Below, piece after piece: positions 1 through 64,000 of a stretch of DNA of 64,000 nucleotides. Source of the stretch: Takakia lepidozioides (lineage: Eukaryota; Plantae; Bryophyta); assembly GCA_030704615.1 (NCBI GenBank), contig CM060734.1, positions 61,070,001-61,134,000 on the forward strand. The letters run 5' to 3'. Under the pieces are notes generated by a model. That model made no database searches. It was given only the letters and a program-made list of their open reading frames with translations, and was not told the DNA's origin. How positions within the stretch are numbered: the stretch's first letter is position 1; each line of letters begins with the position of its first letter. Made by a program: the position numbers and the translations under genes.

Positions 1-396
1 CTCAGAGGAGTTTGAGAGCTCAACTATTGGGGTGGAAGTAGGGGTCTCCGTCTTCACGACGATATTCCTTTTCTCTTGAGAAACAGAACCAGCTGTTCCC
101 GGGGAGACATACGAACCACTGGACTGCCGCCGAGGAGCTCCCACGACCCTGTATCTTCCTGGAGGCACTCTCCACTGACTCACAAGAGAATTATCATCCG
201 GTTTCTGAAATGAGTACTTGATCAACTTCCCATGCACATCGTAGACCTTTTTTTCGAGGAAAACAGTGCCAATCTGGTACTCGAAACGCGTTGCCAGGAG
301 ATGCTCATGCGCAATTGCGTAACCATTGGAATCAGCATCCTTCGAGAAAGGGATAGGCTTCTCCGTAGAGTAAAACTCCGCTTCAGTCGAACCCAT
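1..396 (-). CDS. 5' part of an unknown ORF running off the left edge (MGSTEAEFYSTEKPIPF...)
   Basis: ATG at 396 on the minus strand, 132 codons with no stop before position 1 (so absent from the ORF track). Divergent from the gene at 1013. No domain recognised. Confidence 0.45.
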   Translation of the reverse strand, partial: MGSTEAEFYSTEKPIPFSKDADSNGYAIAHEHLLATRFEYQIGTVFLEKKVYDVHGKLIKYSFQKPDDNSLVSQWRVPPGRYRVVGAPRRQSSGSYVSPGTAGSVSQEKRNIVVKTETPTSTPIVELSNSSE

Positions 397-1355
397 GGTG
401 GAGGACGACTAATTCCGAGGTAGACGGAGCTCGAAAGTGGAGAGGCCCACAACTCCCGTGGATATCTTTCATCAATACATGACAGACAGTTAAAGGGTCC
501 TTGAAGAACAATTGTGTAAACAGTTGCTAAAACAGATGTGAAACAGTTACGTGCCTACCCACACCCAGTGCAAAAGACGGCTAAGCCGGAAAATCTGGGA
601 TATGTTATGTTTCCAGGCACGTGGGCCCAGACATTGCATTCATAGCACGGCTGCCAGAATGGGTGCAGAACCAATGAGAAGTTCTGAACCGCCGAAATGC
701 AAAAATCAACTTGCACATGTATGGACATCGAATCCAGGGTATGGCCATACGGACACAAGAGGTGACGGCGTCCAGTGCCAAATGCACAAATGTTTCTGTG
801 CTACGTGGACACGTGTGAGGTGAACCCATGCATAACCGTCGCAAGCGTTGCCCTGCCTGCATCCCCTCGCACAACATTTTTGGGCCCAGCTGACCCTCAT
901 TTTCAAGCTGGAGACTAGTAGGAGACTCAGTTCCCACCGAGAGAGCGGCAGGCATAGAAGGCAGTCTTTTTTTTTCACCTTAGCGCGAGAGAGGAAGAGG
1001 GCGAGAGAGAGAATGAGAGGTCGCAAGATCGAGTTGACGCTGCAAGAGATAACAGAGGAGAGTTCGGCCCTGGAAGCAGAACACATGACGGTGCAAGACC
1101 AGGTGGTCGGAGCTGCCGAAGGAGGGGATGAAATACCATCAGATAGCAACACAGAGGATATGGACACAGAGGAGCCCGACGCTGTTGCTAAGGAGCCCAC
1201 GCCAAAGGGGAAGAGTGTTGTTGAGAAGGAGGCGACTCCGAAGAGGAAGCAGGCTGCGCAGACCTCCATTGCCGCTGCAACCAAGGCTTCAGGGAGTGCA
1301 CCCCCGAAAGCACCGCAGGTTATGATCTTCCTTCTTGTATTCTGCTACAGTTTGA

Positions 1356-4300
1356 AGGGCATGAAATTGCGTGCACTGACGCATGCAATTTCATGCCCTG
1401 CATTATTGTCTTTTTCCACTTCAGAGTGGAGTGACGGACATCAACGTGGGCTACATAGCAAGGCCTTTGAGAGCACCTCCTGAAAATTGCGTGCGTCAAC
1501 GCACGCAGTTTCTGGAGGTGCTCTCAAAGCCACTTTCTGCACTCAGCATCTCTAAATGGAGCTATCAATAGAGGGAGATGGGCTGCATTATTCGTTTACT
1601 GATATCAGCTACAGAAATCTCTGAATGTCCCTAAAAGAAACCCCAGAAATTGCGTGCGTCAACGCACACAATTTCGGAGGGTGCTCTTAGGGACACGCAG
1701 AGCTCTAAACAGATCTGACGAGAAACTCTTCATCGCACCCTCCGAAACTGTGTGCGTTAACGCACGCAATTTCTGTGGGTTCTCTGAAGGACATTCTCCT
1801 GAGTATCGGTCTGTCATTTTTGAGATCAATGCACATGCGTATCTTGAAGTTGAAGAGAGGATGTACAGTCTGTAGGGGCTTCTGGAATGCGTACGTCAAC
1901 GCACTCAATTTCAGAGGGTGCTGTTATGGACATCCAGAGCTCTAAACAGATCTGAAAGGTCGAATGTGTGAGCACAAGAAGATCGTCTGAAATCCACGGG
2001 AGACACTTCAGAGAACCCACCGAAATTATGTGCATTGACACACGCAATCTCTGGGTTAGTACTTAAGTACAGTCTCTTGCGTATGGGTCTCTCATTTCTG
2101 AAAACAATGCACATGCATAGTCTGTAGAGGCATCAGAAATGCGTGGGTGTGTACCAGGTTTGTTGTAACAGGGGCGGTTTCAGTTCCCCTGCCACAAACA
2201 GTGGTATGTCATGACATGTCCGATTTGACTCCCAAACACATGAGGGAAATAACCGAGTTATTTCAGGAAAGACACTTACTTGTTCACGTCATGTATTGTT
2301 GTCAAAAGCGCAGTGATGTTTCCCTTGGGATCCAGCACCATGGAGACCAAACAATAGTGCCACTCCTCCTCAGTGCTATGATACCTCAATATCATGTTCT
2401 GCCAGGCTAGCAATCGGTGGTTGCCATCCCAGACATGGAACATCTTGCCTGAGAAAGCCTGTGTAACAAGCCTCTTGCAAATGCTTGATTCAAACTCCTC
2501 ATTGATACGTCGCCAAATTGGATCCCAGCCTCCAACAATGGTCTCATCTACTAAAACTTCCCTGCCATTGGCGTCGCCCAACGAGACGTAAAACACAGAT
2601 TGACCCTCTATGTAGCCATGGCAAAAATCCTGTTCCAGCTTTGCAATGTCATTTGTGAGTGCTGGTCGAACGAATGGCATGGAGATCAACCTGCACAGTG
2701 GGATCATTAATTTACCCCCAGGAACGCCCATGGCCTTGATGACTTGGGCAGAGTTCACTTTCGAGAACGACAACAGATCTTTTGGCATGTCCTGGTATGG
2801 CCTGCCATTGTCTTCCTCCTCTACAACAACAAGTTCGTGCTCCTCGTCTTCATCCATCTCCAGAGGAACACCTCTCTTTTTCTTCGCCTGCATTGAAATA
2901 GAAAAATTCTCCATGTAAAAGCAATGTCACAAATTGAGTGCGTTGATCCAAAATATTGGCCAAATGCCCCTCAGCACATTCAAGAGCATCCTCAGTCCAG
3001 AAACCTACGCGAAATGCCAGACCTCCAGAACTTTCATGAGCGCCTTTGTGAAACAGTTGAGAATGGCAGACCCTGCCTTTGGGCCTCAATTCTTGGATGA
3101 GGTGAGGAACCACTGGAACAACAATACGAAGCCAGAGATGACACAGGAAAAGCTGCATCGTTTGTCAACTGCAGTGGTGGATTCCGAGCAGAAAGATAAA
3201 TGGTTGGAGATTTGGAATTCTGACTCAACAGTGAAGGACATATATTGCTTCCCAAGGGGGGAAAGAGATGAAAATACTGGCCACATCAGGCCATTCAGCG
3301 ATCAAGTTTTCGATACATGGCTGCACAAAGCCACGCACTGGAGCCAGGTTATGTTGTGGACTGCCATATGTTGAATTTACAAAAGAATCTTCCCTGGTAT
3401 GGACTTTAATGTTTGTATTCTGTCTGTTCACAGATTGAAGCTCGTGCGAACCAGGTGCTGGAGAAGCATCTTCATGCTTACAAGATAACGATGACCTTGC
3501 CCGAAGATACTATGGAGGATTACTTGAGACAGTGGAAGGCGACAGCGTGGAGTAACTATTTCTTCAGAGAGTTCGCCAAGGAGGGGGGCATATCCCGGAC
3601 AAAAGAGTTTTGAGCTGCAGTTCCGAGCCGAGGGAGCCATGAAAATGGTCCTGTACAGGTGGGTCATTTGAACTAAGCAGGATCACCTTCTTCCTTTATA
3701 GCCCTCCACAATTGAGTGCGTCATCGCACACATTTTGGAGGGTTGGATCTCTGGACTGTTTTCCCTATGTCTCATTGAATGCAGGTTCATTTCTTGGAGA
3801 CCCGCTCCCTATCTGGTTTTTCATGTTATCAGTTCTGGCCACAAATCATGTAGTTTCTCATCCACTTTCTGATACTGTGCCTGCATTGTTTTGTAGGTAT
3901 ATCAAGAACGTTCTGATTCCTGGGAACAACCTAAGCAAGTACCCAGGCTTCATCGACTTGTGGGCTGACTCCTCCAACAGCCACACCATGTACACTGCAG
4001 CAATCCTCAGGGATTACGGTACATATCACCTCAAAGACTGCTGCTGGTATCTCGACATACCAAAATCAGATTGCCCATGGTATGAGTTGCAGACACGGAA
4101 CCAGAACGACAATGCCGAGTCCTTGGCTCCTCTAACAAACAGGGAACTGCATGACAGAAACCTACGAAACCTCGCTGAGAAGGAACCTGCAGCTACACAC
4201 ACTCCGGCGAGAGGGAAGGGGAAGGGAAAGGGCACAAAGGACAAAGGGAAGGAGAAGAGCGCCCAAGGGGATGCTGCAGTAGGTGTTGGTTCCCAGACCC

Positions 4301-4804
4301 CAATTGCAACCAAGGATCGCAAACGCAAGGGGAAGTTTGAGCCATACGACGCAATGGAACACCCATCCCGAATCAACCGAGAATGCAGATGCGAGCTTGT
4401 AAACGACTCATTCCTTGCCATGATGGAGACCAGGAAAGGTGGACTTCACTGCTGTAAAATTCCCAGGCGGTACCAGACATTCTCCCCACTGGCACTTGCC
4501 CAACCTGGAATGCATTTGACGAAAGGTACTGGCGGTGGGTCTTCTCTTTTTGCAAATTGTTTCTGTCGGATGGGGGGTTCTGGTTATGATTCAGTCCATC
4601 ACTACAAAATGTCGTCGGGAGATTTCAAGCTATCTGAAGGCCTCGGGGATGAAGATCATCGAAACGTGGAATGGAGTGAACAGCCTGTACTTGACAAAGG
4701 GTGACTGTCCGGGACAAATGGTAATCCTCCTTCCCTTTCCTTTTTCAATTTGTGTGCAATTCAGCCCCTCCGGAATTGAGTGCGTTGACGCACTCAATTC
4801 TGGA
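1356..4804. repeat. Dispersed array of ~30-bp palindromes (core GAAATTGCGTGCGT-NN-ACGCACGCAATTTC)
   Basis: Copies at about 1356-1399, 1465-1529, 1627-1694, 1735-1792, 1881-1914, 2014-2057, split 2134-2146/2931-2950, 3702-3742, 4769-4804; all lie in predicted introns. Confidence 0.9.
2144..2950 (-). other. Inverted segment carrying the ParB-like exon
   Basis: Exon and splice sites are on the minus strand while the flanking exons are on plus. TGG (2144-2146) / CCA (2948-2950) inverted microhomology; re-inversion gives in-frame NLVHT-QNIGQM. Confidence 0.8.
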
Positions 4805-6329
4805 TAAGGGAAATCGCTGTCATCTTTGTGGGATTTTGCATCATTTCTTATGTCATTCGTGATGTCTTTTTGAGCAGACTCGCCTTTTTGAAGTCATGTG
4901 CCTCATCAAGATTCGCCCGCCTTCCACTCCTGCATCAGTGAAGGAATTCAGGCTTCATGGGGGAGGTTGTTTTATCAACGACAGGTTTGATCTTGTGGTA
5001 GACGACATTCACTACAACTACGTCGATTCTAATGTGTGCTTGAGAAAGTCAAATTCCACACCATGGAGAGGGGCGAAGGAGAAGAGCCCAGCTTTTATTC
5101 AGACAATTATAGAGACATGCTCTCATCCGGGGTCGCGCATCGTGGACCTCACTCTTGGGACAGGTTAGACCCCCATCATTCTCTGTTGCAGATATTGTTA
5201 TATCTTGCTAACAGTATAGCGTCTTGCAGGAGCTTCGTACCATGCTTGCAAGGCGGGGGGCAGGCATTTGTTTGGTATGGAAGGGGATGCAGATATTTTC
5301 AATGACATCATTGCAGGCTTGCAAGGGCCAGCCCCTGCCGTCCTGGAACAGGAGGGTACAGTGCATGTGGATAACACCGAAGTGGATGAGAAAGACCTGG
5401 ACGATGATTTCGCATGTAAGTAAGTTGAAATTGTGTATGAATCTTAGTTCTCGAACAGAACCCCCCACCATTCCCTTTTCTTCTATGTTCGCTAATGCAT
5501 TGCGTTCACGTTGGTTTTCAGGATATTGGAAGCTATCCCTTTGCTCAATGTCAGTGTTTTCCAGTCTGACTTCTGGTGCAGCCCTCCACGTTTGTACATC
5601 CTGCCAGAGTACGCTGAGGCCATTGCTCGACATCAGTTGATGAACAAATCTCCCTCGTGTGCTCGGAAGCAGAAAAGGCACCTAGGAGCTCGGGTTTCGT
5701 GTCTGATAGTGCCACAGTTTCCGGGGATAGTTGTAGTGATTGAGACCATGCGTCAATGTAGTCCAGTTTTGGTTCGGGGCATATGGCAACTGCCAGACCT
5801 ATTGTGTTCCAACACATTTATCTAATACAATGCCTGCACACGCATGTGTGTTCCTGGTAATGTAGTTAAATGCTCGTTCCTCAAGTTCAAGGCTTGTATG
5901 CATTTGCAAATATGACTTCATTTTGTATTTATGTCTTCACTTAGTCATTTTGAGCACACGTTTTAGTTGCAAGCCTTATGGCTGCATTATGTATGCACTA
6001 TTGGCTTCAGCGCTAGATGAAGGGCACGACACTGATGCCTACAATTGGTTATGGGTCAAACAAGAACCTCGAACTCCTCATGCACAACTTTAATGGGTAT
6101 GCTTACAACTAATGAATAAGCTTGAAAATGTTGGTGCTCTATCGACAGATATTAGCACATTGTACCTCACTAGCAAGGCGACCAGGTCACATTGACAGTC
6201 CACAGCCACTTCAGTGTGGAGATATGATGCGTTCCTCCAGTATGGTACTGAAATGGCTCACTATGTGTCGACACTGAAGAGGAAAACAAAAGTGAAGCGT
6301 GCTGCACATGGAAAATGCTCCAGTAACCA

Positions 6330-9300
6330 GTGGGAAAATATCAAAGAATGGAATATATGCTTGGCATCTGCTGTGTTGTCTTATTCTACATAGGTTTCAT
6401 AGGTCGACCTTTCCCCATATGGCAGACATTGGTTAAATCCTATCATGTGCTTCATGAGGGATTCTCTCATTGCTCATTCATCCTCTCTCATTCATCCACT
6501 GGATTTCATCCACATTCATCCATAACTACTCATCCACATCCATCCTCATTCGCAGCGTGGCATCCACATTCACTGTCTATCATCCTCATTAATTCATCCA
6601 CAACCATTGTATATTGGGTCTCTGCAAACATAATCATTCAACAACATCGCCCACATATGTTCCCTTTGAGTCGAATGCGCAATTCCGCGGCTATGGGCCC
6701 CCTTCCACCTTTTCGGCCCTCGGTTATAGGTCGTTGCCTATGGAAATGACGTCAACCTGTCGTGACGTGGCATCTACCAAGCTGGCAGGGTGTGATGACG
6801 TGGAGTCAGACGCGGCCGCCTAGGTGGCAAGAATTGCTGATGTGGCATGAGCGTGACTGCGCTCACATGCTCACGTGCTCACGCTCATATGCTCACGCTT
6901 CAGCATCCCCCCTTTTCTTTGGGATGGATGTCTTCCTCTTCCCGAAGCACAGTCTCCGCCACCTTTTGTGCATCTGACTTCATTACTGTGAAGTTCAGAT
7001 CCTCCCGTTCCGATGCAGATGTGGCTGACTCCGACGCCACATACCCAGGGCCTTTCCTTAGCGTATCTCGTTGCTGTTGGGTCATCACTGCGTAGCTACC
7101 TTTTCCAGGGCTAGCTGTCGTGGTTGGAGTGGCTTCCGATTCACTCGCAATCCAATTTACTTGGTGTTGTGTCTCCTGAGGGTGCGTTGTATGATTGGGT
7201 TGTACGTTGGTCTGCTGTTGCTGAGGCGGCGCCGAGGTAGACGCTTGATGTCCTCCCTGCACCCTTACATCCTGAGAGGGAGACCACGTGTTAGAAGAAC
7301 CCTAGGCTATCTGAGCCTCAGGATTTGAATAAGCTGCTCGGGCAGCCTGTCCCTGAGCGGCATTGCCCCCTGAGTATGGTGGACCTGTCTGATCCGGCCT
7401 AGGTCATTGTGCTATCTACGTTGGGGTAGCAAAATACATGCTATGCTGTTGCGGTAGAGGGTTGGGTGGTTCAGTCGCATACTGATTCGGGAATGGGGCT
7501 CGTTGCCCTTCCAAATTCCTCTCTACTTGCTGGATGGTGGCAGGGGCCGGTCGGTCCACCTGCCTCTGGGAACATCTCTCCAAGGGATGGCCTCTTTGGC
7601 CGCAATGCATATCACTCCAATAGTATTATGTTGGGTGAGTGGTTCTGCCACATTTTTTACAACCTTTCCTGGATTGACTGAATTGTCATTTTGATCTATC
7701 CTGATAAGTCGGGTTTTGGCTTACCTACCTCTCCCAGGTGGGATAAGGTCAATGTTGAGCAGCATGCCCGGGACCGTCGCAGTTGGAGCACCATACCTTT
7801 GTCGGGTTGGCTACTAGAGCAGCTGCATCTCGATACCCCACGTAGCTGGTGATCTGCTGGCCGATAGAGCTCATGCGATCGCCCATTGTTTCGATGGTTT
7901 TGATGAGAGAGGTGACTTGCGCCTCCAAATGGCTTTCTCGTGAATCATACTGCCCAGTGGAATCTGCATACGAGTTAGTAGGGGCAGCATTCATATACTG
8001 TGGCACGGTCGGTGCTACTGCTGGTGTAGGGGACGTCGCGGCGTATGGCCGTGCTCCTCCTACATATGACGGCGTATAGTGTAGAGCGGGTTGGACCACC
8101 GCTAATGGCGTCGGCTCCTGCGTGGGCTCGATCGTAATGTATGATGGAAGTGCAAAGTCGGGCATCTTGGCCCATTATACCTGGCGATGCATGTTGTCGA
8201 ACTCCTTGCCGACTTGTATGGCATCTACCAGTGTTGCAGGTCTTTGCTACAAAACATGAAAGTGAGTGGTCTCTAGTAATCCACTCAGAAAACAATCCTT
8301 CAGTACCCCATCATCTAGGGGGTTAAAGGGTTTTGGAATCACATCAACTCCCAAAATCGCATTTCAAAGTCCGTTTACCTCCTCTGTGGGGCCTTGGCGG
8401 ATCCTGGCTAGTGCCATCAAGGCACTGGTGAACTGGTGGACCGCTCGAACATGATCTAAAAATGCGTCCCGAATTTGCTGTTAAGTTATGAATATACCTG
8501 GCGCCTGTTGCCAATACCAAGTGGACGCCCTACCCCTCATGGTCGTGGGAAACCATATCAACCAATAGGCATCGTTTAACGCTTCGTTAGAATAGCAACA
8601 CTGAATAAAGCTTTTCACATGATACTTTGGGTTTTCATGTGCTTCCCTGGAAAACCAAGGCAAATGCATGGGTAATGTAATGGGGGCAAGCCTACCGGGA
8701 CCACAATAGGTACCTCAGGAGGTCCTGGAACATGTGCCATAATTGACACTAACAACGGTGAAGGGCTCCTTGACCTGGCCGGTGGTGTATAAGGAGGACT
8801 AGATACAGGAGAAACCACTCGTGAACACTCGATCTTTGAAGAGCTGTCAGTGTTCCCTCCTTCCCACTCTATCTTACCCAAACTTCTAGTTTCTGAGTCT
8901 GATTGTGGACTCAATGCTGGGTTTTTCCCTAGCAGTTGATCTCTGACGGCTTCTCGAGCCAGTCTCCTTTGCAACCTAGTATCAAAGGATATGCTATCCA
9001 AGCTTGGGAGTGTGGCTCTTGATTCTGAGCTAGACATACACTCCTTGCTGTGCTGATGAGGATTCTCCTACCTCAGCCTGTACTAAAGGACTATATTACC
9101 TTGAACAACCATGTCAAGAATAAACGAGGTCAGATTTAAATGCCTTCCATGGAACCTTGGCGATGGAGGCACGTCAGTGTGCAACTTCCCATGAATTACC
9201 CAGTCTTCGGGTGGTCAGGACACGTTGCAGTACCTACACTCATCCAACCTGCGCACATAATGGGATGCCAGGAGCTGACATACGCGGCAATGAATAAAGA

Positions 9301-10090
9301 AGTCTACCTGCCACCGTAGATGTGCCACAAAAGAAGATCTGGGGTGCAATGCTCCTAGATAAATTCCAGGGCATGAACAATACGGCCAGTTGAGCCTGTC
9401 CTTACACCAATAGAAATGATCTGGTGCATTTGCTTCCGAGAGTCGCTCACACCAAACCGTTTCGTTAATCCACCCCTTCTTGATGGATTTTCGTTGAGCT
9501 AATCGCTCGATGTAAGCTGCTATGATAAGTCGAATCTCTGGCTCATGTTGCCAAAATCTGCTGCGAATCCTTTTGACCCTACCTTCAAAAATCATACCCA
9601 CTTTAGAAGTTCATGCAGAAAAGATTTTTATCACTGCAGGACACGAGGTGGATGACACTGGTAAATTCCAAAGGGTTACATTGCTTGTGCCGATTGGCAG
9701 ACATGTTAAAAAAAATTGAAAACATACTTTGCAGCTGCGAGATCTCTACCGATCTTCGAAGGCAGGTTACCTAGACTGCTGCTGTCTCTTCCTCGTCTAT
9801 TTCCACTAGTGACTCTGGTACTGAGGTACAAGGAGAGCTGCTAACCGAGGAAATAGCATGCACTAACTTTAATGGAATGAGAGGAAGGAAACTTGTGGGA
9901 ATTTCCCGTGCAAAGTAAAATGGCGGCGGTCGTTCTGGATCCGCAATGACGCCTTTGGGAGCCACTAAAGGACGTCATTCAATCCAAGTGATGTCGTGTA
10001 TGGTGGGCGCCACGTCCAACTGCCCGTTGGTGATCAATTCGATGATTAGTGCTGCCTCACTCTCACTGCGACTGTTGTAAAATCTGGGTG
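6330..10090 (-). mobile_element. Degenerate Ty3/Gypsy-like LTR retroelement with gag only
   Basis: Retrotransposon gag motif WFPTTMRGRASTWY (8481-8669), zinc knuckles CSNCDGPGHAAQH (~7750) and CMHCGQRGHPLERC (~7570-7615), purine tract AAAGAAAAGGGGGGATGC then TG (LTR start ~6902). Both outer boundaries are approximate. Confidence 0.7.
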
Positions 10091-10094
10091 GACA

Positions 10095-11187
10095 AATGTC
10101 CTGGATGGAATTGGGAATCCATTAGCATGGATTTCATTGTGGCTTTGCCCAGGACCAGAAATGGCCATGACAGTATCATGGTGGTTGTAGATAGGCTATC
10201 TAAGATAGCTCATTTGATACCTACAAGGATAAGTGCTACGGCATCGGATCATGTTGCATCCCTGTACATAAAAGAGATATTCAGGATTCATGGTCTGCCT
10301 CGTGAGATTATTTGTGACAAGGATTCAAAGTTTACAAGTCAGTTTTGGATTGACTTGTTCAAGAAATTGGGAACCAAAGTGAGGCTAAGTACAACCTTTC
10401 ACCTAGAAACAGATGCTCAGACAGAAAGAACCAACCGTACAATAGAGGATATGTTGAGAATGTACGTTGGTGAGAGGCAATCTTCTTGGGAACAGTTTCT
10501 GGACTTAGTGGAATTTGCCTATAACAAGCATTTCCACAGTGCCATTGGCATGAGTCCATTCGAAGCTTTATATGGACGAGATTGCTTAGCTCCTGCTTCG
10601 CTTATTGCACCACCATCAAATGTGCAGAGTGTGAATGATAGAATCAGAGAGATCAACTCTCCTAGATCTGGTGAAGCGTAGTATGCAAGCTACCCAAGAA
10701 CAGGCCAAGTTCTTTGCTGACAAGCACAGGACTTTTCGTGAATTTGCTATTGATGATATAGTGTTCTTAAAAGTTACACCTAAGAGAAGCAATCTAACAC
10801 TTTGCAAGTGTTACAAGCTATCACCAAGGTTTTGTGGCCCATTCAAGGCTCTAAAACGCCATGGCACAGTGGCTTATGAGTTAGATCTGCCTCCACCATG
10901 GAAGATTCAAAAAACTTTCCATGTCAGCCTTCTCCGGAAGTATATGTCATACCCATCGCACATCTTGTCCACATTGCCTCAACCTACGAACGATGGTCAG
11001 CTGATGGTTGAACCCGAAAAGATTCTAGAAACGCGAGTAAAGCACCTACGCAACCGTTCTTGGAAAGAACATTTAATTAAGTGGTTGCATTACCCAGGCT
11101 ACTTGGGAGAAAGAGAATGAACTAACATTGAATTACCCCTCATTTTCTATCATTGAGGACAATGACCTGCCTTTGGGAGGGGGAGCT
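10095..11187 (+). mobile_element. Chromovirus (Gypsy) integrase + chromodomain fragment
   Basis: WESISMDFIVALPRT...IVVVDRLSK-type rve core, DAQTERTNRTIEDMLR, KLSPRFCGPF (GPF/Y) and EPEKILETR...HLIKW chromodomain; frameshift ~10640; polypurine tract GGGAGGGGGAG at ~11175-11186. Confidence 0.92.
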
Positions 11188-12043
11188 TGTTAGGTGCCTA
11201 TGGAGCCCAGATTGGAACAGCGAACCGGTCCATCAGAGAAGAACGTAACCGCTGAACCTTCGGAGCTGATCTTTACGGACACCTGCAAGTGACAAGAACT
11301 TGGGCAAGCTGGTGGTTTCAAGAAGCTAGGGATTTGTGAAGAAGGGGCGGCAGTGCGCAAGGAGGGAAGAGTGGTTGTAGCGCAGGCTTATGGAGCAGGC
11401 CTGAATTGAGGAGAAGGCACAGATGATTTGTAGAGAGGGCCCTAGATCTGAACAAGATGTGTCATATGTGCATAGAGGAGATGAGAATATATATAGCATG
11501 GTGTGGCGGTTGGGTGGACTGGAAGAGTAGTCCGGTACTGTGTTGTCAGGAATAGATAAGGTAGAGATGAGCGGTGGGTTTTCTTGCTGACTGAAATCAG
11601 AACGTGATGCCTTCTCTACCTAGAATGTACAAGCTATGAATAGAGTTCCAGTAAGGCAGATTCATACTGGGTTTGAACTGACTTGGATCCCTGTGATAGT
11701 GAGCAGAGGAGTGTCTTACACTGGCGTTGATTTTCCCTGTTGAAAGTAATCAAGTACTGGACAGCTTCTTCCTTTGAGCTTTTGGAATGAGATCAACTGT
11801 ATGTGACTTCATGTCATAAAACTGAGAACTGGTTGGATAGAACTGGTGCTATTGTTGAGAACTGGACAGAACGTGTAGAAGTGCTACGGTTGAAACAAAG
11901 TCAGAGCTGTCTTCTCTCTTTTTGTTGTGTTGTTAGGGAGCCTTGAGCTATAAGAAAGCTCCAATCACAGCTAAAACAAAAGCTACATATATATCATTCC
12001 TAAAATGTCATATAACCCAAACAATACCTCCTCAGATCTCGCA
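11188..12043 (+). mobile_element. Putative 3' LTR of the chromovirus
   Basis: Starts TGTTAGG right after the PPT; candidate CA end at 12043 just before a (TA)n run. Right end uncertain. Confidence 0.5.
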
Positions 12044-12113
12044 TATATATATATAAAAGGAAACCTGACAGCCCACAATTTAGGTCCTTGAGGGGTTTTT
12101 TTATAAATTTACT

Positions 12114-12343
12114 TTATTATTATTATTATTATTAAGGAAACATGTGAGCGACAACCCACAATTCAGGCCCTTGAGGAGGGGGAAAGATTAACCCCCTTTC
12201 ATTTATGGGCCATGAGACCTACACGACGATCAACGCCCAGACATACCGTCATGGACAATCCCACACACGGGGCAGGGCAGCAGGTTCGAACCCCAAACCA
12301 CCAGAGACACACACTGTTGCACTTACCAGCTGAGATACCAGCC
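12114..12343 (-). mobile_element. tRNA-derived SINE, full-length copy
   Basis: Minus-strand head GGCTGGTATCTCAGCTGGT (A box) and GGTTCGAACC (B box, 12283-12292), unique body, (TAA)n tail. Homologous copy at the window end and a short 3' fragment at ~12056-12095. Confidence 0.8.
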
Positions 12344-12534
12344 GATGTGCTTTTTTTAAAATCTCAAACCTCCTCCATCTTGCATTGGAAATTAATACCA
12401 AAATATTATGCAATATCTTATCAGTTTTCTCTTTTACCATTGATTGTTTTTTTTTGCATTTTGTACATATTGAAGAAATATATATATATATATATATATA
12501 TTCTTTAAAACCATTAAATTATATATTAATTGAA

Positions 12535-12752
12535 ATAACTATCCATACCCGGAAACTATTCATACCCTCGGGCATATATATATCCATACCCGGGGGTTAT
12601 ATAGAAATCTGAAAAGTTATTTACCCATACCCGGAGGGTAAATAATTTTTTGAGATTTCAATTTATCCATACCCGGAGGGTAAATGATTTGACAAAAATA
12701 ATTTACTTATACCCTAAGGGTATATTGAAATCAATATACGCGCGCAACACTG
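12535..12752. repeat. Repeated (T)ATCCATACCCGG motif, possible end of a non-autonomous hAT-like element
   Basis: About six motif copies ending in AACACTG (reverse complement CAGTGTT); partner end not found. Confidence 0.4.
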
Positions 12753-13042
12753 GTTTGTACTGGGAGGTTTTTTTTTGCCCGCTGTTTTAATACATTACTG
12801 GCCCTTCCATCGGTAAAAAACCAAAAAAATAATACAAATACAAATGTTATTAGGTAGACATATTAGCTTTATAGAAGTATTTATAAAGCTAAAAAAAAGT
12901 ATTTATTTGGACATCATTCCAGTAATACTCAACCTTGCGTGTACCTAACTGAGGGCTGTGATAAGGCGTGCTGCTTCGTTTTAGTGTAGTCGACAAGACA
13001 GAAGAGGGAGACACAGACTGAGCCAGGGTTCAAGGGAGAGCC

Positions 13043-15144
13043 ATGGCATCGCTGCATGCGGCGGGTATTCAGAGCTCGCTGTGGGGCCATGCGGAGGCTG
13101 GAAGCTGCACTGCTTTTAAGTCCTCTGCTCTTTCCGGCAGCTCCAGACGGTTTATCAAGGTTGACGGGAGTGGATGGAGGAGGACACGTAAGAGTTTATG
13201 TCCTCAGGGCGCACTCATGCAGGGAGCACCGCCTATGCTCAGCCACGAAGTTAAGAAAAGGTATGTCTGAATTGTACTGTGCTTGTGCTCCTTCAATTGA
13301 TTCACGAAGATATACCCTCTATCACCAAAGCGTAAACTGGAGGTTGAAAAACCTAGCGCTCACAGCTTCCAAGATTCAAACGAAAGGCCCTGGGGAGTGT
13401 GATAGTCCCGGAATTTAAGAGCATCCCAACATTGTACTGTAAAGATTTTTCCCCATCCGCTCTCTCTTCCTCTCTTCCCTCTTCTGTCCTCTCTGTCTCT
13501 GTGTCTCTCAGCTCCCTCCCCCAGAAATATGTCTGATCCTTGCTTTCACTCCAGGTGTACCCCTTCGCTTCGGGCACTCTTGGAGTAGCAGGAGGATAAA
13601 GTACTAAGGTGCTGTTCAAAAGGTGCTCTTTCTCTTTCTCCTCCCCCCGTCCCCCGCATCAAATTTCTTCCGGTGGGTAAACCTGCACATTCGGAAAGAC
13701 GCATCGGCACTGAGGCTTTCGGGTTACATCCTGCGGTCCACGGGCTGAAGTTATCAGCTGCACCACTCCCCTGTGCTGGTTTTCTGTTACCCTACTGCTT
13801 GAAAGCAGTTAGAAGCATTTCCAAGCTACCAGCTGGTTTACTGATCGTTTCTTTGGCACATGCAGGACGCCTGTTGAGGAACTGCAGAAGTTGAGCCTGA
13901 TAACAGCCATAAAGACACCTTACCTTTGGAATGGAGGCATCGATTATGATACCTATCATAGACTCATGGACGCCCAAATTAAGAATGGTGTGGAAGGTGT
14001 TGTTGTGGGGGGCACCACAGGGGAAGGCCAGCTCATGGACTGGAATGAACACATCACGCTCATCTGCTACACTGTCATTAACTTTAAAGACAAAATTAAA
14101 GTGTTAGGTGAGTTCTTGTGCATTTTAGGTACGCATGTCTGTTAGAATTTTCCTTTGTGACAATACAGCTCTTTATTTTCTTCATTCAAAGGGCTCATGC
14201 AACAAGTTTTGTTAAACAGGCAACACTGGAAGCAACTGCACAAGGGAAGCATACAATGCAACTGAGCAGGGATTTAGACTTGGGATGCATGGAGCTCTTC
14301 ATATCAATCCCTACTATGGGAAAACATCAAAGGAGGGCATGATCCGTCATTTCAAAAGTGTGTTGACAATGGGTCCAACAGTGATATACAATGTACCTGG
14401 GCGAACGGCCCAAGACATCCCTCCTTCTATTATTGAAGAGATTTCAGGGAGCCCAAATTTTGCAGGAGTGAAGGAATGCATGGGTAATGATCGTGTGGGA
14501 CATTATGCCAAGCAGGGCCTGGTTATCTGGAGTGGGAACGACGACGAATGCCATGATGCCAGGTGGGTTCAGTTCTCCGCGAAAGTGTAGATCTGTGTTG
14601 AGGAAATCAAGGGTCCATATAAGGTGGCATTTCACTATATAAGGGTCATTTGAAAAAAATCACTTTTTTCGTAAAGGATCAACATTGATTTCTAATGGTC
14701 AGGGAGTTTCCAAGGGATTAAGGTCCATCACTGGTGAAATTCCACTACATTGTGGTACTGTTCTGAAGTTGACCCTGCAACTCATGACAAATTTTTTACA
14801 GGTGGGATTATGGAGCAAGGGGGGTAATCTCGGTAGTCAGCAATCTTGTGCCTGGGTTGATGCATGACCTGCTTTTTGATGGTAGAAACCAAGAGCTCAA
14901 CGAAAAACTGGGGCCATTGATTAAGTGGTTGTTTGTGGAGCCCAACCCAATTGGCTTGAACACTGCACTGTCACAGCTGGGCATGATCCAGCCTGTTTTT
15001 CGTCCGCCATATGTGCCGCTCCCCATTGAGAAGCGGCAGGAGTTTGTGCAAATTGTTAGGAGTATCGGCCGAGAACATTTTGTAGGTGACAAGGATGCCC
15101 GAGTTCTGGAGGACCACGACTTCAATATCATCAGTTATGGCTGA
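13043..15144 (+). CDS. DHDPS: Plastid 4-hydroxy-tetrahydrodipicolinate synthase (dihydrodipicolinate synthase)
   Basis: Exons 13043-13260, 13866-14107, 14220-14562, 14802-15144. Motifs [50 protein letters not shown]; Ser/Arg-rich transit peptide. Confidence 0.96.
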
Positions 15145-16769
15145 GATGAGCTTGTTCGAGCTTGTTCTTTTATGATCATGCATGTTCCTGGACTACAGAA
15201 TGGACCTCAGTCCATGAGGATACAGATAGCTATATATTTCAGTTTGGTCACTGAAAAAGTTTTGGCTTCATTCACCCGAGTTATTACAATTGAACCTGCG
15301 TCTCCTGTTTGTGTACACATAGGAAGGGTGTATTCCTTGAACACGGTGCACCTGACCAAGTTTTGAAATTGACAAGTGGATAGAATAAATGCAGCATATT
15401 GTGTCCTACACGGGACCTACACGTACAATCCATGTGCTATGCTCGATCTGACAGCCATAAAAATTGTCTGTTTGCTGGTGTTGCATCACAACCATACTAG
15501 TCTCCCTGGAGCAGATTGCTGTTTCAGAAGAAAAGGAGAATCGATTTGAAGGTGCAGATATATATATATGCTCATCGTTGGGTGACTCAAACCACTTTCC
15601 GGATGACTTTGAATGACCTTTGATCCCAACTGAGAATAGATGGTAGGCATGTGTTCGTCTTCTAAGACAAGTATTGAATCCATATCAACGTGAGTATCAA
15701 AACCCACCGTTGTGCATAGAGGGTTTGCACCCTCATATCAAAGTTCATCACCATAGCAGCACACTCTTGTCAGATGGCTTATTTCCCGACTGGACTTGTT
15801 GCAAAGAATGTAGCACTGGACTTGTTGCAAAGAATGTAGCACGGGAATGAAGAACACAATACATTTTCCACTTAATAAGTCTTGGTATGAGCTTTATAAT
15901 TTTGAGTTGATAGGATGATACAACCATGAGTTGTACAGATCAAAATTGGACTGATGCATCACCAAATATATATAGTTGGGCTTTATAAAAAGCTCCTCAA
16001 ACATGCTTCTTATATTTCGAGTCTTGCAATTTACAGAAGTTCCAGCTTCTCCACTCGGGCAAGGATGGCATCATCGGCACCGCATCTCCGCCTCTGCAGT
16101 TCATTGGAAAGACACCATCCCCCCCAATGGGAAGTCTCTGGCTAGGGGGAGAGGTCGACTTTAACTGGCGCCACCAGCGAGCTAGGGACTCCAAGGCTAA
16201 AACTCAGCTTAATTTTTAGAACTCTGGCTTCTTTTTGCAGGACTTACTTTGCTGTGGGTCACTGTGTCTCAGGATATGTCTCTTCTGATGTCTCTTCTGA
16301 TTTCTCGTAGGCCTACATCCCAAAAACTCTCAACCCACTTCATAAACCTTTCTGCAACAAGAAACGTAACTTTATTACCCAATAGACTATCAATATTCCA
16401 TTTACAATCAACACTTCGAAACGTATACAGTCCTCTATAATCGATATCTAAATTGATACTCGGATGGTGTAGTACTCGGATGATATCTCTGTTAATATTT
16501 TGTTGAAAACTCAGTTGATATCAGAGTTACAAAAAAATGCTTGTTCTGTACAGTGTTTGGACACATTCTACACAAAGTTAATGAACAAGCTTGATAGTAA
16601 TGAAATGCATGGCTCTGTTTGAGTCGTCGTCAAGCTGCAGATATCCAGCTTGCCATTGCAAACCTCCTTGCAACAATCGTAAAAGGCAAGATTAGATGAC
16701 CATTCAAATTTCGAGTTATTTGATAGTTCTGGATAAATTGATCTGAAATTGATGTAGTAAATAACACAT

Positions 16770-18350
16770 ATCTTGCAACCAAATTTAGTGCTGACCACAA
16801 CCGATTGTTGAAGGCATCCAGCTGGGAAGCAGTTGTCACGGACATAGCCCAGAGGAACTTACCAGGAGTAAATACCAGAAATTACCAAGTTACCACGTTA
16901 CCACGTTATCAAAAGTTACCGTGATTTATCACAAGTTACCATTAGTTACCAAGTTATCGGAAATTTACCAAATTATCGAGAGTAACTTGGGAAACTGCTC
17001 AGGAAGCTTCATTTGGAGGAAATTTCTCCATCAAGATACCTCATTTGTTTAAGGAAACTTCTCCATCAAGAAACCTCTTTTGTTTAAGGAAACTTCTTCA
17101 TCAAGAAACCTTTGTTTAACCTTGGAAATTTCTCCATCAAGAAATCTCCATTGGGGAAGCTTTTTAGGGAACTTCCTAGTAGCCAGTATATATAGGAGGC
17201 GAGACTGGACACTCTTCAGTCTCGCCAACACAAGTTCAAGCTACTTTTGTTCCCAGTCCCAGTACTTCAGTCCAATTTCCAGTACTTTAGTCCAGTTTCC
17301 AGTATTTGATACTCAGTCCAGTTTCTAGCATTTTAGTATTCGAGTCGAGTTCCAGTATCTTGTACTCTTGTCCATTGTTATAAAGATCATCTTGATTCAT
17401 GTTTATCCATCATGCATTCGGCCATGCCGACCTTGACTTCTTGTCTAGTCTTGTACCTCTAGTCTAATATCTTATTTGTGTTCAGTCATGTTCATAACAA
17501 TGGACAAGAGTACAAGATACTGGAACTCAACTCGAATACTGGAATGTTGGAAACTGGACTGGGTTCCCAGATACTCAATGGAGAAGTTTTCAAAGTTAAA
17601 CAGAGGTTTCTTGATGAAGAAGTTTCCTTAAACAAAAAAGGTTTCTTGATGGAGAAGTTTCCTTAAACAAAGAAGGTATCTTGATGGAGAAGTTTCCTCC
17701 AAATGATGCTTCCTGAAGAGTTTCCCAAGTTACTCTCGCTAATTTGGTAAACTCCCGGTAATTTGATAATCAATAGTAATTTGTGGTAAATCATGGTAGA
17801 TCATGATAAATCACGATAAATCATATTAACTTTTGGTAACTTGGTAACTTGATAATTTCTGATATTTACTCCTGATAAATTCCTCTGGGCTATGTCCGTG
17901 ACAGCAGTAATGATAAAATCCCCTGAAACAACCCCGGGTATAGTTATAGGATCTTGATCATAAATCTGATCAGCAGGTAAAACTAAACTATCCCCAATGG
18001 ACTGACCAACTGCATCCAGCATAAGGGTCTGTGCCCTACCAATTGAAGGTCCATAGGTTATGTCAGGTCTGGCAGAACACATTCTTGGCACACAATGCCA
18101 GCGCTCAATGAGAATAGTACGAGCTGCCTTGTTGACATGTAAAAACACGGCAACGCGGGTTTGGCCGTTGCTATTCCTTAGCGCTGACTCAAAGACTCCG
18201 AAACACCGATTTCGACCAGAAAGGATGGCCAAGCAATGGGATCAAGACGAGTAGTAGGCATGTATGAAATATCCGGCTCTTTAGACCTACGAGGGTTCAC
18301 ATATCTACACGTACCGGTAAGAAATAAAGAACTCCGCGCATGCTTCGTCA
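16770..18350 (-). pseudogene. Uma2-like PD-(D/E)XK nuclease remnant, interrupted by the foldback element
   Basis: SKEPDISYMP...WPSFLVEIGVSESLSQ, then frameshifted NSNGQTRVAVFLHV...ILIERW; the frame resumes across the insertion (GDFIITA-SQLDAFNNRLWSAL). Confidence 0.6.
16834..17903. mobile_element. 1070-bp foldback element with long terminal inverted repeats, TGT..ACA ends, 5-bp TSD GCAGT
   Basis: TGTCACGGACATAGCCCAGAGGAA at 16834 and its reverse complement ending at 17903; GCAGT at 16829-16833 and 17904-17908; arms meet at ~17381/17494. Confidence 0.9.
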
Positions 18351-19499
18351 AAATGGACTCTGTCAAGTTAAATAAGCACAGTGTGAAACTAACTAGAATA
18401 AAGCTAGTTATTTGTATTTAACACTTGGATTTAAGCCAAGTGTTAAGTCAGGTGTCAAGTTTAGTTTGACACCTGAACCGTTTTATCTTCACGAGAGCGT
18501 CAGTCGCGCGGCTCATCTCTCTCGAGTTGAGCCTGCGCGACCGAGCTCCTGCATTGTTGAGGACTGAGTGTGCTTATGATGGGAGTATAGGTTGTTGTGG
18601 GATGGAGTCCCCATAGCTTGGGGTGCCCCTGGCTCGACTTCTATTTTAAAAAGTGATAGCGATGGATTCATGTTGTTTCTGGTGTGAACAGTGTGTCTCT
18701 TAGCTTTCTATCACTCGAGAGATTGGATAGTTGTGTAGCGATATGTATGCGCACGACAACTCAAAAGTTCGCATGAAGTCGCCGCTTGTGCCATTGTGAG
18801 CTACACCTCCCATCAACTTCACAATAAGCGTATTTTCAATCAAGTTATAGAGACAAGACATCTTGGGAAGGGTAGAGGCCTTTCTCTCATGTAAACGAGA
18901 AATATCTTCAAAATCTTGAATTCGGACACCATTGAAGCCAAAAAGGGCAACCAATGCCCTTATCAACAGTCTTCAACAGAGCCCGACACTTCAACTTGAA
19001 AGCTGCTGCAGAAGAGAAACTGACAGCCTCGATATCGGGATATAAATCCTGAGCTGCGTCTCAAATCGATCGAAATACTGTAACTTATTACAGACTTGGC
19101 CTCCCAGTCCTCTCCATATAGCATCGCCATTTCTCGAATCATAGACCTAACCAAAGTAAAACAGTAGAACAGAAAATTTAAAAACAGTAAAATACGTTAT
19201 CTCAAGTAAAGCACGCTACCGTGACATAGCCATATCGACTGCTGGTAAAAAAACACTCTAACGATTAGATCCAACATAGGCACAACCAACAAATTGACGT
19301 GATTCTTGATCCTTTAAGCAAGTTTGGAGACCAGGCTGCGATTGGCGGACAGAGGTACAAGCTCCAGCAAATGAAGGAAAATAACGTCATATTCTTAAGC
19401 ATCACTGCAACCCATAATTACAAAGGAGATGAACGAACACTAGCACGACCTCGACCTTCACATCCACGAACCAAACAGAACAGAATTGAGAACATCGTC

Positions 19500-20650
19500 A
19501 TACCCTCGCCAGACCCACAATCTCATCATCGTGATCACTAATTCGTCACCAAGAACAAGCTCCAATCCAAAAAGCGACACGTACTATCGACACAATGCAA
19601 ATCCAGAACCCACCCACAAACCATATCCAACCGGCATAAACTAGAATCAGTAGAAAGATTCAGAAGCTCCACCAACCTCTCAAAACGATATCTAAAATCC
19701 TCAATTCAAACTCCCCAGCTCCTCTGACCCACAAATGCAGCGTCGCCTCGAAGCAATTGACGAAACTCCGCTCTCCTCAATGCGCCCACGCCAGCAAAAT
19801 CTCCATCGAATCCAAGCAAGAACTGCACCCAACGATCGCGCACAACCTCCCAATTAGCTCCACCCCGCGAACAAACTTCCTCAACGACAAACGCTTCAAA
19901 AGAACTACCAATTCTCTTTCTCTCTCAATCTCTCCTACTTCGGATGCACAAAGTAAGCTAGTGATGTCCATACCACATCCTATTTGCCACCGGAACCTCA
20001 CTCCACCACAACGAATTCAACACCACCACCTCCAAACCCGACGACAAATCCACACGAAAACCACGCAAAACGCTAACCTCCTTCCACACACCTAATCATC
20101 AACACACGCCCGCTACACCCTAGTTACTTCTTTCCTACATAGACACCCTCTCCCTCTGCCTGGCACTATGACTGTTCTAGGCTCCGCATTCTATCCCTGC
20201 TCTGCTGTCTTCGTAACTTATTCTAAAGCTCTCCTTTGAAGCTCTTGGATTTCTGGTCATGGGGTGTATCCCCTCTGTTAGCCTTCACACCCCCCGGAGG
20301 TTATTTTTTCCACTTCTTTGTACCTTCATCCATCCATTAATAAAATTCCAGGGCCACTGTCCCCTGTTCTGTATTAAAAGAAAAAGGAAAAAAATTACAG
20401 AAGTGGACTTTTGATTAATGTACTCGAAAGTCTTTGGTTGCGGCCATAGACCCCTGTGGGGAAAAATAAACAGATGCAGAGGGGAAAGGGAGGATTGTAG
20501 GCAACCCCAAGACAATATCCATTTTCTGGTCTGGGGTCGTCTTTGTCATTATCAAGGAAGAGATTTTGTCAACTGTTTGCCACAGATGCCACAAGGAGGG
20601 ACATGTTCTTGCGGATTGCCCAGATGCTGCAAAATGTGCGTTCGAAATTA
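19500..20650. mobile_element. Highly decayed retroelement (LINE-like) fragments
   Basis: CHRCHKEGHVLADC zinc knuckle on plus at ~20578-20620; RLD..SDH-like remnants on minus at ~19530-19640. Confidence 0.4.
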
Positions 20651-21398
20651 GGTCTGCTCTTACCAGAGAGTGACCCTCTTCAGGACCATCAATAACACCT
20701 CTGTTCACCAACTTCCAAAATCTCGAGGCTGAGCCTAAAGCCCTGGCCCTGTTCAGGTCTAACTTTTGGGCTGCTCAGAGTGATGCTTCTGTGAAGGGCT
20801 TTCTAGAGGATATCTCGAAAGTCCAAAGTAAATGTTTATTTCAACTCACACTACTGGAGTGAGCTGCTCACAAAGGTAGTACCTGTTTCAAAGGTAGGCT
20901 CCCCGCCCTGAGTTTATTTCAGTCTAGTGCCAGAGGGTAGTTAGGCCCTTCAGATCATCCATAAGAGTCCTTGCCCATGTGACAGACTGGAGACAAGTTC
21001 AGTTTATGCCTAACTTCATTTTCATCGGACAGTCTTTGGGCATCAGACATGGCAACACGGTCAGCTTCGTCCAGTAGAGTCAACTCTTCTGGACTAGTAT
21101 TCAGATACTTGAAATTCTCTTCTACCCTTTTCCCCCATTTTTGATTAGAAACCCACTTCAAGAAGCAGCTTGAGCACATGGACAAGACATATGATGCCTT
21201 TGCCTAACTCGTGAGGCACATTTCATCATCATAAAGTTTGTGCAATGGATCTCTTGAAACATTTGTGCTAAAATTTCATGGTGCAGTGCATCCATCCACA
21301 TAACTATATGACCTCAATGACAATAGAAAAGTCTGCTTTACAATAATGCACCAAAGTGTTGCTTCTGCCTCTGCCTATGGTACATTCAGACTGATGTA

Positions 21399-23940
21399 CT
21401 ACTCTGAAGATGAAGGACTGGAGGCCATTCCTTGAAGCAAACTTTCGAGCTTAATGTTGACGCACTCCAGCAGGTGTATTTGCTGCAACCGGGTTCGCTC
21501 CATGGTCGTACCCCATTTCTCCATGTGCTCAACATGCTGCTGAAGGATACCCCTCATCACCTGTTCACGGTTTAGATAGATGGAACACCAACCAAGTTTG
21601 TGGAGACGCTTTATGGCTTTATGTTGGGACTACAGATAAGACGTACATTGGACAAGAACACATCATAGCAGGAGATCTGAAAGAAAGGAAGTCGATTCTG
21701 TGGTTCTCTGGGGGCATCCGAAGTGCATAAAGACTATTGGAATTACCCAAAGTAGGATATCAACTTGAAGAAATTTCAATGACCCCTGCCAGCTTGAGAG
21801 TTGGAAGTAACAGGAAAATTGCTAGGCACAGTCACTTGCAAGGCAGTCAGACCAGGAGGTGATGCGGTGATTGTGTCAAGAACATGATAATTCAATTTGG
21901 TGCCAGTTAAGAAGCAATGTTTACCTCTCCCTGCTGGCGGACAGATTCTTCCCTCTCCTCGCAAGCTTTGAGCTGTGCACATAATAGCACTTGTGTGTCT
22001 CTCAGGAGCTGGAATGCATGAACCTTTTTCAGCCGTTTGGCAAGGGGCAGCCCTTGTCTGCAGGGTTGTTCTTTACTGGCCAGGATTGTCTCTCCAGAGG
22101 GATCCTCCATTTGCTTGGTTTGAATACTGAATGGGCTTCCCCCATCCCCAGCCGCACCTGAACTGCTCATGCAATTTAAGTCCAGGCTTTGTATCCTGAC
22201 TCCATGTTGGGGTGGCAAGCCCTTCTCTTGGCTGTCTACTACATTGAGATTCGCCCACTGTCCATTTTCCAGCCCCATCCCTTCCTCCCTCCATGATCTG
22301 CCTCTTTGCCTCCCATGCTTTTTGTCTCTCTCAGGGCCAGCAAGCAGATTCCCAACCTTATTTTCAGGTACGTTGTTGCCTCTTGAAACCTGCTGTTGTG
22401 TTAACACTTCTACATTTGTGACTGCCTTTCCATCATTGATGACAGACCTCTCTTCCACATTATTTTCTGCTTCCTGGGGGGACACTAGATCCCCTTGGGA
22501 AGTCTCACCAGTCAATTGCCTCCTCCTTGATGGCAAGCAAACTTCCTGTCCTCTCTCTCTTTTCCCAATAAATCCCTCCTCTGTCTCTTCCAGGCACCCT
22601 TCTTCCTCCTGTGTTCCCTCCTCAATGTCGGACTTGCAAAGCTCCAGAATCATTGGTGAAATTTTGGGGTTCTGATTTCCAGTTTTGCTGCCAAAATCTT
22701 GCCAAATTTCATAGAAACGGGGCTTCAGGAGCTCACGGCCAACAGAGCTGGGATCTGAACTCTCTTTCTTTTTGGACAGCATGGTGTACTTGGCACACTC
22801 TCTGCGAACCTTATAGTACTTGCTCTGGCATTGATGCTTGGTAAACTCCCTGCCAAATTTGTCATTCATCAAGCACAGAATTGGTCCCCATTTATTGTGA
22901 TACTTGCTTTTGCCACCGGTCTCAGAGTAAAGTTCTGCATGGATGGCTTCATAACTCTCAAACAAAAACCTCACCATGTCTTCGTTCCATTTGCCAAATT
23001 CAACTGTCATTTCCTCCCCTTCCAGGATACTTTCTCGAGAGGAACAATCAGCTGCAGCCTGGGGAGCTGCATTTGCATGAGGCTTTCTCTGTCCTTCCAC
23101 TCCTGCATCCTCTGTTGTTATTCCTGATCTACAATGTTGTCTCTCTCCTATTTCACCCTTGAACTCAGTGGAAAAAGTATTATTCTTCCCCTCGTCATTT
23201 GGTTCCCGAATTCCCCTGGAACCATTCTCTGAAACATACATTGTGTCGCCAGCAGCAGCAGCAATATCCTGGCGGTCTTGCACGGTCCTGGGCTGCTGGG
23301 GGCCCTGAGAAACAAAACAATCTGCTTCTGCTAGTGCACCTTTCTCTTTGGTGGCAGTGCTTGCAACGGAAGGCACTTTATCACTGGATTTGTTCAGAGG
23401 AGGACGCGGCAGCAACAGACTGCGACCCCGGCTGGCTTTGGCGCCGCTCCCTGCCATTCTATCCGTGTTAGCAAGACCACCAAGGTCTCGACTTGCTTGG
23501 TGCAAACCGGCATAGTACCCTCGTGGCTGAAAGCCTGCTTTTGGGGGAAATCCATGGAAGACACGAGGATTCCATCCAGGACCGGGTCCGTAGCCACAGA
23601 GAGCGAACGTTGAGGGGGCGGGAGGACCAGACATTTCTGTCCCGCTAGTCGGTGATTTCGCTGGGGAAGCAGGAGGGATAGCGGGAGGATGATATTGAGC
23701 AGCGACGGACGGAGGAGGGTCAGGGGAGGGGTATAAGCCCGGAGTGAAAGGAGGGAGGTATGGAACTGGTGTGAAGGCAGTAGAATGACTTCCATATGAA
23801 TGCCAGGCATAATGCGCAGCTGGGGAAATGTACGGAGTCCTTGCGATCGGGAAGAATTGGGCAGGTTTGCTTGCTGTGGTCGTCAATCTAGTGGTTGCCA
23901 CAGCCCCTGGACGATTAAGTGCGGGGGAGGACGATGCCAT
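21399..23940 (-). CDS. Myb/SANT-like (trihelix-type) DNA-binding protein with C-terminal coiled coil
   Basis: 677-aa ORF containing KWNEDMVRFL...KWGPI...FTKHQCQSKY...PRFYE; predicted intron 21924-21561 joins a last exon 21560-21399 (VMRGILQQHVEHMEKW...SE*). Confidence 0.75.
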
Positions 23941-25206
23941 GGGGATCTGGGTTGCCTGATGGATATTAACTAGCGATTACCGTAACTGCATTGAGGTGGA
24001 CATCAACCCGTAGCCATCACACAGGTGGTGCATGTCTACCCGAGGCAAGGGGAAGATACTGGAGGCCAAAGGAGGCTTCAGGACAGGACTACGCACAAAC
24101 AAAGGTGGAATCAATGAATCGCGAAAGCTACATGATCGGAAAATCCACGACGACGCCGTAGCCTCGAGCTCCACAAAATGGAGAAGCTCGTCTGTCTCTC
24201 TCCGTCGGTTTGACAATCTTCCGCACTCCAAAAGAGGTATCAAGTGCTCAGGCTGTATCGACTGTGATCAGATCACTTCTGAGTATGTCGGGCTCCAGAA
24301 TTAATCAAAGAGCACCTCCCTGTTTCTTTCCGTCAGCCGAACCGACCAAAGAAAACAATGTTTTATATTCAAGAAACCGAACTCAAATCACGTTCTGACA
24401 CCATAACTGTAACGCCACAGCTTGTTTCTCAATCTGCAGAACCCGAACATAGTCTCCCACTCTCATCCGGAAAAACTCTGCAACCTCAAATCTCTCTTGC
24501 AGAAATTCCTCTTCACCGAATTCTCCTCTCTACCAGATGCGAATCCAATTCCTTTCTATCAACTTGAAAGATCATCACGACCAAACCAAATACCTCTCCA
24601 CCGACAATATCTGTTGAATATAAACATCGGGCCCTCTCAGTCACCAAAATAATCTTCGGTCCACCTCGATGTAACCCAATTTCACATTCCAGGCGTGATC
24701 TTGTCAGCAATTGAAGCTCAACCTCCACCATCACCTCTTGTTCCAGATTCAAATCACCTCACGGAAGACTCCGATTCCCCATCAGAATTCTCCAAAACCT
24801 TTTCACAGAACTCAGTTGTATGGATTCAACCGTCGTGGAGAGATGATGGTGCACTCCATCGCCACAAGCTCGGCTCAGCTCAGCTCAGCTCCACTCCACT
24901 GAGGTGTCTCTGCGGGAAGCTGCCTCGAGGTGGATGAACAGCCGGCCCCAGTGGATGAAAGTTAGGTTCTATCGACACGATCGTCCGGGTCCAGGTCCGC
25001 AAGCCGGGTGCCGGCACCTGGATTTACGTACGTGGCCGCAGCTGGCACGTCTCCAGTTGGCCTTTCATGCGTGGTAGACTCCGGAGCTCAGCACGTGGCC
25101 TCACGGACTGCAGACTCTATCCACGTGTCATATTGAACCTGGGTGAACCTTTTGAGATGAACAGAGTGGTTCGTATGGTGATCGGTTCTGTTCGTTCGGA
25201 TGCTGG

Positions 25207-25215
25207 TTTCCCGCC
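25207..25215 (+). promoter_or_regulatory. E2F-binding site upstream of DPB2
   Basis: TTTCCCGCC matches the TTTSSCGS consensus ~210 bp before the ATG of a replication gene; a telo-box (TTTAGGGTTT) is at 25311-25320. Confidence 0.6.
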
Positions 25216-25423
25216 CATTCTAGTGCTGTGGAGCTTGGGCAGCTTTCATGGCGTCGCTCGCAGACAAGAGCGGGCAACGGGGCGTGGAGGTGTGAAGAAA
25301 GAGTAGATGGTTTAGGGTTTAGAGAGGAGAAAGAGGAGATGGTTGTGGTGGTAGGGATGATCGGACCTGGGGTTGTAGCTCCATAGGATAATCTGGAACC
25401 GTGTCGAGGGCGAAAGGGAAGGG

Positions 25424-28400
25424 ATGGCACTGCAACAGCAGCGCAGGATGAGGACTGTGCAGCAGAAGTTCCGAATGCGCGGCCTCACTCTGAATCTCGA
25501 CGCATTGAAGGCTGCTGTGAGCTTCATTGATGATTCCTGTGTGTCCGAAGCCGAGGCTTTGGAAGAGCTGCTTGCGGAGATCGATAAAAATTCATGTGAG
25601 TATCTATGTCATCGTTTTGTATGCTTCTAGTGTTAAAGGGATTATATTCACGGGCGGAGCGAGAACGTACAGTGTAGATGTTTGCTGTAAATTTGTGACG
25701 AATTCGATGCCCTTCAAGGAGTTGCAAGTTGTTACCGAAAAGGGACGGCGACTACACATGGAATGGGTAACAATCTCGGAATTCACGTAAGACTCAACTT
25801 AGTGATGGACAGTTGGCACTGCAATGAGGTATTTCCATTCCGGCAGCAACATCAGGGGGCGAGTTGGCAGCACATATGCATATCCCACTAGATTAAGTTG
25901 TGTGCATAAAAATCATGTAGGACTGTGGGTGACACGTTAAACGTTTGATTGTCGAGCTACCAATGTGCTCCGAATTCAGGTAGTGTCATGCATAGCGGAA
26001 TTGAGTCCCTTTGAGATGAGTAGTTTCCATCTCGCTGGTTTCTCCAGTCTTATCTAGACTGTAGGGGACAATGACAGGCAGACGCCTCATATGCTTACAT
26101 GGGTTGCTTGGAGTGGCAGTAAAGAGCAATGTGCTTAACAAGGAAGCGATTGAAAAGGTGCTTAGCACCCTGAAAGGGCTGAGTAGCGCCTACGAGGGGC
26201 AGGCACTACAGGTGATTGATGCTTTCCACGTGCCCCGCATCAGCTATGACCCCATTCGCAAGATCTTCTATCCGTATGTCAAAGCCTCCCCTCGCATTCA
26301 GAACTTTCCTACTGCTCTGGACTTACGAAATTGAACTATTTGGTTTTTGAGCGTGCCTGTGACGCTCTCTTTTCCATGCTTCAAAGCTAATGTGTTAGTT
26401 CCGCACAAAGGAGGAGCCCCTGATATGTGTTGCATTCTGCTAGATGGTGCACTTAACAGAACGGAACAATGATACAGGTTCACTGGAAAGCTCTCACTCC
26501 ATGGAGAAGCGCCTGCCAAAGCATCATTATATCGTGACAGGCTTCAGCTCCTGCAACAGCGACTAATGCGAGATAAACACTTTGCCAAGCCTGCCTTTGG
26601 AGGGCATGGATCCCACTCTGGAAGCTGCGAGGTTTATATTTTATGTTTGTTTGTTTGTTTTCAGTAGCTCAATTACTCTCACATGCATGCTCAGAAAGAG
26701 ACTCTACTGGAGAATCCTATTAAGTACAACCGCAGCTTTCATCCTCTGGGTGGTTTCCAATGCAGATGACGCCTTTGCAGTCATTAGTAGGGTGCACTGG
26801 CAAAAGGTGGGTGATGGGGGTAATCTCCCAGCTGGAAGATGGGCGATTTCACCTTGAAGACCTATCTGCTTCAGTTCCTGTCGATCTCTCTCAAGCCATA
26901 TCCTTATACAATTGAATCAACTCATTCTGATGGAGTGATTGAGTGAACTCACCAGGATTCCATTAGACCTTTCCACCTAAACGGTCAATATTGTATCCTT
27001 GACATGCAAACACAAGATAACGACGGGGTTTTTCACAGAGAATTCTGTAGTGGTGGCTGAAGGGGACCTGCAGCCTAATGGTGTGTTTCAGGTACATCCC
27101 TTCCTCATTTTTAATTCCTATTTATCAAACTAAGCTTTTGCCTTTAATCTACTTCTTATAGATAGCCCAGTAGTTTTGGCTCCGAAGATGTGGTCGCAGG
27201 TCCTTAGGCCCTTGTTTTCCTTGCCGTCACATTTCACTGTTATTCCATGAGTGGTGGAATTATTGTAGGGGTGTGATGACCTTCTTAATCGACTCAGTTG
27301 GTGATCTTTTGTGTATATGTTCTGTAATTGCACTAAGAGCAATGTAAGCATGGTTCACACATCGCTGGATGCAGTGGAGGCAGTAATTGAGCTTATCATT
27401 GCCAGTATGTGCAGTTGCACGCGCCATGTGTATATGTACCATAGATGTTGTGCCGGTGTATTATTTGCTTTGGTTCTGGTGGGGTGCCTATTCAGGTTGA
27501 AGTTAGATGAAGCAATTGAAGGCTTTATGGAGTATGCCTCAGCTGGTATACTTCAGTCCTGAAGTTGAGGATTCACACAAACACCGGCAACACCACAAAA
27601 GTTTGAAGCTGTCTTATGATGCTTTGGAGAAGGACTAATGCTGACAGTGCACTTGCTTGCAATGAGCAGATCCACACCTTAGGTTTTCCTCCTCTTGAGA
27701 GCAGACAGACATCTCTGCAGATCACAGCGGGCCTCGATTTTTTTGGGAAAGGTCCTCTGTCCAAAGAGGAGATTGTATCCTCCCCTCGAGTCTAACATAA
27801 CACCTCTCTTGCACAAAGACTCTTCTGCTACCAGCAGGCATTCCCACCTCTCACTTTCTCCTTTTGAAATTACTTCAACCTTATCTTTAATAGGACACTT
27901 TGATAATAGGACATGCACAACATCATAGGAAACACTTATTCAACTGAACTAGGTCATTGGTCTCTGCGCTACTTTAAAGAGAAGAGAGGGGGTTGTGTGT
28001 GGACACCAATATATGAGACTAGCCATGTCAGGTTGTACGGAATGAACAAGCACGATGGCAATCTCTTTGATTGGAAAAACAGATTCGACTGGAACAGCTT
28101 GAAAAGAAGGCAGAGAATGACATGTTTGTCATCCTCTCTGATGTCTGGCTTGACAGTAAAGAGGTACACTGGAATCTATGAGTTCCTAATCCAAGAAATA
28201 ATGCAATTGCAGTCTATAGTCAAGGTTATGTGCATGGGGGCAATGTCGCTCCTAGTGCTGGAATTGTGCCAATTTAAGGACTGGGTTATCTTGTGTTAAG
28301 CTTAAAATTTCTCCATATTATGCCTGGCGTCTAAAATTCTGCCATTGCTGCTATAGGATTATAATGCACTTAAATGTCCACAACATGAAATCTCAAATTG

Positions 28401-30946
28401 TCGTGTTCGAGGACAAGACACACAATGATTAAGAACTGAGGTGGTGCCTGGGTGGTGAAGGGCAGACAATGCAGAAGCTGGGACAAGTTCTAGGTGGGTA
28501 CGAGGCAGTGGACGTGGTGCCTTCCCTCTTCATTTTGCTCGGCAACTTCTCCTCCCATCCCTGCAACCTGGCCTTCCATGGCTATTCTGAGCTTCGGTAG
28601 GCCATGACCACCAGATGTAATATTTCAAGGAAGTGATTTGGAAGTCTTCTTCGCAGAATTGATGATGAGCATCCATACAGCAATTATATATATTCTCACA
28701 ATGAAACTTGGTAAAGTATACTGTCCATAGTGCTTGCTTTTGGACTCGAGAGCTGAAAAGTTAAGCCAAATTCTGTTCTGCGCAGATCCCAATTTGAACT
28801 GCTGGGATCATTGATTGCAAGTCATCCACGAATCAAGGAGGGAAGCCGGTTCCTGTTTGTTCCAGGCCCTGGTGACCCTGGTGTGTAGGTCCACCTTGGT
28901 TCTCTTGACAGTAACATAACATTGGCTCTTCAGACACACCCTGGGCTTAGTTTCAGACCACAGTTAACTTTCCTCTCTGTGTCAATGAGCGGCTGTGGAA
29001 CAGTAAAACTTCTCTGAGTTTATTTGAAAGGAATCTGGCTCAGAACGTTTTTGTTGTACATAGTTCATGGGACACAAGTTCATAGCTGCTTGAACGGTTA
29101 TAGGTGTGTGTCTGCATTGCACAGAAAAGGGGTGTGCTCGAATGAAAGTGGCATAATGGGGTACTGTGGAGAGCCCAACAGGGCAGGAGTCCAAACCCAG
29201 AATGGAAGCTAAATAAGAAATACGTTGATGTGCAAAAGTTCAGTGCCTACACAGGATACTACCTGAATTAAAGAAGGCTCCAATGCTGAAAGTGGTCTGA
29301 TTTAGAGACATCAGAGATTCTATGGTGTCTTGAAAGATCCACTGAAATGGTTTTCTGTACTCATATTGGTGAGGATCAGGACCATCTAATGTCTTACCCA
29401 GGCCTGCCTTGCCCAAGTTCTTCACAAATGAGATTCTCAAGCACCTTCCCAATGCCATTTTTGGAAGCAATCCTTGCAGGTAAACCTTCTCCTTTGCTGT
29501 TGTTCTACAATCCAGTTTCGTGGTTCTGTCTGCGGTGTTGATTGAGCAGTTTCCCACTGCAGTGTACACTGTCTGACATGTGCATGTACATTAAAAACGA
29601 GCCAACCTTGTGTGCTCTTGTAGAACAAGTGTGATTGCTGAAACTATTGCAGAGGTGGCTTCTAAGGAAATGGTAGAAATATATTTGCACATTACTTTTT
29701 GAATATAGGCCAGTCAAACCAAGATGGATATTTCATATACCCTGATGCGTGAAAATGTGTGGATGGAAAAAAAGGGTTAGGTTCTATTCGCAAGAGATTG
29801 TGGTATTTCGGGAGGACCTACAATACCGCATGCGGCGCTCCTGCATCTGCATTCCTTCTGAAGAAGAAACCAATGATCCCTTTGAGCATGTCTGTTGGCC
29901 TGCCTTCTCCCCCTTTACTCCAGTCACAATGTCAATCAAGCATATTGTATTCCTGATTAGGAGATGAAGAGAAAGATATATTTCAGACATGCTTCAATGG
30001 TGCTGCTTTTGTTCTTACAGGAGCTAGACTTCATCATGAAGTTAGCGCCTAACCTTGAGAGTGCAGTTGGAAATATGGGAAGGAGGCTGTCTGGAATTAT
30101 TGGCTTCAACTGGTGTTTTCTCACTTTTCCTTGCATGAATCTAAAGTCTGTTTGTCTGTTATTGAAATGCAGCTGGTTGTGACTGTGACACATCAAAGCC
30201 ACCTTTGCCCATTGCCACTCACAACACAACCCATTATTTGGAGCTATGACCACGCGCTCTCCCTGTACCCCACACCCCACACAGTACATCTACTTTGCCC
30301 TTTTTTTGAGTTTCTCTTTTGGCTTCCATGTCACTGAGCCTATTCTGTTGTGTTTGGATACACTCGAGATCTTAACACCTTTGAGTTTTATTCAACAAAA
30401 TGATGGTTATCTCTCATCTGAGGTTGATAATACTGAGCTCCACACTGACAACTCTAGACATTTTTCAGATGCATATTGGATGGTGTTGTGAACTAGCACC
30501 TCCACCTGCTATCCTCCACATGATTGCTGCACTATGGAATCTCCTTTTGGTATGGATTCCAGTGGGAGGAGTACGTCCTGTTTCCATCGTGGTGATTGTT
30601 GTGGTCTCTCGATCATTTGTAACGTAACACCCCGCTTTTTTGCAGAGGCCAACATTCGTTTGGAATTTGCGCTTTTATCTGCTGTAGCTTACGAAAGCTA
30701 TGCCAGTGCACGACTCCTCCTCGCACGAGTCTTGCTAGTTCTGATCAGTATCTGTTCCGGGAGCAAATCCTTGTTTCTTACGATGGACTTTTGACCTGGT
30801 TGTAGATTGTTTTGGCGGACCGAGCCGAGCAGAAGGTTTTCCCCTACGTGGGAGTCACATGTTTCAACCCGGGTTCATTTGCAAATGATGGCACCTTCAT
30901 CGCTTACCGACCGGCCTCAAGGGAAGCTGAGATGTCCGCTATCTGA
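25424..30946 (+). CDS. DPB2: DNA polymerase epsilon subunit B
   Basis: 13 phase-consistent exons: 25424-25595, 26120-26273, 26478-26631, 26766-26897, 27014-27091, 27670-27774, 28083-28163, 28466-28596, 28786-28880, 29380-29479, 29775-29889, 30173-30283, 30806-30946. Motifs LSDVWLD, FVPGPGDP, SNPCR, HQSHLCPLP, FNPGSF. Confidence 0.95.
26898..27013 (+). other. U12-type AT-AC intron in DPB2
   Basis: 5' ATATCCTT, branch site TCCTTGAC 10 nt before the terminal AC; removal joins DLSQA to KITTGFFTEN. Confidence 0.93.
27775..28082 (+). other. U12-type GT-AG intron in DPB2
   Basis: 5' GTATCCTC, branch-like TCTTTGAT close to the AG, no polypyrimidine tract. Confidence 0.7.
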
Positions 30947-32206
30947 TTCCCGAGCATGTTAACCGCCAGCAGCATGTTGATTAGCTCCCGAACTGAGTGA
31001 GTGAACATCTACTAGAGGACATTGCTGATTTAATCATCTGGAAGCTTTGCAGATGTAGTCTTTAGTCTGCACAGCACTCGCAGAATGATGCAATCCGGAA
31101 TGAGCCACACCTGCATCTATCGAATTGATCTCGTAATAAAAATCTCCTTCCGAACTTGCTTTGCAGAGATTGGATGAGCTCAATGCTGTTGCTCATGGCT
31201 TGATCATCTGCACAATGCCTGCTTATTGAATACCTTGGAATTTCTGTCCAAGAACGAAGTGGGCTTGAGAAAGGTTTTGCCAGTCCAATGGTTTCCAGGG
31301 ATGTTGTATTGTCCACAGCCAAGTTCATCAAACATCTGCGAGGACGGGAGGATCCTTTGTGTAACACGACACTGGGGTTTGATCAGCGTCAACAGTCCAT
31401 GCATCACTACGCCATAGCTCGCAAGCTCTCCTAATTGTTTAACAGCCATAGACTTGTGGATGAACAATCATATATTCTGTAGGTTCTAGATGGATGAAAT
31501 CTGCTCTCGAGGCTGCGTTTGGAGTGAACTGGCAAAACAGGATGGACAGAAAGTGGATGAAACGAGGCTGAATCTGCGGCGTGGAGCAACGAAGTGTAGA
31601 TCCCGCATATGTGCCTCGACTGGATAACAATCTTGCGAGACAGAGTCTAGAGAGTCTACTAGAGACACAGAGCGGGCGATCAGGTCTGGAGGCACCAGAT
31701 TGGCGCTATATTGCATGGTGCATCACAAAGGTCAGAAAGGTGAGCTCAATTGTTGCTATTGTTTGGTGAGAATCTAGGCGAAGGAGGAGGAAGCAATTTG
31801 TGTTTTTTGTAGAACTCATGGAGGCGTTGCGGGTGGTAGTCTACACTCTGGGCCTTCTTACATGGTGGATTCGTCAGGATGAAGCACGTGGATAATTTTG
31901 CTGGGGCCAGCTAATTGAAGGTGAGATTGTCAGCTTGATCTCTGGGATTCTCTGGTTTGTTTTGATGGATTCTCATCCTGGCCCATTGTGATTTGACGTG
32001 TTAGGCTGGGACGAAGCATGAGGGAATGCAAGATCAATCGGGCCTACGACTGCGACCGCGTTGTATTCTATCAGCAGACTGCCTGTACTTTGGTGATCCA
32101 GTGAGATGAGCAGGGGAGGGGAGGGGGGGAGGGGAGGGGAGGCTACGTTGTTTCAAGGATTCCTGTTGAAGCCTGAGGGGCATCAAGCTGCATTGCAACA
32201 GTAATC

Positions 32207-35200
32207 ATGAAGCGCACAAGGGAAGAGAGCGGCTCAGGGCCGCAGAGCAAGCGGGCAGCTGGATTTCGGGGAGAGACATCGGAGGCAGCTGGGCAGCGGC
32301 TCACAACTGAGGATGCCTTTACTTACTTGAAAGCCGTCAAAGATAAATTCGAGGATGACAAGGACAAGTACGACGAGTTTCTGGAAGTGATGAAAGAATT
32401 CAAGGCACAAAAAATTGATACAAATGGTGTGATCGCCAGAGTGAAGGAGCTGTTCAAGGGACACCGAGCCCTGATACTTGGTTTCAACGCCTTTCTTCCC
32501 AACGGCTATGAAATCACTTTGCCACTGGAGGAGGACAAGAAGCAGCCGGTTGAGTTCAACCAGGCAATCAATTATGTGAACAAGATCAAGGCACGCTTTC
32601 AGAGTGATGAGCAGGTGTATAAGGCATTCTTGGAGATTCTTAACTTGTATCGCAAAGGAAAGAAGAACATCAATGAAGTTTACCAGGAGGTAGCCACACT
32701 CTTCCAAAGACATTCAGATCTTCTCCAAGAATTCACTTACTTCCTGCCGGAGTCCACAGGTCCTCCTGTGTCAACTGTTCCTCGCTCTCCAGCCACACCT
32801 GTGAATCAGAGTGCATGTAAAGAGGGAAAATCCTCTAGAGCTGCCATGGGCCATCATAATAAAAAAAGTGACGCAAAGAGGGAAAAGTTTGCAGCTGTCC
32901 ATGATGAAAGGCATGATGGCTCAGGTGGACACCGTGAGCCAGACCCTCAGCGGTCTAGCATTGGGATAGAAAAGGAGCGCAAGAAGGGGGACAAAGAAAA
33001 AGAAAAGAAGCATAATGGGGAGGGGAAGGAATGGGAGAGGGAGAAAATTCACACAGAACGGACTAGGGAAAAGGATTGGGATGCCATGCAAAGGTTGCCA
33101 AATAAGCGCAAATCTGCTCGGCGGGCTGATGAACTCATCCGCAAGCAAGCTCAGGCAGGCGAAGGTGAAGCATTTGCATTTCTGGCTGCAATACCTTCAG
33201 TGGACAATGAGAAGCTTATAGCAAGTGGTACAAGCTATGCTTTTTTTGATAAGGTCAAATCAAGGTTACGCGACCATGATACTTACCAAGAGTTTATCCA
33301 GTGCCTTAACATCTTTAGCCAGGAAATTATTAGCCGTTGGTCGAGTTGCAAAGCCTGGTGCAAAGCCTGGTGAGTGACATTTTGGGAAACCATGCAGACC
33401 TTATGGAAGGCTTCAATGAGTTTCTCTCACACTGCGAAAACGTTGAGGGTTATTTGGCAGGGGTGTTTAGTAACAGAAATTTGGGCGAGTTTGGGGAAGA
33501 AATGTTGGTGAAGCCAAAGATGGAGGATTACAAGGAAAGGGACAGGGACAAGGAAAAGGATGGGGAAAGAGAGAGGGAGAGGGAAAGGGACCGTAACAGA
33601 GACAGGGACAAAGAGCGAGAGAGAGAGAAGTTGAGCACCCATCCTCCTAAGGAGGGACTGCATAAAGTTTCTATAATTCCTAACAAGGACAAGTACATCA
33701 AAAAGCCCGTTTCAGAGCTTGATCTGTCCAATTGCGAGCTCTGCACTCCCAGTTATCGTCTGCTACCAAAGCACTATCCGAGACCAATAGCCACTCATCG
33801 CACAGCTTTGGGGAATTCCGTGCTGAATGACAGCTGGGTGTCTGTTACATCGGGCAGTGAGGACTACTCCTTCACGCACATGCGCAAGAATGAGTATGAG
33901 GAAAGCCTGTTTCGTTGCGAAGATGACCGGTTTGAACTTGACATGCTGTTGGAGTCTACTGTGTGCACAGCAAAGCTCGTGGGGGAATATGTTCCCAAGC
34001 TTCAACATACGGGCAGCCCGCAAGAGTTTCCATTTCGTGTAAGTGAACACCTTTCAGCCATCAATTTGAGGTGCATTGAGCGCATATATGGGGATCATGG
34101 GGTGGACATCATTGATCTGCTTAGGAGGAACCCTTCCTCAGCCTTGCCCGTGATTCACAGCCGCCTCAAGCAGAAACAAGAGGAATGGTCTACTTGCCGC
34201 ATGGACATGAACAAGGTCTGGGCTGAAGTGTATAATAAAAATTATCACAAGGCTCTTGATCACCGCAGTTTCTACTTTAGACAGCAAGACAAGAGAAGCT
34301 TGAGCACAAAGGGACTGTTGGCAGAAATCAAAGAGATAAACAAAAAGAAAAGAGGGGAAAATGAGACGATGCTAGCTGTTGCAGCAGGGAGCTGCAGGTT
34401 ATCGTCTCCAGAGTTACGGTTTGAGTATGCAGATGCTACAATTCATGAAGATTTGTATCAGATCCTCAAGCACTCATCTGAGGATGTTTGCACTACGATG
34501 GAGCAGTCAGACAAGGTAATGCAAATATGGACAAATTTCTTGGAACCCATGTTTGGGATACAACCTCGGTGTCGTGGCGTGGAGGACATGGAGGAGGCTG
34601 CCAAGATGAAAGGATTAGAGCCCAAAAGGAGTGGTTCAATTGTAAGGGAAAATGGTGCTATGGAGGGTGCTGCAGCACTCGGGTCAGCTACGGCCATGAG
34701 TGGTGGATTGATGGATGAGTTTGCAACAGCTACTAGAAATCTTGGTACTGTTGAGAAGACTGGTGCAGGGGGGCACATTATGATGAAAGGGGAGGCTGCC
34801 ATTACAACAGGTGGTGGGGAGACCAAGCAGGATGAAATAGTATATGCTCCCTTTGGGAGTGAGGAAACCCTTGGATCAGACAAATTGCAGGCCTTGGTCA
34901 TTCAAAATAATACAGTTCCTGTGAGGCCATATACAAGCATGGCTGACAGTAGAACAATGGTTGCTGCTACACCAGGGGTAGGAGGGACCCAAGTTGTAGT
35001 AGGTGGAACGCCTCTTGCCCTAACGTCTCTGCATGAATCTGGCTGCATTGGCACAGACGGTTCAGTTGCAAAGCAAAGACTTTTGGCACCTGGGGCACAG
35101 GAAGCTGATTGGAGGTCAAATGGTGCTGGGGTAGAGAGCAAGGCTGTGGGGTCAAATCTGGAGGCTTCTCCAGCAAAGGAGGTGGAGGGGAGTGGGATCC

Positions 35201-36613
35201 TTGCATGGATGGAGAGGAAAGAAGGAGAGCTTTCGCCCTCCCCAGAATTAGAGGACACACACAAGTCTAGTCCTGCAGGTGACTTAAAGACATATGGATC
35301 CAATCGAGCATTGAAAGAGAATTGCACAGACAAAAAATGACTAATGAAGATGGAAGGCGTGCTGAAAGAGATCTGACACTGATGATGAAGGGGAAGAAAG
35401 TGTTAAAAAGTCCAGTGAAGATAGCGACAATGCATCAGAAGCTGGGCTAGAGGTGTCTGTGAGTGAGTCGGGTGAGGAACAATCTGAGCACGAGGAAGAG
35501 GAGGAGGAGGAGGAAGAGGAGCAAGAAGGCAAAGCCGAGAGTGAAGGTGAGGCAGAAGGCATAGCGGGTGTTTATGACAGGGAAGGGGATGGTTACTCTT
35601 TGCTGGGGTCACCTGATTGTTCATTCTCAGTGTGTAAGCCCCTGGCTGTGCACACAGCTTCAGCAGAGAGCAACACTGTAGATCCTCATAGCAGAAAGGA
35701 TGGTCGAATTTTCTATGGGAACGATCTATTTTACCTCCTTTTCAGGTTCCATCAGACACTGTATGAGCGTATACTCTCTTCCAAGTCAAATGCATTCGCT
35801 GCAGAACAGAAGTGGAAAGCGATGAAGGACACAGCACGTCCCAATCTGTATGCAAGGTTCATGCAGGTGCTGTATGGCCTGCTTGATGGATCATTGGACA
35901 ACAAAAAATTTGAGGATGAGTGTCGTGCCATCATTGTTACTCAATCATATGTCCTGTTCACCCTGGACAAACTCATCTTCAAACTTAGTAAACAGTTGCA
36001 AGCTGCCTCATCTGATGATGTGGCAGGTAAGCTGTTGGCACTTCACTCCTCCGAAAAGGCTGGGGAGGATGTTGATCTGGTCTACCATGCTAATATCTGT
36101 GTTCTACTTCACGACGAGAATATCTATCGAATCGAGCACAGATTGGTCTCCAGTGAATTGCTCATCCAGCTCATGGAAGGGGGGCCAGAGAAGGTAGATG
36201 TTCCAGGGAATGCCTTGGAGTTCTCTTTTCAGGCTTACTTGGATAAATTTCTGCTTTCAGTGCCAACTGCGAAAGATCCTCGTGTCTTTTTGGCACGCAA
36301 CAAGAGACTGCATTATGCAGAGGACGATTCTGCAATAAAGAATGCAAATGCAGAGGTGCGGGATTGTGAATGGTTTGGAGTACAAAATATCTTGCCACAC
36401 GTGCGTCTAGAGTGTTTAAAGAATCAACTTGATCTGCTGCGGTTCGGAGGATCTGTTTGTGCGGCGCGGCGAAGACGTGCCTGCATCAACCACACTGCAT
36501 CTGATAGAAAGGAGGGTCAACGACGCCATGCCTTCAGTGAATGGATTGACAAACAAATTGGTGCTATCAAAGACAGGTTAGGTGTTGGCTATATCCTACT
36601 TAACCCCCCTTGA
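32207..36613 (+). pseudogene. SIN3: Intronless SIN3-like (PAH1-3, HDAC-interacting domain, Sin3 C-terminal domain) copy with frameshifts
   Basis: LTTEDAFTYLKAVK (PAH1), VEFNQAINYVNKIK (PAH2), [37 protein letters not shown]; frame breaks near 33337, 35335-35380 and 36360. Confidence 0.9.
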
Positions 36614-38953
36614 ACAGCCCCAGCCCAAGTTAGCTAGTGCCAACTCAGTAAAAGAAATCATGGGAAACTTTATGTTGCTTTGGTATTTGATGCTACCTCT
36701 CTTGGAAGTCTTCCACCGGTGTGGGCCTTATCAGAAAGTTGGGTGAACAACAGTCTCTTTGTCTTTCAGACTTTGATACAAAGAAACTGTCACAAGTTGA
36801 AATCCTTGCCTAGCTCCAGCATACCCACTTTGGAGGATGAAACCGTACAAGACCAGTAAACTGCCAGAAAGGAGAAGAGAGTGCAAGTTAGGCTGGCAAG
36901 AACTATGGGAGAGAATGTTTCAAACCTCTTGCATCTGGAAGACATTCTATAGTTCTTGAATGTGCCACTGCCATAGGGCAACATCTTATGCTAGTCGATA
37001 GTGTATGTTGAATGGTGACTTGATACATATTTCTGAGTAGCAAGCTGACAGTATTCATATATGACTACATTTTCTACACTCATCGGTTACAACACCTTAT
37101 ACACCCAAATGGCGTTTATGCTTGCAGTAGCTCTATTGAACACCGCCCGTGATGGATTACATCATACCTTCGATTTTCAATCAGGTGAATTGCTTTTGGT
37201 CTCTCAGCTGTTTGGGGTGGGGTGTTGCTTCGATTCTTGACTCCTGTTCCCTGCAGGTTTGAGGAGTTTGCATCGCAATTGACTCCTTGCTGAGGCTGGT
37301 GATTTGAATTTTCAATGGCAATTGTGCTATATGGGGGCTCGTCCGTTCACTGCTGGGCCCTGTCACTCATACAAGCTGTTGGGTGGCACATCATTTTGGG
37401 CTCGGGCAAGGCTGTTGGGTGCCTGGATTGACTGCACACACTGAGGTTTATTCCAGCTCTGCTGCAATAGACCTCTAGCTTAGTAACACATGTGGCAAAG
37501 GGAGGTTCGACTGTCAAGGAAATAGTACAGGGAAAGAGAGAGACAGAGGGACCCACACATCCACCCAGATAGCCTGGTGGAACAGAAAATGTGAGGAAGG
37601 AGAGAGGGGCAGGGAGAGCAGAAGTGGGGCGGCTAGTATTTGGGGAAGGCTCCTCCCAGCAGTGCGACTGCTCCATTACAATTAGTCGAATCTGAACCTC
37701 CAATTTCTGGAGTGAGCTCTTTACCCGACCTCAGAATTCAGACTGAAACAGGTTGACAGCTTTTCTTGAACCTGTCAAACTGAAAAAAGATGCAGTGACT
37801 CTCTTTTCATGCTTTGAAAGAGGGGCATCTTGTTCTGAAGTGTTATGTTGTACTGCTGCACACACCCTGACACCCGAGTAAGTTGGGTTGTTTATAAACT
37901 TTGCTCTCAGGCACCTTCCCTTCTACAGTCACCCAATAAAAGTAAGGGAGAGATTGTGGGGGGTGGTTGTCGGGGTCTCTGGCTTGCATGTGTAGTGGTA
38001 CTATGTGGTTACAAGTGCAGGTGGTAACTCTCTCAAAGGGCCGGATTGTTAATTCCACATACGAAGAAGGCAAGTCTGCTACCGAATATTGTTGTAGCTA
38101 AACCAATGCTGATTTGCCTCTTCTGCAACTGTTGTTTCTTGCTGTGCAGTCAGGCAATCCATCATGCAGGCCGTTGAAGTTGAGTTGGCCGTTTGGGTAT
38201 CAGTTTGATGGTGTTTCTCGAAGGAAAACTTGGATCGCCCCTCATGACATTCAGGGCATCAATTCATTTGAAATTGCATAGGTGGGGAGTACTTAAAGGA
38301 AACTGAACCCTAATTTTCCAATCGCACCAAGAATTCCACATCCGTAGTTCCCAAGAAACCGTGAAGTGCACTGCACAACACAAGTGAACTGTCCACCAGA
38401 CAGAGCTTGCATGCGGCAAGTCTCCAGCTCTCATTCATCCATTTCCGTCTTTCATTCAGTCATTCATACCAGCAATGTTAAGACTTGACGCCAAGCCATT
38501 ACACGATGCCGCGGGAAAGACGTTAGATCTCTACAGATCCAAGAACGCTCTCGACAGTCCGTCCACTTTGTTTCGACGGCTGAGATCTACCAGAGCCCCG
38601 TTTTGAAGCTGCTAATTTTTTGTCTGTCCTTCGGATTTAGCGCGTGCGTGCCGTCGCCTCTAAAGATGGACGGATCTCGGCCTTTGGGAAGAAAAGACGG
38701 CGTGGATGTGCGAAAGAAGGGGAGGCTGGTTAGGACTGAGGAGGAGCTATGGCGGACTGCTCTTGCCCTCCCGCGACTCGGCCTCGATTGAGGGGCTCTC
38801 GTGTGATCGATGCGCGGCTTCTTGGTCTGATCTTTAGCGGATCCACCAGATCGTTGTGGGAGGCTGATCTACGGAAAAATCTGAGCTTGGTGCGAGATAG
38901 AGATCTGTGAGAGGCGGAAAGAAAGAAAGAAAGGCAGAGAAGGAATGGAAGGG

Positions 38954-40008
38954 ATTGGGGAAGGGGCTGTCGGCGAGTGTGGGAGTGTTGAGGAAGATTG
39001 TGTTGACTTACTTATGTGGGGATATGGATCACTCTCAGCTTCACAGTGATCGTGTTCAACAAGTACATCTTAGATCGGAAGATGTACAACTGGCCTTACC
39101 CGATCAGCCTCACCTAGACACATGGCATTCTGTTTCACGCTCGCCTTTCTGCTTGTCCGCGTCTTCAAGTTCGTGGAGCCTGTGGGGATGTCCAGAGAGC
39201 TTTACATGTCGTCGTGTTCCCCATTGGAGCCCTCTATTCTCTGTCCCTGTGGTTGTCCAATTCGGCCTACATATATCTCTCTGTCTCCTTCATTCAGATG
39301 CTGAAGGCTCTAATGCCGGTGGCGGTCTACTCGACTGGTGTCCTGCTCAAGAAGGAGATGTTCAAGTCGCAGACGATGGCCAATATGGTTGGGATATCCC
39401 TGGGAGTAGGGGTCGCGGCATACGGTGAGGCCCAGTTTAATGGCTGGTGGGTAATGTTGCAACTGGGAGCAGTGGCATTTGAAGCTATGCGCTTGGTATT
39501 GATCCAGATTCTTCTGACCTCGAAAGGCATCTCTCTCAACCCTATCACGTCTCTCTACTACGTTGCTCCTTGCTGTTTTTTGTTCCTCTCGATCCCTTGG
39601 ATTCTGGTCGAGTATCCCGTTCTGAGGGAAACCTCGTCGTTCAAGTTGGATTACCTTGTATTTGGTACAAATTCTGCCTGCGCTTTTGCGCTTAACCTCG
39701 CAGTTTTCCTTCTAGTGGGAAAAAGTTCAGCTTTGACGATGAATGTGGCGGGCGTGGTGAAAGATTGGTTGCTCATTGCTTTTTCATGGTCTTTCATCAA
39801 GGACAAGGTCACCACGATCAACCTGATTGGTTATGGTGTTGCCTTCGTTGGCGTATGCTTCTACAACCACGCCAACTTGCAGGCACTCAAAGCCAAAGAA
39901 GTTCAGAAGAAAGTGCAGGCTGACGAGGAGGCTGACCTTCTTATGGAACACAAGCATGATAGACAAGAGGACGATAGCCTCCAGCCAGGACGAAAAAATG
40001 ATGCTTAG
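38954..40008 (+). pseudogene. TPT/nucleotide-sugar transporter (UAfT-like) with frameshifts in the 5' third
   Basis: [59 protein letters not shown]; probable start ATGGGG now ATTGGGG; breaks near 39011, 39115 and 39213. Confidence 0.88.
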
Positions 40009-40042
40009 AGACTTACATTGGCTAACACCATTGTCCATTCTC

Positions 40043-40512
40043 GTTAGTCTGAGCCAGCTGCGGCCATTCCTTTCGAGGCACGCCATTACCTGTGCCTGCC
40101 TGTTTCTTTTCCGGATTAAGTCGAACACATTACCCACTGACACATTATATGCATGGGTTTATCCCTAACTGGGCAATATGGTGCTGGTATGTACCGAAGG
40201 TGTAATTTCATGAGACAGGTATGGCTGCAGCTGCTGGTCACAAAATCAAGGCTGGGTTTGAGTTATGGCTGCAGCTGCTGGTCACAAAATCAAGGCTGGG
40301 TTTGAGTTAGTCTGAGCCAGCTGCGGCCATTCCTTTCGAGGCACGCCATTACCTGTGCCTGCCTGTTTCTTTTCCGGATTAAGTCGAACACATTACACCA
40401 CTGCACATTATATGCATGGGTTATCCCTAACTGGGCAATATGGTGCTGGTATGTACCGAAGGTGTAATTCATGAGACAGGTATGGCTGCAGCTGCTGGTC
40501 ACAAAATCAAGG
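40043..40512 (+). repeat. Near-identical ~208-bp tandem duplication with a nested ~45-bp duplication
   Basis: 40043-40251 recurs at 40306-40512; the spacer repeats TGGCTGCAGCTGCTGGTCACAAAATCAAGGCTGGGTTTGAGTTA. Confidence 0.92.
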
Positions 40513-41731
40513 AGGGGTGTGAGGTAGAACCTGTGGAAAACAATGTTTCTAGGAAGCGTGCGTCAACCCTCAACCCTCTCTCCTCTCCTTTCTCTCCCTC
40601 TCCCAAGTCATCCAAATGGCTTGTTTGCGAGCAGGATCTTCGGCTAATTTGTAGTTTAGACAATAATTTTGGATTGTCAATTTGAAGTACAATGGGATAC
40701 CTCTTTACAATTTTACTCATGGCTGTAACGGATGTCAAATTCGGACTTTTAGCAGAGGGTATGACGAAAGAAAGGGATTGTTTTCTGGAGGGAAGAGAGT
40801 AAAGCTGCGCCCTTTCAAGTTGGCAGTTTTATCATCTTTGGATTTTTGATATCATCTACGCAGGCTTTGTTGGTTTGATGGGGGTGTTCCTGTTTTGTTT
40901 GAGTGGGCTAATGCTGGCAGCCAGCTTAGCTAGTCAGGGTAAGGGATCTGGAGTTTTTCTTGGCTCCGGCCATGTTTGTCATAGATGTGCTTCTCTTTCT
41001 ATTGGGTTGGTGTTCTTGGCGTTTGTTGCCTTCTATGTTTTCCTTTACTAGTATGTAACGACACGAAGTCTTTGGGATGCTGTTCCGTGTTCAGCTCAAG
41101 TTAACGAATCAAGAACTCCATCAGTTAATATTACTTTGGCTCTTGTCTCTCCTCTGAACAGTCATGGTAGTGTTCCCAAGCTAAACTGTACTGTGATGTT
41201 GTGAGTACCAGATTAGGAACAAGAGGTCTTGCAGAGAGCTGTCACATTGTTATGTCTGTTGCGGTCAACATCGGTAAGCACCGCATCAGTAAGCTCTTGA
41301 CGTTTTCACTCCATGATGGCAATGGGCATTGAAAACTACTTGTCTGTTGAGTTGGTGTGTTGACACTGCTGGTCAGACTTGTGCTTGTGGAAGTCAGTAG
41401 CGACCTTCAAATATTAGTAGAGCACAGTTCCTGGACCTATAATGGCCACGGGTTTTGGAAATGAATGTACCCTTTAGAAGTGGAAAAGTATCAACCATCC
41501 ATGGTAGGGAAATCATCAACTTCAATTGCACCTCTAGAATTACCATGGACTCCATTACACTAATATGGTACTTCTCATGTGCATACCTAATCATACATAG
41601 GCATTGGACCAACTTTATTACTGAGATGTGGCTTGCACCATCACCTTCTGCATGGCTCATTTGTTGTCAACAACTATCCTTGTCACCATTGTGGACTAAC
41701 CCCGAACTAGATCAAGCATGAAGCTCCTGTC

Positions 41732-43528
41732 CTATGCAAATACAACATCAGATCGGAGCACATATTTGACACCTTTCAAAACAGCCTTGGCTTCATGTAA
41801 TAGACATGAATCGCCATGTATGTGGACTAGTGCCATCCCAGCAATTGGAGCAACCTGTACAAGTAAACCATTGACGCATATGAACAGACACTAGAGTGAA
41901 ATCCTCCTCTCCTCTAACTTGCAAATTGCCCCTACCCAACTAAAATAATAAGGAGGACAGGTGAGTACAACTCGATCAAACCCCTACCTCCTCGAAATCC
42001 AATGCTGCATCACTCTCAGACACTATCACAGTAAGAAACTCAAGACTTGTTTGAGTACCTCTCAGGCCCTCGCTTCATCAACAGAAGTGGTTTCGTTGAG
42101 GTCAATACTGCTCGGCTACTGCTGGATACCTTTGGTCTTATACCACCAGTCAAATAGACAAGCAGAGTGTATTCAGTGTGATGGCCTCCGCCAAGATCAA
42201 TTCTCTCATCATAATGTGGGCCAAATCGCTGACCTTCCCCATACCTGAACCACCATCCACTCCAGACTCATATGAACATCTTGTGTGCTCTCTGTGCTCA
42301 ATCAATCACAGGATCAACCTGATTTAAAGCTCTCCTCAACGTCTGATCTCTCTCCTGATCATCCACCGCGTCTTCTTGTCTAATAATAAGACCACCCATC
42401 CAAGTCAAAAGGTGGCTATCATCAATCTCACAAATCCATCCAACCATCCACATGGAATCCAAATTTGCCCATGTCCATACAAGATCAACACCCACACTGT
42501 TTCAAACCAAGTTTGTGTTTGCAAAGATTTTCATTACCTCTAGAGGCATTGAGAGAAACCTGTAAAATCGGAAGTTCGGATTCAGACCCATGGCAGGCTT
42601 GCCTCCCACCATAATACTCTTAAAGAGTGGTTTTAGTCCTGCATTCCAGAGTTGGTCTGCAAGAACGCAGTCCCGTACAGCCAGGCGCTCATTGTCTCTG
42701 AAAGCCTCCCCTTTGGCGGGTCCCAAGCTGCCTTGGTGCTCCAACCCACGTGCTTCAGCAGCCTTGATAAACCCCTCACACTCTTCCACTGTCAAGAATT
42801 CACGTACCTACAAAGGCCGTGGGCATTCCTACAAACTTCAGCTACCATTCCAATCACACTTACAGCATAGGTGTAACTAAGGAAAAGAGGGCAATGAGGC
42901 CCTGCTCTACTTGAAAAGTCGAGAAACAATGCTCATATCAGTACACAGACTGTGTCAATTCGCACTGGAAGCTACTGAAACGGTCAACACAATGACCAAT
43001 CACTGCTCCTTGGCTTGGGAGTAATTGCTCAGACTCTGTTTCTGTCCGGGTAGAAGATGTCGCACTCTCAGCTAATACAAACGTTTGGAGATTCAGCACA
43101 GAGGTATAGAGCAACTTGCAGACAATTCATCAAATTATGACATTTTCACATCCAATATCCGCGCGTCGGGTACTACAGTAACCCTCACGAAACTTTCTTG
43201 CAATGTCCATTGCCCCGACCCTAATCAGGAGATGAGACGGAAACATTGCGATGCAAATCGACATGCAGACCAAGACGAGCAGGTACATAGTGACCATCAA
43301 TTCAACGCGCAGACGAATCGATTAAATAAAATTCTGAATATTCGCACTATCCACATGTTATTGTCTCTTCTTCATCAAGCTCCTCTACCTTCTCCCCAAC
43401 TACTGTAGGAAGCATGCGCATACCGTTAAAATGTTTTTAGAGTACAGAAGATCAGGGCACAGTGAGAGCTTCTTGGCGACGCAGGGCCATGGCAAGACCC
43501 GTTGGTTCTTCCCGCGCGCCGGCGGCAT
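41732..43528 (-). CDS. 2-oxoglutarate/Fe(II)-dependent oxygenase (P4H-like), possibly damaged in exon 3
   Basis: Exons 43528-43424, 42807-42560, 42244-~42060, 41854-41732. GLNPNFRFYRY, FGPHYDE (HxD), LHEA...KYVLRSDV. The usual GGETxF strand is not found and the exon-3 frame does not join exon 4 cleanly. Confidence 0.75.
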
Positions 43529-43845
43529 AGCTGCCCGCCTGCAGCATCACCCGCTCTCGCGTGCCTGTGAGCTGCAGACCGCAAGGTCACCTGCACGACG
43601 AGAGAGACGACGATTGGATGAACGTTCTTGGCATGGGATGTGGATGACAAGACGATGTAGATGGATGAGATATTGGCCCTAGCACAATATCTAACGGTTT
43701 GAATGTGGCCACGTGTTTCATCTGACGGCAAGCAGAAAGCGAGAGGGCGGCTCGCTCGCACTTTTGTGTTCCTCGCTCGCTCTTTCTCTTTCTCTTTGAA
43801 TTCTCCTTGTCTGGATTCTCGAGTGCGGCGTCTTGTTGAGAAGCG

Positions 43846-45407
43846 ATGGCCGCCGTGGCGCACAGCGAGCTTGCCTGCACTTACGCTGCTCTGATTTTAC
43901 ATGATGACGGCATTCCCATCACTGTATCCCGCTATGCAATACTAGGGCTCTGGATTATGGGATTGATGAAAGGGTTTGGAGGGATGGATTTGGTATTTTG
44001 TGTCAGGAAGAGGCAGAGAGGGTTTTGATCGACACCGGGGGTTTCTCACTTGAAGGGATAGGTTCGTTTTTCAGGCTGGCAGTGGAGAGGGGTTTAGTTT
44101 TCGGTGGGAAAGTCGAGCATTGCTTGGAGTGGTTTTAGGGTTGACTGTGTACGTGGTGTTTGGTAGCGGATCAGAGTTTTTCCTTAACAGGTGGTGCAGG
44201 CCGACAAGATTGCAACGCTAGTGAAGGCCGCCAATGTGCAAGTGGAGTCTTACTGGCCCGCTCTGTTCGCCAAGCTATTGGAGAAGAGAAGTGTTGATGA
44301 CCTCATCACCAATGTTGGATCAGGTAAGTGATAGAGCTAAGGTGTAGAAGTCGTAGCCTACACGAGATGGTAGCTTCTTGCGGGCTAGAGGAGAGGGTTA
44401 TTCCATATGTGTTGACGGCAACGCCGTGATATTCAGAGGCGCGTCTTGAAGTTGGTTAGCATGCAGTCACTTCGGTTGTAGAGTCTAATGGGTAGGAATA
44501 TGAGGATGGAGACGGAAGTGAGGTGACAGAAACTGCAAGCGAATAACTAGCATACCTCATTCTGTTACCTAGAGAACCTCCGCACCTTCAGTGAAAGGGT
44601 TCAGTGTATTCGGCTCAAAACTGTCGTGAACTTGTCGACATATGAAGCTCATATGTGGAAGCTGTCACATGTATCACTGGCAGGAGGTGGCGGCGCTGTG
44701 GCTGTGAGCAGTGCACCCGCTGCTGGAGGTGGGGCTGCAGTAGAAGCTGCCTCCAAGGAGGAAGAGAAAAAGGTATTTTCCTCACCTGAGGTTGCCCAAA
44801 TTCTGAGCTCCATGGGGCACTTGGTTACGAGTTAGGGGTCAGATGAAGTCCAGATGAATGTCTATGGTTAATTAATCGAGCTCTGCAGCAGCCCTCTGAT
44901 TCTCCCTTGCTTGTAGACTGAAATCCTAGGGCGAAGGGTATTTGTGACACCTGTTTTAAAAGTGATTTGTAAGCAGGCTCGTCACATTCTATCCATTGCA
45001 CCATTTCATGCGATGATGCTTACCAGCTCAAAAACTAGTAGAATGTACGAAGTTCTAATGTAGTAGTCTTAGTTCTTGCACACATATGTTGTCCGTTGTC
45101 AGTGGCCTTTGATGTTTGGTTACCTCGCAATTTTCTGAGTTTACCTATGCTCTCATATTGTTATAATCTTCTGTCAGTCATGGCTGAGATGGGTGCATTA
45201 TCGGAACTTGCTGTTAGAGCCTGTAGTCCCCATTGTTATTCAATGTGCATGGGACTTTTAAGTATGTGATATGGTGATGAAACCTTTCTGGCTATGAGCT
45301 TGAAGGCAAGTGTATTATGGGAAGAGCTAACTTGTGCATTGTCTTTCGTGCAGGAGGAGGTTAAGGAAGAAAGTGATGATGACATGGGCTTCAGCTTGTT
45401 TGATTAG
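43846..45407 (+). CDS. RPP1: 60S acidic ribosomal protein P1
   Basis: Exons 43846-43923, 44200-44323, 44684-44772, 45354-45407; [37 protein letters not shown]. Confidence 0.96.
43924..44199 (+). other. U12-like GT-AG intron in RPP1
   Basis: 5' GTATCCCG and a perfect TTTTTCCTTAAC branch site 11 nt before the used AG. Confidence 0.8.
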
Positions 45408-48400
45408 ATCAGTACTTCAAAAGGATGCAGGACTCCTGCTCTAGACAATGATTAGAGCTTCTGCTGTTGAGGTCAGACACTGTTATTGTTTGTAGTATTG
45501 GGTTTAATTGCCCTGCATGGGGGTGTGCTAGTAGGCTGTCAATGCAGCTTTTGAGTTGGTCAAGTCCAGATCGTTTGCATACTCGTCCATTTTGGTTGAC
45601 TTATAATTGCGGAAGCATACCTTGAGGTTTTTGTATCTCAGCATCTGTGCAATGTCATGATCAGTTATCTTCGAATCCCTATTCACTCATGAGTTTTAAC
45701 AACCTTGTTGAGGCCACATTGTCTAGAGGCAGTATTGATAATCAAATCACTCAAATGTAATATGATGCTGATCAAACAATTCAGGAGGCAGAGTTGGTAC
45801 TCATTGCAGCTGGTTGTGCACCTCATTTGAGCCTTGGAAGTTGTCTTTACTGTACTTGCACTTAGCATATTGTCTTGACAGGTTTGCTACTGGAGTCCCA
45901 CATTAGAGTTTAGTTTCTGGGAATACTGGAAAATCTCTTTCGGTCAGTAGAGTGCGATACTAAATTGCCCAAAGCATCTCATGATGAAAAGGTTTTTTCT
46001 TTTTCTCCATTCTATGATAAGGACTGGCCCTAGGTGAGAGTCAAGAAATTGAGAGAGGGAAAAAATGGCCTTTCACCAGCCATCAGGCAGAGTAACAGAG
46101 GGGACTGTACCTTCCCAAAATAAGCCACTCGGAGAGGATGCAAAAAACAGAGATCCACTAAGAAGAATTAGAGCAACCTTCAGAGCTTGAGGCTATTTTC
46201 TTCTCTGGAGTAAAATGTGATTTAATTTTCTTCCTTTTTTTAATTCTTCTTAATTTATCTGGGGGAATTGGATTTCCCTTCAATAATTCGAATAAAGTTA
46301 ATATGGGCTTCCTCACTTTGACCTAAATAAAAAAATAAATAAATAAAAACAATGTGATTTAAAGAAATAAGAGAAAGAAATTTTCCACAAGGATTTCCTC
46401 TTCCTTTACAAGATTGCCACTAGTGTCTCTTTTAAAAAACAAGAGAAAAAATGCTGGTGCATGTGATAATTTCATTAGCAAGACTTTTCATTTGCATGCC
46501 ATACAATGGTTTGAACATCCCAGACGAAGATCCAAGCATTAGTGGTTTAATCACATGACATTGATGCTCAAGGCGACCATTGTCAACCACATCTACATGA
46601 GTCGACCCTCTTTAAACGTTATGCATGAAGAATATAGAAAATATAACATTTACACATACATAACAACTAACCATAAAAGAGGACGCAACTTATTTCAGAC
46701 CATAACAATTATAAATATCACACTTAATGAGGTCAACTACAGGGGAAACAACATTTATTCATTAATTTGTTGCATTTCTGAGTTTGTTCCTCGCGGTGTG
46801 TTTAATTCATGACTCTTTGGGGCTTTTTTTTTTTCCCCTTTAATAAAATTAGTGAGGACTACTTCCCCGCTTTAAATAAAATGAAATAAAATCCATTCGT
46901 CAAGAATTGGATGGCCTGGTAGTATAGCTACTTTTGAATTGACACTGAAAACAATAGATTTGTGAATTGAGGTTGTTGGATAGTATGTAGATCGGCTTCA
47001 ACTTATAGTGCATACCATACGATTGAGAGCACTAAGAGTTGAGATGAGAGAAACCACATTTGTGTTTGCACCTCTCTATTTGAGTTTGATAGACCAAATT
47101 TATGGTCAACTTTTGTTGATGGACATACCTATGAAATGAAGTACTAATTCACACCATCTAATTAGAGGTGCATAATGACATATAACAACTAAAGAGGGTG
47201 CTTTAACAACGAAGAGAGTAGGATTTTCCTTACACTTATCATATAACACTCTTTCACTCTTTTCTAGTGGAAAATTCTGAAGTCTAGAACAAATGTAACA
47301 ATGAAAGAGATATAACATGTAAGAAGGTAGAGGCGACTGTACTTGTCTCCTTTATATAGTCTCCTTGGGCACAAACAGATGGGACAAAACCAAACAAATG
47401 AATATCCCCTCATAAGATTTGAAGACTACGTAGACCAAGACCAAGACCAACTCAAAGATGCAATGATCCTATCGGTCGAGGGCATTTTCTTTGTCATATT
47501 GTTTCACATTACAAACCAAGACCATGAAAGTTATGAATAACATGGCATTTTGGTTGTGGCGTTGATTATGGCGGAAGATTGTTGGTCCAATTATTGAAAC
47601 TGGACCAGGAATGCAAACATTCAAATGTAGTTTCTTCAATTGTCGTGACCATAAGTTAGAATCAATCGTGAATGTCGCTTTTGAAAGCCAAGGCCTTAAA
47701 CACAAGTCCAACTTTGGTCCTACAATATTAATAATTAAATAATCATATGGGGACTAAGATATGTACTAATTTGTTTCAATTGGTCCATATGTTTTTTGGT
47801 CTTGGTCCATAGTCTAAAGTGGGCCTTAAACACACCATGAAGTCATTAACATTAACCCCATCCAACATTGTGGGAACATTTGACTGGGGTCATACTTATC
47901 ATTTGACCACACTTCTAGCTGACGTTGAGAATGCGAATGGGTTATGCGATGTGAGTGCCTTGAAAAGTGGACGTCACTAGCAGCTTGTGTAGGGGTGGAT
48001 CTTTTGTTGGTGCATTATAGCTTGAGATGACTGGAACGTGTATGTTTGCTTTCCAGACTGATTGTAATTTGACCCCATTGATGGAGTAGTACTATGACTT
48101 ATATTTCTGTTTCCAAACATATTACCCCTATAACCGTGTATTGTGCTCTCCCAGCCTTTTTTTCTGCTGGCATACGGCACCTGGTACTAATGCCTACCTA
48201 ATTCAACGCTACACGTGAACTTGAAAGTTCAGTAGAGCCTTTGAAGGAGAAATAATTAAGAGGCCTGATTGGTGAGTGGTATTCACTTCCGTGTTTTTTT
48301 TTTCTTACAAATTAACAAAAAGCCTTCAGGGCCTCTACAGTGGTTATTTTTTCCACTGGCATTGACATTTATTCTTGATTAATTTGATTAAAAGGGTCTC

Positions 48401-48813
48401 CGTCCCCTTTCCTTTCAAGGAAAAAAAAAACAATAGGAATAATGTAAAACTTAATACAAGCCTGCCATTGGCTTGCCGGTTGTGTGGGCTCCTCTGACAA
48501 ACCCAGTGTCAAATCTTCCCCACACCCTCTTATAGTCTGCACTGGATAAACTTAAGAAAATTTTACTCCCCTACACTAGCAAATGGTAAGTGTTATTTTT
48601 TAACAAATGCTTACTTCCCTCTTCATTGATTCCCCCCTAATAAATGTTAAGTGCACCATAAAGGCAACGGCATATGCTCTAGCTAGCCTCAGATAAGCTC
48701 CATAAGTTAGCTCTAGCTAGGTTAAGATACAATTACACTCTGCAACATAACCAAGCATAGGATTAAAAGGTAATCATAAGGTAATATTTATGTAATTAGA
48801 AGCTAATACAATA

Positions 48814-51800
48814 GCCAAGCATTAGATGGGCCCTGGAGTTGAATGCGAGGGAGCCGGTTCAGCCAGTGTGGACCCCCCGCCACCCCACGCCCACCCCCGC
48901 TTCCATCGCCCGCACACCGCGCGGCACCCCCTCCTGCGCCTCATGTTCCCGCTGCCAGGACATGAGACGTGCCCTCTCCCGTATCCCCATCCCTCCTCCC
49001 GTCCTGCCCTCATGCATGGCATCGCCCTCCATCCCCCATGCATGCCTTCATCCTCGCCATGCTACATGGTATCCCAATGCCCTCTTTCAAAAATCGTGTC
49101 AAACTGGTTGCTTAGCTCCTCCTGCTCGTTTTCACCACTCCAAAATCTCCACACTGTAGACATAAGCTGGTTTAGCATCTGTGTACATTTGGACATGTTC
49201 GTATGTCCTCATTGTGGAGAGTCCAATGGAGCCCAAAGCGAGCAGAATGAATGTTGTTGAAAGCTCACCAGCACGCCTTCGTAAAGGAACTTGCCAAAAT
49301 GTTGATGTTGCGGATTTTCGGGCACAAAAGTCTACCTTGGAGCACGGAGCGAAGCTGGCATGAGTTCTTCAAAGATCCTTCACGATGGCGGGACAACCGT
49401 AATCGCAAGGTGTGGCTATCTCTTAATGTATGAGGTGAAGAAGTTTGGTTGAACGAAATGTGGTGTCATGGAACGTGATGATCGCAAGATATGCACAACA
49501 CGGGTGTGGGATGGAGGCTTTGGAGACCTACGAGCAAATGATGCGCGGAGGGGTGAAGCCCAACCATATCACGTTTTTTTGCGTTTGCATGCGCGAGCCC
49601 GGAAGCCGTGGAAAATGACAAAGAGGTCCATGGTGATATCGTCAAAGCTGGAATAGTACCAGACGTCATTCTGAACACTGCCCTGGTGGACATGTATCCC
49701 AAATGTGGGAGCATTGAAGATGCACAGGGGTTGTTCGACAATATGGCTGAACAAATTGTGGTGTCATGGAACGCGATGATTGCATGATATGCACAACAAA
49801 GACGCGGGATGGAGGGAAGCCCCAACCATATCACATTTGTTTGTGTTTGTAATGCATGTGCAAGCCTGGCAGCCTTGGAAAAGGGCAAAGAGGTCCATGG
49901 TGACATCGTCAGAGCTGATATTGTACCAAATGTCACTCTAAACAATGCCCTCGTGGACATGCATGCCAAATGTGGGAGCATGGAGGATACAAAGGGAGTG
50001 TTCAACAATATGGCCTAACAAGATGTGGCGTCCTGGAATGCTATGATTGCAGGATATGCCCAACATGGTCGTCATAGGGAAGCCCTGCAACTATTTGAAG
50101 GAATGCAAACAGAAGGCTTGAAGCCGGACAGTATCACCTTTATATGTGTTCTCTCTGCATGAAGCCACACTGGCCTACTGGATGAAGGAAGACGTCACTT
50201 TGATTCCCTGAGTCAAGATCATGGTGTCTCTCCGACAGTAAAGCACTTTGGCTGCATGGTGGATCTTCTTGGACACATGGGGCAATTGGATGAGGCAGAG
50301 GAGCTCATTAACAAAATGCCAAAGAAACCAAATGCTATGGTTTGGAGGGCCTTGCTTGGTGCTTACAGAATCCATGGCAATGTGGAGATGGCTGAACGTG
50401 CTGCAACATCTATTCTCAAGTGGGATGAACAAGATGCCGCGACTTATGTGTTGCTATCAGCAACATCAGTGGCACAATTGATAAAATCAGGCACTGCTAA
50501 TATATTTCACCCTGTTTTTCCCTCTTATCGAAATCGGCCTTAAGTTTTCATGTTGATTTCTGCAAGTTACTGGTTGAGTGAACCTTTGATAGTTTGCAAT
50601 GTGTGTGCAAGCTTGGCAGCTCTGGAGAAGGGCAAAGAGCTCCATGGCGACATTGTCAGAACTGCAATTGTACCACATGTCATTCTGAACAATACCCTCG
50701 TGGACATGTATGAAGGGAGACTTGTTCGACAATATGGTTGAACGAGATGTGGTGTCGTGGAACGCGATGCTTGCAGGGTATGCTTGCAGGGGCGCTGGAT
50801 GGAGGCTTTGGAGACCTATGAGCAAATGATCGGGGAAGGGGTGAAGCCTGACCACATTTAACGTTTGTGTACGTTTGCAGTGCGTGTGCAAGCCTGACAG
50901 CCCTAGAGAAGGGCAAGGAGATGCATGGTTCCATCGCTAAAGATGGAATTGTACCAGATGTGATTCTGAGCAATACCCGCGTGGACATGTATGCCAAATG
51001 TGCCAATGTGACAATAGGAAAGTATCCAGAAACAGGTAACAGAGATGATGAGAAGCTGTGGAGTGAATATTTTTCTGACCCCAGTGCTTGTGGTGTGCTT
51101 GTGCAAGCCTGGCAGGCCTGGAAAATGGCAAAGAGGTCCATGGTGACATCATCAAAGCCGGAATTATACCAGATTTCATTCTGGACATTGCCCTGGTGGA
51201 CATGTATGCCAAATGTCAGCATTGAGGATGCGAAAGGGAGTATCTGACAATATGGCTAAACGAGGTATGCTGTCATGGAGGGCAATGATCGTAGGATATG
51301 CCCAGCATGGTTGTCATAGGGAGGTCCTGCAACTATTCTCTATGTTTCTCTCTACATGCAACCATGCTGGCCTACTGGATGAAGGAAGATGCTACTTCGA
51401 TTCCCTGAGTCCAAATCACGGTGTGACTCCGACGGTAAGGCACTTTGGCTGCATGGTGGACCTTCTTGGGCGTGCGGGCAATTGGATGAAGCAGAGGACC
51501 TCAATACTAAAATGCCAATGGAACCAGATGTTGTGGTGTGGATGGCCTTGCTTGGTGCCTGCAGAAGCCATGGCAATGTGGAGATGGCTGAACTTGCGGC
51601 AACATCTATTCTAAGTGGATGGCCAAGATGCTGTGACTTATGTGTTGCTATCAAACATCTATGCTGCAGCTGGCAGGTGGAGGCAGGGTATGTGCCTTAC
51701 ACACTTTACGTGGAGCAAAATGAATTTTCTCTTTGTCACCACAGTGAGAAGCTGGCCATTGGTTTTGGGCTCATCAGCACGACCCCTAGGACACCTCTCC

Positions 51801-51949
51801 GTCTCATCAACAATCTTTGGGTGTGTGGTGATTGCCACACCTCCACCAAATTCAGCTCAAAGATTTTTGGCCGAGCAATTGTTGTACGGGAAGCTAACCG
51901 CTTTCATCACTTTGAAGATGGGGTATGTTCTTGTGGGGATTACTGGTGA
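48814..51949 (+). pseudogene. PLS-PPR-E-DYW pseudogene mosaic with OSB-type PDF motif halves
   Basis: [51 protein letters not shown]; WHEFFKDPSRWRDNRNRK (49356-49409), KLWSEYFSDPS (~51053-51085). Many stops, frameshifts and deletions. Confidence 0.9.
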
Positions 51950-53281
51950 AAAGTTGTTATTGTGGAAAGGTGCATCCTGTGTACATTCCCCCGTTTCTTA
52001 TTTGACCACAATGACATTCGTGCCAACAGTTGAAATCCTACTGTTTCCATGACGTATCATGCTTCTATATGGTTCGTTCTCAACGCTTTGGAAATTTTAT
52101 GAATGCAACAGAGTGGATATCCATATTTCTTTCAAAGTGGGTATCCAACTTCCATCTCAAACCTTGCATGCATGCTTTCCTTCCATTTGGGATGGGAATG
52201 GTATTACGCTTTTATGGTTTCATGATACCATTCATGACTAATGGAATCATTCCCTTGTACAGGCACTATATGCACATATGCACTCATACTTTCTGCATGT
52301 GCTTTCATTCATAGTATGATAACTTCTAACCTTCATCCATGACGGTTCATTCATCCCAAAGATACAGTGGCTCTCCAACTTGCATGTAAAAGCAATCATG
52401 CATGCATCCATCCCATGATTTTATCATATGACAATCGCAGGCCCTAGAGCAGCAGTCCAAGCCATGAGCAGCCCCACGTATATTGTTCTTAAGCATCTTC
52501 GCATCCTTATGTCACATGACCCTGTAGGGAAATTCTGGCACTTGCAACTAATTGGACATATGTAAGCACACATGAAGTTGCATTGACTCCACTTGGGTTG
52601 CAAATGCACTTGGAAATGGTAGGGTGAGTGCGTTCCAGAAATGAGGGGCCCTGTGAGAGACGCAAGCCGAGTGTCAAGTGAAGATGTCATTGACCATATT
52701 AAGGAAAAATTCTCTTCGGTAACCACTTAGCCTTAAATAATTCTATAATTAGCATATTGTCGATCGAGTGGGTGCTTTCAAAGTGACAAGAATCTCAACA
52801 AGTTTGTCGTAGCTCCTCCATAAGGGGAGGCAAGAGAAAGTTTTTCATCTTCAGATAGAGCACAAGGAAGATGATAACGAATAGATGATTTGGCATTAGA
52901 GCACTGAGGGAGCTACACTAGCAAACATTATTTTGAAGTAATCCACAACAACTAAGTTAGATATTGTTCTCGAATTGGAGGATACAATTGCATAAGTGGT
53001 TCTCTCAGGTAGTGACAAAGACATAGCATGCATATCATGAACACAAACATGATATCTCAGTGGAAGCGAGGAAAACCAAACATGCTACCTTTTCGTCAGA
53101 TAATTCAGTTGAAAACCTTTTCGATGTACATTGCGTGGAGAACTTATGGGTTTGATGTGAGCTTCTGCGTCTGGGCGTCCGATTTCCGTTAGGGAATATT
53201 CAGCGCATCAGGTTTGCAAATTGTCTCCTTTCGTATGGATTGGAGGAGGAAGTGAAAAGTCTGGGAATCTAGGGGTTGGAT

Positions 53282-55703
53282 CTACTTTCTGCGTAGGCCC
53301 GCATGACTACATGCAGAGATGATTCCAATAAAAGTGACGTTGGTCGGTTTCACCCTTTCTTGTTGCATCCCTTCAAAGAGTTTTAGGGCCTCAGTACCCA
53401 AACCATGGTGGGCATATCCTACAATCATAGCATTCCATGGTGTTCTTTCCAATAATTTTGTCAAACACTTGTCTTGCATCCCCGAGACTCCCGCACTTGG
53501 CATACATGTCAATAAGAGCAGTACCCACTAAGATATCTGACTCAAATCCAGAATTGACCACGTGGTCATGGACCTTCCTGCCTTCATGGAAGGGCGCCGC
53601 TAACTTGGAGCATGCGCTAAGGATACTACTGAAAGTAATACTAATGAAAGTGATCTGGTCAGGCTTGACACCTTCTCATTGCATTTGCTAATAGAAATCA
53701 AATGCTTGCGCACCACGTCCTTGCTGAGATGACCCTGAAATGATCACATTCCATGAGAACACATCTCGTTCGGGCATTTTGTCAATCACTTGGCTTGCAC
53801 CCACCACATCCCCACACTTGCAGTACATGCTGACAAGGGTAGTGCCCATAAGGAGATCTGACTCAAATCCAGCCTTGATGATGCTCGCATGGAAATGCTT
53901 GCCCTGTTCCCGGCTGCCACATGCTTTCAAGATGCTCATAAAAGTGACCTTGTTAGGCTTCACGCGTGTCTGTTGCATTTGCTGAAAGTATTCGATTGCC
54001 TGTCCGCTATGCCCTTCCTCAGCTAGTCCTGCAATCATCGCAGTCCATGCAATCACATTTCGTGTATGCATATTGTCAAAAACTTGGTGACCATTCACTA
54101 TACTCCTGTACTTGCAATACATGCTGACAAGAGCATTGATTACTTAGAGATCTGACTCAAATCTACCTATCTTGGTTTCGGCATGGACCCGCTCATCTTG
54201 TTCCACAGCCGCTGGGCTGGCACATGCGTTGAGGATGCTCATGAAAGTGACCTTGTTGCATACTTCGGAAGTAATGAAAAGCCTCTTCCAGCTTGACGAT
54301 ATATCACCAGGACCTCTTTGCCCTTTTCCAAGGCTGCCAGGCTCGCACACGCATTGTAAACGCAAACAAACGTGATATGGTTGGGCTTCACCCCTCTGCG
54401 CATCATTTGCTCATAGGTCTCAAAAGCCTCCATCCCACACCCGTGCTGTGCATATCCTGCGATCATCGTTTCCATGACACCACATTTCGTTCAACCATCC
54501 GAGCACTCATTTTGCATCTTCAATGCTCACATCCGTGTTGTGCATATCTTGCGATATTCATCGCGTTCCTTGATACCACATTTCGTTCAGCCGAACTTCT
54601 TCACCTCATACATTAAGAGATAGCCACATACGAACATGTCCAAATGTACACATATGCTAGACCAGTTTATGTCTGCAGTGTGGAGATTTTGGAGTGGTGA
54701 AAACGAGCAGGAGGAGCTAAGCAACCAGTCTGACACGATTTTTGAAAGAGGGCATTGGGATACCATGTAGCATGGCGAGGATGAAGGCATGCATGGGGGA
54801 TGGAGGGCGATGCCATGCATGAGGGCTGGATGGGGATGCGGGAGAGGGCACGTCTCATGTCCTGGCAGCGGGAACATGAGGCGCGGGAGGGCCTGCCGCG
54901 CGGTGTGTGGGCGATGGAAGCGGAGGTGGGGGTGGGGTGGCGGGGGGTCCACGCTGGCTGAACCGGCTCCCTCGCATTCAACTCCAGGCCCCATCTAATG
55001 CTTGGCAATACAATACAAGAAAATATCTGTTTACCGTTTCTAGACTTGAGATGGAGGTTGTTTTTGAGATACACGATCACCTGTGTGTTAGACGTACCTG
55101 CATCAGAATTTGGGAAGTATATGGTACTAAGATTATGACTCCAACTGCTCGTATAAAAGAAGTGGATGCTATGTAAGTATCATTTTGTAAATGTTCATGT
55201 GCTTTATTACTCCCTTGCTAATTATTAATTTGTTAACCTTGTCTAAAGTATTAGATAATGTCAATGTGGAGGAGCATTATCGAGAATAATCAGAGCTGCA
55301 GGCGAGGTGCGGGCAGCGAGTCTGCTGCGAGGATTTTTTGAGATTTCTTCAACGGATGGACATTATCTTACTTAGTATGTCGGTATGGCTATTTTTCATC
55401 CAACGTTTTGTCCAAAACGGGTTTTCCTCCAGCGATTCCTAGGTCCTCTCCTTCTTCCTCTCGATCTTTTGCGGAGTATACGGTGGGGGTGGGACCCCAG
55501 GGACCTTGCGATTACGGTTGTCCCACCATCGTGATGGATCTTTGAAGAACTCATGTCAGCTCCGCTCCGTGCTCCAAGGTAGACTTTTGTGCCCGAAAAT
55601 CTGCAGCATCAACATTTTGACAAGTTCATTTACGAAGGGGTGCTGGTGAGCTTTCAACAACATTCATGCTGCTTGCTTTGGGCTCCATTGGACTCTCCAC
55701 AAC
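53282..55703 (-). pseudogene. PLS-PPR pseudogene, partly an inverted copy of the 48.8-49.9 kb leader
   Basis: TLVSMYCKCG, WTAMIAG, PNKVTFMSILKAC; 54590-55006 and 55503-55703 are reverse complements of parts of 48814-49450; HEFFKDPSRWWDNRNRK at ~55505-55555. Confidence 0.85.
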
Positions 55704-55799
55704 GGGTTGGGACACCTCCAAATGGTCTCCACCAAGCTGCGTATGGAGACAATTATAGATAATAATTTCATACCTGATTCTGGGAAAAAATAGCCATAC

Positions 55800-58700
55800 G
55801 ACTATTAATGTTATTTTTTCCTACTCCGGCTGGTAAGGCAAAACTGGCCTCTCATTTTAAGATAATAGGGTCTTCAATGGGCACGTGCGATGTAGCCGGT
55901 GGGCCCGCGCATGGACGCCCGGCTCCCCAGCACCCCGCCCGCCCCGCCCGCCGCTGCGCGCGGTTGCCCAGCCGCGGGCGCGGCTGCAGCAACCGCGCCC
56001 GCGCCCCCGTCCGCCGCGCGGCCAGTCCCCCCGCCCATGAGTCCGCTGCCCTCCAGTCTTGCAATCCGCTGCTGGCCAGTCGGCTGCCCAGCAGTCTGCC
56101 AGTCCGCCAGTCTGCCCGCCAGTCCGGTGCTGGCCAGTCCGCTGCCCAGCAGTCTGCTAGTCCGCCAGTCTGCCCGCCAGTCCGCTGGCCAATCCCCTGC
56201 CATCCATTCCGCTGACGGCGCAGGATCGCCACCGTCCATTCCCATAACTTGTTGTGCTTTCGGGAACCTTCGTTTTATGGTTTGGTTCTATGTCATAAAT
56301 ATGGAAAATGCGGACATTTGTCGTCAATAACGTCCTCTGCTTGTGATCCGTCATAATACGTTTAGCCCCTTCGTACTGCATCCCTCATGAGAGCCTTCAC
56401 AAGTTTAGTTCATTAAAGGAACCCATGGGTAACATGGGCGCGAAAATGGTGGAAGCGTATGCACATGGGGGCGTGTATTGCAGATTTCGTATCGGACGAT
56501 GGGATTGTTTATGTGACCAAGTATAGCGGCTTGCATCCGTCGTGCATAAGTTGTGGAAAAGGGTGGAGAATCTGAAGAAACCCAGCTTTGTGATGGATCC
56601 ACATGGTATTATATAAGGGATGGCACCACAAAAAAGCAATTTGAGTCGTCACGGAACACCATCCAGTCGTAAGGTCCTCAAACATCCACACGCACCTGCT
56701 GAATGCAGATGTCTGAGCCACGACGGGAGATGTCTGAGACAATTGCATCTGCAAATGCGCGTGGATGTTTGAGGTCCGTTGTGTCGCGAGTCTGTTCACA
56801 GTGGGTCCGCTGGCCCGTCAGTGCTCCGGATATTCCCCTTATCGCGTGCATAACAGTCAGTTTGGAGGCGGTCTGCTGGAAGTCTGTCTGTTGGGATATC
56901 AGTCTGTTGCACTTGTGAATTTGTCAGTCTGTTGTGTCGGAAGTCTGTTGCACTAAGTCTGTTTGATTTCTTATTTTCCCTCCGGTCAGTTTTTTGGCTT
57001 GTTCTCCCGCTAGTCTGGCGAAACGTCCGTCTGCTGGATAATTCTCCTCTATGGATATTAGTCTGTTGGACTGTGCATGCATCAGTCTGTTGTGCCGCGA
57101 GTCTGTTCGCAATGGGTGTGTTCGACTTTCCTGTTCTCCCCTTACTCTCTTTTGTCTTCATTCCGCTGGCAGGGAAGTGCCTCCAATATGAAGCCGCTTC
57201 GCCTCAGCAAAGCGAATAGTCCGCTGGACTGGCGGTCCGGTGGACTCTCGACCCGATGGGAAATGAGTCTGCTGCACTTGCGAGGACCGTGGATGAATTT
57301 AGTACGATGCGTTCGTTCGGTGGACGTATTCAATGCGATGACGGCGGATAGTTGGCGCCTGTGAAATCGCGCCACGTTGGCAGTGCCATGCCCGCTTTCC
57401 CCCTTCTACTTCTACTTTCTTCTCATGTTCCCTGTGCGATCGACTCCATTTTCTTCGCGCCTGTTTCTTCGCACAGTTTTGCACAGTTTTGTTTTCCTCT
57501 TTGCGTTTCCATCACCGTAACGAAAGACGACCGTTCTTCCCTAGGTGTGGAGAGTCGCGGTGAGCTGCGAAGCGTCGCAAACACGCTCGCCTTCGTAACA
57601 AGTCGAAGTTCATCGGCTCGGTGAGGTTCTCACTTGCTGCGGTGTTTCCATTCCATTCTGTGTCCTCTTCTTGCTTAGGGTGAGTCTTTTCATAGGACTT
57701 CTATCTGTCGCTCTGTCGCTGATTGTCCTTGCACCTTTGTTTCATTCTGCAGCGATGGAGGATGCTTGTGAAAAGGGTGGAGCGGACTGGGTGGATTTTG
57801 TGCACCAAACCAGACTGAAGAAGGAGCGAAGGTACTGGTACTCACCAGACGAGTTTGATCATAAAATAGTGGAAGCATTTGTAGACCTCCGCGTCCGGAA
57901 GCCCAAAAACTCGAATTGGCAGAAGGACAAGCTCTTCTGTCCCTTCTGTGAAGAGGTAATCAAGGACAAAATCCAACTAAATCGGCCTTGTGTTGACACG
58001 GGTTGCAAGGAGACTGTTGCAATGATTCCACGGGATTTCAAGCCTTGGCCGATACTGAAAGAAATGTCGATTGTCAAAGAGGCCACAATGCGCTTGCGCG
58101 GATCAGTGCTTGACCCCCGCACTTTGGAATTAGACGAAGTGCGCGCACGGTATGGCGTCCATTGTGGTGGCCCGTCAATGGAGGATTTGCAAGTGCAGGG
58201 AACGCCGGACGCTCCCAGAAAACGTAAACTGAGTGATGGGGCCCAAAAAAAGGAGAGGCAAAAAAAGGAGAAGGCTGCAAGGTCTGCTCGTGAGGCAAGG
58301 GCAAAATCCACGCAACAGACTGAACCCCGTCCTGGGCGGCAGACCCACACCATCAGTACTGATACTGAAAGTGAATCTGCTCAGGGCCTGGAAGGGGTGA
58401 CAAGTCCAGTGGACATTGACTTGCCTGACCAGACTCGGCAGCAGACTCACACAAATATCGCGACCCATGCCATCGGTTTAGGGTCAAAACCAAAAACTCA
58501 ACAGAGCATTAAAGGGCCAGTCTGCCCTAGCACATTGCGCCTCGTTGACTTTGGGCTTTTCCCACCAGAGTGCCCACCAATTGGGGATCCAGACTTCTTC
58601 CGTTATTTCTACAGAGTTGCCCAGTCAGGTCTGTTATGCACATTCATCCGACAGGCGGAACAGAAATGGTTGAACAGCTTTGAAGATGAAGATGACGATG

Positions 58701-60156
58701 ATGAAGTAGAGTAGGTAATGGTCAGTCTGACCGCCCAGTCTGTTCTCTGTGCTGTTTGAGTCCATCATCGGGGTTACGTTGCCTATTCAGTCGGGTCAGT
58801 GCGCTGCGTTCTCTCCTCAGTCCGCTGGCTCACTCCGCTCGTCAGTTAGTCTGTTTTATATCGTTGCATTACTTACTGAGTCCGTTTGTCAGTCCGCAGG
58901 TCCAGTCCACTGGTATAGTCTACTAGTTGCCTCCACCCTATGTACGCACGTTACAGTCTGCTGGTCTGTGAGTCCAATCCGCTGCATGAGGTGAATATAG
59001 AGTCCACGTCCATGTTCCTGACGTCGAAGTTTTCTGCCGTGTACCAGGATGAACGTGTTTCTATTCGTAGGGCCATTCAGGCTTGGCGGATACCTAGCAA
59101 TGATGCTCCTTTACAAGCGACTGCAGTACGTGCGGAAGTGGACCGCATGCGAGAGTACATATTATTGAAGTATCATGGGTCATCTGCTGCTATAGCGGCA
59201 TTACATATTCAAGACGCGTCGGGGGGGAATGCGTCTGGGACAGCCGAGTCTGCCATCCAGCAGACTCCCATTCAGCAGGCCGTCATCCAGCAGACTCCCG
59301 TTCAGCAGCCTGTCATCCAGCAGACTCCAACAGAGCAGACTCCCAACGAGCAGTCTGTCATCCTGCAGACTCCTCTCCAGGAGCCCATCATGCAGCCCAT
59401 GCCAATGGGAAGTCCTGTCATCCAACAGACTGCGGACCAGCAAACTGCCTTTCTCTCACATAGCACGGCGCTTTTTGCAGTTTGGCGATCGCCATCACCG
59501 GTAATTCGACCCGGAGCTGAAGACCTCACACTTCCCCGGCTTAGGGTGGGAGAAATTAATCCCCATTTGGATTGGCATAACACTACAACAAATTGCGGCT
59601 TTTACGTCTCTGTGTTATGACTGCAAATGCAGTCATGGAAGCCATTTACGACTTCCTGACTCTGCAGACGTAAAGACCTAGTCAGTTGTGACATGGCAGA
59701 TATGACTCTCCAGGCTGGCTGTCACGTGGCGCCAGAGCAGCTGTGGGGGTAGTCATACACGCTGGCATTACTGAATGACTGAACGGGTCCATGTCAGCCG
59801 CTGTGTAATAGAGACACGTGCTCTCTACAGAACACGCCACATGTCAGACTGCGACGCCATCCGACTGCAGAGGAGGGAATCAGACGTCAGCATGTGTCGC
59901 ATCGTGATTTTGACACGTGGTTCCTCATGTCAATTGACACGCGTCGCTGTTGGGGGTTGTAGATTTACTTTATTGTTATTATAATTACTAAAATAATTAT
60001 TATAATTATTTGTTATTATAATTATTATTACTGACCAACATGGGACAGTGGCACATTATTAAATAACGAATTTTTGAAATTATATTCTTAGATAAAATAT
60101 TTATTCGCTCAGATACCAAAACACACCCTTACGGGGAAGGAGAGTTTGCCTTAGTG
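55800..60156. mobile_element. Putative CACTA-type element remnant with dense AGTCTG/CAGACT repeats
   Basis: Right end TTTGCCTTAGTG (reverse complement CACTAAGGCAAA) exactly where PPR/PDF-locus sequence resumes; left terminus and transposase not found. Confidence 0.45.
57755..58714 (+). CDS. Orphan ORF with Cys cluster (CPFC...CVDTGC), basic NLS-like stretch and acidic tail
   Basis: About 319 codons open from ATG GAG GAT preceded by a splice-acceptor-like TTCTGCAG; probably element-encoded. Confidence 0.5.
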   Translation: MEDACEKGGADWVDFVHQTRLKKERRYWYSPDEFDHKIVEAFVDLRVRKPKNSNWQKDKLFCPFCEEVIKDKIQLNRPCVDTGCKETVAMIPRDFKPWPILKEMSIVKEATMRLRGSVLDPRTLELDEVRARYGVHCGGPSMEDLQVQGTPDAPRKRKLSDGAQKKERQKKEKAARSAREARAKSTQQTEPRPGRQTHTISTDTESESAQGLEGVTSPVDIDLPDQTRQQTHTNIATHAIGLGSKPKTQQSIKGPVCPSTLRLVDFGLFPPECPPIGDPDFFRYFYRVAQSGLLCTFIRQAEQKWLNSFEDEDDDDEVE

Positions 60157-63100
60157 CCTGTGCTGAATTGCATCTGCTACTGTTACCTGTTTATGGATAC
60201 TTTTTTATTGTCACTTTGGCAATATCATATCAAAGTCACTCCAAACTATCTACCATCTACCCATGACCATCTACCCATGCAGGTTTCTTGTAGCTATCCT
60301 TCCACAGGGAATCATCGGTAATCTGGAGCTTGAAATCCGGCTTTCTTGGATGATCTGGACCCACACTCTTTCCCTGCTCCTTCAGCTATCCATTCCTCTG
60401 TATAGATCATGCATATATCCTTGCATTGCTGTTAGCAGCTGACAATGACAGCCTACATTTGTTCCAGCAAACACCCAACTCAACTTACCACACAAGTTCC
60501 TATTCTCAATCTGTTACTCTCTGTAATCCAACAGACATTTACCTTTTTGCCTCGGTTGTCCCACCATTGACTGGGGTCAGAAAAGTATTCATTCCACAGC
60601 TTCCCCTCATCTCCGTTAACTGTTTTTCGATACTTTCCTGTTGTCACATTGGCAATATCATGTCAAAGTCACTCCAAACTAGATTCACTCAACCAGCTAA
60701 CTTGCAGACATTGAAATTTAGGGCCGGTTCTGATAAGAGGGAAAAACAGTGTGAAATGTGTTGAAGAAGGTGCCTTTATTAGCAGTGCTTGATTTTATCA
60801 ATTGTGCCGCTACTCCTGCGGCTTCCAGTTCACCATCTACCCATGCAGGTTTCTTATAGCTAAATCCACAGGTAATCATAGGTAATCATGTGCTTGAAAT
60901 CTGGCCCTCTTGGATGAATCTGGACCCATACTCTATCCCTGCTCTTTCAGCTATCACTGCTTCTGCACAAATCATGCATACTTCCTTGCCTTGCAGCTGA
61001 TAATGACAGCCTACATTTGTTCTAGGAAACACCCAACTCAGCTTATCACACTAGTTCCTATGCTGAATTGCGTCTGCCCTCTATAATCTAACAGGCATTA
61101 ACCTTTTTCCCTCGGTTGTCCCACCATTCCACAACTTCTCCTTGTCTCTGTGACCTGTTTCTGGATACTTTCCTGTTGTCACATTGGCATCATGTCAAAG
61201 TTCAGATCGACATCTAGTACAATTCCACCACGAACCTCTTTGCTATTTTGCAGGGCTGCCAGGCTTGCACACATGTTGCAAATGTAACAAACGCGATGTG
61301 GTTGCGCTGCAGTATCCCTTCCCACACCACTTGCTCATAGACCTCTCCAAAGGGCCTCCATCCCGTGCCGCTGTTGTGCATATCCTGGGATCATCATCCT
61401 CCATGCACCCCAATTTGGCATACAAGTCCACAAGGGCATAGTTCAGAACAACATTTGTTTAATTCCAGCTTGGACGATCAACATCACAAACCCCGTCTTC
61501 ACTCATTGCCTACTCTAGGTAAGTGCAATTATGGGCTAGGCTGGTACCACATCTCATTCAGCCATATTATCAAAACAACCATGTATCCTTGTAGTTGCAC
61601 CCTGCAACCTTGGCATACATGTCCACTACGGCAACGTTCAGAATCACATCAAATACAATACCAGCTTTGACAATATCACCGTGGACCTCTGTACCCTTTT
61701 TCAGGGCTGCCAGGCGTGCATTTGACATACATATCCACCAAGGCAGTGTTTAGAGTGACATCTAGTGGTACAATTCCAGATTTGATAATGGACCTTTGCG
61801 TCCTTTCCAGGGCTACCAGGCTCACATTTGACATACATGTACACCAGGGGAATGTTCAGAATGACATCAGGTACAATTCCAGCTTTGATGATGTCACCAT
61901 GAACCTCTTGGCCCCTTCCCAGGGCTGCTAGGCTCGCATATGCATATTAACAAACACAAATGAACATGACCTGGTTTGGCTTCATCCTTTCCCACATCAT
62001 TTGTTCTTAGGTTTCCAAAGCCTTACTCCCACACCTATGCTACACACACCTTACAATCATGGCAGTCCACAACACCACATCTCATTTAGCCATGTTGTCG
62101 AACTCTCCCTTTGCATCAGGCTTGCTGCACCCACATTTGGCATACATGTCCACTAGGGCAGTGGTCAGAATGACAACTAGTACAGTTTCAGCTTTGACGA
62201 TGGCGCATGGCCAAGAGATATCCCAATATCCCGCTACCAATGGGTTCAATGCATACTCTTGTCACATTGGCAGTATCATGTCAAAGTCACTCTAACTAGA
62301 TTCACTCAACCAGCTAACTTGCAGAATTGAACATGAAAATTTAGGGCCGATTCTGATAAGAGGGGAAAATAGGGTGAAATGTGTTTCAGAAGGTGCCTTC
62401 ATTAGCAGTGCTTGATTGTATCAATTGTGCTGCTACTGCTGCGGCTTCCAATTGACCATCTACCCATGCAGGTTTCTTGTATCTATCCTTCCACAGGGAA
62501 TCATAGATAATCTGGAGCTTGAAATCTGGCCCTCTTCCACACTCTATCCCTGCTCCTTCAGCTATCTATGCCTCTGCACAAAATCATGGATACAACAATC
62601 ATTCCAGCAAACACCCCCAACCCTACTTATCAATGAGCAACGAGCTAACTTACATAATTCAATATGCATCTCAAGGCCGAGTCTGATGAGAGGGAAAAAC
62701 AGGCTGAAATAGGTCGAAGAAGAACCCATAGAGGATTTGACCGACCATCAACCCAAAAGGACCTCTTGTGTGTGCTGCTTGTGTCTTGTAGTCAGGTAAT
62801 GTCGGATTGGTCTGTGAGAACCAACACGGTGCAGATGAGCAGGCAGAGATTGAAACACGGCCTGCTAAGACCAAGCTGACTCTCCCAAGAACCTTGAAAC
62901 ATCAGGAAGAATACCAAATCATGGTACTAACAGGAGCCAACAGCCCACATTGGCAGGATGGACAAACTTCTTCACATCGTACATTAAGGAAAAGCCACAC
63001 CTTGCCATTGCGGTTGTCGCACCATCGTGAAGGATCTTTTAAAAATCTCATGCCAACTATGCTCCGTGCTGCAAATGAAGGGCCGAGTCTGATGAGAGGG

Positions 63101-63700
63101 CAAAACAGGCTGAAATAGGTCGAAGAAGAAGGTGCCCTCACCACATTGTCCTCGACCTTGTGTCATGGCCCATGGAGGATTTGACTGACCATGAACCCAA
63201 GAGGACCTCTTCAGTGTGCTGCTTGTTTCTGTAGTCAGGTAATGTCGGATTGGTCAGTGAGAACCACCACGGTGCAGCTGAGTGGGCAGAGATTGAAACA
63301 CGGCCTGCTAAGACCAAGCTAACTCTCCCAAGAACCTTGTAAACATCAGGAAGAATACCAAATCATGGTACTAACAGGAGCCAACAACCCACATTTGCAG
63401 GATGGACAAACTTCTTCACATCGTACATTAAGAAAAAGCCACACCTTGCGATTGCGGTTGTCCCACCATCATGAAGGATCTTTTAGAAACTCATGCCAGC
63501 TCTGCTCCGTGCTGTAAAATTAGGGCCGAGCGGGTAGAGATTGAAACACGGCCTGCTAAGACGAAGCTAACTCTCCCAAGAACGGCGGGCTCCCAGCCGA
63601 AACCTCCTTGCACACATACCGTAGCGTTTCTAGGGTTGCTTGCTCCAAATGCGAAGGTTGATCCAACTGCGGGCCTCCCATGCATGTTTGCCCTCTCTCC
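60157..63700 (-). pseudogene. PDF-motif/PLS-PPR pseudogene with tandemly duplicated PDF exon pairs
   Basis: KLWNEYFSDPSQWWDNRGKK (~60545-60605), HPRKPDFKLQITDDSLW..KKPAWV (~60275-60352), HPRGPDFKH (~60890-60916), PDFKLQ (~62530); PPR remnants at 61230-62200; ~410-bp duplication 62674-63075 / 63080-63510. Confidence 0.8.
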
Positions 63701-63831
63701 CGCTTGCTCGTTCTAAGTCCCAACCCTCTCTCTCTCTCCCTCCCGCTCGCTCTAAGTCTGTTCACGCTACCGTGATGGGCAACTTTTTAAGTTTTTAAAC
63801 CTTCTTGTAAACCCTAAAAGCCCCTCTTTGA

Positions 63832-64000
63832 TTTTTTTTCTTTTTTTTCTTTTCTTAAAGGAAACCACAGGTCCTTGAGGAGGGGGGAAAATTCACCCGC
63901 CTTCATTTATGGGCCATAAGACGTACAGGACGATCAACGCCCAGACATACTGTCACGAACAATCCCACACACGGGATAAGGCAGCGGGTTTGAACCCCAA
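63832..64000 (-). mobile_element. Second SINE copy, head beyond the window
   Basis: Aligns by eye with ~12134-12296 (TTCATTTATGGGCCAT..ACGATCAACGCCCAGACATAC..AATCCCACACACGGG); A-rich tail on the minus strand. Confidence 0.85.

Follow-up and report, generated by a model that had tools for sequence, protein, structure and literature searches.

Why does the bryophyte Takakia lepidozioides carry a spliced gene that joins a ParB/Srx fold to an amino-methyltransferase (MTase) fold, and does it encode a DNA-methylating enzyme of the host? An earlier note on a 64,000-nucleotide stretch of its genome (the window) had described a module of prokaryotic or phage type, probably borne by a mobile element. 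The analysis showed that positions 1013 to 5825 of the window are a dead spliced gene combining a ParB/Srx fold with a beta-class amino-MTase fold, and that a Mutator-like DNA transposon (MULE) carries it as its accessory gene, head-to-head with the transposase. Neither the transposase nor the palindrome arrays had been recognised in the earlier note, and both change the functional reading.

Structure and lesions of the window gene

The encoded protein consists of a disordered N-terminus, the ParB/Srx domain, a helical region of ~350 aa, a basic linker, and the MTase fold (Table 1). All exon borders used were GT..AG, lesions excepted, and every motif quoted in the earlier note was found in its place. 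Full-length annotated relatives, e.g., Riccia P0153, carry both domains joined in one protein and not as separate genes, as predicted. The intron at 4721-4877 was spliced out in a contig of a related copy from a presumed RNA run. A small exon may start at 1425. An Rfam search of window positions 1 to 7500 gave no match.

Table 1 Features of the window gene and its surrounding element
Feature	Position	Strand	Evidence
MULE-like transposase, first exon, divergent from the ParB-MTase gene; remainder left of the window	1..396	-	Comparison with L089
Exon 1, acidic/basic low-complexity N-terminus	1013..1318	+	ATG and GT donor; presumed-RNA contig over 967-1286
Six intronic palindromes, consensus AATTGCGTGCGT-CA-ACGCACGCAATT	1365, 1485, 1648, 1746, 1885, 2024 (span 1365..2049)		
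Inverted block, palindrome split at one breakpoint	2146..2945	-	Collinear relative L001; junctions
Exon following ParB, 5' part, truncated by inversion	2146..2188	-	L001 comparison; splice borders
ParB/Srx-fold exon (VRP ... WDGNHR ... N)	2280..2887	-	AlphaFold, structure matches, 515 relatives
Helical middle region, ~70 aa and one intron deleted in frame at ~3020	2946..3347	+	tblastn vs L001
Exon of the helical middle, with +1 frameshift at 3610	3434..3658	+	L001, other copies, splice borders
Intronic palindrome	3710..3735		
Last part of helical region, then basic linker and first part of MTase domain	3897..4438	+	L001, splice borders
Intron stump and deletion junction, start of motif IV exon gone	4439..4463	+	L001; other copies diverge before 4464-4476
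MTase strands downstream of motif IV, -1 frameshift at 4573	4464..4720	+	L001, other copies, splice borders
Intronic palindrome, within intron 4721-4877	4774..4799		
MTase exon, SAM-binding motif I (VDLTLGTG)	4878..5163	+	Atlas features N6_N4_Mtase; L001
Last part of MTase domain, with the acidic residue of FGMEGD; acidic tail	5230..5419	+	L001, splice borders
Probable last exon, Y-x-L-P-x-Y-A motif shared with relatives	5522..5825	+	L001, relatives, splice borders
Captured ribosomal protein eL32 fragment, Pack-MULE-like cargo	6017..6109	+	phmmer E 3.8e-5
Probable end of the element, GCTCAC repeats that finish with a C run	6847..6912		Like L001 end and Riccia G-run ends; inferred

The copy is dead, as the earlier note had concluded, and carries several lesions. 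First, the ParB exon is read from the minus strand (2887-2280) within an inverted block at ~2146-2945 that the earlier note had rightly re-inverted. In L001, a relative ~50% identical with the same intron positions, all exons lie in order on one strand, so the inversion is specific to the window copy. One of its breakpoints halves a palindrome, the halves lying at ~2134-2145 and ~2927-2944. An assembly artefact is an alternative to a real rearrangement, and no contig across either junction was seen among the sequencing-run contigs; however, the clean break through the palindrome, with few bases lost, fits a real rearrangement. Second, the motif IV region, which the earlier note had judged deleted at ~4430-4490, is indeed gone: compared with L001 and other copies, the sequence resumes at ~4464, directly after the D-x-P-x-G of the relatives. 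A shifted-frame reading, "VDFTAVKFPGG" at ~4440, was considered as a surviving motif IV and rejected because it begins at the GT donor, whereas the alignment to other copies sets in only at 4464. Finally, ~70 aa and an intron are missing around 3020, and there are two frameshifts, an extra nucleotide at 3610 and a missing one at 4573, neither of which occurs in other copies in DNA runs. These last lesions had gone unnoticed earlier, as had the palindromes, the transposase exon, and the likely element end near 6912.

The ParB/Srx and methyltransferase domains

Searching the window pieces with Pfam alone found neither domain, and the domain calls rest on structure and profile searches. The AlphaFold model of the ParB exon (pLDDT 87) has a ParB/Srx fold. 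Its eight VIA matches with Z of at least 5 include PadC, KorB, SerK, Srx, a ParB-N domain, and SbnI (best Z, 7.2; rmsd 3.0-3.3 across 93-94 residues), and the top Foldseek ranks were also held by the ParB/Srx superfamily, but at E > 0.02. When the ParB alignment was used as a sequence profile against the PDB, the only match was a spurious one to eL24, so that structure search was needed, and viral contigs held no sequence-level relative of the ParB part. The alignment of relatives contains a G-x-H/R-R motif with an upstream R and a terminal N, the conserved residues being R (58/66), G (60/66), N (66/66), H (60/66), R (57/66), and the terminal N (58/64). From established ParB motifs, we take these columns to be the nucleotide pocket.

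The MTase model, made on Riccia P0153 because the window copy lacks motif IV, shows the beta-class order IV-TRD-I on a seven-stranded Rossmann-like fold. The profile match was M1.HpyAVI (E 5.5e-4) and the Foldseek match was CcrM (E 7e-11); CcrM, M1.HpyAVI, and M.BceJIV were nearest, with N4CMT structures also among the matches, and 26 of 30 Atlas matches to the MTase exon carried N6_N4_Mtase. The domain is under purifying selection (pN 0.25-0.45 versus pS 0.62-0.83). Between two Riccia subfamilies it is 58 to 62% identical, compared to 31 to 34% in the linker.

Motif IV of the relatives was surveyed in 43 rows, in which some genes are counted twice. Instead of (D/N/S)-P-P-(Y/F/W), nearly all have D-hydrophobic-P-x: D was present in 40 rows and P in 41, S was never found at position 1, and neither SPPY nor DPPY occurred in any row. 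The aromatic residue of this motif normally stacks on the target base (PMC7544214). Here it was kept in one gene only (Adiantum DVPF). Nearly all members have T, S, E, or D at position 4, the residue being acidic in the moss-like ones. Motif I takes the forms DLTLGTG, DLTASTG, and DFAGGWG, in which the D, the last G, and a downstream acidic residue are kept and the first G is variable, compared to FxGxG. Because motif IV has neither SPPY nor DPPY and the aromatic survives in a single gene, 4mC activity appears unlikely from these sequences and catalysis by this fold doubtful. The earlier note held that 4mC and 6mA could not be told apart, as motif IV is gone from the window copy, but the relatives answer the question in that none has an S-type motif and all but one gene have lost the aromatic. 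A likely 4mC/6mA writer like DN4MT1 or N4CMT was not borne out, and a host 4mC enzyme related to DN4MT1 was rejected on the grounds of motif and context.

The protein may nevertheless be an active amino-MTase whose mark, placed on its own element in or close to the palindromes, shields the element from silencing or licenses transposition. With a D-type motif IV, N6-adenine would be a likelier target than N4-cytosine. The near-invariant D and P fit retained catalysis, and the intact fold with its nearest matches, the acidic residue past motif I, the DVPF gene, and the alignment at motifs IV and I of a phage methylase (DLPYG) with the family's DLPTG all argue in this direction, as do known transposons with active DNMTs (PMC5890265). 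We nonetheless regard it as unlikely, given the substituted position 4, the eroded motif I (DLTxxTG, DFAGGWG), and the example of METTL14, which has an eroded EPPL motif and is the non-catalytic subunit of its complex.

The transposon and its palindrome arrays

The suspected mobile element proved to be a MULE. A homologue search with the 1-396 reading frame was blank, so its identity was obtained through L089, where it matched the frame directly upstream of the transposase core (31% identity; pairwise E 6e-9; Smith-Waterman score 81 versus a shuffle maximum of 47). Atlas features identified a MULE-type DDE transposase (MULE/ZSWIM RNaseH-like) with a SWIM finger (E 0.0019); Pfam gave no MULE match, and the transposase is therefore divergent. 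Of the 25 loci with at least 5 kb of upstream sequence, 9 have the transposase there, on the opposite strand; they come from Riccia, both Adiantum species, and moss-like contigs. One whole Riccia element (L002:2362-15849; 13.5 kb) has imperfect terminal inverted repeats (TIRs) and a flanking 10-bp direct repeat as target site duplication (TSD), and L004 has TIRs and a 9-bp TSD. The left end and TSD of the window copy lie outside the window, so its terminus near 6912 is only probable.

The window gene has eight intact intronic palindromes and one split copy. The remaining 57 kb of the window contained none, and Markov-resampled controls gave at most one. Across the family, palindromes occupy introns and intergenic DNA of many elements (up to ~30 in Riccia), and the arrays are confined to elements and far above controls. 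Between subfamilies the palindromes are nearly non-overlapping, whereas a TIR word is common to the Riccia subfamilies. The Riccia palindromes do have a core in common, CCRGCG-N5-CGCYGG, which makes them variants of one pattern and not entirely private to each subfamily. Several apparently well-preserved loci (L001, L006, L089, and L092) had no arrays; L093, examined later as a prediction test, had both transposase and array.

These data bear on two further alternatives. In one, the palindromes would be transposase sites or by-products, and the ParB-MTase protein a MURB-like transposition cofactor (bridging, target capture, or handling of excised DNA) with no sequence-specific effect on chromatin. 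The head-to-head linkage, the array-less loci, a zinc-finger-like region in the transposase, and nearest Atlas features that are ParB-fold DUF3723 proteins, conserved cargo of fungal Starships, would suit such a role. We give it only a small chance because internal palindromes differ between Riccia subfamilies that share the terminal word, and because the arrays sit in accessory-gene introns kilobases from the ends. In the other, the gene would be passive Pack-MULE cargo, captured without a role for the element. The element does capture host fragments, such as the eL32 piece (highly covered in the presumed RNA run), and many copies are decayed. However, liverwort, fern, and moss-like sequences have the identical arrangement, both domains are under purifying selection, and Riccia sorocarpa has at least 28 diverged paralogues. 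These findings largely refute passive cargo, and no single-copy host donor was seen; it is very improbable.

A proposed role and its parallels

The best reading, which we hold tentatively, is a self-recognition and anti-silencing factor resembling VANC, built from a phage-type ParB-MTase. It is supported by the head-to-head transposase, the TIRs and TSDs, the confined subfamily arrays, the conserved ParB pocket, selection on the MTase domain, the lost aromatic, and the VANC precedent. The gene would have originated from a phage or prophage fusion of DLPY type and later been colonised by introns, a horizontal origin that we infer from fold, motif, and architecture. The protein may act as a dimer for which the palindromes of its own subfamily serve as parS-like loading sites; the ParB domain would be a nucleotide switch permitting spreading across the 10- to 14-kb element, and the MTase fold would be retained mainly for dimerisation and DNA/SAM binding and less for efficient methyl transfer. 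Cognate copies would thereby be protected from host 5mC silencing, or activated despite it, in a sequence-specific way, as VANDAL elements are by VANC. On this reading, the transposon would have borrowed machinery from prokaryotes with which to recognise its own copies and protect them. The array-less well-preserved loci, the common Riccia core, and the near-invariant D and P weigh against the VANC-like reading. So does the ability of a MULE transposase itself to activate cognate copies sequence-specifically (bioRxiv 10.64898/2026.08.24.746577), since the transposase could then be the palindrome binder. A bolder version, to which we assign a low probability, is that a eukaryotic transposon of bryophytes and ferns adopted a ParB-type nucleotide-gated sliding clamp, with parS-like loading, spreading on chromatin, and an MTase that marks or unsilences cognate copies, possibly by an altered chemistry, in view of the acidic residue that replaces the aromatic in moss-like members.

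The closest parallels in architecture are phage and prophage ParB_N + N6_N4_Mtase fusions of ParB-terminase loci (Iyer et al., PMC4738411), which have the same domain order. The two Atlas shapes nearest to the MTase model were mostly viral clusters of this kind (TM 0.64 and 0.58), and with the profile and structure matches they support the prokaryote-type ancestry proposed in the earlier note. The plant protein differs in its length (~1,100-1,200 aa), large helical insert, introns, eroded motifs, and location in a eukaryotic DDE transposon. In bacterial ParB/parS, Noc, and KorB CTP clamps, the fold and pocket motifs are the same and palindromic sites are likewise repeated in cis, but here no ParA partner was seen and ParB is fused to an MTase fold.

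Arabidopsis VANDAL elements are also MULEs with an accessory gene, VANC, which acts through noncoding subfamily-specific motifs and spreading; these short motifs are multiplied in introns and intergenic DNA (PMC5735166), a pattern found here too, though not universally. However, the proteins are unrelated, no VANC-associated Pfam match was found in full-length relatives, and anti-silencing is here only proposed; the sites are long palindromes rather than asymmetric 8-9-mers, and TIRs are present. Marchantia MpDN4MT1a/b and bdelloid N4CMT (bioRxiv 2021.02.12.428880; PMC8885841) are likewise prokaryote-derived beta-class amino-MTase folds in eukaryotes, but DN4MT1 is an active 4mC host gene with a TSPPY motif and no mention of ParB, whereas the ParB-MTase family is transposon-borne and lacks SPPY. 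Methyltransferase folds also occur in retrotransposons with DNMTs (PMC5890265) and in DIRS1, whose inactive domain is a precedent for catalytic erosion (PMC4738411); those are retroelements with C5 or PCIF1-type enzymes, compared to a separate beta-class gene in a DNA transposon here. Starship DUF3723, likewise ParB-like cargo of a large eukaryotic transposon, is similar at the fold level only, belongs to another element class, and is not known to be fused to an MTase.

The family would offer a second, independent system for the VANC question of how one protein acts across a whole 10-kb element yet switches targets quickly, with ParB loading and spreading as a candidate mechanism; for several subfamilies, the proteins and their palindromes are available as matched sets. 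In seed-free plants the family might also account for 6mA or other non-5mC signals, and it could, should the model be true, provide a programmable epigenetic tool. With relatives in Riccia, in two species of Adiantum, and in moss-like contigs, this is a transposon family of liverworts, ferns, and probably mosses. The accessory system is apparently undescribed, as no published account was found in a search whose scope excluded subscription journals and Repbase. In databases, the relatives are called hypothetical proteins or "trimethylguanosine synthase," because both domains escape Pfam thresholds.

The window gene and its transposon

The gene that the earlier note had read as a spliced ParB-methyltransferase (MTase) fusion proved to be real. 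Its exons are bordered by GT..AG and sum to ~1,050 codons, and a ~50% identical relative on a metagenome contig (L001) has the same intron positions, with all exons open and collinear. Comparison with L001 identified the lesions of the window copy: an inversion, corresponding to the inverted block that the note had claimed and taking in the ParB-like exon and the start of the exon next after it; a loss of ~70 aa and an intron at ~3020; and a loss of the motif IV-bearing exon start, as the note had suspected, after which the copy resumes at ~4464. The window copy is dead. Contigs from low-coverage DNA runs covered every bin at identities from <90% to >99%, which means that the gene is a multicopy family in the organism; the frameshifts at 3610 and 4573 were absent from these other copies. 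A contig from a putative RNA run joined the two MTase exons precisely across the GT..AG intron 4721-4877 (~92% identity), which makes transcription and splicing of some related copy probable.

That the gene is borne by a mobile element was confirmed by a divergent transposase, terminal inverted repeats (TIRs), and target duplications in independent genomes. Among 25 loci having at least 5 kb of upstream sequence, nine had a divergent transposase upstream of the gene, on the other strand: two in Riccia (L002, L093), two in Adiantum (L003, L092), and five on contigs (L033, L065, L076, L089, and L090). Two loci without it, L004 and L005, are Riccia elements that kept the terminal word and lost the transposase, and most of the others are decayed. 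The transposase has a SWIM finger and resembles MULE/ZSWIM RNase H-like proteins, with no Pfam MULE match. The target duplication of L004 is 9 bp. The gene arrangement in the window is the same, since the ORF lying immediately upstream of the transposase core in L089 is a homologue of window ORF 396-1 (E = 6e-9, exceeding all 1,000 shuffles). Captured host fragments, eL32 included, precede the putative right-hand element end. Additional ORFs lie close to the Riccia element ends, and the two sharing an unannotated motif look like further conserved accessory genes.

Domain architecture and the eroded catalytic motif

In full-length annotated relatives, such as the 1,207-aa P0153 from Riccia sorocarpa, which has at least 28 relatives in that species, the ParB and MTase domains lie in a single chain, so the refuting condition set by the earlier note, that intact relatives have the two parts as separate genes, fails. 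The ParB exon had 515 relatives at E <= 1e-3; those with names were from R. sorocarpa, Adiantum nelumboides, and A. capillus-veneris. Many others were in environmental contigs, which we take to be largely from peat-moss samples. Its AlphaFold model (pLDDT 87) resembled PadC (Z 7.2), KorB (Z 7.2), SerK (Z 6.8), and sulfiredoxin (Z 6.4), and Foldseek ranked Noc, Srx, and ParB at the top, yet with E > 0.02. Although these scores are only moderate, the structures ranked first agree in pointing to the ParB/Srx superfamily. The pocket residues were conserved over 66 sequences.

Structure prediction, one of the checks that the earlier note suggested, modeled the C-terminal domain of P0153 as a beta-class amino-MTase, with Foldseek matches to CcrM (E = 7e-11), M1.HpyAVI, M.BceJIV, and MboIIA. 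The MTase domain sequence profile matched M1.HpyAVI (E = 5.5e-4) and, in PHROG, DNA methyltransferases (down to E = 2e-7). The two Atlas shapes nearest to the model were mostly viral ParB_N + N6_N4_Mtase fusion clusters; phage ParB-terminase loci are known to have this architecture (PMC4738411). We infer, on the basis of fold and domain order, that the family originated from a phage-type ParB-MTase fusion. In UniRef, several family members (P0153 and P0167 of R. sorocarpa) are named "Trimethylguanosine synthase," a label that finds no support in the fold.

The earlier note had left the writer type open because motif IV was deleted; the relatives supply that motif, and the 4mC writer framing was not supported. 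In 43 aligned rows, with some genes entered twice, position 1 was D in 40 and S in none, position 2 was hydrophobic and never P, position 3 was P in 41, and position 4 was mostly T, S, E, or D, being aromatic in one Adiantum gene only. A cyanophage methylase aligned DLPYG opposite the family's DLPTG. The nonproline position 2 thus probably goes back to an enzyme of the DLPY type, and what has truly changed is that the aromatic, which stacks on the target base (PMC7544214), has been lost. METTL14, with an eroded EPPL, is a noncatalytic partner within its complex (PMC7544214). Motif I was eroded as well. Because motif IV lacks the S and, in all but one gene, the aromatic, and motif I is eroded, 4mC writing like that of MpDN4MT1 (motif IV TSPPY) is unlikely. 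Judged from these motifs, catalytic activity of any kind is uncertain. The alternative of an active self-marking enzyme, probably for N6-adenine, we consider unlikely. Purifying selection acts on the MTase domain, with a pN of 0.25-0.45 against synonymous differences at or near saturation, and the domain is much better conserved than the linker; that the gene is passive cargo is highly improbable.

Palindrome arrays and a possible self-recognition factor

A 26-bp palindrome occurs in the window in eight intact copies, and the inversion has cut a ninth in two; all lie in introns, and the other 57 kb has none. Riccia elements have variants of their own, in up to ~30 copies. These variants have a common core and are confined to the element, where they lie in the space separating the two genes, within an intron, and in the downstream part. 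Strict counts were 17 to 23 per locus, compared to <=1 in resampled controls. A cross-search table was almost diagonal, with the caveat that every motif had been defined on its own locus. L093, fetched later as a test, had both transposase and array. Locus L091 carries tandem arrays of another palindrome, an expansion like that of VANC targets. No clear array was seen in L001, L006, L089, or L092; arrays are thus common among elements without being present in all. Riccia subfamilies with different internal palindromes have the same terminal word, a pattern consistent with two distinct binders. The alternative, that the transposase itself binds the palindromes and the ParB-MTase protein is a transposition helper, seems rather improbable.

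The architecture, linkage, selection, arrays, and eroded catalytic motif are established, and the function of the protein is inferred. The best reading, held tentatively and at somewhat less than an even chance, is a self-recognition factor that protects or activates its element. First, a dimer of the protein would load at its own element's palindromes. Second, the ParB nucleotide switch would permit spreading along the element, as modeled on bacterial ParB-parS behavior. Third, cognate copies would stay unsilenced or active. The MTase fold would serve chiefly as a dimer and DNA-binding module. Such action would parallel that of VANC, which binds subfamily-specific motifs that lie within introns and between genes of VANDAL MULEs and causes hypomethylation that spreads (PMC5735166).

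MULE accessory genes that have cognate motifs are a known kind; the new part is the ParB and MTase domains, unreported in that role. A survey of MULE diversity, whose main text nowhere uses the word "methyl," has mudrB, vanB/vanC, PMD, and SET among its accessory ORFs (PMC6446971). A survey of eukaryotic amino-MTases limits ParB-linked clades to haptophytes, chlorophytes, and chytrids, with such enzymes few in land plants (PMC4738411). Our literature search found no account of this ParB-MTase transposon family. A ParB clamp working on plant chromatin is doubtful; if true, the system would be categorically new. The intact-looking Riccia relatives make tests practical, although the window copy is dead.

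Other features of the window

Positions of features in the window and in related loci
Feature	Position	Strand	Remarks
ParB-MTase gene	1013-5825
ParB-like exon	2887-2280	-	Within inverted block
Inverted block	~2146 to ~2945		Basis: collinear relative L001
Captured host-gene fragments	5960-6560		eL32 at 6017-6109
Further short stretches in this region	~6240-6310, 6365-6460		Match well-covered contigs of run guessed as RNA
Right-hand element end	~6912		Likely
Gypsy-like LTR retrotransposon remnant	7283-11120		rve match; adjoins element end on right
Foldback element	16834-17903		1.07 kb; MITE- or foldback-like
ORF, 677 aa	21907-23940	-	No Pfam match
SIN3-like co-repressor	32207-36613		Probably a frameshifted retrocopy
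Sugar-phosphate transporter	39214-40008
Decayed PPR-DYW cluster	48800-55700, 60500-63500
Two unannotated ORFs	57671-59620		Possibly part of another transposon
Complete Riccia element	L002:2362-15849		13.5 kb; imperfect TIRs; 10-bp target duplication
ORFs near Riccia element ends	L002:2755-3876, L005:5254-5760
ORFs near Riccia element ends	L002:15072-15791, L005:14470-15045		Common RLDLEGMYF type motif
L091 palindrome arrays	L091:4250-4875, 7397-8710		14-18 times; partly 85-bp tandem repeats between ParB-MTase exons

The SIN3-like sequence is intron free, with three ORFs (PAH, Sin3_corepress, and Sin3a_C). The PPR-DYW cluster includes an inverted duplication several kilobases long, the arms of which are up to 97% complementary, and the nested inverted arms of the foldback element are 88 to 93% complementary. 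The 677-aa ORF has a possible Myb/SANT-like stretch by eye. One of the two unannotated ORFs has a CPFC motif, and the other has a 15-bp Gln/Thr/Pro repeat. The transporter indicates that the host is a bryophyte, its best named relatives being from Sphagnum (84%), Marchantia paleacea (82%), and Calypogeia (81%).
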